A program made the position numbers and the translations under genes. From a virus (taxonomy: Duplodnaviria; Caudoviricetes), in the IMG/VR virus record IMGVR_UViG_3300037183_000031, positions 3,302-67,301 of that record: a DNA stretch of 64,000 nucleotides, one strand, 5' to 3'. Positions 1 through 64,000 of the stretch are shown piece after piece (positions within the stretch are counted from its first letter, which is position 1; the number at the start of each line of letters is the position of its first letter). The notes under the pieces are model-generated. The model did no database searches. It was given only the letters and a program-made list of their open reading frames with translations, and was not told the origin of the DNA.

Positions 1-401
1 ACGATCACGAACTCCAGGACGTTGTGGATGCCGTTCGTAGCCGGCGGCACCGGGTGCGGCTTACTCCAGCAGCACACACGCGATCCCACCGGCGCATACA
101 AAAGCACCGTGCGAAGACCACGCTCCGACGTCGACAGTGCCCAGCCGTCGGGATAGTCGTCCTGTAACGCCGACATCAGCGCCAGATGATCGACCTCGCC
201 CCCATACGTCGCCTCGCCCTTGTAGTACTTTCTGGCTAGACCTGGGTACGGCGGATCGGCGTACGCGAAGCGCATCGCCCGCCCTCGCGACTCCGCCATC
301 ACCGAGCGACGCCGGATACGCCACGCGGTTTGACGGCACTTCCTGGAACAGAACCGTCCCGGCGGCAGCGCGGGGACCCTCTGGCACCACATACAGATCA
401 C
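1..401 (-). CDS. DPPY-motif (amino-methyltransferase-like) protein with N-terminal Cys cluster; 3' end outside the window
   Basis: My translation from GTG 401: MICMWCQRVPALPPGRFCSRKCRQTAWR...MRFAYADPPYPGLARKYY...EVDHLALMSALQDDYPDGWALSTS. DPPY is at 246-257. It is absent from the ORF track because it has no stop in the window. Confidence 0.65.
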   Translation of the reverse strand, partial: MICMWCQRVPALPPGRFCSRKCRQTAWRIRRRSVMAESRGRAMRFAYADPPYPGLARKYYKGEATYGGEVDHLALMSALQDDYPDGWALSTSERGLRTVLLYAPVGSRVCCWSKPHPVPPATNGIHNVLEFVI

Positions 402-405
402 GACG

Positions 406-597
406 TCACTTGGTCACCTTGCGCGCGTCGATGCGGGCCAGGAAAGCGTTCACGTTGTGCGAATCGATCGTTTCGCAGTAGGCACGCAGGTACTCAACCG
501 CCTCTTCGAAGTCGGCTTCGAGCTGGCGTACCTTCTCGCGCAACTCGGCGTTTTGGGCAGCGAGTAAGTTTTCTAGTCTCTCATGGGGGCACGTCAT
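406..597 (-). CDS. Small coiled-coil hypothetical protein
   Basis: MTCPHERLENLLAAQNAELREKVRQLEADF; ATGA overlap with the upstream gene. Confidence 0.55.
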   Translation of the reverse strand: MTCPHERLENLLAAQNAELREKVRQLEADFEEAVEYLRAYCETIDSHNVNAFLARIDARKVTK

Positions 598-1205
598 TGT
601 GTCACCGCGCAGTATCCCGAAACGCATTCGAGGGCAAGCCCAGGTAAACAATCCCGCGAGTAGGTGCACGCCTCTCGCAGGCGCTGTCCGCCGCTCTGTG
701 GGTCGCAACTGATGATTCCAGACTGGCGGTAGCATGCCCATCCCGGCTGGCAGCCAATGTCGCTCACGCGGTCGCATGCGACGGGGCTCAACGGGCACAC
801 CATGGCCACCGGCCCACCTGGACCTGGATCGATCGCCCGGTTCTCGCCGCCGGCGCATAACCTGAAACAGCTCGAACCCCTGTTGCCCTGTACGCACACG
901 AGACCGATGGCGCAATCATCCGAGCGATTCTCAAGCCCAACGTACATCGGGCTACACGATTCCCCGAGTTGTCGGATGATGGGCGCGTGCTCCACAGGCA
1001 CCTCGACCTCCACGACATCAGCGGCACCAGCATCGGGCTCGATGGGCGCCGGCAAGGCCGGACCAACCCCAGCCCAACAGTGATTGTCAAATCGGCACGT
1101 CTGTGGTGACGGGCACGATCCACCGGGCCCGCAGATAAAGCCACCCTCGTCGTAGGCCGGCGAGAAGCAGGACGCGAAACAAAGCAATACGACGAGGGTA
1201 CGCAT
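594..1205 (-). CDS. Cys-rich predicted lipoprotein
   Basis: Signal MRTLVVLLCFASC followed by many Cys pairs (CGPGGSCPSPQTC; CTYSRDCLPGLALECVSGYC). Confidence 0.7.
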   Translation of the reverse strand: MRTLVVLLCFASCFSPAYDEGGFICGPGGSCPSPQTCRFDNHCWAGVGPALPAPIEPDAGAADVVEVEVPVEHAPIIRQLGESCSPMYVGLENRSDDCAIGLVCVQGNRGSSCFRLCAGGENRAIDPGPGGPVAMVCPLSPVACDRVSDIGCQPGWACYRQSGIISCDPQSGGQRLREACTYSRDCLPGLALECVSGYCAVTQ

Positions 1206-1206
1206 G

Positions 1207-1998
1207 TTACTGCCAGATGTAGTTTTGGAAGTTCTGGGCTAGTTCACTGTCGTTGAAGTTGTTGTAGTAGTTGTAAACGATCGACAGGCTCATTTGTGGT
1301 GGCAACGAGGGACCTGGATAGCAGGATGGATTGCCGTAACATGCGAAAGGAATCCTGGCCATCTCATACACAATGGTGGTTCCCGCTTTCATGTGGACAG
1401 TAAATGTCCACCATTGAGTTATCCCCAAAACAGTCGCGTAACGATATCCGGTGACAGTGGAGTCACCTTGATTGATCCAATACCCTTGCTTACCTGCAAA
1501 CGTGGACCAACTTGCCGTTGGTCCAATATCGTTATAGATCCCTCCCGAGATATCAGTTCCCCATGGAGTGACAACATTTCCGGTATCCATGGTGTGATAG
1601 ACCATGTTTGGGATACTCCCAAAGAGGCCGTGACCGCCCTGGCCTTTCGTCAGTGTGAGAGTCCACATCGATCCATCTCCAATAACGCCGTGGACGTTTG
1701 GGTTGAGGGCCATTGTTGCTCCACCCATGTCGGCATCTTTCGAAGAGATACCCGATCGATAGTAGACGGTGTCTTTCAGTGGGCCTATGTATGGACGGTT
1801 CCGAACATGATCAGGGCACACGTCGCAATCCGGTATTAGATCCGTTGGATTAACCGCAGGGTAATTTCCCGTATTCTGCCATTGGAGCGCGCTCGTGCGC
1901 GTTGTCGTCTCGCCTCCGCCTGGATCTTGCGGTGTCGATGCCCTCCCACATCCCACTCCGATCATCATCAAGGTACCGATCAGCAATGCTCGTTTCAT
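1207..1998 (-). CDS. Predicted lipoprotein, low GC
   Basis: Lipobox-type signal MKRALLIGTLMMIGVGC; purine-rich RBS (AAAGGA) upstream. Confidence 0.75.
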   Translation of the reverse strand: MKRALLIGTLMMIGVGCGRASTPQDPGGGETTTRTSALQWQNTGNYPAVNPTDLIPDCDVCPDHVRNRPYIGPLKDTVYYRSGISSKDADMGGATMALNPNVHGVIGDGSMWTLTLTKGQGGHGLFGSIPNMVYHTMDTGNVVTPWGTDISGGIYNDIGPTASWSTFAGKQGYWINQGDSTVTGYRYATVLGITQWWTFTVHMKAGTTIVYEMARIPFACYGNPSCYPGPSLPPQMSLSIVYNYYNNFNDSELAQNFQNYIWQ

Positions 1999-2038
1999 GG
2001 TTCTTTGTGTCCTTTCTATTTGTGCTCAGGCTTCGGGG

Positions 2039-2650
2039 TTATCTGGCGAACGGCCACAAGTATCTGTTGGTCACACCGTATTCTGGAAAATCAACGTCAA
2101 TTCGCGCATAGACGTTGACCGTGCTAGCACTCGGAACTCCGTAAGACGGGAGCCACGTGTAGGCCGCAAAGGCGATCGGATGATGCCACCCGGATGGGAC
2201 GCTGGTGCAATTGCTCCCGTCGTCGGTGTGGCTGCTGCCAAGGTATCCAGCCGAAGGGAAATTCGCGTAACTTGCAGGGAACCACAAGCTTTTGATGCCG
2301 GTCAGATCACCTGTGCTGCCGAGATTGATCAGTGTCGTGCAGATGACACCATTGGCTCCGTTGTTCGACGCTTGAAAATTATACGGCCCATTGGGATTGG
2401 TGATTCCCAGTAAGAGGGCGCTATTAACAGAGAAGTTGAACGTGGTCCCGCATCCGGATCCAGGACGGCAAGAATTTCTACCCGTGGAGATTGGCACTTG
2501 TTGAATGAACCCAATCTCGCCTCCTCCTGTGCTTACCGCCGCAAACGACAGGTTCAGATCTCCTGTTCGTTTCTCCGTTGCTTCCGGAGGCGGCCCTCCG
2601 CACCCAATGACTCCCATCAACAACAACATTCCTATCAGTGTTCGTTTCAT
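2039..2650 (-). CDS. Predicted lipoprotein, low GC
   Basis: Signal MKRTLIGMLLLMGVIGC; AAGGA RBS upstream. Confidence 0.75.
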   Translation of the reverse strand: MKRTLIGMLLLMGVIGCGGPPPEATEKRTGDLNLSFAAVSTGGGEIGFIQQVPISTGRNSCRPGSGCGTTFNFSVNSALLLGITNPNGPYNFQASNNGANGVICTTLINLGSTGDLTGIKSLWFPASYANFPSAGYLGSSHTDDGSNCTSVPSGWHHPIAFAAYTWLPSYGVPSASTVNVYARIDVDFPEYGVTNRYLWPFAR

Positions 2651-2770
2651 GTTCCGTTTCCTTCCACTCGGTCGTTTGTATCCACGAAACAGCGTGGACG
2701 CTGTATTGCTGTACTTGTGCCTCAGTCCTTGCCCCCTGATATGTCGACCATGATTGGTCGCGGTCCACCA

Positions 2771-3019
2771 TCAAAGCCGGGGATCACCATGGGCGGCCTT
2801 CATGATGTCCGCCGCTTCCAGAAATAGGCGGAGGCTCAACTGCCCAAGAACCTCTCGACCGTCCTTCGATTTCACCACGACGGCGATCGAGGCGCGCCCA
2901 CCGACCATTCCGCCAGCAAGACCAAGGATATGCGTGACGGCGCCGTCCGCGACGACGTGACCTTGAAGGGCGCCTTCTCCGTTCGGCGTGATGATCAACT
3001 CCGTGCCGCTGAACTTCAT
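2771..3019 (-). CDS. Hypothetical protein (82 aa)
   Basis: MKFSGTELIITPNGEGALQGH...; ATGA overlap with the HTH gene. Confidence 0.6.
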   Translation of the reverse strand: MKFSGTELIITPNGEGALQGHVVADGAVTHILGLAGGMVGGRASIAVVVKSKDGREVLGQLSLRLFLEAADIMKAAHGDPRL

Positions 3020-3261
3020 GACGGCCCACCGACGTTCATCGTCTTCGCGAACGCCAGAACCTCCTTGCGCGAGACGTAGAGCCGGTTGCTGAGCTTTGTC
3101 ACGAGCTTGAGCCACCCCTTGCGCGCCCACATGTAAACCGTGGGCTCCGGTCTCCCTGTCGCCTCCGCCGCCTCTCTGATCGTGATGTAGCCTCTTCGAC
3201 TCTGATCAAAGTCTCGTTTCTCTGCTGCTGCCTTGGATGCTGGGGACGGGTGACCTCTCAT
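3016..3261 (-). CDS. MerR/excisionase-type helix-turn-helix DNA-binding protein
   Basis: YITIREAAEATGRPEPTVYMWARKGWL fits the HTH_17-like pattern; start ATG 3261 overlaps the sigma-like gene stop. Confidence 0.75.
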   Translation of the reverse strand: MRGHPSPASKAAAEKRDFDQSRRGYITIREAAEATGRPEPTVYMWARKGWLKLVTKLSNRLYVSRKEVLAFAKTMNVGGPS

Positions 3262-3875
3262 GATCGGATTTCCTCCATGAGCGCCTGGCGCTCGGTGTTC
3301 AGTTTCTGGATCACGGGGCTGCGACGCAGCGCCCGACGGTAGTGAATAAGATTCGCGGCAAGCTGCTTGGGCGACAGGCGCAGCCGGCGCGCCACGGTCG
3401 CCCGCTGGCCGTAGACGTCCCGCGGTATATCGACATCCAGGCATTCTCCGACCGCACGAACCTTGACAGGAAGCCCCAGGGCCCGCGTCGCGGTCAGGCG
3501 GGCGGCCTCGAGGCGACGGCACTTCATTTCGAGCTCCGCGGCCTCAACCCGCTCTTCTGGGCTCGCGCGGTCGCATGCATGGGCGTAGTCATCCTCGAGC
3601 GGCGACGTCTTCAGGAACCGCCAGTGCCGGGTTTCCTTGATCGCCGCCCGCCAACAAATGACGTAGAAAAAACCGTCGGCGCCGGTTCGGCTCGGATCCC
3701 ACTGCGGAACGTTTTCCAGCGCCGCCACCCAGGCGACCTGGCGGATGTGCTCTGGCTCCATGCGTCCAACCCTGATGGTGAACTTCCGCGTCACCGCTTC
3801 GACTTGACGATTGATCAACGCGAACAGCTCGGGATTGACCACCGGGGGTCGTGCGCTTACAGTTTCTTTCGACAT
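3258..3875 (-). CDS. Sigma-70-like factor (region 2 plus C-terminal HTH)
   Basis: EHIRQVAWVAALENVPQWDPSRTGADGFFYVICWRAAI resembles sigma region 2; QRATVARRLRLSPKQLAANLIHYRRALR resembles the region 4 HTH; AAGGAG RBS. Confidence 0.65.
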   Translation of the reverse strand: MSKETVSARPPVVNPELFALINRQVEAVTRKFTIRVGRMEPEHIRQVAWVAALENVPQWDPSRTGADGFFYVICWRAAIKETRHWRFLKTSPLEDDYAHACDRASPEERVEAAELEMKCRRLEAARLTATRALGLPVKVRAVGECLDVDIPRDVYGQRATVARRLRLSPKQLAANLIHYRRALRRSPVIQKLNTERQALMEEIRS

Positions 3876-3912
3876 GGGACTCCTTTTGGCAGGGGTGTCT
3901 TCGGAAGCGAAG

Positions 3913-3954
3913 GGCTCGACGGAATCAAACCCCCCGTCGGGCCTTTCGTTTTTT
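3913..3954 (+). terminator. Intrinsic terminator-like hairpin facing the plus (antisense) strand
   Basis: GGCTCGACGG / 11-nt loop / CCGTCGGGCC then TTTCGTTTTTT. The stem is fully paired (one U-G) only on the plus-strand RNA. Confidence 0.5.
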
Positions 3955-4468
3955 AGGCGGGGTGGGGCTCCAGGTGAGACAGGGACCGGATGTGGATCTC
4001 GCGGAAGTTGGGTTCGTCCTTCGTGACCGGCAACAGGACGCGCGCCTCCCGCCCGGCCAGGGCCGACACCGACAGGTTCATCAGCTCCGCCGGTCGATAC
4101 AGCCCGTGCTTGGTGTACAGCGCGACCTTGTCCAGCTTCACGCGGACGCGATCACCCACGGCCATCTTCGAGCGGGAGCCACGACCGAAGGCGGGCCAGC
4201 CAGCAGTGGGCTTCGATATCGTGGCAATGCCATCACGGAGGCTATCTATCAGTTCCTTGACGACCTCGGTCTCGGTCATCTTCGGGAATCCGGCGATGTC
4301 GTCACTTTGAATAAGTCCGGTCAACTTCGCCCACTTCGCCACTGCGGTGAAGTCAGCCTCGACCCGCGTCAACAGCGCCAGGGCCTTCTGATGCGGCGTC
4401 TTCTTTTCGGCTGGCGGCTTCTTCGGCGTGGTGGTTTCTGCTTTGGTCTTCTTGGATGTTTTGGACAT
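3953..4468 (-). CDS. Hypothetical protein, basic N-terminus, probably leaderless
   Basis: MSKTSKKTKAETTTPKKP...; no SD; ATG lies 6 nt after a -10 box. Confidence 0.65.
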   Translation of the reverse strand: MSKTSKKTKAETTTPKKPPAEKKTPHQKALALLTRVEADFTAVAKWAKLTGLIQSDDIAGFPKMTETEVVKELIDSLRDGIATISKPTAGWPAFGRGSRSKMAVGDRVRVKLDKVALYTKHGLYRPAELMNLSVSALAGREARVLLPVTKDEPNFREIHIRSLSHLEPHPA

Positions 4469-4474
4469 CCGGTG

Positions 4475-4503
4475 ACCATAGGCCCAAACCATAAACGAGT
4501 CAA
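4475..4503 (-). promoter_or_regulatory. Sigma-70-type promoter
   Basis: TTGACT (4503-4498), 17 nt spacer, TATGGT (4480-4475), then 6 nt to ATG 4468. Confidence 0.55.
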
Positions 4504-4507
4504 CAAA

Positions 4508-4957
4508 CTAAATCACAATCACGTCGACTTCCACCCGCGGATTGGCTGCGTCCTTCTCTAGTCGGCAGCCGTCGAGTCGTATGATCTGCTTGTCGTTCAC
4601 GATCACGCCGGCCCGCTCCAGGGCGTCGCTCACGGCCGCCAGGTAGTTCAAGAGGTCGCCCGTCGCGCGCTGCCGATAGATCACGGCGTCCATCCTAACC
4701 GCCTGGTCGATTGGCACCCCGCGCACGAACTGGGTGCGCAGCTGCTCTACCGCCGTCTTCTCCCAGCCCTTCGCCGATAAAGACGGCATGACGAACGACC
4801 GCCCGTCGCTCTTACGCGTCACGATCCGCAGGCTGTTTTTCTTCGTGGCGGGGGGGCCGAGGATCACGAACCGCCAGCAGGTCCCGGGCTCATGTTGCTG
4901 AGGGGTCGCGGCAGTCCGCAGCGCGGGGCCATGGGCCCAGAAGGGAAGTAGTCCCAC
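4508..4957 (-). CDS. rusA: RusA-like Holliday junction resolvase (start uncertain)
   Basis: ILGPPATKKNS, GDLLNYLAAVSDALERAGVIVNDKQI and NPRVEV match RusA motifs. Confidence 0.8.
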   Translation of the reverse strand: MGLLPFWAHGPALRTAATPQQHEPGTCWRFVILGPPATKKNSLRIVTRKSDGRSFVMPSLSAKGWEKTAVEQLRTQFVRGVPIDQAVRMDAVIYRQRATGDLLNYLAAVSDALERAGVIVNDKQIIRLDGCRLEKDAANPRVEVDVIVI

Positions 4958-4960
4958 CTT

Positions 4961-5431
4961 TCAGCCGCCCGTCGGGGGCTTGGTCGGCGGCGCGCCGGCG
5001 GCCAGTGCCGCCGGAGAAGCCACCAGACCGACGCCGCTGAGAACCGAATTCGCCAGGGCGGCGAGAACCACAGACAAAAGGCCGAATGCGTGGATGACCC
5101 CCGGCTTGACCAATGGAACGCAGAGCACGGCATTCGGATCGTTGCACGCGCGCGCCGAGGCATAGGCGACAAAGACTCCGCAGAGACCGGCGAGCACCAG
5201 GGCGACTTTCTTCAATCCGGGCGGCAGTGACTTGATCGCGGCGTTCGTCATGGCTGCCGACAAGAGGGGAATCAGGGGCAGCCAATTCAGAACCGCGGGG
5301 GGGATGAAATTGGTTTGCCCAGTTGCCTCCGATCCGATGACGGCCGCGCTGACCAGGGTGATGGTCGCCCAGACCTTGTTGGCCTTGCTGAGAAACGCCC
5401 AGAATCGGGAGGTCAGGTCGGTGATGTTCAT
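4961..5431 (-). CDS. Multi-pass membrane protein, holin candidate
   Basis: About four hydrophobic segments; located downstream of the tail genes. Confidence 0.5.
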   Translation of the reverse strand: MNITDLTSRFWAFLSKANKVWATITLVSAAVIGSEATGQTNFIPPAVLNWLPLIPLLSAAMTNAAIKSLPPGLKKVALVLAGLCGVFVAYASARACNDPNAVLCVPLVKPGVIHAFGLLSVVLAALANSVLSGVGLVASPAALAAGAPPTKPPTGG

Positions 5432-5700
5432 GGGGCCGGATCCTTTCGTGATGCTCGGGCGCGAAGCCCTAAAACGATATCCTGCGCGGCAGGAATGAAA
5501 TCGTCTGTGAGTTCAACTGCCGCGGCGAGAAGGATAGAGCTTCGGTCATCTCCTGTAGTGTCGAGCAACCTTTCCGCAAAAGCCGAGATGCGTTGGCCAT
5601 ATGCGTGCAGGTCGAGGATGACCTGGGAGAGTTGTCTTCGGTCTGGACTGATTCTTCCTCTGCCGCCGCCAACGCCGCCTGTTGAATGCTCATCGTTCAC
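5428..5700 (-). CDS. Hypothetical protein
   Basis: 90 aa helical ORF; overlap-coupled to the next gene. Confidence 0.55.
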   Translation of the reverse strand: MNDEHSTGGVGGGRGRISPDRRQLSQVILDLHAYGQRISAFAERLLDTTGDDRSSILLAAAVELTDDFIPAAQDIVLGLRARASRKDPAP

Positions 5701-5722
5701 GTGCCCCCCGTCTTAAGGTTGG

Positions 5723-6037
5723 TCATCGTCGTTTACACGCGGCGTTGACAGCGCTCGCGATCATCTCGGCATGCTTCCCAGAAATCTCGTCATGAAGCGC
5801 GGCCATCGCCCCGGCCATTTGCTGCATCGCCACGGTGTGCAGCGCCTGAGTCTTTGCGTCTTCCTTGAATCGCTCGACGAAGATCGGAACGAATATGTGT
5901 CCAAGATATCCCACGCCGACGATCCCAACGAACACCAGGACGCCGAGAACGCCGTGGTTGAACATGGTGCCAACAGCTCGCTTCTCCAACGAGACCATGG
6001 TTACCGGGGTCTCTGACCTGCGATCGGAATCACTCAC
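5723..6037 (-). CDS. Single-TM protein with helical tail, holin-like candidate
   Basis: GVLGVLVFVGIVGVGYLGHIFVPIFV TM segment; AGGAG RBS. Confidence 0.5.
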   Translation of the reverse strand: MSDSDRRSETPVTMVSLEKRAVGTMFNHGVLGVLVFVGIVGVGYLGHIFVPIFVERFKEDAKTQALHTVAMQQMAGAMAALHDEISGKHAEMIASAVNAACKRR

Positions 6038-6151
6038 GAGCTATTGACTCCTGACCGATTGGCGTCTCCACATATCCATGGTGCCCTAGAGCCATGGCCC
6101 GTGTCTACCGGAGACTCAGCGGTACCCTAACTACGCGTCGCCCACACCGGA

Positions 6152-6532
6152 CTACCCGGGCATCCGCCTACGGTCGAAAGACGTCTCTGAACCAGCCGTG
6201 GGCTCGCGAAGCTTGCCGCCGTCCGCGCGGCAGAACGACCAAAGCGAGCGGTCGTGAGTCGACAGGCATCGTCCTTGTTTCCATGCCTCGTGAGCGTTCC
6301 GTGGCGGCACCGTGTTGTCTTTGACGAGAACCAGCTCCCGTCCGCAGTGGGCGCAGACGAAGGCGTTGACTGGGGTATCGTCCGAAAACGCAGTGCGCCG
6401 CTCGGCCGTGCGCTCAAAAGCAGAATCGGGGGCGCCATGAACGGCCGCCTCAGTCGCCTCGGCATCGTCGACCAGAACACCAGGGGCGTCCAGGTCCAGA
6501 TCGATCGGCTCCTGTTTGTCGGTGATCGTCAC
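6152..6532 (-). CDS. Zn-ribbon-containing hypothetical protein
   Basis: FVCAHCGREL motif; coupled to the upstream gene. Confidence 0.55.
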   Translation of the reverse strand: MTITDKQEPIDLDLDAPGVLVDDAEATEAAVHGAPDSAFERTAERRTAFSDDTPVNAFVCAHCGRELVLVKDNTVPPRNAHEAWKQGRCLSTHDRSLWSFCRADGGKLREPTAGSETSFDRRRMPG

Positions 6533-7062
6533 TTCGTCTTGATGCGTTTCACCACCGGCGCGACTTCCGCAACGGCGTCAGCCTGAAGAAGTTCGGGCGG
6601 CAGGACATAGGTCCCACGGATGGCTGCTGTAAATCTTGCTTCCAGTTCGCCCAGCACGAGCCCATCAATTCCGCCGGCTGACATCTTGTCCATTTCGTCG
6701 AGCACCCAGGACAAGATGCGCTGACTGATCTCCACCTTCGTCGGGACCTTCCCGCGCAGCCCATAGAAACGGTCGAGGCGTTTGATGCTGTTGATCACGG
6801 CCGCCATGCCCTCGGCATCCGTTCCACCATTCGCGGTCGTCGACTTGAACACGGCGAGTAATTGAAGCTCCGTGAACTGAGCGACGTGATCGGTAGCGAG
6901 GGTATCCTTTACCCATCCGAGCCGAAAAGCGTCGATCGCCTCGCTGGTCATGGCCCGCTCGGCCCTCCCCTTACGCTGCTCTCCGATCAGACGGACGCCT
7001 AGGATGATGCGCTCTGCATCGCTCAGATGAATGGAGATGTCTTCTCGCTTGTGCTCTCCCAT
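6529..7062 (-). CDS. Helical protein resembling small terminase subunits
   Basis: AAVINSIKRLDRFYGLRGKVPTKVEI resembles the TerS-type motif AI-x-x-x-R-x-x-L-x-GL-x-x-P-x-K-V-E. Confidence 0.4.
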   Translation of the reverse strand: MGEHKREDISIHLSDAERIILGVRLIGEQRKGRAERAMTSEAIDAFRLGWVKDTLATDHVAQFTELQLLAVFKSTTANGGTDAEGMAAVINSIKRLDRFYGLRGKVPTKVEISQRILSWVLDEMDKMSAGGIDGLVLGELEARFTAAIRGTYVLPPELLQADAVAEVAPVVKRIKTK

Positions 7063-7064
7063 GA

Positions 7065-7451
7065 TCAGGCCAACAGCCAGCCGTCAGCGACGCCGGCGGC
7101 CTCGAGGGCGGCCATCTCGTCGTCGAGCTTCATCGCCGTCCGCGCGTTCACGAAGGCGTTCTCACTCACGAAGGATTCAAGGGCGAACACATCCCACGGA
7201 CCCGCCGGCTTGTCCTTGACGACGATGCGCTGACATCGACCACCCTCGAAGGTATTGGTCACGATTCCGTCGGCATCGGTCTTCTGGACCTTTGTAGATG
7301 CCTCGATCGCCACATCACCCTGGAATACGATCGAGCCCTGTTTGCTGACCATGGCAACGCTGATGGCCAGTCGACCCGTTGATCGATCGAAACGGGCGCC
7401 CACCACCTGTTGATCTGTGACTTCCAATACTATCGGCGTCTTCAGTTTCAT
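7065..7451 (-). CDS. Hypothetical protein, possibly fibre-associated
   Basis: 128 aa beta-rich ORF with AAGGGGG RBS. Confidence 0.6.
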   Translation of the reverse strand: MKLKTPIVLEVTDQQVVGARFDRSTGRLAISVAMVSKQGSIVFQGDVAIEASTKVQKTDADGIVTNTFEGGRCQRIVVKDKPAGPWDVFALESFVSENAFVNARTAMKLDDEMAALEAAGVADGWLLA

Positions 7452-7496
7452 ACGGCAGATCCCCCTTGGTGCGACATTCAGTTTACCCCGGGCGCT

Positions 7497-8153
7497 TCAC
7501 ACATACAAAGCAGGGGGTGTCGAGTGAGCGTCCCAGTCGAGCCCGCGCCATGAAGGTGAGGTATTGAACCCACTCCCGATGCTGCTCACAGCGCCGACAT
7601 GCTGCACGAGGCTCGGGTGATAAATGCCGAACATCCATCCAAGTTCAGCGGCGATTCGCGCCACATGCGCCTCTCCTGTGCGGTCGCCGCCTGTAATCTC
7701 GCCGCGCAGGCTGAGTAGCGTTCGACACGTGGCCAAGGAGTACTTCACGGCCTGCGCGAGCTGAAATGCATGCGGACGCCAGCGAGCCAGTCCAGGGGGG
7801 CCGCCGTGGTTTGCGAAGAATGACACGAACGCCAGATCGGACGGCATCACAAAACGATCCATCCGTTCGGCCGCTCGATGACACAGACGGATGTCATCCT
7901 CGAGCACCACGAGATCCTCGCCATAGAGCGCCGCGAGCTCGAATGCCCTCCACGTCGACCACTTATTTTCGTTTCGCCCGGGCGCCGAGGGCGCGGGCTT
8001 CCGGAACCAACACGTCTCCCAGTGCGCCGGGACATCGGGATTCCCGGCGTCCGAAATAACGACGCGCGCCCCCGTTGCCGATGAATCGACGTCGGCAATC
8101 GTCTGGGCGAGATACGACACCCCGGGCCGGTCGGTCGTCAGGATGGCGATCAC
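7497..8153 (-). CDS. GT-A fold glycosyltransferase
   Basis: LVVLEDDI (DxD-type motif) and HPSLVQHVG; GTGA overlap with the tail fibre stop. Confidence 0.7.
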   Translation of the reverse strand: MIAILTTDRPGVSYLAQTIADVDSSATGARVVISDAGNPDVPAHWETCWFRKPAPSAPGRNENKWSTWRAFELAALYGEDLVVLEDDIRLCHRAAERMDRFVMPSDLAFVSFFANHGGPPGLARWRPHAFQLAQAVKYSLATCRTLLSLRGEITGGDRTGEAHVARIAAELGWMFGIYHPSLVQHVGAVSSIGSGFNTSPSWRGLDWDAHSTPPALYV

Positions 8154-10699
8154 AGCGCGGCCACCGTGAAGCGCATGTCCATGTTGCTACCCGTGCTGAG
8201 CGCTCCGGTCTGGGACAGCTGGATCCCGATTTTATCGGCAGCGTTGAACGTCGTGGTCACGGTGCTTGTGCCGTCGGTGAGAAACCCGATCGCCTGCGTG
8301 AACAGTGTGGCGACTGATGACCCGTTGACCAATAGCTTCGCGACCAAGTTCCCCGTGCCCGCCAACGCGTTCGCCCATGACGTCCAGTCAACGCGAAGAA
8401 TAGTGCCACCCTCGGGTGCTCGATAGCCAAGGGTCGTCGTCGCCGCCCAATCGTTCACGCCCTGGCCGATGGTGTTTGGTAACGATGCGTACCAAAGGCC
8501 GCTGAAAAAGCCGCCGAACTGCATCGTCCAAACGTAATAGCTGAGGAGATTCTGCGTGCCGGTGTTGAAGAGTAGACCACTCGCCAGGTTGACCTGCTGT
8601 GGCCTTCCGTCTCCCGTGTCGCCCCGACCCCACAGGGTATTGTTGGTCAGCGTCGGATCGCCGCTCGTTTCGATCCATTGCGTGTCCGTCTGGCTATAGG
8701 AGAGTGAGAGTAGATACCCGTTTCCGTTCTTGATGGTTAGGGTCGCATTGTGCGCCAGAAATATCCCGTCGCCTCCTCCGGCATTGTGCGTGACCGTGAT
8801 GTCACCGCCGCTCGCGATCAGCCAAATGCGGATGAACGCGCCATCCTGCCAGTTGGTGCTGAGGACCTTGCTGATCGTGCCCGTCATCAAGAATCGTGTG
8901 CAATTGCCGACGCCCATCGTGACCGTGCCCGTCGTGATAGAGGCAGCGGCGAAGGTTTCATTAAGCCGATCGACTAGCTGTAGCCCGGTGGTGCTTTGCT
9001 TATAGACAAGCTGGGCGCTTCCGGTGAGTTTGGTTCCGTTGCTAAAGACGACCTGATTGATCAACGGAACCGCAACGTCCTGCGCATTGGCCGTTGAGCC
9101 CGTAGCGTTGCCCTTGTACGTCCCTGCCGCCATCTGCGCGATCTTGGTATTGTCGACGGTGTTGTTTCCGTAGGCAGCTGTGGCTAGGGTTCCCCACCCG
9201 ATCGTGCTACCGGATTCTCGTAGAACTGCGCCTGATGCTGCGGTCGCTGGGATGTCAGCCAGAACGCCAGAGGAATTTGCTGAACGCCCAAGTACCGATA
9301 GGGCGGTGCCATTTTGGATCTGCGCGTAGGTTGCGGTACCACTGACGTCCGTAAACGCCGGCTGGCTGATCGTGGTCGTGCCGTCGTCGGCGATCGATCG
9401 GATCCACTGGCTCGCGGTCGCCGTGCGAGTTTGGATGCCGTGGTTCACAACTCCCGACGCGTTCTTGCTGGCGAAGTTCAGCGAAGTGAGGTCGACGTAC
9501 TGGGTCGCTTTGCCGGCGGCTGGCGAGGCAGGCGCCGCGATCGCCGTCGTGATGACGTCCCCGGCGAACGTGAAGTGCGTCGGGGCGTTGACGTTGGTGG
9601 CGACGTTGCCGACGGTCGTGACGTCGCCCGTGAGCGGCCCTTTGATGTAGTCGGTACCTGCGACGGCGCGAGACAGCAGTCCTGTCGCCGATGCCAGCAC
9701 GAGTTGACTACCCGTGCCAGATAAGCCGAAGGCGGTGATTATGCCGGTTATGGGTGCGATCCGAAGACGATCTCCGGATACGCCAGTGAAGAGGAACCCA
9801 GCCTGATCGGCGAGCGTATAGTTGCTCAAAAACCGTAGGTAACCATCGTCCCCACCGCCGGTGACGCGACCGATCGAGTAGTCGGCATTCGCGGCGGCGT
9901 TTGAGCCTAAGGTGAATTGGTTGCTTGCCCCGTCTCGTATCTGCAGGCTCGTCGATGGGGTATTCGTTCCGAGTCCAAGTCGGACGTGTGGGTTGTCCCA
10001 GAAAAAGTTAGCGTTGTTTTGGGCGAGAACGTCAGTCCCGGCACTGTACACAACCGATCCAGCCGTCAGGCTGAAATCAGGCGCGAAGACGCCAGAGGCC
10101 ACGCTGAGAACTGTGCCGGCAAAAGACAGGCTCGATCCGAGCGTGAGTTCTTGGACGTTTCCCGCGCCCGCGCCCGCGCCGCGACCGATCAGGACCGACG
10201 CGGCAGACGTCGCCTGAATCTTCGCGTACGTGACCGAGTTGTTGCTATATCCCGCGGTCGCGATCGTCCCCCAGCCGATCGTCGAGCCCGATTCGCGCAG
10301 GACGGCATCGCTGGCCGCCGTAGCAGGGATATCCGCGCGGGTTCCCGAGCTGTTGATACTTCGACCCAGCACGGAAAGCGCCGTGCCGTTTTGCCCACTG
10401 CTTAGCAGCAGCCATCGACCAGAGCCAACCGAGGGAGCGATCACAGTCACGCCGTCAGCCGTCGCCACGCTTGCGGGAGCGAAGTAGAAAAAAGACACCA
10501 AGCCGGTCACTTCGGCAATGCGTGTCTTGTTCACAAGGAACGTCGTCGTATCTACGGCCGACAACCCGGCCGCGTTCGTCACGCGATCGAAGTGGTCCAG
10601 GTATCTGGCCACATCCGATGGAAGCGTCCCGGGGATCGCGGGGTCGTACGTCTCATGGCCCCCGAGATCGAGATCGTTCTCCCGAATCTCGGTCGCCAT
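8150..10699 (-). CDS. Long tail fibre (849 aa)
   Basis: Thr/Ser/Gly/Ala-rich beta repeats, LTGDVT motifs, internal duplication; position after the baseplate genes. Confidence 0.85.
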   Translation of the reverse strand: MATEIRENDLDLGGHETYDPAIPGTLPSDVARYLDHFDRVTNAAGLSAVDTTTFLVNKTRIAEVTGLVSFFYFAPASVATADGVTVIAPSVGSGRWLLLSSGQNGTALSVLGRSINSSGTRADIPATAASDAVLRESGSTIGWGTIATAGYSNNSVTYAKIQATSAASVLIGRGAGAGAGNVQELTLGSSLSFAGTVLSVASGVFAPDFSLTAGSVVYSAGTDVLAQNNANFFWDNPHVRLGLGTNTPSTSLQIRDGASNQFTLGSNAAANADYSIGRVTGGGDDGYLRFLSNYTLADQAGFLFTGVSGDRLRIAPITGIITAFGLSGTGSQLVLASATGLLSRAVAGTDYIKGPLTGDVTTVGNVATNVNAPTHFTFAGDVITTAIAAPASPAAGKATQYVDLTSLNFASKNASGVVNHGIQTRTATASQWIRSIADDGTTTISQPAFTDVSGTATYAQIQNGTALSVLGRSANSSGVLADIPATAASGAVLRESGSTIGWGTLATAAYGNNTVDNTKIAQMAAGTYKGNATGSTANAQDVAVPLINQVVFSNGTKLTGSAQLVYKQSTTGLQLVDRLNETFAAASITTGTVTMGVGNCTRFLMTGTISKVLSTNWQDGAFIRIWLIASGGDITVTHNAGGGDGIFLAHNATLTIKNGNGYLLSLSYSQTDTQWIETSGDPTLTNNTLWGRGDTGDGRPQQVNLASGLLFNTGTQNLLSYYVWTMQFGGFFSGLWYASLPNTIGQGVNDWAATTTLGYRAPEGGTILRVDWTSWANALAGTGNLVAKLLVNGSSVATLFTQAIGFLTDGTSTVTTTFNAADKIGIQLSQTGALSTGSNMDMRFTVAAL
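9176..9316 (-). repeat. Copy 2 of a 47-codon internal repeat in the tail fibre
   Basis: QNGTALSVLGRSANSSGVLADIPATAASGAVLRESGSTIGWGTLATA. Confidence 0.9.
10253..10393 (-). repeat. Copy 1 of the 47-codon internal repeat
   Basis: QNGTALSVLGRSINSSGTRADIPATAASDAVLRESGSTIGWGTIATA; 42 of 47 residues identical to copy 2. Confidence 0.9.
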
Positions 10700-11061
10700 C
10701 AGCGCACCATGCCGAAGGCTTTTTGAATCGCCTTGATCTCTGGAGCGGCAGCCATTTCAAGAACGCCAGTCTGCGGATTCCATGTCACCTGGATCTGGAC
10801 GTCGGCGGTGTCGACGTTGAACTTATTCCGCAGCAGGAACAGGGCCAGCTCGGCGATCTCCTGCGCTGTCTTGATCGGCTCCTTGCGCTGCATCTTTGCG
10901 GTCACGGCGCGGCGAAATACGTTCTTGAACGTGGGGTCGCGCAGAGCCCTCGCCACATCCACAACGCGCCCGTAGACGCCCTTTGCACGGAGGCGCCGGG
11001 TCGCTCGCCAGCCTCGGAACGTGGCCAGCGCTCGCCGCGGGTATTTCAGCAGCCAGCGCAT
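10699..11061 (-). CDS. Basic hypothetical protein between the fibre genes
   Basis: 120 aa, Arg/Lys-rich; its stop overlaps the fibre start. Confidence 0.55.
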   Translation of the reverse strand: MRWLLKYPRRALATFRGWRATRRLRAKGVYGRVVDVARALRDPTFKNVFRRAVTAKMQRKEPIKTAQEIAELALFLLRNKFNVDTADVQIQVTWNPQTGVLEMAAAPEIKAIQKAFGMVR

Positions 11062-11067
11062 TAATGG

Positions 11068-12069
11068 CTACAGGAAGACGTCGCCTGGCCAGAGATTCGC
11101 ACGGAAGTCGTTGGCGCCGATTAGAAGACTGTACCCCGTCGTGCCGATGGCCGTTCTGGCGTTGCGAAACACCGGATAGCAACCTAGTCCCAGTAGCGGC
11201 GCCGTCGCTGATTGCGCCGCCGTGATCCTGGTCCCATTGACGTAGAAAATGACCTGCGCGGTACCCGCGTCAGCGGCGGCAGCGGATAGCAGTTCGAGCC
11301 GAAAACGGAATCGAGTGGCTGATGCAGCGGCGATGCCGGTGGTCACATAGGTTCCGTTGTTGTAGGTGAACCAGTTAGCATCGCCGGTGCGTTTGATGAA
11401 CCCGACCCCCGTCGGAGCGATGGTCGAGATCGCCCCACCAACGCCGGTCAAGGGGGCCGAGATCAGACCACCGAAGATTTCGGCGCTGGCAGCATCGGTA
11501 CCCTGGATGTATGCATCCCATTGGTAGGAGATGGCCATTCCCGGGATATGAACGACCGCTGGATTTACTGCGTAAAGATGATTCGAGCCAACGATCGCCG
11601 CACTTACCAGTTGCACCATCGCCGAAGGCAGCACCGGATCGATCGCGTATGCGCCGATGGCCGATATCGAATTGATGTTGCCCGTTGTGAAGTTGACGAC
11701 GCCCCATCTGGAATACGGCAACGGCGTTGCCGCAATGACTCCGGTACCCACGAAGGGCTGCATAGAACCGAAGTCCTCATTCCATTGAATCAACTTGCCT
11801 GCTGGGAATCCCAGATGATCGATGCCGAATCGGGATTGTAAGACGGCATTTTTGTAGATCTTGATCGCCTCAGCCCAAGACGACACAAACGCCCGTGGCC
11901 CCGATTCCCACGCTGCCCGATCAGCAAGGCACTTAAACGCCTGCGCGACCGATGCGGCGCTGTCCGGGTCGCCGTCTACTGGGAGCGCCGGCGTGGGGGC
12001 GTTGCTCGGTCCTGGCTGAGCCGAGGGGGCCTGTATCGCGGTGGCTGATGGCGTGTACGTTGCGGGCAT
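11068..12069 (-). CDS. Tail fibre or proximal fibre protein
   Basis: N-terminal PVDGDPDSAASVAQAFKCLADR anchor-like segment and a beta-rich C-terminus; follows the baseplate wedge gene. Confidence 0.7.
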   Translation of the reverse strand: MPATYTPSATAIQAPSAQPGPSNAPTPALPVDGDPDSAASVAQAFKCLADRAAWESGPRAFVSSWAEAIKIYKNAVLQSRFGIDHLGFPAGKLIQWNEDFGSMQPFVGTGVIAATPLPYSRWGVVNFTTGNINSISAIGAYAIDPVLPSAMVQLVSAAIVGSNHLYAVNPAVVHIPGMAISYQWDAYIQGTDAASAEIFGGLISAPLTGVGGAISTIAPTGVGFIKRTGDANWFTYNNGTYVTTGIAAASATRFRFRLELLSAAAADAGTAQVIFYVNGTRITAAQSATAPLLGLGCYPVFRNARTAIGTTGYSLLIGANDFRANLWPGDVFL

Positions 12070-12087
12070 TGGGGACGTCCTCCAGGG

Positions 12088-12792
12088 CTATGGCGGCAGG
12101 AATCTCATGGTACCACCCCATACGCGCCCGCCGGCTCCCCAGGTTGATCCTATCGGCCAGCCCCACCAGGGCGCGGTGAGCTCGATCCAGGTCCCCATGA
12201 AACGGGCCTTGGCCGGCTTCCACGTTCGAATCAAGGCGTTGAGTGCCTCCGCCGCTGCAGATCCAACCGTGAGGGTCGAGACGTCGGCGCCGAAGAACAG
12301 CCCGAACTGGTTCCAGATCTCAGGCCCCTGGGCATCGAACGTGAAGCCGGTGTGCGTGGCGTAGGTGACTGTGCCCGTGAGGCCGTCCCCGGTCAGATAC
12401 GCGTAACGTGCGGTCTTCTGGATGACCACGGCGCCCGATGCCAGTCCGACCGGGTATCCAGCCCGAGCCAGAGCCCGGAGGAGGCCGAGAAAGCCGCCGG
12501 CAAGCGCCCAGGCATCCCATGCCGTGCGCAGGCGTTCGGCGTAGTTGACATCGGTCTCGCCAGAGATTCGAGGCAGGACACGATCGGCGCCGATGTATTT
12601 CAAGGCATCGGGCGGGGTGTTTGTGAGGACGCCGGCGACGTTCGTATTGTCGGGATAGCCCGAGATTGCAGCCTGGCGGACGTTGTCCAAGATCGTGTCC
12701 ATGTCCTTGCCGAGCGCGGCCTGGAACTTCCCGCCGATCGTTCGCTGCAACCACGGCGGAGAGTTGAACTTGTGAAAATCGATGTACTTCAT
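12088..12792 (-). CDS. Baseplate wedge protein (P2 gpI / Mu gp48-like)
   Basis: PPDALKYIGADRVLPRISGETDVNYAERL; start ATG 12792; directly after the J-like genes. Confidence 0.75.
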   Translation of the reverse strand: MKYIDFHKFNSPPWLQRTIGGKFQAALGKDMDTILDNVRQAAISGYPDNTNVAGVLTNTPPDALKYIGADRVLPRISGETDVNYAERLRTAWDAWALAGGFLGLLRALARAGYPVGLASGAVVIQKTARYAYLTGDGLTGTVTYATHTGFTFDAQGPEIWNQFGLFFGADVSTLTVGSAAAEALNALIRTWKPAKARFMGTWIELTAPWWGWPIGSTWGAGGRVWGGTMRFLPP

Positions 12793-13925
12793 ACGGTGTT
12801 CCAGGTCAGTTGGGAGGTCAGCGTTCCGCTTTTGACAGGGACCTGGGTCGCAGTGAGAGTCACATCGTCGGCGACGCCGTTTAGGGCCAGGAAGACAAGA
12901 TCGATCACCCCTGGCTGGTCCATCACGATCTCGAGGAGTTTCTCCAGCGGGACCGTGGTGCCGATCTGGGTCTGGCTCAGAAACACCAGCCAAGCCGCAT
13001 CGACCGCGGCCTGGGCTTCAAGCAAGCGCGCCGACTCTACGGTGACCGTCCCAGCAGTCGCGGCGATATTCAGAACCGCCGCGTTACTGACCGTCGGAAA
13101 ATCCGTGATCGGTGAGCGATCGTTGATGTAGTTCTGTACCGCGGTGACGGCGCCACCGCTCACGGGGCCCGCAAGACCAGCCACCGTAATGAGAACGCCG
13201 CCGAAGTTTGCTGGATCGACGTCGAGGCGCACCCTGGTCACCTCGGTACTGGCGGCCTTCGCCCACTTCACGATCCGATCATCGACATCGATCGCCGTGA
13301 TGTCCGGCCAGCGCGCGAGCACGCGTATCAGGAGCGCCACGTCAGACTCGGCGTTGCTGCCGAACAGCAGACCAGTGCCGGGGTCGTAGATCACGGAGCC
13401 TTGAACCGTCACGCCTGGAAGGTTCGGGCTGATGATCGAGTTGACGAGCCCGAGCCCTGCCGCGGCCTGCTCCGCCGTGACCTGAATGGCCAGAGTTCCG
13501 CCACCCGAAAGCGTGCCGCCGCTGCCAATCGAGAAGCGCTGACCCGCGGCGTTGGTGCAGGTCCCGCGCCCCGCCACCAGGACATAGGGGCCGAATCCGG
13601 TGGCGCACGCGAGCGTGACCGTCTGTTGGCAGAACGTGCCGACGATGCGATCCAGTTCGAACCACATCCGAGCCAGCAACGTCAGCCAATCTCCGGTGGC
13701 GCCGGACGACGACGCCGGCACGGTGCCCATCGCCACCTTCTGCGCGCTACCGTTCTCCCCGATCAGATCCAGGGCGGTGATCGCTTCCAACTCCCAGAGC
13801 GTACGCATCACGGCGCCCGAGAATTCGTCCGTGATGGGAAAGCCTGGAACGTTCAGGCGGGTCAACAGATCGCGCCGCAGGTCCGAGATCAGGGGTGAGC
13901 CAAATAGATCAGCGATCGTGCTCAT
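12789..13925 (-). CDS. Baseplate J-like protein, paralogue 2 (378 aa)
   Basis: Start ATG 13925 (MSTIADL). ATGDWLTLLA, GSNAESDVALLIR and AGLAGPVSGGAVTAVQNYI are J-like motifs. Confidence 0.8.
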   Translation of the reverse strand: MSTIADLFGSPLISDLRRDLLTRLNVPGFPITDEFSGAVMRTLWELEAITALDLIGENGSAQKVAMGTVPASSSGATGDWLTLLARMWFELDRIVGTFCQQTVTLACATGFGPYVLVAGRGTCTNAAGQRFSIGSGGTLSGGGTLAIQVTAEQAAAGLGLVNSIISPNLPGVTVQGSVIYDPGTGLLFGSNAESDVALLIRVLARWPDITAIDVDDRIVKWAKAASTEVTRVRLDVDPANFGGVLITVAGLAGPVSGGAVTAVQNYINDRSPITDFPTVSNAAVLNIAATAGTVTVESARLLEAQAAVDAAWLVFLSQTQIGTTVPLEKLLEIVMDQPGVIDLVFLALNGVADDVTLTATQVPVKSGTLTSQLTWNTV

Positions 13926-15385
13926 ACCGGGATCCAGGCCAGGGTTGTCAGGATGCTTGAGCCATCGGTCGGCGGCACGGCGAGCTCCAGAGGGGCAAGC
14001 TGGAGGTTCGGACCTCCGATGCCGATGAAAGCCACAAAGTCGGTGTCGAAGGCCCCCGCGTCCATGATCGCGGTGATCAGCTCCGACAGCCGAACGATGC
14101 CGCCGATTCGGACGCCTCGCAGGTACGCGAGCCAGTTCGCCAGCGCGGTTTGCTGCACCGCTAGGAGCGTCTTCCGTGGGACCGTGACGTTGCCGCTGGC
14201 CGATACTTGGCGCGGGGTCGCCGGCGCCACCAGCACCGTCTCTGCAATGCCGATGCCCTGATACCCACGGAGGCGAGGGGCGATGTAGTCCTGAACGGTG
14301 GCGGCCGTCCGCGCCCCGACGGGCCCCTGGTCGCCGGCGATGATCACATTCACCTGTCCGGGCTTGGTGATGTCCCCGTCCGCCAGGAGCTGGCCGACTT
14401 CGGCGCTTGCCGCGTGCGCCCAGAGAGAAATCTTGTTGGTCGTGGGGACGTCGGAAAGTGATGGCCAGCGCGAACGACACCGAGCCCGAAGCGCGGTGTC
14501 TGATTCCTCATCGTCGCCTTGTGCGATCGTGGAGGTCGCGATCTGCATGCTGTACACGTCGCCGAGCAAAAACGAGTTTGCAATCCCGGGCGCGTTCTGA
14601 AAGCCGATCGTGATGCCAGCGAGATCGACGCTGGCGACAAATGGCCCCCCGGTGTTCCAGGTCTGCCCGCCATCGGTCGACCACTGCCAAAGCCCAGAAC
14701 CCACGCCTCCGATCGCCTGGACGATGATTCGAAGCGTGGCGTAGGCCGGCGCCACACCCGGAGTCGTGAATACAGCCGTGACCGTTCCGGGGCTGTACCC
14801 GATCAACTTTGGAGGGGTCACATCCAAAGCCGGCACGTTGAGGACGTCGACGCCTGGAAGCGGCGTGATCATCGCGCCGGCGCTGGTCGTGGAATTGATC
14901 GAGCGATCGGGGTCAGCGTAGCCACTTCCCGCGGCCTCAGCTTCCGCCTCGATAAACAGCGTGCCGCCGGACTCCAGTTGACCGCCGGTCGTGCTCACAT
15001 ATCGGTTTCCGCTCGGAGCGGCGAACCAGAAGTCGCCGGCCGTGATCTGGTAGGGGGGGGCCTCGGCCGTCGAGGTCAGACGGAGTGAAATCTTGGTCTT
15101 CGTCGCTGGATCACGCTGGAGCTGGTAGCGCGTCAGGGCGTAGAACGTCAGCAGGTCGCCGGTCGAGAAGTCCAGGAGCTGCATCGCCGCCAACGTGCTG
15201 GCGAGCGTGCCGGCATAGTTGGCCATCATGCCGGAGATCGAATCGAGGAGAGCGTTCTCCGGGCCACCCGCGGCGCTTGGCGCCCAGCTCGAGGTCGGGA
15301 AGCCGGCTGCGATCAGATTCGCCACCAGTCGGGCCCGGATCGTGGCTGCGGTGTCGGGGGTCAGCAATTGGGCGAGCGTGCTCAT
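13922..15385 (-). CDS. Baseplate J-like protein, paralogue 1 (487 aa, internal insertion)
   Basis: STGDLLTFYA, GDDEESDTALRARCRSRW and AGDQGPVGARTAATVQDYI. Confidence 0.85.
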   Translation of the reverse strand: MSTLAQLLTPDTAATIRARLVANLIAAGFPTSSWAPSAAGGPENALLDSISGMMANYAGTLASTLAAMQLLDFSTGDLLTFYALTRYQLQRDPATKTKISLRLTSTAEAPPYQITAGDFWFAAPSGNRYVSTTGGQLESGGTLFIEAEAEAAGSGYADPDRSINSTTSAGAMITPLPGVDVLNVPALDVTPPKLIGYSPGTVTAVFTTPGVAPAYATLRIIVQAIGGVGSGLWQWSTDGGQTWNTGGPFVASVDLAGITIGFQNAPGIANSFLLGDVYSMQIATSTIAQGDDEESDTALRARCRSRWPSLSDVPTTNKISLWAHAASAEVGQLLADGDITKPGQVNVIIAGDQGPVGARTAATVQDYIAPRLRGYQGIGIAETVLVAPATPRQVSASGNVTVPRKTLLAVQQTALANWLAYLRGVRIGGIVRLSELITAIMDAGAFDTDFVAFIGIGGPNLQLAPLELAVPPTDGSSILTTLAWIPV

Positions 15386-16242
15386 CGCAAGGTCACCAAC
15401 AGGGCGCGAATCCGGGCATCCTGACCGATGATCGAGTTCTGGGCCGTGACCTTCACGAACAGCTGACCGGTCGGATTGACCGGTGTGGCAATCGCGACCT
15501 TGGACGTGAACGTGTTGGTGTTGGCCGTGAAGCTGGCAAGCACCGTGCCCGTGGTGGGGACGGTCGAGGCGCCGCCCGCGCGCACGCGAAAGGTGCCGGT
15601 CCCTGACAGTGCCAGGGCCTCGGCCGTGAATTCGACGCTGAGGGAGCCCGGCAATACGCCGAAGTCCACGATCCCAGCTGAATAGATGATCTCTTCGTTG
15701 CCCGAGGTGACCGCCATCTGCGCGGCTTGGCCCAACGTGAAGCCCTGTCCTCCGGTCCCGGCCGTTCCAGCCGGCCCCTGGAGCCCCATCGGACCGGTGA
15801 CGACGACGATGCCCCCACCGATATCCGGCGCAAGGGCCGAGGCCGCCGGCGCCGCCGCGTCCAGAATCTCGATCGTGGCGTCCGAGATCGCCAGCACCAG
15901 ATCGAAAGGCCCGTCCGCGGTGTCGATCGCGCAGACCGCCGTTAGGGTTCTACCAATCGCGGTGAAGTTGGTGACCGTAAACGAGAGCACACGCGGATCC
16001 TTCTCGGCCTCCGCGATCATCACCGATTTTAGGTTCGCGTAACCCGCAGGGGTCAGCGAGGCATTCATGAACGCCCGAAGGTCAGTACCGTATTCCGGAT
16101 CGTAGACCAGCCCGCCGCGCGGGGTTTGGAAGCGGCGCGAGATCGCGTTCCCAAGATTGCGCTGACCACCGGCGAGTCCGAAGCTCAGACCGAGATCGGA
16201 GAGTAGGTCGATGTCCGTACCCAGGGATTGCGTCGGGATCAT
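15382..16242 (-). CDS. Baseplate gp25/gpW-like protein with C-terminal extension
   Basis: NAISRRFQTPRGGLVYDPEYGTDL...EAEKDPRV is gp25-like, followed by GPMGLQGPAG and a beta-rich domain. Confidence 0.8.
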   Translation of the reverse strand: MIPTQSLGTDIDLLSDLGLSFGLAGGQRNLGNAISRRFQTPRGGLVYDPEYGTDLRAFMNASLTPAGYANLKSVMIAEAEKDPRVLSFTVTNFTAIGRTLTAVCAIDTADGPFDLVLAISDATIEILDAAAPAASALAPDIGGGIVVVTGPMGLQGPAGTAGTGGQGFTLGQAAQMAVTSGNEEIIYSAGIVDFGVLPGSLSVEFTAEALALSGTGTFRVRAGGASTVPTTGTVLASFTANTNTFTSKVAIATPVNPTGQLFVKVTAQNSIIGQDARIRALLVTLR

Positions 16243-16802
16243 GAGACCTTCGCCCGGGTCGCTAGGTAGGTCGGTGATCCGCCCTCGAACGTCTGCAACG
16301 CAGCGGCGAGCGCGGAAAATCCAGCTGCGAGCGGGGACAAGGTGCCGACCGAAACCGCAGCCAACGCGGTGAAGCCGTTGGCTAGCGAATTGTTCAGGGT
16401 CGTCTCGCCACTGCGGTACGTCTGCCCCTTGATCGCGGCCTCCGCTCCCAGCTCGCCGCCGAGGATCAGATTCAGGCTATTGATCACGGTCTTCGTGGTC
16501 GGGGTTTCGCCACCATCCCAAAGCGCCGCCTGGGGCCGCTGAGGGTCTCCCCCCTCCCAGCCCACCAGAACGTAGGCACCCGGTGGGATCGTGACCGTGG
16601 TGGCTGGCAAACCAAGCTTGAGCTTGATACCGGCCATGCCCGGGATTCTTGGGTCATCCGGCTGGACATCGACCGTCATGGCCCCCGAGGTCAAGACCTT
16701 CTGCTGGATGACACGGGCGCGATACCAACCGAAGTAGTCCACCCCCGGGATCATCGCCCGCACTACAGCGGCCAGGGACTCTTTCAGTCTGTCAAGGGCC
16801 AT
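16239..16802 (-). CDS. Baseplate spike (gpV/gp45-like)
   Basis: Start ATG 16802. YRARVIQQ...VDVQPDD...PPGAYVLVGWEGGDPQRP is OB-fold spike-like. Confidence 0.75.
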   Translation of the reverse strand: MALDRLKESLAAVVRAMIPGVDYFGWYRARVIQQKVLTSGAMTVDVQPDDPRIPGMAGIKLKLGLPATTVTIPPGAYVLVGWEGGDPQRPQAALWDGGETPTTKTVINSLNLILGGELGAEAAIKGQTYRSGETTLNNSLANGFTALAAVSVGTLSPLAAGFSALAAALQTFEGGSPTYLATRAKVS

Positions 16803-16874
16803 GTAGTGCCCACGATGGTACCACCAGAGCCGGATTTTTGTCCTCATGAGGGGACCTCGGGGCAAGTGCAGGTT

Positions 16875-17069
16875 ATGAGCCGTCAGGACTTCTATGCCGA
16901 TCACGTGGAGCGGTTCGGACTCGGACCCAAGGGGACCGACCTGTCCCGCCTGCGAACCGACGCCCGTCACTGCGCCTGCGAACCAACCCAGGCGGATCCG
17001 AGGTGTGACGTGGGAGAGGCCCTGTTTCGCGTGCGAGCGTGCGAGATGCTCAAGCGGCCGTCGAGTTAG
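16875..17069 (+). CDS. Possible small antisense gene (64 aa)
   Basis: MSRQDFYADHVERFGLGPKGTDL...; fills the gap between the hub and spike genes; weak RBS. Confidence 0.35.
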   Translation: MSRQDFYADHVERFGLGPKGTDLSRLRTDARHCACEPTQADPRCDVGEALFRVRACEMLKRPSS

Positions 17070-17740
17070 CCAGCCTGAAGCATCGCCGACGTACGGACTC
17101 GCCCGTCCTGCAGGTCATGCTCGACCGTGTTGACGCGGCGTCCCTGTAGCAGAGTCCCCGGCAACAGGTGGAGGGTCTCCACGCCGAGCTCCACGCGGTC
17201 TTCGTGTGGATGACTGTCGACCTGGACAAAATCCGTGCCATCCACCATGCCGGAGTCAGGCCAGGTCTCTACCCCCACCCACAGGGTGCCATCGGGAAGG
17301 TGCCTCCACGTCGCTCCTGCAGGACCGCCGCGCGCGAGAAGCACGGCGAGGGCTGCGCCCACCGGCTGCGCGATCGTCGCCCACGCGGGAAGCGTGGCGC
17401 CAAGGACGTCGGCCGCGCTGCTGGTCGCCAAGGTCTCTCCCGCGGTCGAAAGCAGGTCCCGCAGAACCACACCCACGGTGCCCGAGGTGTAGAACTTAGG
17501 GCGCGCCGTTCGCCGCATGCCGTCGGCGCCGGCCGTCATGCGCAGGTAGGAGGTCTCCAGATAGGCGTCTGACCTGGTGGTCCGGCCGGTGAGCCTCAAA
17601 CCACCATCCAAAACGAGAAGCGCTGCCCCGGTTGGCGCCTTGGCGCTGTCCACGATCACGTCCGCGTGCCAGGCCCCGGAGAGCGGCAGGGTGATCCGGG
17701 CCGACACCACGTCGAAGCCGTTCAGGGTCGCGAGGGCCAT
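17066..17740 (-). CDS. Baseplate hub protein (Mu gp44 / P2 gpD-like)
   Basis: ARITLPLSGAWHADV...WRHLPDGTLWVG; position between the initiator-like and spike genes. Confidence 0.7.
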   Translation of the reverse strand: MALATLNGFDVVSARITLPLSGAWHADVIVDSAKAPTGAALLVLDGGLRLTGRTTRSDAYLETSYLRMTAGADGMRRTARPKFYTSGTVGVVLRDLLSTAGETLATSSAADVLGATLPAWATIAQPVGAALAVLLARGGPAGATWRHLPDGTLWVGVETWPDSGMVDGTDFVQVDSHPHEDRVELGVETLHLLPGTLLQGRRVNTVEHDLQDGRVRTSAMLQAG

Positions 17741-17743
17741 GGC

Positions 17744-18355
17744 TCAGCCGTGGGGGCCCGGGGGCGTGTCAGACGGTCGCGCCGGGCTGTTCAGGTTCGG
17801 GATCCTGGTGCTGCGGTCGAACGTGACCGACTTCGCGGTCTTGGTTTTGTCCCCCCTCGAGGGCGGCACGTACTCCAGACATCGGATCTTGATCGTCTTG
17901 CTCTGCGGATAGGGGCCCTCCTCGGGCGTGCTCACACCGCTCACGATCACCTGGGAGATCCCCCACAGCGTGAGCCCGGGATGTTCGATCGTGACGGCGA
18001 GATCGGCCGCCTTCGATTTCCGGTTCGGCTTCCGCCATATCCCGGCCGCGATCTTCTGAAAGATCTGCCACTGGGAGAGCGTCCAGATCATGCATTCGAT
18101 GTTGATCGGCCCCGGCAAATAGCCCGTGGCGGTAAAGGTGATGGAGTCCGCGCCGCCTTTTTTCTTCTGGTCGATCTTCAGCGTCGGCAGACCCTCGGCC
18201 TTGCACAGTCCGGGAAGCTTCTGGCCGTTGATGGTGACCGTCTGCCAGGGGTTCTCGGCATAGTCCGGGCCCTCGCCGCCGGCGAAGAGGGTGCCGGCAG
18301 AAGCATCAGCAGCCGCCGGATCCGAGACACCGTTCCACCACACGATGCCGGGCAT
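17744..18355 (-). CDS. Tail tube initiator-like protein
   Basis: Immediately after the tape measure gene; WQTVTINGQKLPG...TIKIRCLEY. Confidence 0.6.
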   Translation of the reverse strand: MPGIVWWNGVSDPAAADASAGTLFAGGEGPDYAENPWQTVTINGQKLPGLCKAEGLPTLKIDQKKKGGADSITFTATGYLPGPINIECMIWTLSQWQIFQKIAAGIWRKPNRKSKAADLAVTIEHPGLTLWGISQVIVSGVSTPEEGPYPQSKTIKIRCLEYVPPSRGDKTKTAKSVTFDRSTRIPNLNSPARPSDTPPGPHG

Positions 18356-20134
18356 TTACTGGACCCCCCCCGCGCCCATCTCAATCGCGATCTTCTCCAG
18401 CGCCGCCGCCAGCTTCGCCGGCAGGATCTCCGAGATGCGGTCCGCGATCTCGTCCCCGGCAGCATGGGCATCACCGCCGCCCCCAACGTGTACCTCGATC
18501 GTGATGCCGCCGACCTGCACGGACACCGGCGCGCGTCCGCCGGCGCCGGACGACGCCGGCATTTGGACGATGTCCATGGTCGCCTGCTCGACCGGGCCCT
18601 GGCCGCTCGATAGACCGAGCGCCATGCCGGCTGCGGCTTGGGCACCAATATTCTGGAATACGCGAGAGGGAGACTGAATCTTGAGCACCTGCTTAAGCGG
18701 ATCGATCATCCCGTCCTGTCCGAGATTTCTCGAAGCTGCCTGGACGCTTCTATCTGCCGAGATCCCCCTGGCGGCGCCTGCGGCTGCGTCCTTGCCGAGC
18801 TTGACGGTCTTCTTCAGCCAGGCCGGGCTTTCGTCGTCTCCTGTTGGGTTCACTGGGGCGACTCGATTGATCTTCCGTAGAAGCTCAGCGTTCCTGTTCT
18901 CGATCTGTCCCGTCTCCTTCGCCTTGTCCCAGATGTACCCAAGCGGTGTTAGGTCATGAATCAAACCCGCCGCGATCTTCAGCGCATCAATCACCGGCTC
19001 CAATACAATCCCGATCGCCTTGATCGTTTCCCATGCACCTTGAAGGCCGGGGATTAGCTTGTTTTCCACGGTGTCGGCCCAGCCTGCGAAGTCGATCCCG
19101 GCGATCATGTTAACGATCTTGAGGACCGCGCCCTCCATGGCGGAGAAGATTCGAGCGCCGCGCGGGCTATCAGGATCCAGGACTGCCAGCACCTCGGCGA
19201 GTTTGTCTTTCATGATTTCCAAAGCCGGCGAGTGCGCGAACTTCTGGAAATACTGTTCGGGCAGGGATTTCAGATGAAGCAAGCTCGCCTGAAGCGTGTC
19301 CCCCATCGCTGCCGCCGCGCCCCCCAATGCCATGCCCGTCTTCAACGTGATCAGCTTGTAGACCTCGGCCTCCGTGACCTTGCCATCGGTCATCATTTTC
19401 GAGATCTCTTTTCGCGACTTGCCCTTGAAGCTGTCCAGCTTCGCGAAGTCCTTCTCCCCGATCCCGAGACCCGCCAGCGTGCGATTATTCACCGTGCCGG
19501 TACGCGCGAGCCGGGCCAGGGCCGAGACGGCATCCTGGAGCCCACCGATCCGATCCGGTGACAGCGCCGCGATGTCGAGCGCGCCGCGCATGGCGTCCTC
19601 GAGCTTCTGACCTTCAAGCCCGACCTTCGCAAGACTGAGTGCCTGATTCTTGATTTCGTCGTCGGTGTAGTTGGTGACCTTCGCCAGCCTGTCGGCCCAT
19701 TCGAGTGTCTCCTTACCGCGCTCCTCTCCGAGCGCGAAGCTAAAGCTTTTCTCCAGCGCCTCGGTGGCAGCGGCGACGTTCAAAATCTCCGCGCCAAGCT
19801 CCACCATCTTTTCGATCAGACGTTCGGGGGCCTCAATCAGGGCATCGATCCCGCGCCTGATGAATTCGAATTCGGCGATCCGCTTTGCCCGCTCAAGAAA
19901 AGGCTCCATACCGCTGTGGACAAGCCTGTGGAGAACGCCCTCCAGATTCTTGGCGTCCTTGGCGTGCTTCTGATGACCGGCGCCGGCCCGCACGGTCGCC
20001 TTCTCCGTCTTCAGGATCGCCGCCTCGGCCTGGCCAAGACCGGTCTGGGTCTGGGTCAGCACCCGCACCATCTTCAGCGCGCCGTCAACCTGGGCGTCGA
20101 GCTTCAGCAGAAATTCCAGCGCGCCGTCAGCCAT
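18356..20134 (-). CDS. Tape measure protein (592 aa)
   Basis: Helical and Ala/Gly-rich; follows the chaperone; ATG 20134 overlaps the stop of the frameshift product (TGATG). Confidence 0.9.
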   Translation of the reverse strand: MADGALEFLLKLDAQVDGALKMVRVLTQTQTGLGQAEAAILKTEKATVRAGAGHQKHAKDAKNLEGVLHRLVHSGMEPFLERAKRIAEFEFIRRGIDALIEAPERLIEKMVELGAEILNVAAATEALEKSFSFALGEERGKETLEWADRLAKVTNYTDDEIKNQALSLAKVGLEGQKLEDAMRGALDIAALSPDRIGGLQDAVSALARLARTGTVNNRTLAGLGIGEKDFAKLDSFKGKSRKEISKMMTDGKVTEAEVYKLITLKTGMALGGAAAAMGDTLQASLLHLKSLPEQYFQKFAHSPALEIMKDKLAEVLAVLDPDSPRGARIFSAMEGAVLKIVNMIAGIDFAGWADTVENKLIPGLQGAWETIKAIGIVLEPVIDALKIAAGLIHDLTPLGYIWDKAKETGQIENRNAELLRKINRVAPVNPTGDDESPAWLKKTVKLGKDAAAGAARGISADRSVQAASRNLGQDGMIDPLKQVLKIQSPSRVFQNIGAQAAAGMALGLSSGQGPVEQATMDIVQMPASSGAGGRAPVSVQVGGITIEVHVGGGGDAHAAGDEIADRISEILPAKLAAALEKIAIEMGAGGVQ

Positions 20135-20301
20135 CAGTGCTTCGCTCCCGCAAACAGACGCATGGCCCGGCACGTCTGAGCCATCAGCAGCGCCCCAACC
20201 TCGGCCTCCTGTGACCGCTCACCGCGGAAGAGAGCCGCTAGAGCCTGCCCCTGGACGTAGAGCTGGTCGTCCTCGAGGGCCGCCTCCCAGGCGGCTAGAG
20301 T
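20134..20301 (-). CDS. -1 frame extension of the tail assembly chaperone (GT-type product, 173 aa in total)
   Basis: After the slip the frame reads TLAAWEAALEDDQLYVQGQALAALF...FAGAKH and ends exactly at the tape measure start. Confidence 0.8.
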   Translation of the reverse strand, partial: TLAAWEAALEDDQLYVQGQALAALFRGERSQEAEVGALLMAQTCRAMRLFAGAKH

Positions 20302-20307
20302 TTTTTT
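20279..20307 (-). promoter_or_regulatory. Programmed -1 ribosomal frameshift signal
   Basis: A AAA AAA (20307-20301), 5-nt spacer, perfect hairpin GCCGCCT-GGG-AGGCGGC (20295-20279). Confidence 0.8.
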
Positions 20308-20654
20308 ACGGTGACCGCAACGTTCAGGCCGGCGTGCTCCAGCAATTTGTTGCCGAAGGTGTCGACCAGCCCAGGTTGAGTCAAGGCGAGCGTGGCAAAG
20401 TCCGGCCCCGTTGGATAGATGGCGCACGCGTAGACCAGGAGCTTCATGGCCGTCGGTCTCATCGTTTCGTCGGAGACCAGTGATTTGAACCGGGCGTAAT
20501 CCCCCGCGGACGGGATTCGAAATAGGAACTCGTCCCCATTCCTCTCGTCGGTGAGACTGACGAGCTGCCAGTCCGGATGATCGCTCTTGGCTTTCGCGAT
20601 CTCGTCTGGCGGGATCTGCCTCGGGGGAACCGCTGAATCGGGAACGATTTGCAT
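20295..20654 (-). CDS. Tail assembly chaperone (119 aa)
   Basis: Lies between tube and tape measure; ends VKKL on the slippery run. Confidence 0.85.
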   Translation of the reverse strand: MQIVPDSAVPPRQIPPDEIAKAKSDHPDWQLVSLTDERNGDEFLFRIPSAGDYARFKSLVSDETMRPTAMKLLVYACAIYPTGPDFATLALTQPGLVDTFGNKLLEHAGLNVAVTVKKL

Positions 20655-20660
20655 CCGTAT

Positions 20661-20690
20661 ACACTAAACCGTCCCCCCCTGGCCCGGCAA
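20661..20690 (-). promoter_or_regulatory. Possible internal promoter for a leaderless chaperone mRNA
   Basis: TTGCCG, 18 nt, TAGTGT, 6 nt, ATG 20654. Confidence 0.3.
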
Positions 20691-20707
20691 GCGGGTCTGT
20701 TGGCGGT

Positions 20708-21178
20708 CTACAGCGCGAAGCCTGCCGGACTCGTGATGCCTGCGCCGTTCAGCAGCATCCGCATCGCCGTGAAGGTGCATTTGGCGGTGCTGGCATCGCT
20801 GCCCTGGGCGTTCGATAGGTCCACCTCGTCGATCCTGACGCCGTCGATGATGTCGATAGACACCGGAGATCCCACCTCGAAACGCGTGACCACGATCGGA
20901 AAGGCCACCTCGCCGTAACCGCGAACGGCGCCGCCGAGCGTCGCCACGAGCTGATCGAATTCCAGTCGGAGCATTTCGAAGTCGCCGGTGTATTCGGCTT
21001 CGCCCTTCGTCCGCCCGATCGGATTCGAGCCCGTGCCACGGACCAGCCCCGGCTTAAGACTGGGCTTGTAGTTCAGCGACTTCACGCCCACATACAGAAG
21101 ACCGTTGAAGGTCATTTCCAGGCTCGCCCATGACCAGCGATGGCCGTTGACGAGCGGATATTGAATCGAGAAGGCCAT
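20708..21178 (-). CDS. Tail tube protein
   Basis: Start ATG 21178 with AAGGAG RBS; LVNGHRWSWASL...RGTGSNPIGRTKG. Confidence 0.85.
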   Translation of the reverse strand: MAFSIQYPLVNGHRWSWASLEMTFNGLLYVGVKSLNYKPSLKPGLVRGTGSNPIGRTKGEAEYTGDFEMLRLEFDQLVATLGGAVRGYGEVAFPIVVTRFEVGSPVSIDIIDGVRIDEVDLSNAQGSDASTAKCTFTAMRMLLNGAGITSPAGFAL

Positions 21179-21189
21179 GGGATGCTCCT

Positions 21190-22899
21190 TTAGGCGGACA
21201 GTCCGAGGGCGGCAGTTAGAACCGGGTTGCTGAACCCAATGTTGACGTTGAAGGTTTCCAGGATGGCGAGCGGGATTACGCGCACGGTCACCGGCTCCGT
21301 GCGGGTGCTTAGGATGTTCGCGGTGCGACTCAGGATGACCGAGCAACCACTGGCGTCACCGGTGGCCACCACGGCGTTCTTCAGCTTCGCCGTGGCGATC
21401 GTCTCAATCACCTTGGCGTCACGCTCATCAATGTAGCCGGTGGTCGTGTCGACCCGAACCGTGCCGTTCAAGTAGGGCAGCAGGGCGGCGCGCGTCGTCG
21501 CGCAGGCTACGTCCATCACTCGCCGGCGGCTGACGCGATCGTAGTCAGAGCCGGGGGGCGCCATCATCAGGCCACGGGTGCAGTAGGTCCCGATCAGGCC
21601 CGGGATAGATCGCAGGGTGCAGAACCGGCCGGAGTCCAGACCCGGGGTTGCGTTCTCGTCCCAGTCGATGCCGGCGGTGAGACCAACCACATAGGTGAGC
21701 TTCCCGCGCCCCACGAACGACGGTTCCTCGCTGATGGCGACCGCCCCGAGACGGGCCGTGACGGGCCAGGCGCTGGAGCGATGCAATTGCGTCCCGGTCA
21801 GCGGCGATCCGACGAGTGCAGTCCCGGCGCACACCATCGTCCTCGCACTGGCAAACGATGCGAAGGCGGCGTTGACGGTGGTCGCGCCCTCGGCCGTTGG
21901 ACATTCGACAACGCCGAAGACGAACCGATACGCGGTCTGGGCCACGGTCATCTGGGCGTCCACCACGGCCGCGAGCGACGCCGAGTTAGCGGACGAGGTT
22001 GGCATCCCGACGATGTGAACCCAGCCCCAGGTCGCGGCGTTCGCCAGAAGCGTCGTCAAGCCCGTGGTCACATTCGCGTTGGAGAACGACGCCGTGGTGG
22101 TCGTGAAGGTGAACGTATCCGCCAGCCCGAAGGTCGACGCGAAGGTCAACACCAGCCCCGTATTCGGGATCACGAAGATCGCGCCCGAAGGCACCAGTAT
22201 CTGGCCGCTGGTGCTGACCCCATTGTCGAGCGAGTAGTTGAACTGGGCCACGCCAAGCGCGCCCGCCGTGGTGATCGTGATCAGCGGCGAATAGACATCG
22301 AGCGGGCTCGACACCTGTGTCACGAACGTCGCCGCCGGTCCCGTGCCGGTCAGCACGATCGTGCCGTCAGTGTTGAGGGCATAAACGTCGTTCGCTACCC
22401 AGGTCTGCGCCGCCGCGAGCGTCGCCGTGGTCAGAGTGCCGGGCACCAGAAAGGCGAACGCGCCACCGGTGCTGGCCTGCGTCGCGCTGAAGGCTCCGCC
22501 GCCCACTGAATACTGAAAGGTCATGGTGCCGTTGACGCCGCCCAGGATGATCTTCAGCCGAACCGTTGATTTCGGCGCGACCGTGACGGCGACAGTGCCA
22601 GCAGCGCCCGTGGGGCTGGTCTTCGTGACCGCGCTGGCCGTGCCGGCAGTGGAAGGTGTCAGCGGCATGGCATAGACCGGTCCACCGCTGTTCGGTGTGC
22701 CGAGCGCGAGCGCCACGGCCTCCAACAGCGGGCCCTGGCCCAGTGTCGCCTGCGCCGTGATCATGTCCCCGAAGGCGTACAGCACACCGACGATGCCGGC
22801 CGCACAGATGCCCATCTTCACTTGAAGGTTGGCATTGGAGGCCGGGACCTGTCCGAGGGCCCCGTCTTGGATGGTGATTGTGACATCGGGAAGCGGCAT
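21190..22899 (-). CDS. Tail sheath protein (DUF2586-like)
   Basis: MPLPDVTITIQDGALG start; C-terminal YDRVSRRRVMDVAC and EPVTVRVIPLAILETFNVNIGF. Confidence 0.85.
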   Translation of the reverse strand: MPLPDVTITIQDGALGQVPASNANLQVKMGICAAGIVGVLYAFGDMITAQATLGQGPLLEAVALALGTPNSGGPVYAMPLTPSTAGTASAVTKTSPTGAAGTVAVTVAPKSTVRLKIILGGVNGTMTFQYSVGGGAFSATQASTGGAFAFLVPGTLTTATLAAAQTWVANDVYALNTDGTIVLTGTGPAATFVTQVSSPLDVYSPLITITTAGALGVAQFNYSLDNGVSTSGQILVPSGAIFVIPNTGLVLTFASTFGLADTFTFTTTTASFSNANVTTGLTTLLANAATWGWVHIVGMPTSSANSASLAAVVDAQMTVAQTAYRFVFGVVECPTAEGATTVNAAFASFASARTMVCAGTALVGSPLTGTQLHRSSAWPVTARLGAVAISEEPSFVGRGKLTYVVGLTAGIDWDENATPGLDSGRFCTLRSIPGLIGTYCTRGLMMAPPGSDYDRVSRRRVMDVACATTRAALLPYLNGTVRVDTTTGYIDERDAKVIETIATAKLKNAVVATGDASGCSVILSRTANILSTRTEPVTVRVIPLAILETFNVNIGFSNPVLTAALGLSA

Positions 22900-22909
22900 G
22901 GAGATTTCC

Positions 22910-23245
22910 TCAGATTGGGGTGTTTGTCGCGGCTTCAACCGCGCTGTCGAATTCGGCCTGGGTCAATTCGGCGCCCTGCGGCCAGGCGTGTTTCGCGCGA
23001 GCGGCCGCAAATTTCCAGAACGTTGGGTTGGCCCGCGGCTTCACGGAACCAAGCAGACCGCCGAGGTTCGCGATCACGGTCTCGCCCGGCTGCGGATTCT
23101 TCGGCTGGAGGGTGCCTCCATCCGTGAACTGCGGCAGCATGCCCTTGTCCGCGGCCCAGTCCTCCACCGTGCGCTTGATCGGCAGCGGGCCCGGGGTAAC
23201 GGCTTCGCTGGGGTCGTCGAGAACTTGTTCGTCTTGGGTGGTCAT
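22910..23245 (-). CDS. Hypothetical virion-module protein
   Basis: 111 aa between the tail terminator and sheath genes. Confidence 0.6.
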   Translation of the reverse strand: MTTQDEQVLDDPSEAVTPGPLPIKRTVEDWAADKGMLPQFTDGGTLQPKNPQPGETVIANLGGLLGSVKPRANPTFWKFAAARAKHAWPQGAELTQAEFDSAVEAATNTPI

Positions 23246-23257
23246 GGCTTCACTGTA

Positions 23258-23752
23258 TCAGGATGTGACGTAAGCGGGTGTCATTGGCACGAAGTCCGTG
23301 ATCGTGGCGAAGGTCTCCGCCTCGCGAATCAGCGGGATCTCGACCGTCATGCCGAGCACCACCAGCACCCCGGACGCCGCATTTGCCGATGCGTTGCGGG
23401 TCCAGTCCTCCGACAAGGCCCGGTCCCCGCCCCAGGCGATCCGGTGCAGAGCCGCGACCACATGCCGCATGATGGCCTCGCACTCGCCGAAGTCCTTGCC
23501 CCAGATGTGGGCCTCGATCGACACCTTGCGCGCGAACAAGCTGGCCGGCGCCTGCACGCCCTCGCCGAATCCGGCCTGACCGATGCTGTCCTGAATCGTC
23601 CCGGTCGTCGGCACAAACACGATCCGCGGCGTGCTGTTCTGGTTCGAGATGTTGCCCGCCCCCAGGAAGATCGTCGGGATCGTCTCGCCAAGCGCGCGGA
23701 ACACCCGCTCGCACTCCGTTTTCCAGGAGTCGAAGAGTTCCTTAAGCGCCAC
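23258..23752 (-). CDS. Tail terminator-like protein
   Basis: Canonical position; PRIVFVPT...VSIEAHIWG. Confidence 0.6.
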   Translation of the reverse strand: MALKELFDSWKTECERVFRALGETIPTIFLGAGNISNQNSTPRIVFVPTTGTIQDSIGQAGFGEGVQAPASLFARKVSIEAHIWGKDFGECEAIMRHVVAALHRIAWGGDRALSEDWTRNASANAASGVLVVLGMTVEIPLIREAETFATITDFVPMTPAYVTS

Positions 23753-24215
23753 GGAGCCTCCGCGTGATGACCTTGCCGGCGTCCCGGGCGAAGGTTCGGA
23801 ACCAGATCGGCCCGATCCCCTGCCCGCCTTCCGGCACCATCATCCGCTGTGGAACCGAGCCCACCCGAGCGCGCGAGGGCCGCCCGCGAGCCGGCTTCCT
23901 GGTTCGGGCCCCGCTCTGATGGTAGGCGGCATACGTGGCCCCGATCCTGATGCCGAACCCATCGGGGCTGATTCGGATCGGGAATACCGATGCCCGCATG
24001 CGCCCGGTGTCCAGCAAGGGCTGACCCTTTCGCCAGGCCAACGGCCTCCACGGCTTGCCGTAGGGATCGCGGCTGTAGCGGAAGCTGTCCGAGACCTCTT
24101 TCAAGGCGCCGGCGGCCAGCACCTGGGAGACCTCAAGCTTGAAGTCCGCGCCCACCAGCGCATGGGTCCGGTCGATCAGGTTCGACAGGCCCGCCATGTC
24201 GAATGACACCGGCAT
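23742..24215 (-). CDS. Virion morphogenesis protein (Mu gpG / P2 gpS-like)
   Basis: RDPYGKPWRPL...LLDTGRMRASV...TYAAYHQSG. Confidence 0.85.
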   Translation of the reverse strand: MPVSFDMAGLSNLIDRTHALVGADFKLEVSQVLAAGALKEVSDSFRYSRDPYGKPWRPLAWRKGQPLLDTGRMRASVFPIRISPDGFGIRIGATYAAYHQSGARTRKPARGRPSRARVGSVPQRMMVPEGGQGIGPIWFRTFARDAGKVITRRLRGA

Positions 24216-24703
24216 CAGCGGTTACCCCCGAACGGCACCGTGGCTCCCTGGTACTGGGAGGCAAGACCGTCCGTGCTCCATCCGCGCGAGGGCTGACTGG
24301 TGATACTCGGCCCCGAGGTCGGCGTCTGCGCCTGCGCCGCCGAGCTGCTGTCCAGAACGTCCGGCCAGGCTCCGTCGTCCCGCGACCATTGTTTCAGGAG
24401 CGCCTGCGCGTCTTCGTAGATCAGGCGGATATTCTGGTCGATGCCCTCGGGGTTGAATCCCCGGCTCGCCAGCAACGGATACGCCGACAGCTGGACGCAC
24501 ATCATCTTGAGATCGGGGCCCCAATCGGTGTCCCCTAGCTTCATGCGCAGAGGCAGGGTGCATTGCGCGTTGAGGCTTTGATCGATCCGGCGGCTCATGG
24601 TCGCCAACATCTGGTTCTTGATGTCCGGATCGATCGCCGCCAGCGCATCGGACGCTATGCCGAGGGCCTCCAGATCCGCGATCGTGGCGTAGACATTCGG
24701 CAT
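24215..24703 (-). CDS. Head-tail adaptor (Mu gp36 / DUF1320-like)
   Basis: MPNVYATIADL...LKMMCVQLSAYPL...YEDAQALLKQW. Confidence 0.8.
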   Translation of the reverse strand: MPNVYATIADLEALGIASDALAAIDPDIKNQMLATMSRRIDQSLNAQCTLPLRMKLGDTDWGPDLKMMCVQLSAYPLLASRGFNPEGIDQNIRLIYEDAQALLKQWSRDDGAWPDVLDSSSAAQAQTPTSGPSITSQPSRGWSTDGLASQYQGATVPFGGNR

Positions 24704-24724
24704 CAGGAGGGAGAGAGGAGAGGG

Positions 24725-25297
24725 TTATCTCCCCCTTTTGGCTTTGGGTTTGTCGGAGGTCTCCACCGTGGTGGTCTCCGTCTCGACGATCTCCGGGTCA
24801 GCGGCGTTCGGGGTTGTTTCCACCGAGGGAACATCTCCGGTCGCTTGCGTGGTGGATTCTCCGGCGTCTTCCTTCTCCGGCTCGCCCTTCAGATCTTCGA
24901 TCTCCTCGAGCGCCGCCGCCAGCTGGGCGGTCAACTTGGCGTTTTCGACTTCCAGATCGGCGACCTGCCCTGTCAATCGGACCGACAACGCCCGCGCGGC
25001 CTGCACCTGGGAGTCGGCAATTGCACCGCTGATGGCCCCGGTCTCGTGAACCGAAAGCCGAGTGTCGTCGAGGATCTCCTGATAGGAGCGTCGCCCCATG
25101 CGATCTGGATCGGGGCTGCCGACCATCTGCTTTCGCCCGGTGCTGGCGTTTACGCGCTCGATCTGGATCTCCGGCGGATCGTCGTCCTGGTCCAGGACTT
25201 CGATCTCACGCGTCTCCCCCGACGAGAAGAACCGTCCAGCCCGCGCCAGAAAGTGGACTCCCGGCACGGGGGAACGGGCGTGAATTTTGACTCTCAT
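24725..25297 (-). CDS. Mu gp35-like post-capsid protein
   Basis: FLARAGRFFS N-terminal motif, coiled coil and acidic tail; directly after the capsid gene. Confidence 0.55.
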   Translation of the reverse strand: MRVKIHARSPVPGVHFLARAGRFFSSGETREIEVLDQDDDPPEIQIERVNASTGRKQMVGSPDPDRMGRRSYQEILDDTRLSVHETGAISGAIADSQVQAARALSVRLTGQVADLEVENAKLTAQLAAALEEIEDLKGEPEKEDAGESTTQATGDVPSVETTPNAADPEIVETETTTVETSDKPKAKRGR

Positions 25298-25313
25298 GGG
25301 TGGGTCTCCTCTG

Positions 25314-25344
25314 AAATGGGGTTAGATGGACGTCCACCCCATTT
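25314..25344 (-). other. Intergenic hairpin 3' of the capsid gene
   Basis: AAATGGGGT / 13 nt / ACCCCATTT perfect 9-bp inverted repeat; no clear U-tract. Confidence 0.4.
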
Positions 25345-25364
25345 GTACTACAGAGGTCAGCCTC

Positions 25365-26333
25365 TTAGACAGCCAGGCACTTGATGGCGAGGAACGGCAG
25401 GGAGTAACCAGCCGCGCCGCGGGCCTCGACCGAGCGGGCGAACTTCTTCTGGTTGAAGACCAGAGGATTCTGCGGGTCCACGATCATGATCGGGTGGGGA
25501 GCTTCCCGCTGTTGGAAGACGAAGGGCCTGATCCGGTCGGTGGAGAGCAAGTACCAGGCGCCCACATCCGGATCGTCGATCAAGCGCTCATTCACGATGA
25601 CCGTGATGTCGCCCTGGTAGACGTTCGTCGGCGTGGCAGCCGCGACGTTCTCAGTGGCGGCCACGTTCTTCACGATCTGGGCGATATTTCCGGCCTTCGC
25701 TACCGTGAGGGCGGCCTGCTCCTGATCGGGAGCGACCATCATCACGGTCGGCAGGACTCCCAGGGGGATCCCCGACTCACCCTTGAACTTCCGCATGGCC
25801 GCTTTCGCGGTAGCGTAGTTCGCGGCGCCGTTGGACAAGTTCATCGGGAGGGCCGCCAGCTTGTTGCTGTACGTCCCGAGGCTCGGATCGTCGACGTCAA
25901 CCGGGTGGCTGGTGTCGAAGAAGTGGGCCCCGTCGTACCCGAACGCCGTGGTGCCGTTCAGGACCGCCTGGGTGATCAGCTTCTCGGGCCAGCGCACGGC
26001 AACATCGGCCTGGAGTTCCTCGCGCCGGGCGTAGATGCCGGCCACGTCGTCCGAGATCTTGTTGCGGTCGATCGTGTAGGTGGACTCCCAGTCCTTGTTG
26101 ATCAGCGGGTAGCCGCGAGCCTTGATGTTGTCCATCACCTTTTCGCCGACCCACTCCTTCATGTCGGGGAGCTCGGCCAGCCATGCCTGGACCGTGCTCT
26201 CGGTGTTGGACGGGACCAACTCCGCGATCTTGTCCCAGTAGGAGGTCCTCCGCTTGTATGCGGCGGTGAACCGCATATCCAGCTGGAGGAAGAACGCTTG
26301 AAGAATGGCCGGTGTGAGCGGTGACGGAGGCAT
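25365..26333 (-). CDS. Major capsid protein (Mu gpT-like)
   Basis: WLAELPDMKEWVGEK, NKDWESTYTIDRNKISDD, FFDTSHPV and RPFVFQQRE. Confidence 0.92.
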   Translation of the reverse strand: MPPSPLTPAILQAFFLQLDMRFTAAYKRRTSYWDKIAELVPSNTESTVQAWLAELPDMKEWVGEKVMDNIKARGYPLINKDWESTYTIDRNKISDDVAGIYARREELQADVAVRWPEKLITQAVLNGTTAFGYDGAHFFDTSHPVDVDDPSLGTYSNKLAALPMNLSNGAANYATAKAAMRKFKGESGIPLGVLPTVMMVAPDQEQAALTVAKAGNIAQIVKNVAATENVAAATPTNVYQGDITVIVNERLIDDPDVGAWYLLSTDRIRPFVFQQREAPHPIMIVDPQNPLVFNQKKFARSVEARGAAGYSLPFLAIKCLAV

Positions 26334-26418
26334 GTGTTTCTCCCGGTGGTTTTTTGGCTCCGGCCATCGGCCGGTGAATCAGAGGTTGTTGTTTGAGGGT
26401 TTCGGTTTCTGCCGCGAC

Positions 26419-27222
26419 TCAGACGATGGTGACGGTTCCAGAGACGCCGTCGAGCTTCCACGCCGGCGTTCCGAGCGAGTTGTCCCAGACCAAGTCAACG
26501 AACGCCTGAGCCGAGGAGGCGCCGAAGGTGATCGTGGTGAAGCCGCTGCCGTGAGCAGGGGTGATAACGCCATTCGGTGTCGACGCTTGCGACACGCAGT
26601 AGAGGCGCTTCATCTGACCGGCCGTCACACCGTCGGCCAAGGTCCACGCCTTGGTGCCCGAGACCGTGAACCGCGTGACGCCCTTGACGGTCGACACCGC
26701 ACCGCTGGCCGAAAGTTCCTCCGGGTTCCCCTGACCGATCATCTGCTGGAGCTGGAGGACCGCCAACAGATCCGGATTGAGCTGCACACCCACCGCCACC
26801 CAGACTCCGGCCGTGTCGACCTGAATCACGATCCCTGCCACGCTCCGCGTCCCACCGTTGGACGTCAGGGCGACGGTGTTGTCGTCCACGACGTAGCAGA
26901 TGCCGAAGCGATTCGCGGCAGCGATCAGATCGCCCGCGCTGGAGTTGTTCAAGCGAAACACCCCCTGGCTGATTCGTGGCACCAAGTCGCCATCGTTCAA
27001 CCCGGTGCTGTCAGACACCGAGGTGTTCGGCACCAAGTCCGCCACGCCCAGCGCGATCAGACCGACACCCGTGGTGCCAGGCTGCGCGAATCCGGCGTTG
27101 GACTGGACCAGGGCGCCCGAATAGATCTTGGTGTTCGCCTTCTGGGGACACGCCAACTCGTTCAGGACAACCTTGCCCACTCCGAGTTGCTTGCAATCCC
27201 GCTGAGCTGTGAGAGCCGACAT
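26419..27222 (-). CDS. Capsid decoration/cement protein with C-terminal extra domain
   Basis: KIYSGALV...GVFRL...CYVVDDNTVA...AGIVIQVDTAGVWV, then about 110 aa more. Confidence 0.7.
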   Translation of the reverse strand: MSALTAQRDCKQLGVGKVVLNELACPQKANTKIYSGALVQSNAGFAQPGTTGVGLIALGVADLVPNTSVSDSTGLNDGDLVPRISQGVFRLNNSSAGDLIAAANRFGICYVVDDNTVALTSNGGTRSVAGIVIQVDTAGVWVAVGVQLNPDLLAVLQLQQMIGQGNPEELSASGAVSTVKGVTRFTVSGTKAWTLADGVTAGQMKRLYCVSQASTPNGVITPAHGSGFTTITFGASSAQAFVDLVWDNSLGTPAWKLDGVSGTVTIV

Positions 27223-27282
27223 TTGATTTCCTTCGTTGGAGGGTGAGCGATGCGAAAGGTTGAAGTGATTTCAGGCGGGCGA

Positions 27283-28389
27283 TTACCCGGGATTCAGCAG
27301 GCTTTCCTTGTACGCCTGGACGTCCTCGATGCTGTTGCCGAGAAGCCGGGCGGCCTCGCGGTCGGCGTCCGTCAGGAGAGACGCGCCGGTCTTCCTCTGG
27401 GGAGTCCCCGCGCCGCCGTTCTTCTGGGGCGAGGTGTGCTTGATGAACGACCGCAGCGCCTGAACGCTGGCGCCGGTGATCTTCCCGTCGAACTGATACT
27501 CCTTCTCGAATTCCGCCTTCTTGGCGGGCTCGACACGAAGGCTGGTGACGGCCTCCTCGACCAGGGCGTTGAAGTCGCTGGTCAGCTTGACCGCGGCGTC
27601 GGTCTCGGTCTTGGCGCGAAGGGCCGCGGTCTCGCCGGCGTCCTTCTTGTGGGCGCGCAGAACACCGATGGCCGAGGCGATCTCGGTCTCACCCGTGAGG
27701 GCGGAGACCTCGGACGCGAGAGAGCGCAGGGCCGCCATCTTCGTCTTGCCTTCGTCGCCGTCGGGCTCGCCCTTTTTCTTGAACAGTTCGAAGTCGGCCG
27801 CCAGCGCGGTCAGTTGACCCAGCATCTTCGCCATTTCCTGATCCTTCGCTGCGCAAGCTGTGCATTCGGTGGTCATGTCTTCGTCTCCTTCGTCGTTTGC
27901 GTTCGCCGCTACAAGCGGGATGGTCTGATCCATTGCTGGGAGGTTGGTCAACGCCAGATTCCGAACCCAGGTGATCCGGTTCTTGTCGTGGTTGAACAAC
28001 GGGGAAAATTCGCAGTATTCGCCGGCCGCGAGGTAGCCCGCGGCGCGCGCGGTCCACTGCACGTTGGTCGCCCAAAGCTCGCCGTCGCGAACCTCGGGGA
28101 CGAACGAGCCGGCCGCGATTGCCATCTCGGGCGTCGGGTCCTGGATCGTCGTGCCGTGGTTGTAGTCGATCCGCAGGACCTTCCCGCGGAGCGCATAATT
28201 CGCCATGACCGAGGCTGCCGCCTGATCGTCGAACAGGAAGGTGCCCTTCTCGGTGGGGTTCTCTCCCTTGCGGAAGATTCGGAATTCAGTCGGAGGCTCG
28301 TGGGCTGTGCCGAGTTCCACGCTGAGGCGGATCTCAGTGCCTAGACCGCTGATGTCCGTGGCTCCCGGCGTCCGCTTCGACCTCTTCAC
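27283..28389 (-). CDS. Mu gpI-like prohead protease with scaffold C-terminus (start uncertain)
   Basis: IDYNHG, VQWTARAAGYLAAGEYCEFSPLF and ALTNLPA. Confidence 0.9.
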   Translation of the reverse strand: MKRSKRTPGATDISGLGTEIRLSVELGTAHEPPTEFRIFRKGENPTEKGTFLFDDQAAASVMANYALRGKVLRIDYNHGTTIQDPTPEMAIAAGSFVPEVRDGELWATNVQWTARAAGYLAAGEYCEFSPLFNHDKNRITWVRNLALTNLPAMDQTIPLVAANANDEGDEDMTTECTACAAKDQEMAKMLGQLTALAADFELFKKKGEPDGDEGKTKMAALRSLASEVSALTGETEIASAIGVLRAHKKDAGETAALRAKTETDAAVKLTSDFNALVEEAVTSLRVEPAKKAEFEKEYQFDGKITGASVQALRSFIKHTSPQKNGGAGTPQRKTGASLLTDADREAARLLGNSIEDVQAYKESLLNPG

Positions 28390-28463
28390 CCTTCAGAGGG
28401 TCGGGCACCCGTCGCGCCACGGCAAGATCGCGCACCGTAATAGTGTGTATACGGAACTGTGGA

Positions 28464-29150
28464 TCAGCGTCCAAGTTTGTCGCTCAACACGTCGGCGAGA
28501 GGAGCGGGAAAGTCCTTTATTTCAGGCTCCCAATCGCGTCCCTTCTCACTTGGCGCGCGGCCGAAACCTTCATCGGCTTCGACGTCGGGGGCCTCTTCGT
28601 CCACGCCGCCTTCATCGTCGGTGTCCTCTTTTGAGAGCGGGGTGAGGACGCAGCGACAGTTGAAATGGAGCGGTGGGGTCGCGTTCTCCCAGAACGGATC
28701 ATCCTGCGGAAGCACGGTGCCGTCGGCCTCTTCGCAGTCATCGTCAACACGATCGTCCTTGATGGCGTCGAAGCGAAGATAGGGCCGCGCACGCTTCACC
28801 GCCGGCGCGGTGTAGATCGAGGCGCGCCCCGCGCCGTAAGACTCCATGATGTTGGTGCGGAAGATCGTCTCGACCCGCGGCGCGTTCGGCGCGCCCCATT
28901 CGTCCGCGAGCTTGGCCGAGACCTCGGCTTTGAAATCGTCGAATGGTTTCCCCTCTGCGATAGCTGAGTCGAGCGCCCTCCACACGTCCGCGATCACACT
29001 CACGCGCGCGACGTTCGCCACGGTGAAGGCGCGCTCCCGCTCGTCTGCGTTCAGCCCGCGCCATTCCGATTTCTTCATCGGCACGCGCGCGCGATGGGCT
29101 GCGATCGCCTGCTCGAATCGAGCCGGGTCCGCCGAAGGGGCCTTGGCCAT
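28464..29150 (-). CDS. Mu gpF-like head morphogenesis protein
   Basis: RAFTVA, RVETIFRTN and DDPFWENATPPLHFNCRC; start ATG 29150. Confidence 0.9.
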   Translation of the reverse strand: MAKAPSADPARFEQAIAAHRARVPMKKSEWRGLNADERERAFTVANVARVSVIADVWRALDSAIAEGKPFDDFKAEVSAKLADEWGAPNAPRVETIFRTNIMESYGAGRASIYTAPAVKRARPYLRFDAIKDDRVDDDCEEADGTVLPQDDPFWENATPPLHFNCRCVLTPLSKEDTDDEGGVDEEAPDVEADEGFGRAPSEKGRDWEPEIKDFPAPLADVLSDKLGR

Positions 29151-29491
29151 CACGCGATCTTTTTGCGGATGAACATCGTTCGGTAGCCGTCGTCCTCTGG
29201 GATCGTGACGATCTGACCGGAGGCGAGCGTCACGCACCACTGGTAATCGAACCAGCCCGGCGTCGAGGTCTCGCCAGTCGTGAAGGCGTGTTGGACCAGA
29301 CCGAGCGTCGGATCGCCGACCACCGTGGCGACTGAGATCGTGGCGGGCGTGGACCGGTCCCGCTTGGCCATCAGGAATTGAAGCAGCATATATCCCGTCA
29401 GATTCAAGGGCGTGCCGTCCGGACCGATCAGAGTCTCCTGCAGATAGGGCCCGGTGTCTCCTTGACCGATCTTGAAATCTGCATCAGGCAT
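29150..29491 (-). CDS. BppU-N-like small virion protein
   Basis: FKIGQGDTGPYLQETL...LNLTG...GETSTPGWF...TIP. Confidence 0.65.
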   Translation of the reverse strand: MPDADFKIGQGDTGPYLQETLIGPDGTPLNLTGYMLLQFLMAKRDRSTPATISVATVVGDPTLGLVQHAFTTGETSTPGWFDYQWCVTLASGQIVTIPEDDGYRTMFIRKKIA

Positions 29492-29501
29492 GAATCACCC
29501 C

Positions 29502-32414
29502 TCACACGAGGAAGACACCAGCATCGTAAACGGTGTCATTGACTGGGAGCGCCGCCGTCGCGTACGCCGTGGCTCCGATCGCCCAGGGCGTGGCCGACCA
29601 CGCCCCCGCGACGTCCGTGAAGAACGCCGCGTGGAGAATTCGTGATCCACGTCCGACCGATGCGGCACTAGGTACGCCCAAGCCGGATCCGACAGGCGCT
29701 AGAATGAGACACGTAGATCCGGCTGATAAAGCAATCGCTGGTCCGATGGTGTTCTGAGTCCAACCGCCAGACAGACTGAAATGCGCAGTCACGCCGCCGT
29801 CGCCAATTGCGCAGCGCTCCATGGTGAAATCGGTGTCCTGGCTCAGGTTGGTCGCGAATCTATTCGAGTTGGCGCCCATGGCGCCCATGCCGCTACGTAG
29901 CGTGAATGTCCTCTTGTCGGTTTGACCAGTTATGCCGCCAGTGAACTGGCAGCCGAAAGCCGTGGCTTGACCGAACGCCACGCCGAAAAGAGTCCTGAAT
30001 CCACAACTGATAAAGTTGGCGAGCCCATCGAAGGTGGAACCTCCAGCGAAGTCCAAAAGAGCCGCCGAGACCAACACGTCAGTTGGAAGAATGAGGTTGG
30101 GCCAAGCCGGCAACGTGATCAGATCCACCGCATCCCCCGGGGCGAACAGCTGGGACGTCGCCGCGCTCACCAGGGTCGTCGCGTTTACCTGCGATTGCTT
30201 CGCGATGTCGACGGAGAAGTTACCGCCTGAATTGTGGGTGCGCATCAAAGGGGCATAGGTCGCCTGTCCCCCGGAGGTGTTCGCGCGTCGCGCAAACAGA
30301 GAGCGGGTTGGCGTGGACACATATCCCAGACCGTTGAAGTCCGTGGTCGTAGACGTCAGGAATCCCGCTGACACGGCCGGGTTAAGATCAGCTGCCGCCG
30401 TGATCGATACCGATCCGGCCAGGACCGTCGGCGTCCCGATGATGAGGAATCGAATGTTCGTCGCGCATCGAAATCCCCACACGATCGCATCTGCTGCTGA
30501 CACGCTTCCGGCCCCCGCCGCAATGGTCAGACGCGGCGACACCGTGAAGACGGCGCCCCACATCCGTGCGCAGAACTCCCGCATTGAAGCGATCGGGGTC
30601 CCAGACGTCAGGGCGTCTGCCTCGTCGTTGCCCGCCACAGGATCGAGGAACATGCCGGTTCCATTCGTCGCGGCTTGCTGCCAATACGGCGTGGGCAGAA
30701 GCTGCCGAACCAGCAGGGCAACCCCGTCGGTGGATTTGATGCAGAAGAGGCCATCCTCAGCGGCGGAGAGGGACAGTTTGTCGACAAGATAAAGCGTCTT
30801 CAGGCTCTGCACCCAGATCAGGTCTCCGGTACAGAACGTGGAGTATGGCAGCGTCTTCAGAACGGCGATTGACGGTACCGATGTTGTGCATGCACCCATT
30901 AGGACACCACCGGAATTGATGACGCTTGAGGAACCATAGGGGTTAGATGCTACACCAAGGGCGACAGTCGGAGCGTTTCTGGTCGTAGCCGCCATCTCTT
31001 GGGCCGTCTCTACGGTCCTGGTCGGAGCCTGGATACTGTGGCTCATCGTCTGCTGACCACGGAAGGCGACCAGCACAGTCGGCACCGGGACGATTCGGGA
31101 CGCTCCCGCGCGCGCGTCGCTGCGGATGCCCGCCGAGGATAACAGCGTGATCGTTCCGATCGACGCCGAGCCGTAGCCTGCCCGCGAGCCCGCCCCCGCC
31201 GGCCTGAGCGTCGGTGCGATCGACGCCGCCCCCGCCGCTTGCTTACTCGCCGCGCCCGCGGGTTGTAGGAACGGCCCGATCGAGGCAGCTCCGGCTGCCG
31301 CGCGCGACGCGATGCCGGGGACCGTCAGAACCCGGGCGATTGACGCCGCGCCACTTGCTGAAGTACTCGCCGCACCGGCCGGGCGAAGCGTGACTGCGAT
31401 AGATGCCTGGCCCCCAGCAGATGGCGAGCGGATGCCGGCCGATTGCAACAGGGTACTGGCGATGGTGGTGATCGACGCCGCGCCGTACTTGGCGGCTGAT
31501 GCGGCGCCGGACGACGCGAGCACGGGCGCGATGGTGCCCGCTCCGCCGCGAGTTGACGAGCCCGCCCCCACCGGGGAGAGCGCTACCGTCGTAGCCGCGG
31601 AGCCGCCGCGCGCGCTTGATGCCGCTCCGACCGGAGCGGTGATGATGGTGACTCCCGCGGCGCCGAATTTTGCCGATGTCCGCGCGCCGACCGGCCCGAC
31701 CGCGGGTGACAGACTAGCGGAGCCGCCGCGCGCTGAGGATCCGATCCCAGCGGGGGCAAGTCCGATGGTCAGCCCGCTAGCCCCCCCGCGCGCACTCGAT
31801 GCGATTCCGGGAGAAGAAAGATTGATGCTGGTATTCAGACTGGCCGCGCCCGCGCGCGCGCTCGAGGCCGCCCCGACTGGCACCCAGACGGGATTTACCG
31901 ACGCCGCCCCAGCCCGCGCGACCGATGCCGACCCGACCGGTGCCAACGAAGGGGAGAGCGAAGGCGATCCGGCCCGAGCGCTCGATGCGCCGCCAGCGGG
32001 AGACAGTTTCGGCAGAATCGACGCCGCGCCTCCAGCTGCTCTCGACGACGCCCCGACCTGGCCCGGTTGCAGGGTTGCGGATGCAGCGCCGGCCGAGGCG
32101 AAGGATCTTCCGCCAACCGGGCCCAGGGCAAGCACCGCAGATGCCGATCCGCCGCGCGCCGAAGATGCAGCCCCAACGGCCCCGAGAAGCGTCTGGCCGA
32201 TTGTTGCTGCGCCCGCGCGCGATGCCGACGCGGCTCCCGAGGGCGTGAGACGTGGCGCAAGTGTCGCCGCCCCCGCTCTCCGTGGGCTAGCAACTCCCAC
32301 GGCCGTCAGTACGATCAGGATCGAAGAGGCGCCGCAAACTGCTGAACTTCTGACGCCGCTTGGGCTCAGGAGCTTCGGCGCCAGGGCCAGTTGGATTATG
32401 GCCGCGTTCGCCAT
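29502..32414 (-). CDS. 970 aa fibre-like protein: Ala/Gly/Ser repeats plus spike-like C-terminus
   Basis: About 21 repeats of about 20 aa (L-x-P-x-G-A-A-S-x-A-R-A-G-A-A-S-I), then a beta-rich region. Confidence 0.75.
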   Translation of the reverse strand: MANAAIIQLALAPKLLSPSGVRSSAVCGASSILIVLTAVGVASPRRAGAATLAPRLTPSGAASASRAGAATIGQTLLGAVGAASSARGGSASAVLALGPVGGRSFASAGAASATLQPGQVGASSRAAGGAASILPKLSPAGGASSARAGSPSLSPSLAPVGSASVARAGAASVNPVWVPVGAASSARAGAASLNTSINLSSPGIASSARGGASGLTIGLAPAGIGSSARGGSASLSPAVGPVGARTSAKFGAAGVTIITAPVGAASSARGGSAATTVALSPVGAGSSTRGGAGTIAPVLASSGAASAAKYGAASITTIASTLLQSAGIRSPSAGGQASIAVTLRPAGAASTSASGAASIARVLTVPGIASRAAAGAASIGPFLQPAGAASKQAAGAASIAPTLRPAGAGSRAGYGSASIGTITLLSSAGIRSDARAGASRIVPVPTVLVAFRGQQTMSHSIQAPTRTVETAQEMAATTRNAPTVALGVASNPYGSSSVINSGGVLMGACTTSVPSIAVLKTLPYSTFCTGDLIWVQSLKTLYLVDKLSLSAAEDGLFCIKSTDGVALLVRQLLPTPYWQQAATNGTGMFLDPVAGNDEADALTSGTPIASMREFCARMWGAVFTVSPRLTIAAGAGSVSAADAIVWGFRCATNIRFLIIGTPTVLAGSVSITAAADLNPAVSAGFLTSTTTDFNGLGYVSTPTRSLFARRANTSGGQATYAPLMRTHNSGGNFSVDIAKQSQVNATTLVSAATSQLFAPGDAVDLITLPAWPNLILPTDVLVSAALLDFAGGSTFDGLANFISCGFRTLFGVAFGQATAFGCQFTGGITGQTDKRTFTLRSGMGAMGANSNRFATNLSQDTDFTMERCAIGDGGVTAHFSLSGGWTQNTIGPAIALSAGSTCLILAPVGSGLGVPSAASVGRGSRILHAAFFTDVAGAWSATPWAIGATAYATAALPVNDTVYDAGVFLV

Positions 32415-32424
32415 GCGACCTTAC

Positions 32425-33576
32425 TTAACCAAACAGGGAGATATTCATCATCACCCCGGGGCCTCCGTTGCCGCCCGCGCCGCTGTTGGTGCCGTTGAGC
32501 GAGCCGCCGCCTCCGCCTCCGCCCCCGCCATAGCTGCCGCCGTTTCCCCCGGTTTTGACTGTCCCGGAGGAACCTCCAGCACCTCCACCCCCGACGCTCA
32601 TGAAGTCGTCCGTGGTCTTGGAATTGCCGTTGGTGCCTGCCGCATTGGCTGCGCCCGTGCCGCCGCTCTGGACGCCGCCTCCGCCGTTGGCTCCGGCTTC
32701 AGTCGCATTCGCTGCCGAAATGCCGCCTCCGCCTCCGCCCCCGCCAGGGCTCCAAACGTAACTGGCTCCAGAACCCGTGAATGTGCCGGCTCCGCCAGCC
32801 CCTGCCCCTGCCCCAACACCGCTGGCACCTCCAGCCCCACCGGCCGTGGCAGATGGATTCATCTGCATTCCAGTGGCGACGCCGCCCGCGGGACCTCCAG
32901 TAGCTCCCGCGACACCACCAAGTCCTGTTCCGCCAAAATTCCCGACGACTGATCCCGCCAGCGTGTTTGAGGTAGCGGCCGTGGCGTTGTTTCCGTTCGT
33001 GGAATCGACGGTGATCGCTGTGCCGCCGACCCCAAGCGTTCCGATTACAACGGCTTGGGTTGGCGAGTTTGCGAAGAAGTTTTGAAATCCCCCTTGGTGG
33101 AACGATGCTGAGCCAGCACCACCTCCCGTGCCTCCTCCTCGCACGGTCGCCGTCAAGCCTCTGCGCCCGGAGCCTCCGCCTCCACCTGGGGCGACCGAAA
33201 ACATCTCCTGGACGCGCGAGTTGCCCAGGACGATCCACATACCGCTGGCGTTGAACACTTGGACATCAACACCGCCAAGCTCAGGCCCGTATGGGCCGAT
33301 GTTGAACAAGTACGGGTAGACGATGTCATTCCAGATCGCGTCTAGCGTGGGTTGGTCCAGGTGCCGCAGAAATGCCTTGTCCCGCAACATGCGCGGCAGC
33401 AACTCAATGTGTTCATTGCGGTCGCGCGTGAGCACCTGAACTGCAATGTCCTCGCGTCGACGCCGCAGCCAGTCCCGATCTCGTGGAGACAGTTGAGAGG
33501 CGGCGCGGAATCTCTCCGACGCACCCGTGAAGAGATGCAGACCGCTCGGACCTGTTGCTGTAGAGATTTCGATCAT
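32425..33576 (-). CDS. Glycine-rich fibre-like protein
   Basis: Start ATG 33576; charged helical N-terminus, then GGGGGSG-type repeats. Confidence 0.7.
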   Translation of the reverse strand: MIEISTATGPSGLHLFTGASERFRAASQLSPRDRDWLRRRREDIAVQVLTRDRNEHIELLPRMLRDKAFLRHLDQPTLDAIWNDIVYPYLFNIGPYGPELGGVDVQVFNASGMWIVLGNSRVQEMFSVAPGGGGGSGRRGLTATVRGGGTGGGAGSASFHQGGFQNFFANSPTQAVVIGTLGVGGTAITVDSTNGNNATAATSNTLAGSVVGNFGGTGLGGVAGATGGPAGGVATGMQMNPSATAGGAGGASGVGAGAGAGGAGTFTGSGASYVWSPGGGGGGGGISAANATEAGANGGGGVQSGGTGAANAAGTNGNSKTTDDFMSVGGGGAGGSSGTVKTGGNGGSYGGGGGGGGGSLNGTNSGAGGNGGPGVMMNISLFG

Positions 33577-33583
33577 GGGATCT

Positions 33584-35692
33584 CTAAAATGTGAGCGTGA
33601 CCCCGAGGGCCGGCGCGGTGTTCCAAAGAACACCACCGGCTGGGAAGATCGAGGGTAGGGCGCCGGCCCCCACGCCGGTCAGCCTCCAACAGATCGGAGT
33701 CGCCGCGCCTCCCGCCGCAGCCCACGCTGGCAGATACCTACTGGGGCCCATGATCGTCCTGAACTGTGATGCCGTGGTGCCAAGTGAGTCGATTTTGACC
33801 ACCAGCCAATAGAGCCCGTAGTACACGGCTTTGGAGAAAGCTCCTGGGTTCTTCACGCCCACCGTTGTTCCCATGGCGAAGGCACCACCGGACGTGGGTT
33901 CTTTTCGCAGGCACTGCGGATATCCAGAGAAATTGTGGTCGTCATAAATGCCGATCCGAATGTTAGAGCCCGCCGTGGCCGGCGCGTTCATCTGCTCGAC
34001 CATGGAGGCGCCGATCTGAAGGTTGGGCTTTGTGAAAAAGATCGGCATCGCGAACATGTCACCGGCAACCGCCAGGTAGGGTGCTCCCCATCCTTCCGTG
34101 TCTGCCAGATAGACCTGTCCACTAACGATGATGCGACGGTCCGACCCCACAAATTCGATCGCGCCAGTGACCAGATCGGCTGGCGTGAAGTCAGCCAGGT
34201 CGGGCGCTGCCCTCATCGCCGCGACTGCTCTCCAGCACTGAAGCGCCGCCCGCTGCTTTCCGAAGTCGTTGAAGTGGTTCCCATCCAGCGCGAACCACGA
34301 AAGAACGTTGGCTGGTAGATTGCTGTCACCGCCCATGGCAGCGTCGAAGTCGACAATCTGCACCATCGCGTCGAATTCCTGCGCGGTGGTCAGCATGGTC
34401 GCGTTGAGGTTCGTTACGTCGGCATCAGCCGCCGCATGGCTCGCCGCCGTGGCCCCCGTGAAATTCGTATTGCTGAACCCATACTGACCATTGCTGTAAC
34501 CCAGCAGAGCACGGGCCAGCGTGTAGCGAATGCTCGTGAACGCTCCCGTGGCGTTGCCGCTGAGCACCACCGTCGTCGCGTTGGTCACCGACGAGATCGT
34601 CTTGCCCGCGGTGAAGGCTCCCTGCGCGTCCGTTTCAACGATGGACTGTCCCACATCGGTCGCGGCAAGAAACGCCATATTGGCGTCGGTGAAATTCGTG
34701 GTCACGCCCGTCGTGACGCCACTGCCTGATGAATGCGTGACGTTGCGCTCCGGGAGCCGCGGGAAGTTGCACCACAGGACCGGCGGCGGCTTGAAGGCTT
34801 CGATCCAACAGCCATCGAGCGTGAATGTCGACGCCGATACGGTTGTGATGCGCACCGAGATCGTCTGCCCTGCATTCGCGGCAGACAGGCCATTGACGGG
34901 TCCCGTGAATCGCACCCCATAGGCCGTCGTTGCCTGCGTCGATGCAGCGCTGAGGGTGTCCGTGCGTCCGTTGATGCCCGACGTGCCGCCAGCCGTCGCC
35001 GCCGTCCCACCCCACGTGACGATCAGCGAGCCACCAGAGAGCGCGACCATGTTGAAACAGATCGGCTCGCCCTGGTAGTCCTGCGGGATCGTGAACGTCG
35101 CCGTGGACGTGCCGGCGGAGTCGACCACGGTCGCCTGCTTGGAAGTCGCGGATCCAGATGTGAAGTCGGCACTCGAGGTCGGAGACGTGGAGAAGTTAGC
35201 GCCGAACGCCCAGTTACCAGACGTCGCGGCGAGATATATCGAGGAAGCCCGCGCCTTGCTGATCAACGCGCGCATGGCATTTGCCCATGCCGAGCGCAGC
35301 AGCGTCTGGGAACCAGATGCGGTGTTGCCGACGTCGTTGGCGCCCCAGCAAAACAGATAGGCGCCGCCCGACCGGACGAACGGCGGAGAGATGCGTCCGT
35401 CGTGGTCCATTTCACTTAGCGCGCGCGCGAAGCCACCCTGTGAACGCCCGGGAGCAAGGAACTGAGCCCCACCTACCCCATGGTTCCTGACCACATTCGG
35501 GGTCAATCCCATGCCGGCCGCGAACAGATTGTGAAACAGGGAGTTGGCGTTCAGCCCCGTAATGGATGACGAGTACCCAGTCCCCATGAACGGATCGTCG
35601 AGGTAGGAATGTCCGAAGCAGTCCAGCGCCTTGATCGGGATGGGCGGGCGGCTGGTTTGCGTGCCTGAATGGCCGCCTGATCGACCGGGCAT
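33584..35692 (-). CDS. SGNH/GDSL hydrolase-containing virion protein
   Basis: Blocks FGHSY (I), GVGGAQ (II), GAND (III) and DGNH (V), with long beta-rich inserts. Confidence 0.75.
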   Translation of the reverse strand: MPGRSGGHSGTQTSRPPIPIKALDCFGHSYLDDPFMGTGYSSSITGLNANSLFHNLFAAGMGLTPNVVRNHGVGGAQFLAPGRSQGGFARALSEMDHDGRISPPFVRSGGAYLFCWGANDVGNTASGSQTLLRSAWANAMRALISKARASSIYLAATSGNWAFGANFSTSPTSSADFTSGSATSKQATVVDSAGTSTATFTIPQDYQGEPICFNMVALSGGSLIVTWGGTAATAGGTSGINGRTDTLSAASTQATTAYGVRFTGPVNGLSAANAGQTISVRITTVSASTFTLDGCWIEAFKPPPVLWCNFPRLPERNVTHSSGSGVTTGVTTNFTDANMAFLAATDVGQSIVETDAQGAFTAGKTISSVTNATTVVLSGNATGAFTSIRYTLARALLGYSNGQYGFSNTNFTGATAASHAAADADVTNLNATMLTTAQEFDAMVQIVDFDAAMGGDSNLPANVLSWFALDGNHFNDFGKQRAALQCWRAVAAMRAAPDLADFTPADLVTGAIEFVGSDRRIIVSGQVYLADTEGWGAPYLAVAGDMFAMPIFFTKPNLQIGASMVEQMNAPATAGSNIRIGIYDDHNFSGYPQCLRKEPTSGGAFAMGTTVGVKNPGAFSKAVYYGLYWLVVKIDSLGTTASQFRTIMGPSRYLPAWAAAGGAATPICWRLTGVGAGALPSIFPAGGVLWNTAPALGVTLTF

Positions 35693-36192
35693 TACGTCAA
35701 CTCCACTACGACGGCAGTGCCCCCCGCCAGCGAACTAATCGCATTTATGGCGCCCTTCCAGTTGTCGTCCCACTCCGAGGTGCCACCAGTGCCATCGTTC
35801 GCCGCGTTCGAACATGGAGCCAGCGCCATGTGATACGCGGTCGCGGTCGGCGTTTGGCCAAACCCGAGATAGATCACGGTCGTTCCGGTGTTCTCCACAC
35901 GGCATCTGACCCGGTTCGCATTGGACGCGAGGATCGATCCCGAGGTCGTTCCCACCGCCGTCTGCGCCGCCGCGCCCGCCGTGGTCGACGCCATGGGTAG
36001 CGGGCGCACCACAACACCGAAGAGGGTTGACGCGGGCGTCGCGCCCTTGACGTCGGCGAGTTCCGTTGCGGCGGCACCCGCGATGTTGATCCGCTCGCGC
36101 TCAACCGTGATAGCGGAGACGGTCAGAGACGTCGTATCGAGTCTTTTATCCGGGCTGGTCGCCTGGAGAACGCCAATTGTCGAATCAGCCAT
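35692..36192 (-). CDS. Small beta-sandwich virion protein
   Basis: ILASNANRVRCRVENTGTTVIYLGFG...WKGAINAIS. Confidence 0.65.
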   Translation of the reverse strand: MADSTIGVLQATSPDKRLDTTSLTVSAITVERERINIAGAAATELADVKGATPASTLFGVVVRPLPMASTTAGAAAQTAVGTTSGSILASNANRVRCRVENTGTTVIYLGFGQTPTATAYHMALAPCSNAANDGTGGTSEWDDNWKGAINAISSLAGGTAVVVELT

Positions 36193-36206
36193 GCGACCGA
36201 CTCAGA

Positions 36207-37055
36207 TCAGAGTACGGCGATTTTATTGGGGCCGTTGTCCCAGGGTATCGTGAGGTTCGTCGGACCGCCGAGCGTCAGAGGGAATCCGCTGTTGGTGGTC
36301 GACACATCGGCCTGATGTCCGCTGGCGATCGGGCCCGAGATGGCGGAAACGACGAGCTTAAGGTCCCCTTGCGCGGCGCCTGTCGTAAGGGTGGCCGTGA
36401 TGCCGTTCGAGAACACAATCGCCGTGCCGTTCGGGATCGCGCCCTCCAACTTGCGCACCCAGATCGTGGTGGCGGACGAGGCAGCATCTGCGGTGCAAAG
36501 CACCTGAATCTTTCCGTCCACCAGCAGGATCGGGACGCCGGTCGTGGTGTCGATGATCAGCACGGCATCGATCGTTCCAGCCGGAACGCCGGTATAGGGC
36601 ACGTCGTCGGCGTCCAGCACGCCATTGACCAGCGTGGGGGTTGTGAGCGTCTGGTTCGTCCCGAGCGCGCCCGCATCAACGTCTGTGTTGGCCGCCGCCG
36701 CGGTCATATTGACCGCGTACCCACCCGAGGTGTAGGCGGCGCTGCCCGTGCAGGCGAGCCCGTCCTGGAGCGTGGTCAGGTCGAAGGTGTTCGCCGCGAC
36801 GTTCGCTGCCTTGAACACTCCGTTTGCCGCGAGATTGCCGCCGATGCGTCCGGTCAGGATGATGTCCCCGTTGGCGAATCCATGCGCGGTGCTCGTCACT
36901 GTGATCGGACTCGCGGCGCCGGTGCAGCCCGTGATCGCCTTGATCTGGGCGTCGACGGTCGAAAGGTTGGTCAGCTGAGTTTTGATGACGTCGCTGTTCC
37001 AGTCGCCGTTATCCGCCAGCGTCTGCTTGCCTTTTTCGAAGAATCTGACCGACAT
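36207..37055 (-). CDS. Virion structural protein with inserted domains
   Basis: Core WNSDVIK...GVLDADDV...LTIPWDNGPNKI, interrupted by an ITVTSTAHGFANGD (FCCH-like) insert. Confidence 0.65.
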   Translation of the reverse strand: MSVRFFEKGKQTLADNGDWNSDVIKTQLTNLSTVDAQIKAITGCTGAASPITVTSTAHGFANGDIILTGRIGGNLAANGVFKAANVAANTFDLTTLQDGLACTGSAAYTSGGYAVNMTAAAANTDVDAGALGTNQTLTTPTLVNGVLDADDVPYTGVPAGTIDAVLIIDTTTGVPILLVDGKIQVLCTADAASSATTIWVRKLEGAIPNGTAIVFSNGITATLTTGAAQGDLKLVVSAISGPIASGHQADVSTTNSGFPLTLGGPTNLTIPWDNGPNKIAVL

Positions 37056-37091
37056 GTTGTAAATCCTCTCGCTGTTTCGGACGTTTGTCTA

Positions 37092-37379
37092 CTAGCCCCC
37101 CTGGGCCGCAATCTTCTCAGACCCGAGATAGGCGGTCAGTGCGTCGATTAACAGGTCCTTTTGTTCGCGGCGATCCGCGATGGACTTGGCGCGCAGTGCC
37201 TTCACGATCTCGGTCGGAATCCAGTGTCGGAACTGGGTCAGCGATCCGCCCTTCGCCCGATCGTAGGTCCTGCCCTCGCCCCACCTCCAAAGCCCGCGCA
37301 CGTCCGACCGCTTGCGCTGGCGTTCCCCTTGGACGACGACGGTTTCCGTTCGACGCTTGACCGGGCGGGCAGTTGTCAC
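37092..37379 (-). CDS. Ribbon-helix-helix-like DNA-binding protein
   Basis: TQFRHWIPTEIVKALRAKSIADRREQKDLLIDALTAYL (strand, helix, helix). Confidence 0.6.
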   Translation of the reverse strand: MTTARPVKRRTETVVVQGERQRKRSDVRGLWRWGEGRTYDRAKGGSLTQFRHWIPTEIVKALRAKSIADRREQKDLLIDALTAYLGSEKIAAQGG

Positions 37380-39517
37380 AGCCCCTCCACGATATCGGCG
37401 CGTCCCGCGAGGTTCGCCATCAGCCGCGCCCGTACCACCACGGCTTGCAGTTCTTCGCCCTGCTTGCCCTTCGCCAGCTTCACCATGCGGGCCTTGAAGT
37501 CAGCGGGATCGCTCGCGGCCTTGACCTCGCGATTGATGCTCACCAGAAGATCGCGCATGGCCTCCCGGCCGCGGGCGGCAGCCTTCAGGACCAGTGCATC
37601 GGCGTAGCGGGCGGCGACCTTGGCCCCCTTGATGGTCCGACCGTTCGAGCGAAGCGCCACGCTCCCGCCGGCGCCGGCCGACGCGCGCACCTTGCCCGTC
37701 CCGGTGCGGCGCTTCAACTTGGTTCGGAGATCGTCCAGGCTCATGGCCGACATGCTGCCATAGGCCCTCTCGTCGTTTCGATGGGCGAGATAACTGGCCT
37801 TGGCCGCGTCCGCGCTGGCGAAGCCGAGGAAAAACTTGTCCTCATCGTGGGCCTTGAAGTCCGGGGCCCGCAACTGGTGGACCACGTATACCTCCTGGGC
37901 GCTCGCGTCGGGCCCGAGATAGACGTCAAGCTCCTCGCCGTCCGCGCCGATGTGACCCTCCAGGTAGCCATAGTCGGTCAGCATCGTGGTCGCGCCGATA
38001 CGCTTCCCATCCTCGTCGGTCCACAGGCGGATCGAGCCCGCGGGGTTCTCGATGCAGATCGGGAAGCCGGCAAAGTCCTTCCGCAACAGGGGCTCGCCGT
38101 CGGAGGCGGACAGCTTGGCGCTATTTTTCTTCGCCGCGGCGCCGGGAGATCCCCCCCCGCCGGCGCCTGACTGGCCACCGCCGCCACCCCCGGGATTCAC
38201 GCCAGCCGCTTTCTGATTCTGCGCGAATTCTTCCGCGCGCTGCTCTTTCTGTTTGTCCTCGAGCTCCTGGACCTCCTCCTCGCTGAGCATCGGGTAGCCG
38301 GCGCGGTCGATCACGGCGCGGATATCGATCGGCACGCCGGCGGCGACCATGGCGCCCAGCGCCTGGCCCAGAAGCAGCATTGACTGGGCTTCATCCTTGG
38401 CGTCGTTCTCCTGGGTGGCTCCGTACTCGGGGCGGGGGGCAAGCTCAGCGTCGCCGTAGTTGGCCTTCGTCCAGTAGGTGAGCACCTGGAGCCGAAGACA
38501 CTTCGCAACCTTCGCATCCTGCGCCTTGTAGTCCGAGCGGATGCCCTCCATCACGTCCGCCGCGCGCCCGCCACCGAGACCGCCGCCCTTGGCTTCCGTG
38601 GTGAGGTTCTGACCGTTCACACAGATCGCGATATCCACGTCGATCTGTTTCTTGAAATCGTCGAAGGTGGTGTAGCCGCGGCTCTTGGCCTCCAGCATCT
38701 CGACGTCGAATGACTTCCCCTCGCCGTCCTTGCCCGCGGGGACGATGATCGCACCGTCGGCGCCGGCGTTGATCAGATCGGCTTTGAATCGCTGCTTGAC
38801 CTCGTCGTCGGCGTTGGACGGGACAATCCCCTTCTTCATCGGCGCGCCGTAGACCTCGTTATACCGGGCCCAGTCGCGATAGTTCCACGCGCGCATGAGG
38901 TACAGCCGAGACAGGGGGCGAATCAATCCGTGGATCCAGCCGTAGATGAATCCGCGCGGGCACCAGACCACCCACTTCCCGTCACTGCGGGGGTTCTCGT
39001 CGATCTTCGGCAACTCCTCCATGCCGTTGGCCGTGATGATCCAAAAGCTGAAGGTGGCCCAGTTCCAATAGACGAATTGTGGGTGCCACACGCGAAGGCG
39101 CGGGGTGTGCCAGAGCCGGCCCTTCGCGTCCTTCTCGCCGCGCCAAATGATTTCTGCGACGCCGAAGCCAAGCTGATGACCCCACCGCATCAGCTCGGCG
39201 ATGGTCTCACTGGGGAATAGCTCATCCCAGATTCCAGGCTGCTTGTCGTCCCCCCCGAGATAGCTCGCGACCTCGGCCGCCTTCGGGGTCTCATCCGCCG
39301 GCTTGCAGGTCAGCGGCGTGGCGAGGAGCCCACCGGACCGTGTGCTCAGGATGCCGTTGATTCGGTCGTCCCGTAGTATCTGGTCCGCGAACATGGACGC
39401 CGTTCGGAAATTCCCGTACTCAAACGCGCGGAGGATCCCCTCCACGTCCACGTTGTTGTCGACCCCAGACCAGGAGCCATACGGAATTTGTACGAGGGGC
39501 GCGCGGCCCAGAGCCAT
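37376..39517 (-). CDS. Portal protein (Mu gp29 / DUF935-like) with inserted inorganic pyrophosphatase-like domain
   Basis: WARYNEVYGAPMKKG and DIAICVNGQNLTTE are portal motifs. FPICIENPAGS...YGYLEG..GADGEELDVYLG...DEDKFFLGF (about 38075-37780) is InPase-like. Confidence 0.88.
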   Translation of the reverse strand: MALGRAPLVQIPYGSWSGVDNNVDVEGILRAFEYGNFRTASMFADQILRDDRINGILSTRSGGLLATPLTCKPADETPKAAEVASYLGGDDKQPGIWDELFPSETIAELMRWGHQLGFGVAEIIWRGEKDAKGRLWHTPRLRVWHPQFVYWNWATFSFWIITANGMEELPKIDENPRSDGKWVVWCPRGFIYGWIHGLIRPLSRLYLMRAWNYRDWARYNEVYGAPMKKGIVPSNADDEVKQRFKADLINAGADGAIIVPAGKDGEGKSFDVEMLEAKSRGYTTFDDFKKQIDVDIAICVNGQNLTTEAKGGGLGGGRAADVMEGIRSDYKAQDAKVAKCLRLQVLTYWTKANYGDAELAPRPEYGATQENDAKDEAQSMLLLGQALGAMVAAGVPIDIRAVIDRAGYPMLSEEEVQELEDKQKEQRAEEFAQNQKAAGVNPGGGGGGQSGAGGGGSPGAAAKKNSAKLSASDGEPLLRKDFAGFPICIENPAGSIRLWTDEDGKRIGATTMLTDYGYLEGHIGADGEELDVYLGPDASAQEVYVVHQLRAPDFKAHDEDKFFLGFASADAAKASYLAHRNDERAYGSMSAMSLDDLRTKLKRRTGTGKVRASAGAGGSVALRSNGRTIKGAKVAARYADALVLKAAARGREAMRDLLVSINREVKAASDPADFKARMVKLAKGKQGEELQAVVVRARLMANLAGRADIVEGL

Positions 39518-39522
39518 GCCTA

Positions 39523-39551
39523 AAGGTCGCCGAAGGGCGGCGGGCTGTCAA
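39523..39551 (-). promoter_or_regulatory. Possible promoter directly upstream of the portal start
   Basis: TTGACA, 17 nt, GACCTT, 5 nt, ATG 39517; no SD. Confidence 0.35.
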
Positions 39552-39871
39552 CCTTGGCGGGGGTTCAGCAGATTCGAGAACGTTCCACCAACCGCGAGTG
39601 GATGATCTGTTTTGAACGGCTGGCCGTCAAGATGCACACGCGAGAGCCGCTCCGCCTCTATCAGCTCCGCCCATCTCTCCGCCGCCTCGGTGTCGGCGGG
39701 ATCACCTGGCCAATTGGGAGATAGCGGATACGGCATCGTCTGCCATGCGCGCTCTGCCAAGGCACGTCCCCTTACAGGACCAAGGGCACCACATACCTGG
39801 CAAGCCGGGGCGGTCCAGTTTCCTTTTAGACCACCGCCGCAACCCGGGAACCTGGGTTCTTCCTTGGGCAT
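39548..39871 (-). CDS. Hypothetical protein
   Basis: 107 aa with CQVC; between TerL and portal. Confidence 0.45.
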   Translation of the reverse strand: MPKEEPRFPGCGGGLKGNWTAPACQVCGALGPVRGRALAERAWQTMPYPLSPNWPGDPADTEAAERWAELIEAERLSRVHLDGQPFKTDHPLAVGGTFSNLLNPRQG

Positions 39872-39910
39872 ATCCTGATCTTACGTCGAGCCCACACACC
39901 GGGACATCCG

Positions 39911-41365
39911 CTACATCCGCCGCTTCGCGACCACGGCCCCCTGCCCACTGTAGATAACCTTCGGCTCATAGGAATTCCAGCAGCCCGACGTCACGTCAAC
40001 CTGATCGTCGTGGGCATCGTTCACGCCGGTGAAGTCCTCCATCTCCCGCAGGTACTCCTTCAGCCAGGGAGCGGAGATTGGGACGAGTACTCGCCCACCA
40101 TCCGGGTCGTTCCAGGCAGCCGCGACCGGCTGGGCCCGGGTGAACTTGTCGCCCTGCGGATCGGTGTCGCCCTCCACGCCTCCCGGATCGACCAGCTCCA
40201 GCATGTCCGGGATCGCCCGCGCCATGCCCACGGCCTCAACGTTTGCCACCGTGTTACCCCAGCGGGCTTGAAAGGCTCGCAGGTCATCCATGAACGTTGG
40301 GACGGTGACCTGCTTTCGGTAGACCTCGAGAATCCATCCCTTGCGGGTGTGTGGCTCGCGTCCCTCTATCGCCATCGCCATGATCGAGCTGAAGTCGTTG
40401 GATGTTTTCTTGGTCGCCGCCGGGTCGGCGTAGATGACGATTTGCTTCCCGGTGATGCTGAAGGTGGTGTGATCGTAGTAGGTCGGCGAGCCGAAGACCG
40501 TCGCTCCTCGAGGGCGTGGACGTCCCTGGTACATCGCCGCGAACGTATATTCGTTCGTCTTGCGGATGCTCGACAGGTGCCCGGAGTGCGCGCACGTTCG
40601 CGAGGCGCATTGTTCCACTGGGTATTGCTCAGGCCACAGCGCTTCCCCCGGAGCACGCCCGAGGGGATCGGCCGGGAAGCCGTGGGCAGGATCTTCGACC
40701 TCAGCGATGGCGGTGAGGTTCAGGACCTCCCAGCCGCCCTGTTCGATCAGCCGACCGATCAGATCGTCCTTGTGCCACCTCGTCATGACCACCAGGACCG
40801 AGGCGCCTTCCAGCCGGGTCATGGCCACGTCCGTGAACCAGCCCCACACCGATTCCCGTTGGATCTCTGAGTCGGCTTCCTCGCGGTTCTTGATCGGATC
40901 GTCGATGACCAGGAGGCCCGAGACGCCCTGCCCGGTGAGACCGCCGCCAACGCCGCCGGCGAGCAATCCACCGCCGTCCGTGGTGCGCCACTCCGCCTTG
41001 CTGGTGCTGTCCGTCCGAAGCTCCACGCCCGCGCGCAAGGCCAGCTCCCGCGTCGGGCCCGACTTGGACAGCGCCTGGGTGTCCGAATAGCTCATGTAGG
41101 CGTGGGTATCGGCTGGCGATTGGGTGAGCCACCAGGCCAGGCCGTGCTGGATCGTGGTGGTCTTCGCGTGCCGCGGCGGGAACGAAATCACGGCGCGGAC
41201 CACCTCGCGCCTCGCCCGCTCGATCAGGTCGATCAACGGCTTGAGGTGCGGCGGCGGCGGATGGTGCGGCGACATGCGCCGAATGAAGTTCGAAAGGGAC
41301 TCGCCGCCGGAGTCGACCTCTTCGAGCTCCAGAAGCTCGACTTCCTCCTCGGCGGTCAGCGCCAT
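39911..41365 (-). CDS. terL: Terminase large subunit
   Basis: PPRHAKT (Walker A), LVIDDPIKN (Walker B), MTRWHKDD, YADPA and HDDQVD; start ATG 41365. Confidence 0.93.
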   Translation of the reverse strand: MALTAEEEVELLELEEVDSGGESLSNFIRRMSPHHPPPPHLKPLIDLIERARREVVRAVISFPPRHAKTTTIQHGLAWWLTQSPADTHAYMSYSDTQALSKSGPTRELALRAGVELRTDSTSKAEWRTTDGGGLLAGGVGGGLTGQGVSGLLVIDDPIKNREEADSEIQRESVWGWFTDVAMTRLEGASVLVVMTRWHKDDLIGRLIEQGGWEVLNLTAIAEVEDPAHGFPADPLGRAPGEALWPEQYPVEQCASRTCAHSGHLSSIRKTNEYTFAAMYQGRPRPRGATVFGSPTYYDHTTFSITGKQIVIYADPAATKKTSNDFSSIMAMAIEGREPHTRKGWILEVYRKQVTVPTFMDDLRAFQARWGNTVANVEAVGMARAIPDMLELVDPGGVEGDTDPQGDKFTRAQPVAAAWNDPDGGRVLVPISAPWLKEYLREMEDFTGVNDAHDDQVDVTSGCWNSYEPKVIYSGQGAVVAKRRM

Positions 41366-41372
41366 GGAGCCT

Positions 41373-41648
41373 TCAATTGCGGGGCGGCGTGTTCGAGATC
41401 GAAGCCGTCCGACACCAGCGCTTGGCGGCCTCGACGATCCGCATGACCAGCGCGCCATCGTCACGACCGGATGCGTATGTCAGTTCGTACATTCTGCCGT
41501 CATCCCCCTTGGCGCGAATTCCAAACACCAGGGACTGCCTTGGGCGGCTTGGCTCAACCCACACCACCGAGACGTCGCTCATGTCGCCGGTCTTTTCCAG
41601 ATACTGTTTCAACAGATCGAGAGCCTCCCTAACGCTCACCTCTTTCAC
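41373..41648 (-). CDS. Hypothetical protein
   Basis: GTG 41648 overlaps the upstream stop; MKEVSVREALDLLKQYL. Confidence 0.55.
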   Translation of the reverse strand: MKEVSVREALDLLKQYLEKTGDMSDVSVVWVEPSRPRQSLVFGIRAKGDDGRMYELTYASGRDDGALVMRIVEAAKRWCRTASISNTPPRN

Positions 41649-41914
41649 GCGCCGGCCCTCTCCGCGGCCCAGCGTCGCACGGCGGCGAGCATGGCGTTGA
41701 ACGATCCGCGCTCGGCGTGTGGATCCCCGCCCATCGTCACGTGCCATCCGAAGGTCTTGCCCTTGTGGATGATTTCCACGCCGCAGATCGTGGCGGTGAT
41801 GGCAAGGTGAACCATCAGCCCAGACCGCTCCACGCTGACCTTCAACGCCGTCAACGCGTCGGTCGCCTGGCTCTTGGTGAGGCAGGCCGGGTTGCGTGGT
41901 CGGGTCATCATCAT
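41645..41914 (-). CDS. Hypothetical protein
   Basis: 89 aa ORF in a coupled chain. Confidence 0.55.
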   Translation of the reverse strand: MMMTRPRNPACLTKSQATDALTALKVSVERSGLMVHLAITATICGVEIIHKGKTFGWHVTMGGDPHAERGSFNAMLAAVRRWAAERAGA

Positions 41915-41926
41915 GATCCCAGCGCC

Positions 41927-42184
41927 CTACTGGTCCGCTCGAGATCGGTTTGGCAACGACCGCCGTCTTTCCTCGAGCCGCCTCGCCGCGGCCACCTTGC
42001 GCAACCTCTTCCTCTGCTCCGCCGATTTGGCTGGGTCCGTTCGGGCCTCTCGGCACTTCACGCAACCGGCATGTGGAAGGGATTGCACATAGGTCAGATG
42101 GACTCCCCTTTCCCCGCAAGCCGCAACGTCGATGCCTGGCCCCACCCGAACGTGGGAGTCAGGCGCTGGGTTGAGGCGCCTCAC
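41927..42184 (-). CDS. Hypothetical Cys/His protein
   Basis: GTG 42184; H...AACG...CVKC, then a basic tail. Confidence 0.5.
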   Translation of the reverse strand: MRRLNPAPDSHVRVGPGIDVAACGERGVHLTYVQSLPHAGCVKCREARTDPAKSAEQRKRLRKVAAARRLEERRRSLPNRSRADQ

Positions 42185-42894
42185 GCGTGCGCCCCGACCG
42201 GAAGGCATCGGCGAAACCCTTCGCCACTGCACGGGCGACACATCGTCTTGCCGCGCACATTGCCTGGTTCCGGGACCTTGCCCGTGCCCTTGCAGTTCAG
42301 GTGCGTGACCAGACCGCCGGCCTTTACTGGTCCCCATCCAGCACCAGGATGGATGTAGCCCACCACGCTTTGCTCGACGGGGACCGGCGGTGGTGGCGGT
42401 CGTCGATCAGGGTCGCGAAGGTCTTGGAGTAGCTCCTCGGTCGGCTCCTCTTGGGGCATGCGGTCGAACTTGCTCTGATGCAGCACCGGCAGATCGCCCA
42501 GTCGCACCGGGTCTGGCGTGAGGCGCATCTTGAACCCCTCCAGCGCGTCCTCGGCCTCGCCGCGGGTCGCGAACGCCTTGGAGTAGTACTTCCCGTCCAA
42601 GCGGATCTGATACCGCCATCGGCTGCCGCCCTTGACCGGTCCAACGCTTCCGCCGGCGGCGCGCCGCTTGCTGCCGCCCGGGCCCGTTGGCGTTCCGGAC
42701 GTCTTCTGCGCCGGCGCGCCGCCGTCCAGCTCCGCCAACAATTCGGTGAGCTGGCTCGCGCGGGCCCGCACCTTGTCCAGTTCGGCGGTGACCCGGCCCC
42801 GGATGTCCTGTCGTTTCTCTTGCCATGCCCGAGCTTCGGAGAGAATGTCCTGGCCCGCCAGGAGAGCCTTGCTCAGAGTTGTTATCCTTTTCAT
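42181..42894 (-). CDS. Putative DNA-binding protein (coiled coil, AP2/Arm-like domain, Zn finger)
   Basis: SRWRYQIRLDGKYYSKAFATRGEAEDAL and CKGTG...CRPCSGEG. Confidence 0.6.
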   Translation of the reverse strand: MKRITTLSKALLAGQDILSEARAWQEKRQDIRGRVTAELDKVRARASQLTELLAELDGGAPAQKTSGTPTGPGGSKRRAAGGSVGPVKGGSRWRYQIRLDGKYYSKAFATRGEAEDALEGFKMRLTPDPVRLGDLPVLHQSKFDRMPQEEPTEELLQDLRDPDRRPPPPPVPVEQSVVGYIHPGAGWGPVKAGGLVTHLNCKGTGKVPEPGNVRGKTMCRPCSGEGFRRCLPVGAHA

Positions 42895-43361
42895 TTCTCC
42901 TGCTCCTCGTCTGGGATGGTGGATTCAACCGTGCCCGCCGTGGCCTTCGCGATCAGTTCAGCCACCCGGGCCCGGCGCTCCTTCGTGGTCAGGGCCCGAG
43001 CACTCCGAACGGTGCCGTCCGTTTCGATCGGACCGCCATCCGGACCGCTGATGTGAATCTGTTGGACGGCGCGCCCCTGGAGCTGCTCAAGAAAAAACTG
43101 CTGGGCCTTGTCGCTGCCCCGGAGCGCCTTCGCGAAGAGGGCCTCCCGCACCGCTCGCACGCGTAGCAACTTTTTGCCGACCTGTTTGGGTCTGGGATCG
43201 TCAATCTCCTCAAGCGCGAACCGGCGGAACTCCGCCAGCCAGTTGACCCCGTTGATGCCCTTCGGATTGAGCCGCTCCCCCGGTCTGATTGGGGGCCGCA
43301 GGTTCGCCAGGCTCGCAGGGTGCCTGGGTCGCTTCTGTTTCGGTTCCTCTTCCCGAGCCAC
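42891..43361 (-). CDS. Terminase small subunit candidate (DUF5681-like)
   Basis: SLANLRPPIRPGERLNPKG...KALRGSDKAQQFFLEQLQGRAVQQIHISGPDGGPI; I place the start at GTG 43361. Confidence 0.65.
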   Translation of the reverse strand: MAREEEPKQKRPRHPASLANLRPPIRPGERLNPKGINGVNWLAEFRRFALEEIDDPRPKQVGKKLLRVRAVREALFAKALRGSDKAQQFFLEQLQGRAVQQIHISGPDGGPIETDGTVRSARALTTKERRARVAELIAKATAGTVESTIPDEEQEK

Positions 43362-43906
43362 GTGATCAGTGTAACCGAATCGGGACGCGCGTGTGTATAC
43401 CGTAATCCGTTGACCGGCGAAGGCCCGCCAATCCGCCTGCCCAATTGCGGCGCGTGATATGCAGACGGCACCGCACCATGCCACACAACAATCAGACCTC
43501 CCAGCGCCCGCTCTATCCCATCCAGCTCCGGGCCCCTTCGCAGGCCCGCCTTTTCCAGCTTTACGCGTAGCCCGTCTCGTTCGCGAAGCCATCGCCGGGC
43601 AGACGTCCTGGTGCAGCTCCGCCCCTGCCAGTGCCATCGGTGCGCCACGAACATGCCTTCGAGGTATCCGGTCCCCTTTGTGACCAGATACGTCGGCGAT
43701 GGCGGCGCCGGGCAGTCGCGCTCTAGGCTGCTCCACGGCCATGACGATGGCTTCCAAGGTCAGCGGCGGCGATCCCAGAAGATTGCTGAACGTGCCGGAG
43801 CCCGCCCCTTCTCGCTTCAGCCGGTCCCACAGGCTCTTGCCCGTCTGCCGCGCCGCCATCAGCAGGATGTGGCGGTCCGGCTGGCCCTCGGACTCTTCCT
43901 CGTCGC

Positions 43907-44122
43907 TCATGGTCGCACCAATGACGGTAGCCTAGGCGACCGTTCGAACGTCGTGATCTGTTTGGGTTTTTCTGCGGCCTTCGGAAGCACCGTGCGGGCC
44001 CGCGGCATCCCCCAGGCGTGCGGTCGGCGGGGCATCACAGGGTCAAACGTTTCTTCATGACAGCACCTCGCGAAGATCGCCAGCGAGACCGCCAGGATGA
44101 ACCAGTCACGCCGTTTCTTCAC
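43907..44122 (-). CDS. Small secreted or lipoprotein-like protein
   Basis: MKKRRDWFILAVSLAIFARCC. Confidence 0.5.
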   Translation of the reverse strand: MKKRRDWFILAVSLAIFARCCHEETFDPVMPRRPHAWGMPRARTVLPKAAEKPKQITTFERSPRLPSLVRP

Positions 44123-44313
44123 GAGCGCGGCTCACACAACTTGCTCGACTGCAATCCCAATTGCTTGAACTTTTCGCACACTGGACACCGGTCGCCGTCG
44201 GCACCGATTTGGGAGATCGACCACATCTCATCCTTCGCGCCTTGCCAGAGCCTGCCCAGAACCAGGCCCATGATGAACGCCCAGGTCACGATCGCCATCA
44301 CCGCAATGATCAC
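44119..44313 (-). CDS. Small membrane protein
   Basis: GTG 44313; N-terminal TM and CPVC. Confidence 0.5.
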   Translation of the reverse strand: MIIAVMAIVTWAFIMGLVLGRLWQGAKDEMWSISQIGADGDRCPVCEKFKQLGLQSSKLCEPRS

Positions 44314-44852
44314 GGCCCACCAACCCCGCAGACCGCCTGCGCTTGCGGTCCTTGCTGCGCCGAACCCGTGCAGAGCGTCCAGGCATGGGTCGGGCCATCC
44401 GGCGGGCTCACGGCCTGTCCGCAGTAATCCGTGGCCTGCGCTGGCCAATTGGGCGCCATGCACCTCCCGCGATACGGCGCGCACGCTGGGCTTCGCGTGT
44501 CGATGCATGCCCCACAGCTCAGCTGAAGCCCCGGAAACGTCGCCCGACAGTACGTTGCCAGGACCGGGACCTCCTGCTGGTCAGCCCACCGAACAACTCC
44601 CTCGGGGCAGATATCCCAGTTGACGCAGATCAGGCCGTCGGCCGGCTGGAATTCATCGGGCTGATATTTCCCGTTGCTGAGGTAGTCGGTCAGCGTCCCA
44701 TCGGTGTTGACCACCGTTTTCAGAATCGTCGGCGGGGGCTCGCCTGCCGGCGGCCCTACGTCGCATCCGCAGCATGCCACCCACACCGCAACGGCCAGCA
44801 TTCCAGCGGTGAGCGGCCAGTTCAGGGGTCGATTTTCAGGTTCGCGTTTCAT
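44310..44852 (-). CDS. Cys-rich predicted lipoprotein
   Basis: ATG 44852; MLAVAVWVACCGC, then multiple Cys. Confidence 0.6.
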   Translation of the reverse strand: MKREPENRPLNWPLTAGMLAVAVWVACCGCDVGPPAGEPPPTILKTVVNTDGTLTDYLSNGKYQPDEFQPADGLICVNWDICPEGVVRWADQQEVPVLATYCRATFPGLQLSCGACIDTRSPACAPYRGRCMAPNWPAQATDYCGQAVSPPDGPTHAWTLCTGSAQQGPQAQAVCGVGGP

Positions 44853-45042
44853 TGGTCCCTCCCGTGTTCGTGTCTGTCGGGCAATCCCCAAGCTGCGGCT
44901 CATCGCAGATGATGCATCTCGCCAGTTTCGTTCCGTGACATTCCCTGCAGGTCTCTACGTCTCGATCGTCGTCCAGGCAGGTAGGCGTCTCGCCCGTGGG
45001 CGTTTCCCCTGTCCCGTCGCACCGCTCGCAGTCACGTCCCAT
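44836..45042 (-). CDS. DnaJ-type Zn-finger small protein
   Basis: CERCDGTG and CRECHGT. Confidence 0.6.
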   Translation of the reverse strand: MGRDCERCDGTGETPTGETPTCLDDDRDVETCRECHGTKLARCIICDEPQLGDCPTDTNTGGTNETRT

Positions 45043-45406
45043 GGCTGCCCTCCCTTCGCGCGATCGCCACGGCCATCGGTTGCGTGATGTCGTTCCACTC
45101 GGGGGCGAAGTTGAGCGTGAGCACCTGCGCGATTGAGGACGCGCGATCGACGATGATGCCCTCGGACATCGTCCGACCAGCGGCGACCGTCAGGGACTCG
45201 TGGCAAAAGTACGGCACGCCGCGGTCGCGACCGAAGTCGGCCGCGGCGGGCAGCGGCTCGAACCAAAGCTGATCGTAAAGCTCGGCGTTCAGCTCCAGTG
45301 CGACGCGAGTCATCAGCGCAGGCGTTAGAACCTCACCATGGTAGCGCCGCATCACTTCGCGCGCGATGTCCGAGATGACCGATGGCCAGATGACGGCAGC
45401 TTTCAC
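45032..45406 (-). CDS. Hypothetical protein
   Basis: GTG 45406 overlaps the upstream stop; MKAAVIWPSVISDIARE. Confidence 0.55.
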   Translation of the reverse strand: MKAAVIWPSVISDIAREVMRRYHGEVLTPALMTRVALELNAELYDQLWFEPLPAAADFGRDRGVPYFCHESLTVAAGRTMSEGIIVDRASSIAQVLTLNFAPEWNDITQPMAVAIARREGSHGT

Positions 45407-45489
45407 GACAGCCAACCTTTCCAGGCGCACCACACGCCCACGATTCCACAACCGACGATAATCCAGCCCCCAAGTTCTTCGAGGCTCAT
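45403..45489 (-). CDS. 28 aa membrane peptide
   Basis: MSLEELGGWIIVGCGIVGVWCAWKGWLS; overlaps neighbours at both ends (ATGA, GTGA). Confidence 0.5.
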   Translation of the reverse strand: MSLEELGGWIIVGCGIVGVWCAWKGWLS

Positions 45490-45719
45490 GAGACGACGTC
45501 CGTTTCTCCGCCGATCTCCAGTGAGGCTAGCTCGATTTCAGCGAGCCGCGCGCGCCAGCTCACAGCCGCCCCTTGGAACGCGATGGTTGGGAATTCCGAC
45601 TCAGGCTCAGCAGCTGGTCCCGAAAGGTCCATCACGAGCACCGAGGGGCGCGGGGCGTGAACAACGGGCGCTGGGTGAGCGGACAGGAACAGACGTAGAA
45701 ACAGAATGGCAGTGGACAT
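45486..45719 (-). CDS. Small hypothetical protein
   Basis: GAGG RBS; hydrophobic N-terminus. Confidence 0.5.
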   Translation of the reverse strand: MSTAILFLRLFLSAHPAPVVHAPRPSVLVMDLSGPAAEPESEFPTIAFQGAAVSWRARLAEIELASLEIGGETDVVS

Positions 45720-45759
45720 GATGGACCTCGTTTTATTTGGCAGGAGTTTCGGATCGGTT

Positions 45760-46020
45760 TTATCGGCGGCGCTCGTCTATGACTGTCGCCATCGTCTCGC
45801 GGGGAATTCGGGTCGTCTTCCCGACGTCGGCGGGCGGTGGGGCCCCGACCTCTGACAGCACCGCGTCTAGCGCGTCACGCAGGGTCGGGAGATTTTGCTC
45901 GACCATGACTCGACACGCGCGCTCGGTCAGACATTCGGCGAGGGCGTAGGCTCGTGTCTGGCCCGGATCTCTCGGGGCTGGGGTTTCGGTGCGGGGCTTC
46001 TGGGCTGTTGTATTTGTCAT
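45760..46020 (-). CDS. Hypothetical protein
   Basis: 86 aa after an AT-rich gap. Confidence 0.55.
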   Translation of the reverse strand: MTNTTAQKPRTETPAPRDPGQTRAYALAECLTERACRVMVEQNLPTLRDALDAVLSEVGAPPPADVGKTTRIPRETMATVIDERRR

Positions 46021-46103
46021 GAGAGATTCATCGACAGATTACGGGGAAACTTTAATCGTCTCGTTTGGTCGAGGTATTTGATGATTCTTGCTCTGAGTCG
46101 CGC

Positions 46104-46430
46104 TCAGTGGGACATGATCGCCCAGGGCGAGCGGGCGCGCTCCTCGTTCATCTCGTCTCGTATCGCTCTGATGGCGCGCCAGTGCTCAAGTCGTCGCACC
46201 TCGCGCCCAGCGTCGAGCGCTGCCTCAAGTCCCGAGCGTGCGTCCGAAATCAGATCGCATGACCCGGGCGGGCTGAAGCGCTCCGCGCGATACGCGCGCT
46301 CCGTTGCTCGCGTGACTGCGGCCAGGTCCGCCTCGTTAAGCGCGAGTTTGGCAATCGTTCGGCGGATGGTGCGGCACTCGGCGTGCAGCTTGGCGAGATA
46401 GTCCGCCTGCGTCCACGTCTCGCGTCCCAT
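46104..46430 (-). CDS. Hypothetical protein
   Basis: 108 aa helical ORF coupled to the ASCH gene. Confidence 0.55.
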   Translation of the reverse strand: MGRETWTQADYLAKLHAECRTIRRTIAKLALNEADLAAVTRATERAYRAERFSPPGSCDLISDARSGLEAALDAGREVRRLEHWRAIRAIRDEMNEERARSPWAIMSH

Positions 46431-46909
46431 CAGAGCACCCCGCCCAGCAACGTCTGCCCGTTGTCGTCTGTCAGCACCCGCTGCCCAAGCATTTCGAGCA
46501 AGCTTGCCAGCGCTGGGGGTTCAAGCACCTTTGCAGGATCCCAGAAGGACAGCGCCCCGCGGCATTCGATCGCGCGCGGGAACGCTCGCACGTTCTCCAG
46601 TCGCCACGCGAAGCGTCCGGCGCTGAAGTTCCCCCACGTTCGTTCGGGGCCTTCTGGCACGTCCTCGACGCGTCGACAGTCGGTCAGGTCAGCGATACCC
46701 AAGATCGCGCCCAGCCGTAGATAGCTCGCGTGGATTGCGAAGCGTCGAATGTCTCGATTCGGATTGTTCAGCCAGTCGCGATCGAATGCGCCGCTTGCGT
46801 GAAGAATCAGCGCCCCTCGGTACTTCGTTCGCCAGCTGCGCGTCTCCCACGGCTTCAGCCCAGCTAGAATTGCGCCTACGTGGGGTTGCTGAATCGTGAA
46901 GGCTTTCAT
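46430..46909 (-). CDS. ASCH domain protein
   Basis: AFTIQQPHVGAILAGLKPWETRSWRTKYRGALILHAS and CRGALSFW. Confidence 0.88.
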   Translation of the reverse strand: MKAFTIQQPHVGAILAGLKPWETRSWRTKYRGALILHASGAFDRDWLNNPNRDIRRFAIHASYLRLGAILGIADLTDCRRVEDVPEGPERTWGNFSAGRFAWRLENVRAFPRAIECRGALSFWDPAKVLEPPALASLLEMLGQRVLTDDNGQTLLGGVL

Positions 46910-47190
46910 AGTTCGATCTCCACACGCCCGTTGACGAGCGACGCAGAGCCCACAAACAGACCGACAGACTGGCGATCGTCGCCCAGATCGATCCGCGTGT
47001 AGCGTCGACTCTTGCCGTCGTCGCTGAGCATCCGCAAATACTGTTCGCAGGTCTTGACGACACCGGAATACCCCCCGGTGAAAGAGACGTTTCGCGAACC
47101 CGGGGCGCAGACGGCAAGCAATGGGCGGCCGTCATTCGGGAACGTCTTAAGTAATGCCCGCTCGTGCTTCGCGCGCTCCCTGGCGTTCAT
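46906..47190 (-). CDS. Hypothetical protein
   Basis: 94 aa; coupled to neighbours. Confidence 0.55.
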   Translation of the reverse strand: MNARERAKHERALLKTFPNDGRPLLAVCAPGSRNVSFTGGYSGVVKTCEQYLRMLSDDGKSRRYTRIDLGDDRQSVGLFVGSASLVNGRVEIEL

Positions 47191-47450
47191 CCCTCACCTC
47201 CCGTCGGGCGCATGAAGTCCAGCCGACGCGCGATTGACTCCAGCGTGTCGGCGTTGTGCTCCGCTTCTGGATCGCCGTCAGGCCACAAGTCGAGCGCGAT
47301 ATCGGTGAGAAGATCCACCACTGCACACGCGACTTGCGCCCGACGCTCTAGCGCCGGGGCCTCGCGCATGGCCTCTGGCCAGCCCTTTGCCCTCAAGGTA
47401 ATTTCTGCCGCTCGCCTCAGATCGTTGATCGATGCTTGCGTAATCTTCAC
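47187..47450 (-). CDS. Hypothetical protein
   Basis: GTG 47450; MKITQASINDLRRAAE. Confidence 0.55.
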   Translation of the reverse strand: MKITQASINDLRRAAEITLRAKGWPEAMREAPALERRAQVACAVVDLLTDIALDLWPDGDPEAEHNADTLESIARRLDFMRPTGGEG

Positions 47451-47953
47451 AGCGCACCTCCGTTCCGCTGAGGGGCGGCTTCGAAGAACCCGATAGCGCA
47501 CGGCGGCGCGGGGGGCGGTGCGACGGGCGCAGTCGGCACGCCGTTCGGGTAGCGTTGCTGCATGCAGGGGCCGCATCCGCAGTCAGAGCGATGGGGCTTG
47601 ACGACGACGGTGGGCGGCAGGGGGGCCTTCGCCGGCTTCACGGGCAATTGACAGACGGACACCTTATCGACTGGCGGACGCGTCACGCGAACAGGCGCGC
47701 GCATTCTGATCGGCTTCGGCTCCACGCTGCGCTTCGGCGCGTTGATATCGTACAGCGCGAGAACCGTCTCGCGGGTGACTGGCATACTGGTGTCGCTCGC
47801 GTCGACAAGGCAGAACGTGGCATCCTTGAAGAGGGGCCCGCCCCAGACTTTCGCGGCCTTCTGCGCCTTCTTGGGGTCGCTCGTGTCCCCCAGTAGATAG
47901 GCGTAGTAGCTTCCTTGACGGCACTCAATTCGCTTGATTCCGGCGGTGTGCAT
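47447..47953 (-). CDS. Hypothetical protein with Pro-rich C-terminus
   Basis: ATG 47953 with AAGGA RBS; includes HRSDCGCGPC. Confidence 0.55.
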   Translation of the reverse strand: MHTAGIKRIECRQGSYYAYLLGDTSDPKKAQKAAKVWGGPLFKDATFCLVDASDTSMPVTRETVLALYDINAPKRSVEPKPIRMRAPVRVTRPPVDKVSVCQLPVKPAKAPLPPTVVVKPHRSDCGCGPCMQQRYPNGVPTAPVAPPPAPPCAIGFFEAAPQRNGGAL

Positions 47954-48039
47954 TTCGATTCCTTGGCAGGGGTTTGCTGATTTCGGGCTTGTGGGTCCCG
48001 CGCGCGTCGTATCAGGTGCGCGCGCGGGTGACGAACGTT

Positions 48040-49104
48040 CTACGCGTCGAGAAACATCTCCTTGGCGGCGCTCGCGGCGCGCTGAGCAACCCCTGCGCCC
48101 TTCATCCAAAGGGCGTCCATTCGGTTGTCGGCAGACGAGCCGCGTTCCCAGGTCATGTATTCAGTGACGGCGTTGTAAGCGGCCCACGCGGTCCCCCTGA
48201 CGCCCGGCAGGTCGTTTCCGCGTCCTTTTTCGAACATGACGGCGACCTCCTCGAATACGCGAGACTTGGTCTCCTTCGTCATGTTCCCAGACTCGGCTGA
48301 CAGAGTCGCGGTGTCAGAGATGCGAGCGGGGCGCGACAGAAGCGCGGCCAAGTCGCTGGCTCCCGTCGTCACTTCGGGGACTTCCGTGACGTCGATGATT
48401 TTCTTATTCGGCGAGAACACGCGATCCACGTACTCGCGCAACTGAGCGGCGCTTCGAATCTTGACCCCGGCGAGTCCCCGGAAGATGTCGGCTGCCTTCT
48501 CGAAATCATGATCGACTTTCTGAATTGTCTTCTGAACCTCCTTCAAGGCGTCGCCAGCTCCGGACGTGTGGCGGATCTTCATGTTCGCGGTGCGAGAGTC
48601 GCCGAACGCCGCGTTTAGCGTGTTCTGACAGACGACACGTATCGGGGTCAGCGCGACGTTGACGGCGAGCGACCCATCATGACCGTTCGCGAGTAGCAGA
48701 TACTTCGATACGCGGTCGTCGGCTTGTGGAACGATCACAGAGTCGGGGCGATCGATTTTCGCGAGCATCCACACCTTCGAGCCTTCGCGAAGCGAGCCCG
48801 CCGCTTCAATCTTTGCGGCCCCCGTCGCAACGAACGGCTCGAAGAATGAGAGTCCATCCGCATTCTGAACTGGACGATACCCGGGGCCCACGGTCCCGAG
48901 AACACGCTGATCAGTCGAGCGTACAGTGGCGAAGCGATCGACCTTGCGCCCGTCGGGCATTTGGAGCTGGACAAGCGACACCCCCCAGTCAAGCCCCGAC
49001 AGTTTCAGCGCCTCAGCGATTGACGGGGGGGCGTCAAGCTTGGTCCCCAGGCCGTGCCACGGGGTCTCGCCTACATACATCATCGTCTCTACTTCGTGTG
49101 CCAT
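48040..49104 (-). CDS. DUF932 (TIGR03299-type) phage/plasmid protein
   Basis: MAHEVETMMYVGETPWHGLG, GSLREGSKVWMLAK, TPIRVVCQNTL and TAWAAYNAVTEY. Confidence 0.88.
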   Translation of the reverse strand: MAHEVETMMYVGETPWHGLGTKLDAPPSIAEALKLSGLDWGVSLVQLQMPDGRKVDRFATVRSTDQRVLGTVGPGYRPVQNADGLSFFEPFVATGAAKIEAAGSLREGSKVWMLAKIDRPDSVIVPQADDRVSKYLLLANGHDGSLAVNVALTPIRVVCQNTLNAAFGDSRTANMKIRHTSGAGDALKEVQKTIQKVDHDFEKAADIFRGLAGVKIRSAAQLREYVDRVFSPNKKIIDVTEVPEVTTGASDLAALLSRPARISDTATLSAESGNMTKETKSRVFEEVAVMFEKGRGNDLPGVRGTAWAAYNAVTEYMTWERGSSADNRMDALWMKGAGVAQRAASAAKEMFLDA

Positions 49105-49303
49105 TGGGATTCTCCTTGGGTGATTTCGTTGATTGAACATGACTCAATTCACAGTGAATCAGAAGGTACGCTCTAGCGTGACAGCCCAGGGACTCACGAA
49201 GGGATCCGACTACGTTGATTCATTCGACTCCCTTCGGCGGGTTCGTCGGGTCCTTTCGTCTCTTTCGTTTTCTGTCTCGTTTGTCGTCTCGTCTACATTT
49301 CTA

Positions 49304-49331
49304 ATAGTAGTCGAGTGGCGCAGGTCGTCAA
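49304..49331 (-). promoter_or_regulatory. Sigma-70-type promoter for the small-gene region
   Basis: TTGACG (49331-49326), 16 nt, TACTAT (49309-49304) in an AT-rich gap. Confidence 0.55.
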
Positions 49332-49369
49332 TGTATTTCATGACGGGGCGTCGCCACGCGTGCAAACTG

Positions 49370-49804
49370 CTACCGACCGAAGGTGGCTCGTCGGACTGAC
49401 GTTGTCACAGGCTGCGCGAACGTGCGCGCGCGTGACAGTGAGGCTATGAACGTGTCGAGATTGGGGCACGAGATCCCCGCGCCAAGACCCGGTTGCGTGT
49501 AGACCAGGGGTGCCGCCGTCATGGAAGCGATCGCCCGGCGTAGCTCCGTCGGATTGGTCAGCGAAAACCACCCCGCTACCCCGACCGGGCCGATCTCTCC
49601 GTCGATCAGGCGGCAGAAGAATTCGAGCCCTGCTCCCTTGGGCTGGCTGTCGATGTCCACGCACCAGCGCAATGTCGGCACGCAATCCATGACCGCCATC
49701 ATGATCCCACAGCCACTGGAGATCAGGACGCCAGTCGCTTCACTTCGCTGATAGTCGATGATCCGAATCTGGGCGATTGCCGCGGCCTGGGCGACCCCGA
49801 TCAC
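49370..49804 (-). CDS. Hypothetical protein coupled to the ABC-GNAT gene
   Basis: GTG 49804 overlaps the TGA of the ABC-GNAT gene; 144 aa. Confidence 0.5.
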   Translation of the reverse strand: MIGVAQAAAIAQIRIIDYQRSEATGVLISSGCGIMMAVMDCVPTLRWCVDIDSQPKGAGLEFFCRLIDGEIGPVGVAGWFSLTNPTELRRAIASMTAAPLVYTQPGLGAGISCPNLDTFIASLSRARTFAQPVTTSVRRATFGR

Positions 49805-50937
49805 ACCGTTACCGTGTCCGCCAGAATCGCTTCGGCGAGATCCTCTGGCATCTTGGGACCGATGTATTCGAATGATGCCGTTCGACGTCGGTTGCTTCTG
49901 GTGCTTCGGAAGTTTTCGGCCAGCGCCCCGCCTGAAGCTGTGGTGAAACCGGGCTTGCGGGACATGCGCCATTTTCCGGTGCGCATCCTGTTCACGATTT
50001 CCGCAGGGTGCCCGGTGCAGCTGTACGCGTGATACCCGAGACCAGACCAGAGCGAGGCGACGAATTCAAACAGGGTGTTGCCGATTCCAACGCCCTGGTA
50101 ATCCGGCAGGCACACCGTTCGATGCCCGCGGCGCCCCATGCGCCCGTCCGACGTCCGTCCCACGAACGGCAGCCAGGCGTCGAAGGCGACCGGCTGACCC
50201 TCAACCCACGCCACGAAGCAGGTCGCACCAGCGTGGATGGACGCGGTCAAATAGTGATGACGTTTGAAGAACCGCCACGCTGAAGTATTCGCGCGGGTGA
50301 TCGTAATCGTGACGCCTGGTCTTCGTTGGGGCGCCCTCCATGAGAAGGTGCCGACGTGCGGCTCAAGAACCCAATCGGGTTGGAGCCAGTCGATCACATC
50401 CTCGTGGCATGTCACCGCCACCAGTTGCTTGCCCTTCGTCGCTCTGACCGTGCGCGCGGCGGCATGGGATCCGATCCGGGCCACCACCCGATCCACCACG
50501 GACGAAAACTCGTCCACCGCCACCAGCGGTCGCGGGTCCAAGATCGCCCGCGCGAGGTTCACCCGGAAGCGCTCGCCGTTCGACAGAACCGAGAACGGTT
50601 TCAGCCACGCCGGCGGCGAGCTGAACCCGACGTTGGAAAGCGTCTTCGTGATCTCCTTGATCGAGATGTCCCCGAATCCATCCACGATGGCGGCGCCGGG
50701 CTTCCAGGGATAGCCGTCGACCAGATTCTTGCCGAACAGCGCCCGCGCGCAGCTGGATTTTCCAGCCCCCGACGGACCTACGATCAGACCGACCGACCAG
50801 GGCTTTTCTTCCAGCGGCACGTCGAAGTGAAACGACACGCCGTCGCGTGCTTTCTCCTGGACATCAAACATGCCTTCGATCTGCTGAACACGCGGGGTCC
50901 GCTTGATATCGACCTCGAGATCCAGATCCACGCGCAT
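49801..50937 (-). CDS. Soluble ABC-family ATPase fused to a GNAT acetyltransferase
   Basis: GPSGAGKS, LSNGE, VDEFSSVVD and TCHED (ABC); WRFFKRHHYL and RTVCLPDYQGVGIG (GNAT). No TM segments. Confidence 0.85.
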   Translation of the reverse strand: MRVDLDLEVDIKRTPRVQQIEGMFDVQEKARDGVSFHFDVPLEEKPWSVGLIVGPSGAGKSSCARALFGKNLVDGYPWKPGAAIVDGFGDISIKEITKTLSNVGFSSPPAWLKPFSVLSNGERFRVNLARAILDPRPLVAVDEFSSVVDRVVARIGSHAAARTVRATKGKQLVAVTCHEDVIDWLQPDWVLEPHVGTFSWRAPQRRPGVTITITRANTSAWRFFKRHHYLTASIHAGATCFVAWVEGQPVAFDAWLPFVGRTSDGRMGRRGHRTVCLPDYQGVGIGNTLFEFVASLWSGLGYHAYSCTGHPAEIVNRMRTGKWRMSRKPGFTTASGGALAENFRSTRSNRRRTASFEYIGPKMPEDLAEAILADTVTV

Positions 50938-51546
50938 CTACATCAACGCCCGGGCCTTGAGGCCCTCCTTGGCGAACCGGTTCAAAAGCTGCCGCTGCTG
51001 CTTCTCGCTCGCGCATTCGATGATGATGGCCGGGCTGCCCTCGCCGAGATTGAGCACCCCCTCCAGCTCGGCATCGGCGTTGCTCACGATCATCTTGTCG
51101 ATCTCGTTCTGGCTGAACCCGATCCCGCCCGCGGCGATATCGTTCTCCTTCATGAATTCGGCGAGTAGATCCGCGTCCCACCCGCCCCTTTCCGAAATCT
51201 TGTTATCGGCCAGGAGATAGGCCGCTGCCTCCTTGTCGCTCTTGAACGCCACGCCGCGGATCACCGGCACCCACCAGTCACCATCGCGGGCGATGATGCG
51301 GTCCGGAGGTGGCTCGCCGCCGGCCTGCTTGACCTCCAGCATCTCCAGCCGCCCGTGCCCGGCCACCAGCTTGCCCGAGCGGGCGTCCTCGAGCATCGGC
51401 ATCACGTAGCCGAATCGGTCATAGAACGCGTTGATCTCCGGCAGGTCGTGGTCCTTGGCGTTCTTCGGCCAGCGCTTCAGCTCGGCCAGTGCCACGTATT
51501 CGAGACGAATCTCCTGCGGCGCTTCCGGCTTCGGCGTCTTGGCCAT
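50938..51546 (-). CDS. ParB/Srx N-terminal domain protein
   Basis: LKRWPKNAKDH...LVAGHGRL...AYLLADNK...GWD; start ATG 51546. Confidence 0.85.
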   Translation of the reverse strand: MAKTPKPEAPQEIRLEYVALAELKRWPKNAKDHDLPEINAFYDRFGYVMPMLEDARSGKLVAGHGRLEMLEVKQAGGEPPPDRIIARDGDWWVPVIRGVAFKSDKEAAAYLLADNKISERGGWDADLLAEFMKENDIAAGGIGFSQNEIDKMIVSNADAELEGVLNLGEGSPAIIIECASEKQQRQLLNRFAKEGLKARALM

Positions 51547-51575
51547 TGGTGTATACGCTACACCAGTACGCGGCG

Positions 51576-52118
51576 TCAGGCGACTGGCTGGGAATACTGC
51601 CTGACCAAGTCCAGAAACCGCTGCACCGGGAAGGCGGGCCCCGGGTCCGTGTGGTCCGACTTGTGCCAGGCGTCGGTTGCGGCCGCGTGAGTCGTGATAC
51701 CACGTGTCCCGGCGAGCAAGCCGGCCGAGTCCACGAACGCCGCGGGTATGTTCCACCGATTGCAGAGCGCCGCCGTCAGGTTTGCGGCTCGCGAAATCAC
51801 GGACCGGCTGTAGTCGTCATCCCAGTCATCGGACGTGAATGAGGCGCTGGCCACGAGCTCGATGCCGATGCCCATGGCGTTGGCGCCCGGCGCATGAAAC
51901 GCGATGTCGGTCTCCCGCACTGACTGTGTGACCTCGGCATTGTCCACGGCGAAATGCCAGGAAGCGATGCGCTCCGACTTCGCGCACGCGCGCATCAGGG
52001 ACGCGGCAGCGCCAGTGACCTGGGCAATCTCAGCCGAGTGAATCACGATCCAGTCGATCGCGGTTCTATTCGCCGGGCGACAATGCGCGGCCTGCAGAAA
52101 TTGGATGCCATTGTCCAT
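51576..52118 (-). CDS. N-acetylmuramoyl-L-alanine amidase (Amidase_2), likely endolysin
   Basis: WIVIHS, SWHFAVD, AFHA, IGIE and HTDPG; start ATG 52118. Confidence 0.88.
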   Translation of the reverse strand: MDNGIQFLQAAHCRPANRTAIDWIVIHSAEIAQVTGAAASLMRACAKSERIASWHFAVDNAEVTQSVRETDIAFHAPGANAMGIGIELVASASFTSDDWDDDYSRSVISRAANLTAALCNRWNIPAAFVDSAGLLAGTRGITTHAAATDAWHKSDHTDPGPAFPVQRFLDLVRQYSQPVA

Positions 52119-52123
52119 CGTGG

Positions 52124-52207
52124 TCAAGACCTCGGTCTGGTGGCGTCCGCGACCAGGATCACGATCGCGGCGCACAGCATGAAGCACGAGAAGGCGATGG
52201 GATCCAT
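52124..52207 (-). CDS. 27 aa hydrophobic peptide
   Basis: MDPIAFSCFMLCAAIVILVADATRPRS; AAGGAG RBS; TGATG overlap. Confidence 0.5.
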   Translation of the reverse strand: MDPIAFSCFMLCAAIVILVADATRPRS

Positions 52208-52356
52208 CAAAACGGCTCCTTCTCAAGGCACCGACGTGTCTCATCGCAACCCTTCTCATCGACACATGGCTGGGCGTATACCGAGCACGTCTTGACCTGG
52301 ACTGGCGGCTCCTCGGCCTCAGTGGCGGCGCGCTGGTAGCGAGTCCAGTATGACAT
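52207..52356 (-). CDS. 49 aa Cys-containing protein
   Basis: MSYWTRYQRAATEAEEPPVQVKTCSVYAQPCVDEKGCDETRRCLEKEPF. Confidence 0.4.
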   Translation of the reverse strand: MSYWTRYQRAATEAEEPPVQVKTCSVYAQPCVDEKGCDETRRCLEKEPF

Positions 52357-52383
52357 TGGCATGCGATCATCTCGCCAGCACAT

Positions 52384-52695
52384 TTAGGGCTCACAATCCG
52401 GTACGTCGTCCATCGGCCCGCAGGATTTGTTCTGGGCGTTCATCGACACCTGGCATTCTGGATTGGCACCACAGGTGGTCCAAGCACACCCTGACCACGT
52501 CATGCCCTGGTTATCGTAACAAGTGGACTCGGGGTCCACGGCGCGTCCGTCAGTCGGACATGGTGGCAACCCGCGCGACTGAGCGAAGCGAATCGCAGCA
52601 GCGCGAATTGATTCGGCAGTCTTGGGCGGGCGCTGGATCGCGCAGGAGAGAAGCGCAGCCGCGACGATGACGACCGTCGATACGAGCCATTTCAT
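52384..52695 (-). CDS. Cys-rich predicted lipoprotein
   Basis: MKWLVSTVVIVAAALLSC lipobox; six further Cys. Confidence 0.65.
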   Translation of the reverse strand: MKWLVSTVVIVAAALLSCAIQRPPKTAESIRAAAIRFAQSRGLPPCPTDGRAVDPESTCYDNQGMTWSGCAWTTCGANPECQVSMNAQNKSCGPMDDVPDCEP

Positions 52696-52842
52696 CGGTC
52701 AGCTCCCGCGGAAAATATGCCATGAAACATATCAAAGACATTGCGACGCCTGTGCTCACGGGTCTTCGGGCAGAATCGGCAGACCATACGTCGCCGATAA
52801 TACTGCCAACGATGGACGCCGAGCATGCAGCGAATCAATTAT

Positions 52843-53043
52843 TCATCGCTCGTCAGCCCCTGCGTCCCGCGCGGCCATGTGCCGCTCGACCGCCATGGGC
52901 CACGTCGGCTGTGTCGGGTCACATCGCGGCCATTCGACCGAGCCCGGCCGACACGGCGGCGGATCGTTGGGTGAATAACAACACAGGGCGCCGAGCACGA
53001 GAGCGAGCGGGGCGAGCCACAGGACGAAGGCTTTCACGATCAC
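52843..53043 (-). CDS. Small Pro-rich lipoprotein (o-spanin-like)
   Basis: GTG 53043; FVLWLAPLALVLGALCC, then PNDPPPCRPG. Confidence 0.5.
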   Translation of the reverse strand: MIVKAFVLWLAPLALVLGALCCYSPNDPPPCRPGSVEWPRCDPTQPTWPMAVERHMAARDAGADER

Positions 53044-53333
53044 TTCTCGCAGGCGTCGATGTCTTCGCACGTTGCCGCGTTTGCTCGACACACAAGATCC
53101 CAGGAGATGATCCCGGACGCTTGAACGTTCGCGCAGACCTCGACACATGATGCACCATTGGGCGTGGGCTGCGCGCCCGAGCACCCAAGGACGGACTCAT
53201 GCTGGCAGACATCCGCGCACGTCGCCGGACCACTTGCATCCATGGCGCCCGGTGTCGGCGGCACCGGAGTCGGTGTCGGGTTGTGCGGGCAGCCAAGTCC
53301 CACGAAGAGAATGCCGATCAGCAGAGCGCGCAT
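53040..53333 (-). CDS. Cys-rich predicted lipoprotein
   Basis: ATG 53333; MRALLIGILFVGLGC, Pro linker, CADVC...CVEVC...CEDIDAC. Confidence 0.65.
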   Translation of the reverse strand: MRALLIGILFVGLGCPHNPTPTPVPPTPGAMDASGPATCADVCQHESVLGCSGAQPTPNGASCVEVCANVQASGIISWDLVCRANAATCEDIDACEK

Positions 53334-54187
53334 CACGCCACCTCCTGGGCATCCGACGAATAGAGCGGGGGCGCCTCGACGATCCATAGATCGTCTGTCT
53401 CGGGCCATTTGATGTAACCAGCGCTCATTCTGAAATACCCTGCCTCTCCCCAATCAGGACCCCACGAATTGGCGATGCTGAAATCGTACGACCCATCCGG
53501 GTTCGTCCACGAGTCCGTAACGAGTAGCTCGTGACCTCCCGCGATCTGCTCACCGAGGGGCGGGTCAGCGGCAACGGTCGGATCGGTCCGTCCTTGGCAG
53601 AACGCTTCGGACACCAGTGTCCCGAAGGACACCCCAAAGCCGGCCGCCAGGGCGTGACGAATCATCTGGACGCGGGCGTCGCCCGTCTCCGTGATTCTCA
53701 AGTAGGCCGGTAGCGTGCCGGCTGCTGCTTGTTTCGCCTTTTGATCAAACGCGAGACGGAAGAACTCAGCCGACGGCATCCGCGCAAACTGCGGTAACTC
53801 GCCGTTCGGCCCTGGATTTACGTTGTCGTCATACGGCCACACGCTCTCAGGAGCGAAGCCGAAATTCACAAGCGCCGCGCAGGCGTTGCGGGTGTACGTT
53901 CCCGTGTCCTGGTGCTGATCGCCGGTGACTGCGCGCGCAAGATAGTACAGGCCATTTCGCGACAGTAACGGGGGATTTTTGGCGCCTTGGCGAGCGTGGG
54001 ACATGCGGACGTTCTGCGCCAAGCTGTTGGCGACACATGATCCCTCCTGCTCCTGATCGATGATTCCCAGGATGTACGCGCGAAGGTGCGCGTCTGGGGA
54101 AGCGGTGGATCCTGCGGCGCGCCTCGCACTGTACGAATGGTCCCGCGGGTCTGGCTTGTCCTTGAGCCAGCCACGACCGCGCCTCAT
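53333..54187 (-). CDS. Papain-family (C1A) cysteine protease
   Basis: GWLKDKPDPRD, DQEQEGSC (Gln and catalytic Cys), GGHE (His) and ANSWGPDWGEAGYF (Asn). Confidence 0.92.
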   Translation of the reverse strand: MRRGRGWLKDKPDPRDHSYSARRAAGSTASPDAHLRAYILGIIDQEQEGSCVANSLAQNVRMSHARQGAKNPPLLSRNGLYYLARAVTGDQHQDTGTYTRNACAALVNFGFAPESVWPYDDNVNPGPNGELPQFARMPSAEFFRLAFDQKAKQAAAGTLPAYLRITETGDARVQMIRHALAAGFGVSFGTLVSEAFCQGRTDPTVAADPPLGEQIAGGHELLVTDSWTNPDGSYDFSIANSWGPDWGEAGYFRMSAGYIKWPETDDLWIVEAPPLYSSDAQEVA

Positions 54188-54636
54188 CGACCGACCAACG
54201 CCAGAGGCTCGGGGACCACCAGGCTGGGAGTCGGCCCGCTGCGCGCGACCAGGGCCGTCCCTTGAACACTCAATCCGTACGGTCCGAGAAGCCCCGTCAC
54301 GTCCAGATACGCCTGTTTGAATTCCGCGAACGCGGCATCAAGTTGGGCCTGATTGATATCCGCGGTGCCCTGGGCGATCCGCAGGGCCGTATCGAGCGAC
54401 GCGCGGGCCTTCGCGAGAGCCGCGTTCACCTCGGCCTCAAGCTTCGGATTCGGGTGCGCCGCGAAGACGATGGGGGCAAATCGGGCGATTTCATCGAGCA
54501 CCAGCATGCCGTCCTGCACGTAGGCGAGAACCGTTGGGAGGTTCTTCTGGATGGCTGCACAGCCCGGCTGAGGCGCGGAGGCGGCGAGGAGAATGAGCAA
54601 CACCGGCAGAGTGAATGAGCGGATGGCGGTTTTCAT
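54184..54636 (-). CDS. Secreted or lipoprotein helical protein (spanin-like candidate)
   Basis: Signal MKTAIRSFTLPVLLILLAAS...GC; long amphipathic helices. Confidence 0.55.
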   Translation of the reverse strand: MKTAIRSFTLPVLLILLAASAPQPGCAAIQKNLPTVLAYVQDGMLVLDEIARFAPIVFAAHPNPKLEAEVNAALAKARASLDTALRIAQGTADINQAQLDAAFAEFKQAYLDVTGLLGPYGLSVQGTALVARSGPTPSLVVPEPLALVGR

Positions 54637-54675
54637 GGTGTCAACGATGAACCTATTCCCAGGACCGTGTCAAAC

Positions 54676-54760
54676 CCCCGACGGACACCGGCCGCTCCTC
54701 CAACTCGACCGCACGCGGCAATGGTCCAAGATCGCCGCGTGCGTTCGGTGCCCGCCGGGG
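54676..54760 (-). ncRNA. Candidate structured RNA element
   Basis: 15-bp outer stem (two G-U pairs on the minus strand) and a perfect 10-bp inner stem in an intergenic gap. Confidence 0.4.
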
Positions 54761-54776
54761 ACTAACTAGTGTCTTG

Positions 54777-55217
54777 TTAGTTCTTGGTCTCTTCTTTCTC
54801 GGCCTTGGACGGCTTCACGTCCGTTAGGCGCTTGTCTTCGACCTGGGCTTCCTCGGGGCGCATCGCCCGGCTATCGATCTTCTCCGGTGGGTCCACGTCA
54901 ACCCGGTAGATGTCCACCCGGCGGCGCTTGAAGTCTCCAATCTCCGCGATCTCCACCTCCCGATCCTCTGTGCCGGTTTCCATGCAGTCCTCGATCTTTT
55001 GGATCTTGGCCTTCGTCTCCTTGATCTTCCCCTTGATTTCCTCGCTCTCCGTCTTGAATTGGAGTTGCTGCTCCTTCAGCTTTCCGGTCAGTTTGCCGAG
55101 GGCTTCCACCATCAGCAGCTTTTCGCCGTCTGACAGTTCAACCGGCATCGGCTTCTTGTATTGCCTTGTCGCCTCCTCGCCGTTGATCACCGTCGGTTTC
55201 TTATCTTTCTTGGCCAT
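54777..55217 (-). CDS. Charged coiled-coil hypothetical protein
   Basis: 146 aa; GGAAAGGA RBS. Confidence 0.65.
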   Translation of the reverse strand: MAKKDKKPTVINGEEATRQYKKPMPVELSDGEKLLMVEALGKLTGKLKEQQLQFKTESEEIKGKIKETKAKIQKIEDCMETGTEDREVEIAEIGDFKRRRVDIYRVDVDPPEKIDSRAMRPEEAQVEDKRLTDVKPSKAEKEETKN

Positions 55218-55446
55218 GGTTCTGAATCCTTTCCCGTTTGTCGTTTCGTGATTCTCCGCTATCCTTCGGCTTGTGATGCCAGGTCAGTCAACCCAAGCCA
55301 GCGCCGCCCCATTGTGGCCGATCGGAGTCCTGTTGGAGTCCGAAGTGGATGACCTCGTCGAAGAGGTGCGCGGTGCCGGTCATCTGACATTCGCTCGGCG
55401 GCTCGGGGACTGGTACGTGGTCGAGACCACGCGCGACGATACCTGA

Positions 55447-55677
55447 TCACTGCCCACGGCGATCCAATTGCTGGCGGATCTTGTCGATTCGCCTCTCCTG
55501 CTTGTCGGCAAGCGGCTTCATCATCCAGACGCCGAGAAGGGCGCACCCGAGCGCCAGCGCCAGGGCCCAGCCGATCCCGATGGCCAGCGGCGGGACGTGG
55601 CGGAGATCCGCCAGCCGTTCAGGGGCGCGCCGCCAACTCACTTTCCATCCCGAATCAGAGAACTTGCCGGGTAGCAC
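55447..55677 (-). CDS. Small membrane protein
   Basis: LAIGIGWALALALGCALLGVWMM TM segment. Confidence 0.5.
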   Translation of the reverse strand: MLPGKFSDSGWKVSWRRAPERLADLRHVPPLAIGIGWALALALGCALLGVWMMKPLADKQERRIDKIRQQLDRRGQ

Positions 55678-55847
55678 ACGAGCTGGGCGCCTTTCTTCCA
55701 GCTACATGCGGCGGTCAGGGTCTCGCCCTTGCCTTCTAAGTACAGAACCTCGACAGTGAGCACTGGGGAGCGATCCTCTCCCGAGATGCGCACACGATCG
55801 CCGATGGTAACCGGCGGGATCATCCGAACAACTCCGGTCTCGCGCAC
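55638..55847 (-). CDS. DUF2158/YodC-like small protein
   Basis: IGDRVRISG...PVLTV...ACSW...YPASSL. Confidence 0.55.
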   Translation of the reverse strand: MRETGVVRMIPPVTIGDRVRISGEDRSPVLTVEVLYLEGKGETLTAACSWKKGAQLVCYPASSLIRDGK

Positions 55848-57595
55848 ACTGTTCCGCGATCGATCTTGATTAGCTTGCGCGTGTTCAAACGGCTGATGTA
55901 CGTGTCTCGCGCGGATGACTTGTAGTCCACCACGTCGGATATTTGATCCCGCGTAAGACTCCCAGGATAGGCGTTGACCAACGCCTCCAGAATCCTTAGC
56001 TCCCCCGGCGGCAGACGCGCCATCCAGTAGTCGCGAAGCGCGTCCCCAGTGGGAAGCGCCTCAAAATCACCGAGTGCGGCAACGCCATCCTCGGTGGCAA
56101 TGACCGAGCCGTTTTCCACGTTTACGAACCCTTTGGTTCGAAGACGGGAGACGTATGTATCGCGCGCGCTGCTCTTATAACCGGCCAGAAACGAGAGTTG
56201 TTCCCGTGTGACGCCATTGGGATACTGCGCGGCAGCGGTCAGGATCTTTCGCTCACCGATAGGCATCGCCTCCCCGTTCGTCGCCGGCGGCCTGGTCAAC
56301 GCGCGCGCCAGGGCAGCCACGGAGGTTCCCGTCGGCGCCGCCACGCCGATCGAACGCTGACCGTCATGATTCGTGGGGAATGACTTTGGAACCGCCGGCG
56401 TCTTGGTTGTGCGCTTGAGGACGCCAAGCAGGCGCCCGATCAACGCCTGACCTTCGCGCGCGTCCTGCGCCATCTTCCCGAGTCCATTATGGGCGAGCCC
56501 GGCGGCGTTCTGTGCTTCTGTAAGCGCCTCGGCTCTCTGTTCCGCCAGCTTGATCCAGGTGGCTAACTCTCGGCGAAGGCTCGCATCCGCGGGCGCCGCA
56601 GATGCCACCGGAGCTGATTTAGGACGCTTGGCCAGTTCCGCGCGAAGCTTGGACACCTCACGCTTTAATTCCGCCGGATCGTTCGCCCGAGCATCCGCAA
56701 TCGCCTTTCCCATCGCCGACTCCAGGGACGCGAGATCGAGGGAGTCCATCTTCACCGCGGCCTTGGCCTTGTCCGGTGTTGCGCTGGCGTCATACGTCGA
56801 TTTCAGCGCCAGTTTGAAGCGTCCGTAGACATCGAACAGGGACGGACTCCACACGATCGCTGATCCACGTTCCAGGCTCGGCAACTCTCCCGCCACTTCA
56901 CCGCGACCGGGGGCGCCCTTTTCCTGCACCCACTCAGCGATCGCCTTGCGTTCCAGTACGCCCAGCGTGCGAAACGCCACGACCGTTTCCGCGAGATTCA
57001 AAACGTCTTTGTTGATCTTCTGGGGACGCAGGGACAGCAGCCCAACGCCGATCCCAAAATTCCTACCAACCTCCGCCATCTCTTCGAAGGCCCCCAGACA
57101 CCGCGACAGGAACGGATCCGCGAAGCGCATTACCTGTGGGATCAGGCGCTGGCTTTCCTCCACGATCACCGACACCGGGCCCAGGTGACGTTTCTTCGCC
57201 TCGAAAAAGGCTTCGGCGAATTCAGCGGCGAACCGGACCCGCTCGCCCTTCGACATCATCGAAATATCCAGCACGGCCGACGACTGGCTAGCTGCCAGCG
57301 CTTCCGCGACCTGCTTGCCGGCGCCTGGCGGCAGGGCTATGTCGCCGTGGGCGCCGCCCAACACCGGGATCTTGAACCGGCTCGGTGTCTTGCCGTCGCT
57401 ATCCAAGCGCAGCGAAAACCACGGGCCCACGGCGTCGATCACGACCACCGGGATCCCGGCGTCCAGGATCCCCTCCGCGATCACGGCCGCCAGGTTGCTC
57501 TTGCCGCTGCCACGAATGCCGAGCGCCGCCCACACGGACGTCGCCAGAGCGTGGGCGTCGAAGTCCAGTCCTTCACCGAGATGAACCTTTTTCAC
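55820..57595 (-). CDS. HerA/FtsK-superfamily ATPase with two C-terminal winged-helix repeats
   Basis: GIRGSGKS, VIVEESQ and LRPQKINKDVL; repeats GERKIL...TREQL...YKSSARDTYVSRL and GELRIL...TRDQI...YKSSARDTYISRL. Confidence 0.85.
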   Translation of the reverse strand: MKKVHLGEGLDFDAHALATSVWAALGIRGSGKSNLAAVIAEGILDAGIPVVVIDAVGPWFSLRLDSDGKTPSRFKIPVLGGAHGDIALPPGAGKQVAEALAASQSSAVLDISMMSKGERVRFAAEFAEAFFEAKKRHLGPVSVIVEESQRLIPQVMRFADPFLSRCLGAFEEMAEVGRNFGIGVGLLSLRPQKINKDVLNLAETVVAFRTLGVLERKAIAEWVQEKGAPGRGEVAGELPSLERGSAIVWSPSLFDVYGRFKLALKSTYDASATPDKAKAAVKMDSLDLASLESAMGKAIADARANDPAELKREVSKLRAELAKRPKSAPVASAAPADASLRRELATWIKLAEQRAEALTEAQNAAGLAHNGLGKMAQDAREGQALIGRLLGVLKRTTKTPAVPKSFPTNHDGQRSIGVAAPTGTSVAALARALTRPPATNGEAMPIGERKILTAAAQYPNGVTREQLSFLAGYKSSARDTYVSRLRTKGFVNVENGSVIATEDGVAALGDFEALPTGDALRDYWMARLPPGELRILEALVNAYPGSLTRDQISDVVDYKSSARDTYISRLNTRKLIKIDRGTVCARPELFG

Positions 57596-58014
57596 GCTGC
57601 CTCCGATTGTTCTTCGATATATCTGGCCTGAGTCTCGGCAATTCGACGATCGGCCCAGTCGCGACGCGCGGCTTTATCGTGAAGCGCGAATGGCCCCGTC
57701 ATGTCGTGCCAGCAACGATGGTGCTTGGTGCAGAGCGGGATCGCGGTTCTGTCATCGGCCTTGATACCAGTGCCTGGTCGCCGCCCCGCGTGATGCGCCT
57801 CGACGGGTCCATTGCAAAGGCACTCTGCAACGCACGCCAGTACACACGACAGGGTTCTCACCCACGCCAGATAGTCCGGGTCTGACTGCACGGTCTTCAG
57901 CCGGCGCGGGGGCTTGGCCTTCATCGGCGTTTTGCGCTTCATGCGCTTGCGCGCGCGTAGCGGCTTGGGCTCTTTCACGCGCGCCGTTGGCTTTGGGAAG
58001 CGAGGTAGCGTCAC
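57592..58014 (-). CDS. DUF968 / HNH-like nuclease
   Basis: YLAWVRTLSC...EAHHAG...GIKADDRTAIPLCTKHHRCWH. Confidence 0.8.
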   Translation of the reverse strand: MTLPRFPKPTARVKEPKPLRARKRMKRKTPMKAKPPRRLKTVQSDPDYLAWVRTLSCVLACVAECLCNGPVEAHHAGRRPGTGIKADDRTAIPLCTKHHRCWHDMTGPFALHDKAARRDWADRRIAETQARYIEEQSEAA

Positions 58015-58817
58015 GGAGACATCAGCCTCGCAGATGCCTCAAGATGTTCGGCGATCTCCTCCAACTCGCTCACGGCCACTGCAATAACCGTAACCGCCCC
58101 TTGCGTGGAGCACAGAAGCGGCGGCGACATCACAGCTCGGATGCGCGCCGCAAACTCGGCCAGCTTCTCGACGTCTGGCGCCATCGCCAGACGCGCGAGC
58201 CGTCCACGCTCTACCGCCGCCTCTTGCTCCGCCGCCCGCGTCTTCGCTGCGGTCTCCTCCTCGAGGGCGCGCCGTTGGAACTCCAGAGCGGCTTGCTCGG
58301 CGCGGATGCGATTGCGTTCCGCCTTGGCTTTCTCCTCCGCTTGGCGTGTGGCCTCAGCCAGCGCGGCCTTGTCCGCCTCAAGCTTGGCGCGCTCCTCGCG
58401 GATGCGTGCCTCCTCGGCGTCCCGCGCCGCCTTGTCGATGGCCTCCTGGGCTTCCCGCTCGGCCTTCGCCTTGGCCTCTGCCTCGGCGACCAGGGCCCGC
58501 GCTTTCTCGATTCTGATTCGCTCCTTCTCGGCGTCGATGGCTTCTTTCTTGGCACGCAGGGGCGCCTCAATCACCTCGATCCTGTTGGTCAGGTCCTTCG
58601 CTACGGCGTCGCACTTGCGACCGAAGGCCAACGCGTCGGCCTTCAACTCCACGCGTCGCTTTTCAATCGCCACGCGCGTCGACCGCAGATGTCCGATCGC
58701 GAGTCTGACCTCCTCGTATCCGTCTGGCGTCGTCGCTTCCAGGCCAGCGTAACGCTCGGCCACCTCGGCGATCTGCGCCGTTGTCGTGTCATACGTAACC
58801 AGGGCGTCGTAAGTCAA
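58011..58817 (-). CDS. Coiled-coil phage protein
   Basis: LRSTRVAIEKRRVELKADAL...; long E/A/K/R heptads. Confidence 0.7.
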   Translation of the reverse strand: MTYDALVTYDTTTAQIAEVAERYAGLEATTPDGYEEVRLAIGHLRSTRVAIEKRRVELKADALAFGRKCDAVAKDLTNRIEVIEAPLRAKKEAIDAEKERIRIEKARALVAEAEAKAKAEREAQEAIDKAARDAEEARIREERAKLEADKAALAEATRQAEEKAKAERNRIRAEQAALEFQRRALEEETAAKTRAAEQEAAVERGRLARLAMAPDVEKLAEFAARIRAVMSPPLLCSTQGAVTVIAVAVSELEEIAEHLEASARLMSP

Positions 58818-59101
58818 TGTGTACCTCCGGGCGTCTTGGCCATCAGGTTGTCCCCGTCTTTCACTTGCTGGATCGCCAGGCTCAGCAGTTGCCCATGGTC
58901 TACCTCCGGGTCCGAGGCGATCACAATGTGCCCCGCAGAATCGATCACGATCAACAGAAACTGCACCGGGTTCCCGTGACGATGCTGAACCACTGAATCA
59001 GCCATGTGGGCGGCTGCATTCAGCAGCCCTTCCACGTCCGCCACGGTTGTCACCCTGGCCGCCGTATGTTTTTGGGCGTCAGGTTCAACATGGTGATCCA
59101 C
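58814..59101 (-). CDS. Hypothetical protein
   Basis: 95 aa; GGAGGGG RBS. Confidence 0.55.
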   Translation of the reverse strand: MDHHVEPDAQKHTAARVTTVADVEGLLNAAAHMADSVVQHRHGNPVQFLLIVIDSAGHIVIASDPEVDHGQLLSLAIQQVKDGDNLMAKTPGGTH

Positions 59102-59652
59102 CCCTCCTGTTCATCGTATGGGCCCCATCGAAACCAGGCGTATTCGGTCGCGTCGGTGTCCCCACTCTCCATGAAGCTTGGGCGATTTGGGAGGACGAAC
59201 AAATCAGGCTCCTTGTCGGCGAAGAACTCCCAGCGCTCCTCAGAGGCCATAAAATTGACCCGCAGTAGAAGCACGATCTCGGCCGCTGGGCACAACTCCC
59301 GGAACTTGCGTTGGGTCTCCTCTGCGATCTCGAAATCTGGATTGCCAAGCACGGTCGTCACGTCTGTCAACGGCATCGACCACTTCAGATAGTCCGCGAT
59401 CGATACGATGTCAGCGCCGGCCGCGTACAGTTGATCCTTGAACCTCGCCTGGCGTTCGACCGCGTGCCACACCGGAGAGACGTGGTGTCTCGCTGCCTGG
59501 ATGATCGCTCCGGTGCCAGCCCCCGGCTCAAGCCACACCCCGCCCGGATTAAGCGGCTTCCACTTCTCGAACAGGCGATCGACGGTCCAGGCAGGCGTGC
59601 TCACGTGCCCAAACTTGCCGACCACCTTCTCTCCACGACCCTTTGCTGACAT
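59050..59652 (-). CDS. Phage adenine DNA methyltransferase-like protein
   Basis: STPAWTV, WLEPGAGTG (SAM binding), GNPDF (motif IV variant), RPSF and TEYAWF. Confidence 0.75.
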   Translation of the reverse strand: MSAKGRGEKVVGKFGHVSTPAWTVDRLFEKWKPLNPGGVWLEPGAGTGAIIQAARHHVSPVWHAVERQARFKDQLYAAGADIVSIADYLKWSMPLTDVTTVLGNPDFEIAEETQRKFRELCPAAEIVLLLRVNFMASEERWEFFADKEPDLFVLPNRPSFMESGDTDATEYAWFRWGPYDEQEGWITMLNLTPKNIRRPG

Positions 59653-59654
59653 GA

Positions 59655-59951
59655 CTACCTCTTACCGCGACGTGCTGGGATCGGGACAAACACAACCCCC
59701 GCGGCCACTAGGCGGGCGAGCTCGCCACACATGCCGATGCCTCGGGCGTTCTCCACGGCAAAGCCACGTCCTCGAGCGACGACGCGGATGGTTTGCGGCT
59801 GAGAGTCCCGGGTCTTGGCGATGTAGCGACCGGGCTTGATCACCACGGCCGTTTGCCTCGGAGTCCGAGGAGCGCGTACGCCGCTCCCCCGAGGCTGCCC
59901 CGCCTGCGGGCATTCCCTTACACGGATCATCGGCCCCGCTGTCAGCGACAT
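59655..59951 (-). CDS. Hypothetical protein
   Basis: 98 aa; GGGGAGG RBS. Confidence 0.45.
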   Translation of the reverse strand: MSLTAGPMIRVRECPQAGQPRGSGVRAPRTPRQTAVVIKPGRYIAKTRDSQPQTIRVVARGRGFAVENARGIGMCGELARLVAAGVVFVPIPARRGKR

Positions 59952-60185
59952 TGGGTTTAGCCTCCCCGCTCGGATTCGGAAGTCATTTGCGCCATGAAGA
60001 GACGATCCCGGCGACCCAGAACCCGGCGACGCTGATCAGGATGCACGTCAGGAACCAGTGCTGATAAACGGTGCAGGGCGGTCACTTTTGCACGTTCACT
60101 TTCTCCGCCAGCTTCGCGTGCGGCGGGCATAGATCAACGTTCACGATTCCAGGGGTGGCGCCGCTTAGGTCGCGATCTTCGTCCC

Positions 60186-60389
60186 TCACGTCGAGGGCGT
60201 GGCGCAGCCTTCGCAGATATAGGCGTCACAGGTCTGCGAACCCTTTCGCCGCTTCACCGAGGCGTCGCACTGGCGACTACCGGGCTTCGTACAACCTGGC
60301 ACGGAACACTGCGGTCTGCGCTGGCGCGAGCCACAGGCGATGCCCACGGCGTTTCCACCCACGAAGATTGTCCGACATTCGCGGGGCAT
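60186..60389 (-). CDS. Cys-rich Zn-finger small protein
   Basis: CSVPGC...QCD...TCDAYICEGCA. Confidence 0.55.
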   Translation of the reverse strand: MPRECRTIFVGGNAVGIACGSRQRRPQCSVPGCTKPGSRQCDASVKRRKGSQTCDAYICEGCATPST

Positions 60390-60809
60390 CTAAAACAGTT
60401 CTCCCGCGGCCTTGCGAGCGCGCCGACTTTTCGCCGCCCTTCGCTGGTTATCCTCTCGATCGTGTCGAAGATGGTGCATCTGACAGAGGGCGGCGAGATT
60501 TGAATCGGCGTTGTCGCTCTCCACGTGGTTGAGATGCGCGATCGTGAGCACGACCTTCACCGCCTGGGCTCCTTCCCACTCCGACCCGCGCCAGGTCCCA
60601 AACGGCGTCCCGTCGTAGCCGAACACCTCCCCGCCGTCAGCCAGCATATAAGCGCCCTTCTCGACTCCCCATTGGAAGTCCTTGTCCCGGCTTATCCAAG
60701 CTCCGTTCGGCGCCCGGCAAGACTTGCAGCGATTCCCGTCGCGTCGGAGGATCCTGACTCGGATCTCTTTCCAGTCGGCGGCGTAACGTTCCTTTCGGAA
60801 GCTCATCAT
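60390..60809 (-). CDS. HNH endonuclease-like protein
   Basis: RRDGNRCKSC...VLTIAHLNH...NLAALCQMHHLRHD; start ATG 60809. Confidence 0.8.
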   Translation of the reverse strand: MMSFRKERYAADWKEIRVRILRRDGNRCKSCRAPNGAWISRDKDFQWGVEKGAYMLADGGEVFGYDGTPFGTWRGSEWEGAQAVKVVLTIAHLNHVESDNADSNLAALCQMHHLRHDREDNQRRAAKSRRARKAAGELF

Positions 60810-61015
60810 CTGATCCAGGGACGTAGCAAATAGCCCAGCACCACGAGCCCGATCAACAGCGCTGGTAATCCCCACAGTGGAAGCAGAACCACCGCCCACG
60901 GAACCACCGACGCAGCTTCAACTAGGAAGCGTATCGCTATCGACAGTGCCAAGGCGATCAGCCACACCCGTTCCCCGCGCTGCGCCCACACTTCCGCTTT
61001 CTGCCGAGTGATCAT
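60806..61015 (-). CDS. Small two-TM membrane protein
   Basis: Two hydrophobic segments in 69 aa. Confidence 0.6.
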   Translation of the reverse strand: MITRQKAEVWAQRGERVWLIALALSIAIRFLVEAASVVPWAVVLLPLWGLPALLIGLVVLGYLLRPWIR

Positions 61016-61022
61016 GATGTGT

Positions 61023-62204
61023 CTACGTCTCGAACTTGGCCATCTGGTCGATCACTTCCTGCCGTTGCGCCTCGGGTATTTCTTCGAGCCTTCCGCGCTT
61101 GAACCAGGACGACACATCCGCCTCGGATACGCCGGCCTTCTTCACCGCGTTGCGAAGGTCTTGGATGCTCGGCGCTGTGCTGACCTTGGGCGTGTCGAGC
61201 CCCAGTCCCGTAGCAGCCGCGTCAAGCGCCGCCTTGGCCTCCCGCGTGGTCTTCGCGACCACGGCAGCCTCCTTCAGGTCCTTCGGCTTGGTCGACGTCG
61301 CCGGCGGGGTCCCATCGGCTCGCTGGCGCAATGCAGACATGATTTTCGAGGCGTCCGCGCTGGTCAGGTCCTGGATCCGCTCCTTGCCGCAAAGGTCGGT
61401 GATGTAGCTGGTCAGCAGGTCGCGGGTCGGGATTCCGATCCGCCGTTGCAGTTCCGTGATCTCGGTCCACTGCCCCGCGGTCATGCCGTCGGATCCAGAG
61501 TCTTCGATCGCCGTCTCATCGTCAGGCGCGAAGATGTTGGATGCCGCGGTGGCGGTTAGGATCGCCGCCAGCTTCGCCCGTTTGTTCCCGAGCTTGGTGA
61601 TCGTGTTGTGGAGGTTCCAGATCGCATCGGTCATCGGCACGAGGGACTGATCCGTGATCGCCTTGTCCTTGTCGGCGTACTCCGCGCCGCAGCCGCCCCT
61701 CTTTCGCCAGCAGAACCACCCGCCATCTTTGCTGGCGTAGATCGTGTGGGCGTTGCACTTCGGGCACGTCTTGGTGTTCGTCCTCGAGGAGTACTTGTCC
61801 TCGCGCGAGTTGGAGGTCCCGATCCCCTCTCCGACACACTGCCCGGTCGGGATGTGGATCAGGCGGCAGCGGATAACCATGCTGATGAAGTCGTCCCGCT
61901 CCACCAGGCGGATGGCCTCGTACTCGGTCCTGAAGCGGAACAACATGCACAGAAGATCGGCGCCCGGCTGGTAGAGCACCGGCTTGCTGATGTCCTTGCC
62001 GGTCTTCGGGTCTCGCTTCTCGGTCCCCGGGATCACGCCGTAGTGTTCGCCGTCCTTCATGATCTCCTTCATCATCTGGTGGATCGCGGTCACCTGATGC
62101 GAGACCCGACGCACCTCGGCCACGTAGTCAACCTCACCCATTTCGGCGGGGGCTCTCACGAGGGACATCGGGGACTGGATGACTTCCGGCACGCTTACGC
62201 TCAT
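61023..62204 (-). CDS. Putative single-strand annealing protein with Zn-ribbon insert
   Basis: Directly downstream of YqaJ; GEHYGVIPGT...KPVLYQPGADLLC and CPKC...FCWRKRGGCG. The function is inferred from position. Confidence 0.55.
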   Translation of the reverse strand: MSVSVPEVIQSPMSLVRAPAEMGEVDYVAEVRRVSHQVTAIHQMMKEIMKDGEHYGVIPGTEKRDPKTGKDISKPVLYQPGADLLCMLFRFRTEYEAIRLVERDDFISMVIRCRLIHIPTGQCVGEGIGTSNSREDKYSSRTNTKTCPKCNAHTIYASKDGGWFCWRKRGGCGAEYADKDKAITDQSLVPMTDAIWNLHNTITKLGNKRAKLAAILTATAASNIFAPDDETAIEDSGSDGMTAGQWTEITELQRRIGIPTRDLLTSYITDLCGKERIQDLTSADASKIMSALRQRADGTPPATSTKPKDLKEAAVVAKTTREAKAALDAAATGLGLDTPKVSTAPSIQDLRNAVKKAGVSEADVSSWFKRGRLEEIPEAQRQEVIDQMAKFET

Positions 62205-62252
62205 GGTTGGTTGCTCCTGATCTGATTCTTGCTTTGGCGGATCGCCACCGGA

Positions 62253-63203
62253 TCACTTTTTCTTTCGCGCACCCTCCAGCTTCAGAACGCGGAAGGTCGA
62301 TCCCTCCACCCAGCCTCCCTCTCGTGTCTGATGCTTGTAGGTCAGCCGTCGACCGTCCGGCAACACGCCGAAGGTGGCGGCTCCGATCTCGGCGGTTAGA
62401 TGATTTTTGGCCTCTTTTGCCATGTCCTCCGCTCTCTTGATCGTTCCCTTCGCTCCTTCAAGCTGGACATACCAGTCAAGGGCTTCAAGGGATAGCTCCA
62501 CGGTCGTGCCATCGTCGAGGGGATGGAGGCGCTTCAAAGCGATTGCCGTGGCCTCGGACGCGTCCACCGGGGGCGGCTCGTCCCGCACCACGAACCCCCA
62601 GAACCAGGCGATCTGATCCTCGATCTCCTTGATGAACGCATCGTCACGCTGGACGGTGAAGTGGCGGAACTTGTTCCCGCCGATCAACACCGCGACGTCG
62701 GCCCACGGTGCCCCGGTGACCGCCATCTCGGCCTGCTCCTGGATCTGGACGTGGTTGGGCACGCCGTCGTCCCAGTTCGCCGCCATGTAGTGACCGGCGT
62801 TTTTCAGCTGTAGCAGGCCGGGGACTTTCTTGCCCTCCGCCTCCACTACCCATCGGTCCGGCGTGCAGCGGAAGATCGGAATCCGCGGATGCTGCGCCAT
62901 GCAGAACGGGTTACCTCCGTCCCACAGCTTGTTTCCGGTGACCTTCTCGTATCGTGCGGCAATCGCGGGCTCGAGAAGTTGACCCCATTCGAGCCATTCG
63001 CCCTCGAGGTCTTCTGGCGGCAGGCGTCCGGTCTTGCGCGCCCACAGAGAGAACGGCGATCCCCACGACTCTGGGGCCATCCCAAACAGGATCGCGATCT
63101 CGCTGGCTCCGATCCCGCTCGTTCGACTGGCGAGCCAGGTTTCGCGGTCCTTGAAGTTGATCAGCTTGCCGGTCATGTCGGCAGGGGTCTCGATTGCGGT
63201 CAT
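62253..63203 (-). CDS. YqaJ-like viral recombinase exonuclease
   Basis: WLASRTSGIGASE, SPFSLWARKTG, WGQLLEP, CTPD, LQLK and VQIQEQAEMAVTG. Confidence 0.92.
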   Translation of the reverse strand: MTAIETPADMTGKLINFKDRETWLASRTSGIGASEIAILFGMAPESWGSPFSLWARKTGRLPPEDLEGEWLEWGQLLEPAIAARYEKVTGNKLWDGGNPFCMAQHPRIPIFRCTPDRWVVEAEGKKVPGLLQLKNAGHYMAANWDDGVPNHVQIQEQAEMAVTGAPWADVAVLIGGNKFRHFTVQRDDAFIKEIEDQIAWFWGFVVRDEPPPVDASEATAIALKRLHPLDDGTTVELSLEALDWYVQLEGAKGTIKRAEDMAKEAKNHLTAEIGAATFGVLPDGRRLTYKHQTREGGWVEGSTFRVLKLEGARKKK

Positions 63204-63910
63204 CGTCCGATTCTCCTCTTCAACTCACGCTCGGCATTCCACTTGAGATCAGTATCCATGTCGGTGGTTTTCAACATCCACCGGAGGAATCCTTCCTCGA
63301 CGTCCGCCCACTTGGCTCCGCGCTGTTTTCCGATCGGGATCGTGGGCAGGAGCTTCGGCTCCGTCGTCCACTGGATCAAATCCTTAACCGTGGCTAGTTT
63401 CAGTTCTGCCGCCAGCAGATGCGCGGTGGCGTAGGCGTCCGGGCCCGCGCGGTGGGCCGGCTGCGCCTTCGCATCGTCAAGCGTCACGAGCCCCTGGTCA
63501 GCCAGCCAATACCGAAGGCACTGATTTGAATGACCCGGGGCGTCCGGCCACAACCGGAGAGCGGCCTTGTAGGTGCAGATAATCGGCATGATGCCGCGCA
63601 CCCTCCCGATCCACTGATCCTCGAAGTCGGCGTGGTGTGCCGCCAACGCGAACACCCCATGTTTGACCGCCTCGACCACGAACGGCTGCGCGTAGAACGG
63701 CGCCCGCCCGGCGATGTCCTCCGTCCTGATGTGGTGAATCGCCCTGGTCTCCGGCGGGATTCGATCGGCGCCATGGAGTGTGGCCATCGGGTCACCGATC
63801 AGCCAGTGATTATCCCAACCGGCGTATTCGACGTTGCACGTCCCGCTTTCGATCACCAGCGCCGGCGGCGCCACCCCAGTCGTCTCGAAGTCGACTGTCC
63901 TGATCAGCAT
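63200..63910 (-). CDS. DEDDh 3'-5' exonuclease (ExoX-like)
   Basis: VDFETTG, AHHADFE, ICTYK and AHRAGPD; C-terminal IPIGKQRG; AGGAGG RBS. Confidence 0.88.
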   Translation of the reverse strand: MLIRTVDFETTGVAPPALVIESGTCNVEYAGWDNHWLIGDPMATLHGADRIPPETRAIHHIRTEDIAGRAPFYAQPFVVEAVKHGVFALAAHHADFEDQWIGRVRGIMPIICTYKAALRLWPDAPGHSNQCLRYWLADQGLVTLDDAKAQPAHRAGPDAYATAHLLAAELKLATVKDLIQWTTEPKLLPTIPIGKQRGAKWADVEEGFLRWMLKTTDMDTDLKWNAERELKRRIGR

Positions 63911-64000
63911 TCGGATCCTCCTGTTCGCTCTTGCGTTGACCTGCCTTCACCGGAACATCCGCCAGCGCCTGCGCCGCCCAGACGTACCAGCTGGGCAACG

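Follow-up and report, generated by a model that had tools for sequence, protein, structure and literature searches.

A Mu-type portal protein with an InPase domain inserted near its C-terminus in an uncultivated myophage, and the possible role of this domain as a capsid-loaded enzyme

The window analysed is a stretch of 64,000 nucleotides (IMG/VR virus record IMGVR_UViG_3300037183_000031, positions 3,302 to 67,301). It comes from an uncultivated myophage whose genome is complete at about 67 kb. In the head module, which is of the Mu type, the large terminase (TerL) gene is upstream of the portal gene, and the genes for a MuF-like protein, a gpI-type protease and a gpT-like capsid protein follow downstream. 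A scan of genome contigs for relatives found one only, in a Phenylobacterium MAG, and the host assignment is therefore tentative. The features of the head module and of the portal open reading frame are the following.

39911..41464, minus strand: large terminase, just upstream of the portal (PHROG 38, E = 1.4e-82)
37376..39517, minus strand: whole portal-InPase open reading frame, 713 aa and 77.5 kDa, stop codon included; a single ATG-to-TGA frame
38207..39517, minus strand: portal core, residues 1–437, with the last crown helix at 413–437 (Pfam; PHROG 113; AF2 model and Foldseek)
38087..38206, minus strand: Gly-rich flexible linker, residues 438–477 (pLDDT 32–35), which holds AKLSA471|S472, a candidate head-protease site
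37682..38086, minus strand: InPase module, residues 478–612, a family-I-pyrophosphatase-like beta-barrel that ends RRTGTGKVRA612 (Pfam, AF2, Foldseek, VIA and conservation)
37634..37681, minus strand: second short linker, residues 613–628, of low pLDDT; it contains VALRS624 and aligns with the pre-tail segment of unfused portals
37379..37633, minus strand: ancestral portal C-terminal helical tail, residues 629–713, native to unfused Portal_Mu proteins and basic (pI about 10.5)
28464..29240, minus strand: MuF-like minor head protein without an effector domain (PF04233, E = 1.9e-17; PHROG 220)
27283..28389, minus strand: Mu gpI-type prohead protease (PF10123, E = 1.6e-31; PHROG 328), which probably processes the portal C-terminus
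25365..26333, minus strand: major head protein, Mu gpT-like (PHROG 371, E = 2.9e-59)

A sequence-only reading of this DNA had described one 713 aa frame with a portal core, a Gly-rich linker, an InPase-like domain and a helical tail. This architecture is confirmed and all of the motifs quoted are present, i.e. ICIENPAGS (positions 487–495), DYGY (515–518), ADGEELDV (525–532), HDEDK (557–561) and ARLMANLAG (699–707). The Portal_Mu/DUF935 family (PF06074) matches residues 44–407 (154 bits against a cut-off of 23.9, E = 8.5e-45, from Pfam). The InPase domain had been placed at residues of about 480–580 with a length of roughly 100 aa; an HMM search shows the InPase family PF18823 at residues 481–601 (101.4 bits against a cut-off of 26.8, E = 4.6e-29, profile positions 15–134 of 135), thus the domain is as described but the module is larger, about 125–135 aa. 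Only PF06074 and PF18823 are detected in the open reading frame by Pfam at E-values up to 1, and the classical pyrophosphatase family PF00719 is not found. Foldseek searches with the full-length AF2 model display the portal of JBD30 as the best match to the portal core (8rka, E = 2.7e-15), and the Mu portal also matches (9knu and 9khx, E = 7e-14 to 9e-13, probability 1.0).

Mu gp29 and JBD30 gp32 belong to the same Pfam family as the portal described here, share a C-terminal motif with it, and are encoded with the same head gene set (TerL, portal, MuF, gpI protease and gpT-like capsid protein). However these portals are 512–526 aa in length and have no enzyme domain, whereas the present protein has an insertion made up of a Gly-rich linker and the 135-aa InPase module. 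A further difference is the presence of about 8 kb of unrelated genes between the portal and MuF genes.

The module was said to be inserted near the portal C-terminus, and unfused relatives bear this out. Two of these (P0041 and P0043) finish with the same helical tail as the 713-aa portal, and unfused Portal_Mu proteins of 489–610 aa carry it at their extreme C-terminal end. By sequence comparison, the InPase module lies upstream of a tail that is ancestral to Mu-type portals. A further protein, P0042, has a P-loop segment in this slot and may carry other cargo there. The proposed similarity of this tail to the Mu gp29 terminus is specific but weak. A tail HMM aligns in register with residues 476–510 of the 512 residues of gp29 at 9.0 bits, where the best of 2000 shuffled sequences gives 4.4; BLASTP of gp29 against the portal tail shows no match, thus the similarity is seen only by the family profile with shuffled controls.

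The same contiguous portal-InPase architecture is found in about 88 independent protein clusters (90% identity) from several sources. The InPase domain is present in 410 isolate records. Portal-InPase fusions are known, and the idea that the enzyme is thereby packaged and injected has been published, with InPase listed among the cargo domains of phage “polyvalent proteins” (Iyer et al. 2017, PMC5512222). The novelty implied for delivery of an enzyme on a portal was therefore overstated. The Mu-type fusion is a variation on a known theme, as portal-InPase fusions occur in hundreds of cultured phages, including the PB1-like therapy phages, although the Mu-type version was not found among the cultured phages of the collection searched.

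The closest cultured counterparts are the portals of Pbunaviruses and BcepF1-like phages, e.g. gp19 of Pa193 and E217 (PDB 9b41), JG024 gp18, which is Phage_portal_3 plus InPase, and BcepF1 gp124 (cited by Iyer et al. 2017). These likewise have one PF18823 domain on a long flexible region beyond the crown, and their portal gene is located between the terminase and a MuF-like gene. Residues 627–746 of 9b41 align with residues 470–594 of the present protein (phmmer, E = 1.7e-11). The portal parts on the other hand show no sequence match, since the Pbunavirus portal is of the Phage_portal_3/DUF1073 family and not of Portal_Mu/DUF935. The Pbunavirus InPase is also at the extreme C-terminal end, whereas in the present protein it lies internally, ahead of the conserved 85-aa tail native to Mu-type portals. 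Fusions of MuF with toxins or effectors, and the polyvalent proteins (Iyer et al. 2017), similarly display an enzyme domain on a protein that is incorporated into the procapsid, presumably for delivery to the host. Unlike these, the present protein bears a single cargo domain, lacks a processing metallopeptidase domain and is itself the essential portal; its cargo also lies within the chain and not at an end.

InPase domains related at 50%–67% identity are found on Portal_Mu proteins, at the N-terminus of gpI-like proteases, upstream of MuF, and as the C-terminal domain of Phage_portal_3 proteins. All of these carriers (Portal_Mu, Mu-like_Pro, Phage_Mu_F and Phage_portal_3) are proteins of the procapsid interior. 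One locus, L003, on which the test for an alternate carrier rests, has a portal without InPase and a neighbouring MuF that has it. A scan of viral contigs for the protease-InPase protein P0071 gave no match. A specific function in the portal or in DNA packaging, the latter one of the options of the sequence-only reading, is disfavoured by the occurrence of closely related modules on MuF, a prohead protease and an unrelated portal family; the domain identities, insertion topology and Mu-like tail given in that reading stand. What is new here is that the Mu portal, the gpI protease, MuF and members of a second portal family all carry the same module, together with the flanking motifs described below and the insertion in a region that Mu is reported to remove.

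The AlphaFold (AF2) model of the InPase module is confident, with pLDDT above 90. The top Foldseek matches are all family I pyrophosphatases (E = 3.4e-5, probability 1.0), and VIA gives Z-scores of 6.0–6.6 over about 112 aa with an rmsd of about 3.5 Å. The module resembles the family I enzymes (E. coli Ppa, M. tuberculosis Rv3628; PF00719) in having an OB-like barrel with two helices. It differs in that it is about 40 residues shorter, has no PF00719 match, shows what appears to be a shortened beta2-beta3 hairpin and lacks the loop before helix A, and in that it is not a free-standing housekeeping enzyme. The InPase domain has been described as being without the beta-hairpin insert of classical family I enzymes (Iyer et al. 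2017, PMC5512222). The segment from IENP to DYGY is nine residues shorter than in E. coli Ppa; the model still shows two short strands there.

Amino acid residues E490, R497, Y516, D526, D531, D558, E559 and K561 are invariant across 114 InPase domains. Position 528 is acidic in 113 of the 114 (Glu in 90 and Asp in 23) and R580 is kept in 98. As identity among the 114 copies falls to about 38%, this indicates strong purifying selection on the charged residues. Motif-level equivalents are found for E. coli E20, K29, Y55, D65, D67, D70, the D97–D102 cluster and K104, and probably for Y141 and K142. The pairing of E490 with E20 is anchored on the VIA ranges (model residue 24, i.e. protein residue 483, is aligned to E. 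coli residue 13), because hhalign comparisons of the InPase family with the single E. coli Ppa sequence give conflicting global and local registers for the first strand, at probabilities of 6%–46%; the assignments of K29, E31 and R43 are at the motif level only.

The classical D-x-D-x-x-D signature (E. coli D65, D67, D70) is not displayed in this protein, which has D526-G-E528-E-L-D531, and most members of the InPase family are likewise D-x-E-x-x-D. Nor is the full set of about 14 family I active-site residues represented, as E31, R43 and Y51 have no conserved equivalents. Their positions correspond to W499, variable position 506 and H/T514, in a motif alignment whose register is inferred and not from superposition. 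Since the metal- and phosphate-binding residues of family I pyrophosphatases are kept, the module is most likely an active Mg-dependent phosphoanhydride hydrolase. However the non-conservation at the E31, R43 and Y51 positions and the Glu in place of the middle signature Asp suggest that the substrate may not be PPi, or that activity may be weak. A literature search found no biochemical data for any PF18823 member.

Related to possible processing, the Gly-rich linker displays a motif, [A/K]-L-[S/T/R/K]-[A/T], which about 35 of 40 relatives share although the rest of the linker is hypervariable. The linker sequence AKLSA471 may be compared with AALSA at positions 427–431 of Mu gp29. At the other end of the module the motif RRTGTGKVRA612 is conserved across InPase carriers, and two Portal_3 fusions (P0094 and P0102) stop exactly at this motif. 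The Mu virion contains gp29 without its last 124 residues, a loss that the authors attribute to protease I, and in the virions of Pa193 and E217 no ordered cryo-EM density is seen for the portal segment that bears InPase. The earlier statement that twelve enzyme domains are present on the portal may thus hold for the procapsid only. In work of Grimaud from 1996, gpH is said to be reduced from about 64 to about 56 kDa. A literature search on portal processing in PB1-like phages gave nothing relevant; processing of gp29 is not mentioned in the SuMu proteomics paper or the assembly review, nor is gp19 in the E217 supplements examined.

The preferred interpretation, with a probability of roughly 0.55, is that InPase is a cargo enzyme, which the portal loads into the procapsid, the gpI-type protease frees, and the phage ejects with its DNA to act early in the host. 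The module is inserted into the flexible C-terminal region after the portal crown, and since portal C-termini point into the capsid, portal topology would place the enzyme in the capsid interior, where the portal would load twelve copies. The Mu gpI-type head protease would, as has been reported for Mu gp29, cleave the portal in its tail region and thereby free InPase inside the head. On infection the freed enzyme would exit along with the DNA and become active early in the host cytoplasm, where it may hydrolyse either a nucleotide-derived phosphoanhydride or pyrophosphate, the removal of which would promote early nucleic-acid synthesis. The insertion in a region that Mu reportedly removes from its portal, the flanking motifs and the moves between carriers together argue that the module is selected for its presence inside the capsid and not for a role in the portal. 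Proof of release and injection would make this portal a clear case of a structural protein serving as a loading device for an early-acting enzyme.

Several points weigh against the cargo interpretation. Injection would be precluded if the module remained covalently attached to the portal. The candidate cut sites are short motifs only. The missing density in Mu, Pa193 and E217 could represent disorder and not cleavage. A folded 15-kDa barrel would also have to be unfolded or else fit through a channel about 3 nm wide.

An unlikely alternative is that in the mature virion InPase remains covalently attached to the portal crown and acts there and not in the host, for example as a plug or for retention or sensing of the DNA end, with its chemistry secondary or unused. 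The location of InPase between two flexible linkers on a structural protein, the invisibility of the region in Pa193 and E217, which fits a flexible tether, and the strongly basic tail that follows, which could bind DNA, are all compatible with this. However a purely structural role does not explain catalytic-type residues that are invariant in 114 copies, InPase is also fused to the protease-scaffold and to MuF, which have no portal-channel role, and the packed capsid offers no obvious pyrophosphate or nucleotide substrate.

The cargo interpretation can be carried further, in a form that is speculative and distinctly improbable as a whole. The predicted sites AKLSA471|S472 and GKVRA612|S613 bracket InPase, and cleavage at both might release a free 15.5-kDa enzyme in the capsid. 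Injected with the DNA, this enzyme might destroy a nucleotide-type phosphoanhydride of host defence instead of plain pyrophosphate. If true, a pre-packaged anti-defence hydrolase would be common to this clade and to the therapeutic Pbunaviruses.

There is little to recommend the proposal that InPase acts in the producer cell, while heads assemble or DNA is packaged, by local removal of PPi or of a nucleotide by-product at the portal vertex. Twelve copies would adjoin the packaging motor, however terminases convert ATP to ADP and Pi and yield no PPi. The portal C-terminus faces the capsid lumen and not the terminase side, the protease-scaffold and MuF carriers are unrelated to the motor, and many related phages have unfused portals. 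In support, Iyer et al. (2017, PMC5512222) note that polymerase and nucleotidyltransferase reactions can be driven by the removal of PPi.

Even less credible is the view that the module is a decaying passenger or pseudo-enzyme kept as a spacer only. The classical positions without conserved equivalents would fit this, but the selection on charged residues across the 114 copies, the confidently predicted fold and the repeated movement of the module between carriers do not. The packaging-motor role and the pure spacer role were both ranked low on these grounds. Lastly, although the source is a metagenome assembly, an assembly or frameshift artefact that joined two separate genes is very improbable, because the architecture recurs in the approximately 88 clusters and GC3 is even along the open reading frame (0.84 in the portal core, 0.87 in InPase and 0.84 in the tail), and the native portal tail continues in the same frame downstream of the insert.

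In the PB1-like Pseudomonas therapy phages the InPase portal is routinely annotated as a “minor head protein”, and the domain, which was not visible in two cryo-EM studies, is not discussed in either of them.

The portal-InPase open reading frame is surrounded by a Mu-type head module, all on the same strand (Pfam/PHROGs). The features are as follows.

39911–41464, minus strand: large terminase
37376–39517, minus strand: portal-InPase protein, one uninterrupted frame of 713 aa
37679–37711, minus strand: residues 603–613 of the portal-InPase protein, module-end motif of the RRTGTGKIR[A/S/H] type
29150–37379, minus strand: portal-to-MuF block of about 8 kb, products of 95, 282, 166, 702, 403 and 970 aa
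28464–29240, minus strand: MuF-like protein
27283–28389, minus strand: gpI-type prohead protease
25365–26333, minus strand: gpT-like major head protein
beyond the major head protein, minus strand: neck, sheath and tape measure genes

All motifs quoted in the sequence-only reading are present in the single 713 aa frame. Portal_Mu/DUF935 occupies residues 44–407 (Pfam, E-value = 8.5e-45) and InPase (PF18823) residues 481–601 (E-value = 4.6e-29). Both scores greatly exceed the curated Pfam cut-offs, and PHROGs concur (portal phrog_113 and InPase-bearing families). A search of 5.8 billion proteins gives about 40 clusters with full-length alignments at 39%–61% identity and the same Pfam pair; with a domain-restricted search the pair is found in about 88 clusters. 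GC3 is alike along the open reading frame (portal core 0.84, InPase 0.87, tail 0.84). The proposed fusion is borne out by the clusters that share the Pfam pair and by the even GC3. The identity of the protein's parts is nearly certain and the structural reading made from the sequence was right.

A portal-InPase fusion is a known kind of protein. Iyer, Burroughs, Anand, de Souza and Aravind (2017, PMC5512222) defined the InPase domain, described portal-domain fusions, e.g. BcepF1 gp124, as possibly injected, and proposed a role on nucleotide-like substrates or in PPi clearance. Residues 627–746 of the Pa193 portal gp19 (PDB 9b41, 765 aa) match the InPase domain. The Pa193 cryo-EM paper reports no density for residues 529–765 and does not mention a pyrophosphatase; the same is true of the E217 paper. 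Pseudomonas phage JG024 gp18 (positions 1602–3896 of its locus, L005) is a Phage_portal_3 plus InPase protein annotated as "minor head protein", and Pbunavirus portals of this composition are mostly labeled "minor head protein" or "hypothetical protein" in GenBank. The InPase domain is found in 410 isolate records, of which 293 are from Pseudomonas phages. A Mu-type portal-InPase fusion was found in none of 50,697 phage records, where the best matches span the portal core only. Unlike the Pbunavirus and BcepF1 type fusions, the present protein has a different portal family and an internal InPase domain with the native tail preserved, and the domain occupies a segment that is reportedly cleaved in Mu gp29. 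These three properties are what is particular here.

Three relatives lack InPase, and two of these (P0041, P0043) keep the identical type of C-terminal helical tail. A full HMMER scan with residues 619–713 gives matches solely at extreme protein C-termini, including those of eight plain Portal_Mu proteins of 489–610 aa. Mu gp29 matches the tail profile in register at residues 476–510 (of 512) with 9.0 bits, whereas 2000 shuffles of gp29 reach at most 4.4 bits, so that the suggested resemblance to the Mu gp29 terminus is weak but specific. These alignments indicate that the tail belongs to the ancestral make-up of Mu-type portals. The InPase domain and its Gly-rich linker were inserted between the crown and this tail, and the placement near the C-terminus agrees with unfused Portal_Mu proteins finishing in that tail. 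P0042, an unfused Portal_Mu relative of 631 aa without the canonical tail and without a Pfam match besides Portal_Mu, displays a Walker-A-like GGPRTGKTT in the InPase slot (alignment A1, columns about 620–800). This segment could represent a different cargo.

An AlphaFold2 model of residues 460–713, built from 40 sequences, has pLDDT above 90 at residues 479–604 and shows InPase as an eight-stranded barrel with two helices. The top Foldseek matches in the PDB are family I inorganic pyrophosphatases only (E-value = 3.4e-5, probability 1.0). VIA-align matches well over a hundred family I chains (about 112 residues, about 3.5 Å) at Z 6.0–6.6, which is middling by itself, but the matches are homogeneous and consistent with the Pfam assignment. 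The alignment with E. coli Ppa starts at model residue 24 (protein residue 483), which pairs with Ppa residue 13; E490 therefore falls on the catalytic E20. At the motif level, R497 corresponds to Ppa K29, Y516 to Y55, D526, E528 and D531 to D65, D67 and D70, the D558-E559-D560-K561 cluster to the D97-D102-K104 region, and H579 and R580 to Y141 and K142 at the end of helix A. In 114 InPase domains from various carriers, E490, R497, Y516, G517, D526, D531, G535, Q548, D558, E559, K561 and A572 are invariant, and position 528 is acidic in 113. Ppa E31, R43 and Y51 lack conserved counterparts, the hairpin region is shortened relative to family I pyrophosphatase, and a Pfam search of the protein gives no match to PF00719. 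This pattern suggests an active metal-dependent phosphoanhydride hydrolase with a leaving-group pocket that would be unlike the one in the housekeeping pyrophosphatase.

InPase domains that share 50%–67% identity with the present one occur in five settings. Most are in Portal_Mu proteins. Others stand at the N-terminus of gpI-like protease proteins (e.g. P0066, P0071), before MuF domains (e.g. P0082, P0107) or C-terminally on Phage_portal_3 portals (P0094, P0102), and one is in a protein with a weak DRAT-like match. A tree of the 114 domains groups the protease-borne copies in a single clade (SH-aLRT 96) and those borne by MuF in a second (SH-aLRT 89); the two lie within a tight clade made up mainly of Mu-portal copies. 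This topology requires no fewer than four carrier changes, meaning that transfers were few and discrete rather than a constant shuffling. The viral contig L003 has a Phage_portal_3 portal that lacks InPase, next to a MuF protein that carries it. The common property of the carriers is residence inside the procapsid, which speaks for selection on capsid loading and against a function specific to the portal channel or packaging motor. In P0096 (631 aa) a DRAT-like ADP-ribosyltransferase match, weak and at the cut-off (E-value = 1e-5), is followed by InPase and a portal-type tail; this may be a two-cargo variant. A short module, W-x-V-(L)-x-x-x-G-x-x-L-G-x-x-x-T-x-x-x-A, recurs in P0071, P0059, P0118 and P0042; in protease-type proteins it follows InPase, and in some portals it lies close to the C-terminus.

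The full-length model displays a normal portal core up to residue 437, with the JBD30 and Mu portals as best structural matches, then a disordered linker (438–477), the confidently predicted InPase, a second short linker and, with moderate confidence, three to four helices. The chain in every solved portal exits the crown toward the capsid interior, which would place the InPase module in the head lumen. The linker before InPase is hypervariable in the family apart from [A/K]-L-[S/T/R/K]-[A/T], located 6–15 residues before the domain. Here the motif is AKLSA471, followed by S; a cut at AALSA431, the similarly positioned sequence of Mu gp29, would yield an 81-residue, 9.0-kDa piece. The module ends at RRTGTGKVRA612, also followed by S. 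This type of end motif accompanies InPase onto other carriers: RRTGTGKIR[A/S/H] follows the barrel on portal, protease and Phage_portal_3 carriers (P0066, P0071, P0094, P0102), two Phage_portal_3 fusions end exactly at it, and it marks the module boundary. VALRS624, a third motif of similar kind, lies before the tail, as in unfused portals. The phage encodes a gpI-type prohead protease, the type to which the absence of the last 124 residues of gp29 from the Mu virion is attributed. If the flanking motifs are protease sites, cleavage would give a 51.5-kDa mature portal, a freed 15.5-kDa acidic enzyme and a basic tail of about 10 kDa. The best-supported mechanism, at a probability of about 0.55, has InPase loaded into the capsid as a cargo enzyme and probably then released and ejected.

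In Mu the portal and MuF genes are adjacent, whereas here about 8 kb of genes lie between them. No product of this block has a Pfam match, and the sole PHROG match is a weak one of the 282 aa product to a tail protein. The 95 aa open reading frame (37092–37379), without a match in family searches, begins on the portal stop codon (overlap 37376–37379). The window covers 64,000 of the contig's 67,301 bp, and no tRNA genes were found in the contig. The contig ends (1–120 and 67170–67301) overlap directly over about 110 bp, with two mismatches, thus the genome is most likely complete at about 67.2 kb, circularly assembled or terminally redundant. Several relatives are on contigs of 64.6–67.5 kb. 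The host is tentatively an alphaproteobacterium: the sole genomic relative in a genome-contig scan lies on a contig assigned to a Phenylobacterium MAG, and GC is 58%–66%.

Follow-up and report, generated by a model that had tools for sequence, protein, structure and literature searches.

Acylation of phage DNA bases as a candidate function of a ParB-linked ABC-ATPase/GNAT module

Results and discussion

The module genes and their neighbours

The stretch of DNA analysed in our study (64,000 nucleotides, positions 3,302 to 67,301 of the IMG/VR record IMGVR_UViG_3300037183_000031; hereafter the window) belongs to a complete 67 kb phage genome which carries a typical copy of a ParB plus ABC-ATPase/GNAT module (Table 1). 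On the minus strand, a ParB-like gene, a gene for an ABC-ATPase/GNAT fusion and a third gene, ORF3, are translationally coupled. A first-pass annotation made from the sequence had described these three genes as tightly linked, which our inspection of the gene borders bears out. The ParB-like gene starts with ATG at 51546 and ends with TAG at 50938-50940, and the ATG of the fusion directly abuts this stop codon (TAGATG). The GTG start codon of ORF3 at 49804 overlaps the TGA of the fusion (GTGA), and the gene ends at 49370. In the three called frames the GC content of the third codon position is 0.76-0.88.

The fusion is surrounded by the ParB-like gene, ORF3, a DUF932 gene and an amidase gene, as seen in a Pfam search. 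Accordingly, the earlier statement that the ABC domain has no membrane partner was confirmed for the adjacent genes. The DUF932 protein was found close to the module in just 3 of 80 viral loci. Homologues of the ASCH-like protein flank the module in 16 of 80 viral loci and in 10 of 80 genomic loci (raw counts), and the gene is often convergent with the ABC-GNAT gene and located directly downstream of it. PADLOC returned only generic ABC matches (mad3, mad8) and no assignment to a defence system.

Table 1. Coordinates of the module, its motifs and two neighbouring genes in the window
Feature	Position	Strand	Matches and conservation
ParB/Srx-fold partner protein, 202 aa	50938..51546	-	phrog_620, phrog_498, PADLOC MTase_II, partner profile
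GHGR motif in the ParB_N-like domain	51349-51363	-	part of the ParB partner
C-terminal mini-domain of the ParB partner, ~30 aa, predicted beta-alpha-beta (AIIIECASEKQQRQLLNRFAKEGLKARALM)	50941..51030	-	conserved partner end (A3 consensus)
ABC-ATPase (residues ~1-200) and GNAT acyltransferase (~205-378) fusion, 378 aa	49801..50937	-	phrog_11143, PF00005, PF13508
Walker A GPSGAGKS, residues 54-61	50755..50778	-	invariant: G54, S56, G57, G59, K60
ABC signature LSNGE, residues 118-122	50572..50586	-	invariant: L118, S119, G121
Walker B LVAVDEF (138-144) and D-loop SSVVDR (145-150)	50488..50526	-	invariant: D142, E143, F144, S146, D149, R150
H-loop TCH, residues 176-178	50404..50412	-	invariant: C177, H178
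WRFFKRHHYL, N-terminal end of the GNAT domain, residues 221-230	50248..50277	-	invariant: F224, Y229; nearly invariant: W221, H227, H228
GNAT beta4-alpha3 segment HRTVCLPDYQGVGIG, residues 272-286	50080..50124	-	invariant: R273, V275, P278, Q281, G282, G284
ORF3, 144 aa, small family	49370..49804	-	9 database proteins including that of the window
DUF932 / TIGR03299 protein, 366 aa; neighbour outside the core	48040..49140	-	PF06067 8.9e-53, TIGR03299 4.8e-71
ASCH-like protein, 159 aa; recurrent, non-obligate neighbour outside the core	46430..46909	-	phrog_3193 8e-32; Pfam ASCH only E 0.016

Conserved motifs of the fusion protein

The fusion matched phrog_11143, which is annotated as "unknown function", end to end (residues 6-363 of 378, 5.1e-95). 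In Pfam only ABC_tran (PF00005, 9.5e-8) and generic GNAT models such as Acetyltransf_7 (PF13508, 7.5e-5, below the curated cut-off) were detected, and DUF1726, GNAT_acetyltr_2, the RecD-like helicase and the tRNA-binding domain were absent. Residue conservation was judged on a family alignment of 42 sequences. The key residues of the family are all kept in the fusion, comprising Walker A, LSxGE, DEF, SxxDR and CH in the ABC half as well as HHY, R-x-V-x-LPDxQGxG and HP in the GNAT half. The first reading of the sequence had called the ABC motifs intact and had noted an acetyl-CoA loop in the GNAT domain. Both observations hold, as Walker A, signature, Walker B/D-loop and H-loop could be located and are conserved in the family, and the segment HRTVCLPDYQGVGIG contains the CoA pyrophosphate-binding loop Q-G-x-G-x-G with its invariant positions, aligned to the equivalent loop in solved GNATs. 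The invariance of Q-G-x-G in this loop suggests that the donor is a CoA thioester.

The ParB-like partner and its C-terminal mini-domain

The ParB partner consists of an N-terminal ParB_N-like domain, a helical LADNK...GGWDAD region and an acidic linker, followed by the C-terminal mini-domain. The protein of the window had no Pfam match of its own, and ParB_N was matched by 34 of 76 upstream partners. A profile built from the upstream partners of 76 other loci matched this protein at 2e-38, with the mini-domain included. Matches were also obtained to phrog_620 (2.2e-24), to phrog_498 (DNA methyltransferase, N-terminal part; 1.3e-21) and to MTase_II of PADLOC (7e-10). Judged from these sequence matches, the closest relatives of the partner are N-terminal modules of phage DNA methyltransferases. 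A ParB of chromosome or plasmid partition was considered and rejected, as only the ParB_N-type region was found and neither an HTH, the C-terminal Pfam domain of ParB nor an adjacent ParA was detected.

The mini-domain also exists on its own. The phages phiE255 and Komp_PAO1_1 and a Porphyromonas phage encode it as a separate ORF of 42-54 aa ahead of ABC-GNAT, with scores of 26.6, 24.9 and 12.1 bits, respectively. In the structure model of a natural fusion (P0127), which was built on an alignment of fusions and enzymes only, the mini-domain adopts a strand-helix-strand arrangement immediately before the ABC domain (pLDDT ~90). It is likely an adaptor that docks on the ABC-GNAT enzyme.

Distribution of the module and the variable third gene

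Homologues were found in 84 phage records, and ABC-GNAT relatives are carried by at least 580 viral loci and at least 597 genomic loci (species genomes). The database search with the fusion gave more than 6,900 matches at E <= 0.001 among 8,000 candidates scored, and 631 cluster representatives matched at E <= 1e-30. Length and architecture are common to the best 120 database matches. The hosts of the phages carrying the module belong to Actinomycetota, Firmicutes, Proteobacteria, Bacteroidota and Planctomycetota. The gene immediately preceding ABC-GNAT encodes the ParB partner in 77 of 80 viral loci, two of the other three being without upstream DNA, and in 71 of the 79 genomic loci that could be tested. 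Moreover, ParB, ABC and GNAT are joined in a single chain of 558-623 aa in at least 10 cluster representatives. Cultured phages with the module include Gordonia phage Jace, Arthrobacter phage EastWest, Burkholderia phiE255 and Lactococcus P335, and a literature search for unusual bases in such phages retrieved no report.

Databases name the module proteins ABC transporter or partition protein. We rejected the function of an ABC transporter subunit, as the nucleotide-binding motifs are intact but an adjacent permease is absent and ParB-like and terminase genes are the neighbours instead. In 78 related loci, the enzyme gene follows a ParB-like gene and is itself followed by terminase or small unknown genes; the large terminase is one of the next three genes in about 41 of 78 viral loci. 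The position directly ahead of terminase genes in about half of the viral loci could reflect a role without any modification, in which ParB and the ATPase act as a packaging or partition accessory that loads the terminase. A GNAT-type toxin-antitoxin or exclusion pair would also be conceivable, since the order of a DNA-binding protein upstream and a GNAT downstream resembles that of toxin-antitoxin genes and the GNAT toxin AtaT is among the fold matches of the GNAT domain. Nevertheless, we regard such functions as very improbable. Several viral loci possess separate small terminase genes, the module is located far from the terminase in Mu-like phages, the family alignment shows no variation in the catalytic residues of the GNAT and its CoA loop, and a toxin-antitoxin pair is difficult to reconcile with the occurrence of ParB-ABC-GNAT as a single chain.

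The gene following ABC-GNAT varies between phages and encodes a PurN-like formyltransferase, PanD together with a CoA-transferase, an ASCH protein or ORF3. PanD (2e-33) and a CoA-transferase III adjoin the module in Jace and in three further loci. ORF3 shares 36-51% identity with the 8 other members of its family, whose conserved motifs are IDY..R, SGCGIMMAVMD, RWCVD.D and AGWFS. Its homologues are encoded directly downstream of ABC-GNAT in four loci and likewise downstream in three more. We conclude that ORF3 is a real gene and a rare accessory of the module. The protein had no matches in Pfam, PHROG, NCBIfam or PADLOC, no usable match in the ESM Atlas, and its profile gave only a non-significant match to JAB/MPN among PDB sequences (E 0.19). 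Degenerate forms of the formyltransferase, PanD or CoA-transferase were rejected, as BLASTP and hhalign revealed no relation of ORF3 to any of them.

The module in Mu-like phages and the comparison with Mom

In phiE255, Komp_PAO1_1 and the Porphyromonas phage the gene order is mini-domain ORF, ABC-GNAT and formyltransferase, and the module either follows the tail-fibre genes or is located at the end of the genome. A search for Mom in these three phages detected none, while the Mu control was positive. In these Mom-less Mu-like phages the module occupies the slot where Mu has mom. Mom was not found in the virus record of the window either. The small upstream ORF is tagged "acr candidate" in the record of the Porphyromonas phage. 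An analogy of these small ORFs to Com was discarded, as they represent the tail mini-domain of the ParB partner and not Com-like zinc fingers.

The first-pass annotation had also connected the GNAT domain with the Mom family through an HY motif. This connection has no statistical support. PF25680 gave no match at E <= 0.1, and hhalign comparisons with Mu Mom alone and with a 46-sequence Mom profile were both non-significant. The HHY of the fusion was set on H58/Y59 of Mom in the non-significant profile-profile match (E 0.22). Mom (8bv8) was absent from the best 50 matches of Foldseek or VIA-align, although its absence from such a flat list of GNATs would be compatible with kinship. A specific relation of the fusion to Mom is not supported by these comparisons.

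Structural neighbours of the GNAT and ABC domains

The GNAT domain was modelled with a pLDDT of 90.5, and structural matches at Z 14 confirm its fold. The first-pass annotation had regarded a grouping of this domain with tRNA or protein acetylases as evidence against its proposal, and we obtained a flat ranking in which TmcA, RimI and the Naa enzymes are nearly tied: TmcA (2zpa) leads in Foldseek (E 6.8e-7), with NAT10/Kre33 among the matches listed, and RimI (Z 14.1) leads in VIA-align together with Ard1, Naa10 and Naa50 (~13.5). For the ABC part, the best-matching sequence with a solved structure is that of EttA, an ABC-F protein that binds the ribosome (7.4e-9). The domain resembles an ordinary nucleotide-binding domain of transporters or ABC-F proteins and not those of the SMC, Rad50 or UvrA type.

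The matches to TmcA and EttA raise the question of an RNA target. The module might acylate cytidine N4 or another base of tRNA or rRNA in the manner of TmcA/NAT10, with which it shares the logic of an ATPase plus a GNAT, and thereby protect or reprogramme translation, with the ASCH protein as reader or eraser. ASCH proteins are amidohydrolases of N4-acetylcytidine in RNA or as the nucleoside (PMC6972931, bioRxiv 10.64898/2026.02.27.708502) and remove ac4C from tRNA (bioRxiv 10.64898/2026.02.27.708502). The presence of the recurrent ASCH-like neighbour around the module fits an RNA target equally well. On the other hand, the first rank of TmcA carries little weight because the structural ranking is flat, and the RecD-type helicase and tRNA-binding domains are absent. 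Moreover, the partner is a ParB-type module with relatives fused to DNA methyltransferases, packaging genes adjoin the module, and the slot of mom is held by the module in the Mom-less Mu-like phages. We consider acylation of RNA unlikely.

The highest Z-scores belong to protein N-alpha-acetyltransferases. Accordingly, the enzyme could acetylate a host or phage protein in order to achieve host takeover or anti-defence, with RNA polymerase, proteins of the nucleoid or of defence systems, or the ParB partner as conceivable targets, and ParB would only localise the enzyme on DNA. Phage GNATs that act on host proteins exist, as exemplified by Rac of phiKMV, which is cited in PMC7824862, and the "acr candidate" tag of the Porphyromonas phage record would be in line with an anti-defence function. 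However, a protein acetyltransferase has no obvious use for an ABC ATPase, and donor-modifying neighbours such as formyltransferase, PanD and CoA-transferase are unusual for protein acetylation. In addition, a DNA target agrees better with the fact that the module resides in late or packaging operons and takes the place of mom. We judge protein acetylation to be quite unlikely.

A proposed model for ParB-guided acylation of DNA

The best explanation, to which we give about an even chance, is that the module acylates the bases of phage DNA from acyl-CoA in a ParB-guided reaction that depends on ATP. The first-pass annotation had proposed an ATP-driven acyl-transfer machine acting on phage DNA or a host target. 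Architecture and conservation support the machine itself, and the choice of DNA as the target is favoured by comparative evidence. DNA is favoured because the ParB partner is nearly always adjacent to the enzyme and sometimes fused to it, because the closest relatives of the partner are N-terminal modules of phage DNA methyltransferases, and because the module fills the mom slot in Mom-less Mu-like phages. The model also draws on the large terminase near the module in viral loci, on PanD and the CoA-transferase as adjacent acyl-donor enzymes, and on the activation of phage DNA thymidine dioxygenases by ParB-like proteins.

We infer the following sequence of events. The ParB/Srx-fold protein would find or load on DNA, possibly under NTP control, and its C-terminal beta-alpha-beta mini-domain would dock on the ABC-GNAT enzyme. 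Upon ATP binding, two ABC domains might close head to tail with Walker A against the LSNGE signature, and ATP hydrolysis could then drive engagement, scanning or exposure of the base. Once the phage DNA has been replicated and before it is packaged, the GNAT domain would transfer an acyl group from acyl-CoA to the exocyclic amine of a base, and the resulting mark may shield the phage genome against host nucleases, including those of restriction. The variable third gene could tune the donor or the adduct, by means of the PurN-like formyltransferase, PanD with CoA-transferase or, in the window, ORF3.

Several observations count against a DNA target. The structural neighbours of the GNAT domain are protein N-terminal acetyltransferases (Z 13-14) and TmcA, the ABC domain is of the ordinary transporter or ABC-F type, and a specific relation to Mom was not found. 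Furthermore, acyl groups on adenine N6 are described as unstable in PMC13219725, and the ASCH neighbour as well as the negative literature search for unusual bases in cultured carriers likewise count on this side.

Beyond acylation of DNA as such, we tentatively suggest, with less confidence than for the model itself, that the module writes chemically undescribed N-acyl marks on DNA bases. Here, the ParB tail would be a universal adaptor, the third gene a plug-in that determines the adduct (acetyl, beta-alanyl or a formylated group), ORF3 a further tailoring or donor enzyme, and the ASCH protein a reader or eraser of the mark. If DNA is acylated, this would represent a new chemical class of phage DNA hypermodification with a bearing on restriction evasion, sequencing artefacts and enzyme tools. 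Few phage gene pairs that await a bench test are as widespread as this module, which comprises thousands of proteins. The window provides a clean and complete example of it in a complete phage genome, with an unusual third gene.

Comparison with known systems

Mom of phage Mu is a GNAT-fold enzyme that uses Gly-tRNA(Gly) to form N6-carbamoylmethyl-adenine, as described in PMC13219725. The same source reports that H58 and Y59 matter for activity and that the beta4-alpha3 loop PRNSES with the essential S124 and an essential HTH-like insertion are present. Both Mom and the fusion are GNAT-fold products of late phage genes. In Mu-like phages without Mom the module is found in the slot of mom, and the fusion carries an H-Y pair that corresponds in position to that of Mom, towards the N-terminus of the domain. 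In contrast, the loop of the fusion is QGVGIG and thus of the canonical CoA type. Moreover, Mom acts alone whereas the module combines an ABC ATPase with a ParB partner, and the small upstream ORF is a ParB-tail domain instead of the zinc finger of Com.

TmcA and NAT10 (Kre33) resemble the fusion in that a P-loop ATPase precedes an acetyl-CoA-using GNAT in one chain, with TmcA as the top Foldseek match, and in these enzymes the acylation of a nucleic-acid base is ATP-dependent. Unlike them, the fusion possesses an ABC domain and not a RecD-like helicase, and it has an obligate ParB-type partner.

Similar arrangements of a ParB/Srx module attached or adjacent to a DNA-modifying enzyme are known from phage fusions of ParB_N to DNA methyltransferases and from ParB-dependent thymidine dioxygenases (PMC12704722, PMC13229309); the phage DNA thymidine dioxygenases are activated by ParB-like proteins (PMC13229309). 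The module differs from these systems in two respects. Its enzyme would be an acyltransferase with its own ATPase, and its ParB ends in a dedicated mini-domain which is able to stand alone.

The closest precedent was described in 2013 (NAR 41:7635) by Iyer, Zhang, Burroughs and Aravind, who predicted that an ABC-ATPase-coupled GNAT acylates DNA bases (PMC7824862, section 3.4.7). In the literature, too, base acylation by ABC-GNAT is a prediction only, in the form in which it was restated in 2021 (Viruses, PMC7824862). The copy in the window shows no essential difference from the PHROG 11143 system apart from the ORF3-family third gene, a rare accessory; it is a typical member of this already predicted system and adds no new principle. 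Both share a phage-borne single-chain ABC-GNAT with the same predicted role.

Gene organisation of the module

The ParB-like gene, the ABC-ATPase/GNAT fusion gene and ORF3 belong to a complete viral record of 67.3 kb in which the minus strand carries almost all genes; the GC content of the phage is 63%. The ATG of the fusion abuts the stop codon of the ParB-like gene (TAGATG), and the GTG start of ORF3 shares bases with the TGA of the fusion (GTGA). Third-codon-position GC was 0.76-0.88 in the three module frames, and the source's own gene caller also called the 144 aa product of the third gene. The three linked genes and the motifs described in the first-pass annotation were confirmed.

Features of the module and its surroundings (nucleotide positions in the window; residues of the fusion for motifs)
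Feature	Position	Strand	Remark
Amidase_2 endolysin	51576-52394	-	last gene of lysis-like block, precedes ParB-like gene in transcription direction
ParB-like gene	50938-51546	-	202 aa
ABC-ATPase/GNAT fusion	49801-50937	-	378 aa
Walker A	residues 54-61		GPSGAGKS
ABC signature	residues 118-122		LSNGE
Walker B	residues 138-144		LVAVDEF
D-loop	residues 145-150		SSVVDR
H-loop	residues 177-178		CH
N-terminal GNAT motif	residues 221-230		WRFFKRHHYL
GNAT segment	residues 272-286		HRTVCLPDYQGVGIG
ORF3 (third gene)	49370-49804	-	144 aa
Non-coding gap	49141-49369		downstream of ORF3
Sigma-70-like site	49331-49304	-	in the gap
DUF932/TIGR03299 gene, then several small ORFs		-	downstream of the gap
ASCH-like gene	46430-46909	-	after DUF932/TIGR03299 gene and small ORFs
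Large terminase, then portal	39911-41464 (terminase)		~5 kb beyond ASCH-like gene
phrog_799-like ORF	59050-59652	-	200 aa

Within the gap of 230 nt, part of the minus strand is rich in purines and there is a single sigma-70-like site; the DUF932 gene may begin a new transcription unit here. Elsewhere, one ORF matched phrog_799 (DNA methyltransferase family, C-terminal part; 1.2e-23); judging from this match, the phage may have a second DNA-modifying function.

The ABC-GNAT enzyme

The motifs of the fusion coincide with invariant or nearly invariant columns of the family alignment (n = 42 sequences), and the protein matched phrog_11143 ('unknown function') end to end (5e-95). Its ABC half looks like the nucleotide-binding domain of an ordinary transporter or of an ABC-F protein. 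No permease gene is encoded near the module in the window, in agreement with the earlier remark that the ABC domain has no membrane partner. AlphaFold modelled the C-terminal 179 residues of the protein as a canonical GNAT (pLDDT 90.5). The GNAT model aligned with RimI, Ard1, Naa10 and Naa50 at Z 13-14 (VIA-align), and TmcA ranked first in Foldseek (E 6.8e-7), although the list comprised hundreds of GNATs and was flat. Of the rival readings of the module, TmcA-type acylation of RNA is rather unlikely, protein acetylation is unlikely and non-modifying roles are very unlikely.

In some relatives the ATPase is interrupted around Walker A or the signature by an intein or a large insertion (proteins P0209, P0141, P0179 and P0245). 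In P0209 a Hint and LAGLIDADG homing endonuclease is inserted just after Walker A, and in P0141 and P0179 insertions of ~340-430 aa lie close to the signature motif. In Streptococcus phage 315.4 (locus L003) and further phages of Streptococcus, Oenococcus and Lactococcus, the match falls into an ABC piece and a GNAT piece, which are annotated as separate ORFs.

The ABC-GNAT family is very large: of 8,000 candidates scored, more than 6,900 matched at E <= 0.001, the best 120 of which all share length and architecture, and 631 representatives of 50% identity clusters matched at E <= 1e-30. No fewer than 580 viral contigs and 597 species genomes encode a relative. A homologue is present in 84 sequenced phages, including Gordonia, Arthrobacter, Streptococcus, Lactococcus, Oenococcus, Burkholderia, Pseudomonas, Porphyromonas, Vibrio and Aeromonas phages. 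Since the closest cellular copies (loci L133-L212) come mostly from Planctomycetota assemblies (Planctomycetaceae, Gemmataceae, Gimesia, Tepidisphaeraceae), a planctomycete host is likely.

The ParB-like partner and its tail

Using a profile built from ORFs upstream of the enzyme, we located a ParB-like gene immediately upstream in 77 of the 80 viral loci and in 71 of the 79 genomic loci that could be tested. Of the three remaining viral loci, two lack sequence upstream of the enzyme, whereas in the other the ParB-like gene lies further upstream. Moreover, at least ten cluster representatives are single-chain ParB-ABC-GNAT fusions (558-623 aa). The window's partner had no match of its own in Pfam; ParB_N was matched by 34 of 76 partner homologues. 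Among named families, the window's partner is closest to the N-terminal modules of phage DNA methyltransferases (phrog_498, 1.3e-21; PADLOC MTase_II, 7e-10). At one related locus (L064:641-1318) the upstream ORF matches the tail alone and differs in its N-terminal region, and the Nonomuraea loci L191-L193 and L199 showed no match to the ParB profile within 900 nt upstream.

The last ~30 residues of the partner are conserved and have a predicted strand-helix-strand structure. A homologue of this tail, encoded by an ORF of just 42-54 aa, lies immediately upstream of the enzyme in phiE255, Pseudomonas phage Komp_PAO1_1 and Porphyromonas phages (26.6, 24.9 and 12.1 bits, respectively). This small ORF is not a Com-type zinc finger. 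The model of P0127, a natural fusion, has the tail with high confidence just ahead of the ABC domain. From the stand-alone ORFs and this placement we infer that the tail is probably an adaptor coupling partner to enzyme.

Third position and genomic placement

The third position varies between phages. The Mu-like set has the C-terminal half of a formyltransferase (PF00551). In Gordonia phage Jace (L001, gp87-gp88) and loci L056, L081 and L183, a conserved pair directly follows the ABC-GNAT gene, namely a genuine aspartate decarboxylase (PanD, PF02261, 2e-33) and a short CoA-transferase III-like fragment, which suggests a beta-alanine-derived CoA donor in this sub-lineage. Other loci have ASCH-like genes, small terminases or uncharacterised genes. 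The ASCH-like genes often lie convergently on the opposite strand, abutting the ABC-GNAT end (L009, L023, L030, L071, L080, L086, L191, L197, L199); that of the window is on the module's strand, 2.9 kb downstream. The family of ORF3 is genuine but rare (eight relatives in databases and seven loci with a homologue), and BLASTP, hhalign and a profile search of PDB sequences detected no relation to named families. ORF3 is the sole local peculiarity of the window's module.

In phiE255, Komp_PAO1_1 and the Porphyromonas phages the module consists of tail ORF, enzyme and PurN-like formyltransferase and lies after the tail-fibre genes or at the genome end, in the slot that com and mom occupy in Mu. 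A Mom gene was found in none of these three (Mu positive control, 2.8e-77). Of 78 viral loci, about 41 have a large terminase at most three genes downstream of the module. Each of these placements fits an action on DNA at a late stage, before packaging. The reading that we favour, at about even odds, is the acylation of DNA bases predicted by Iyer et al. (2013, as relayed in PMC7824862).

Comparison with known systems

Mom moves glycine from Gly-tRNA onto adenine N6, its active site contains or adjoins residues H58, Y59, R111, S124, D149 and R151, and its HTH-like insertion is essential (PMC13219725). The HY motif had been taken to recall this family. Both hhalign runs placed the HHY of the ABC-GNAT family on H58-Y59, but with non-significant scores (E 0.57 and 0.22); the Pfam Mom model did not match the fusion, and the CoA pyrophosphate loop is kept in the ABC-GNAT family but not in Mom. 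Kinship is therefore not demonstrated, and the lead is an analogy of position and genomic slot.

Our literature searches turned up no experimental work on this module, and the window's copy is a typical member of a kind predicted in print but never tested. Partition ParB proteins possess HTH and dimerisation domains and a ParA partner, whereas the window's ParB-like protein is without these. Fusions of a ParB fold with DNA methyltransferases are typical of phages (PMC12704722), and phage thymidine dioxygenases are activated on DNA by ParB-like proteins (PMC13229309).
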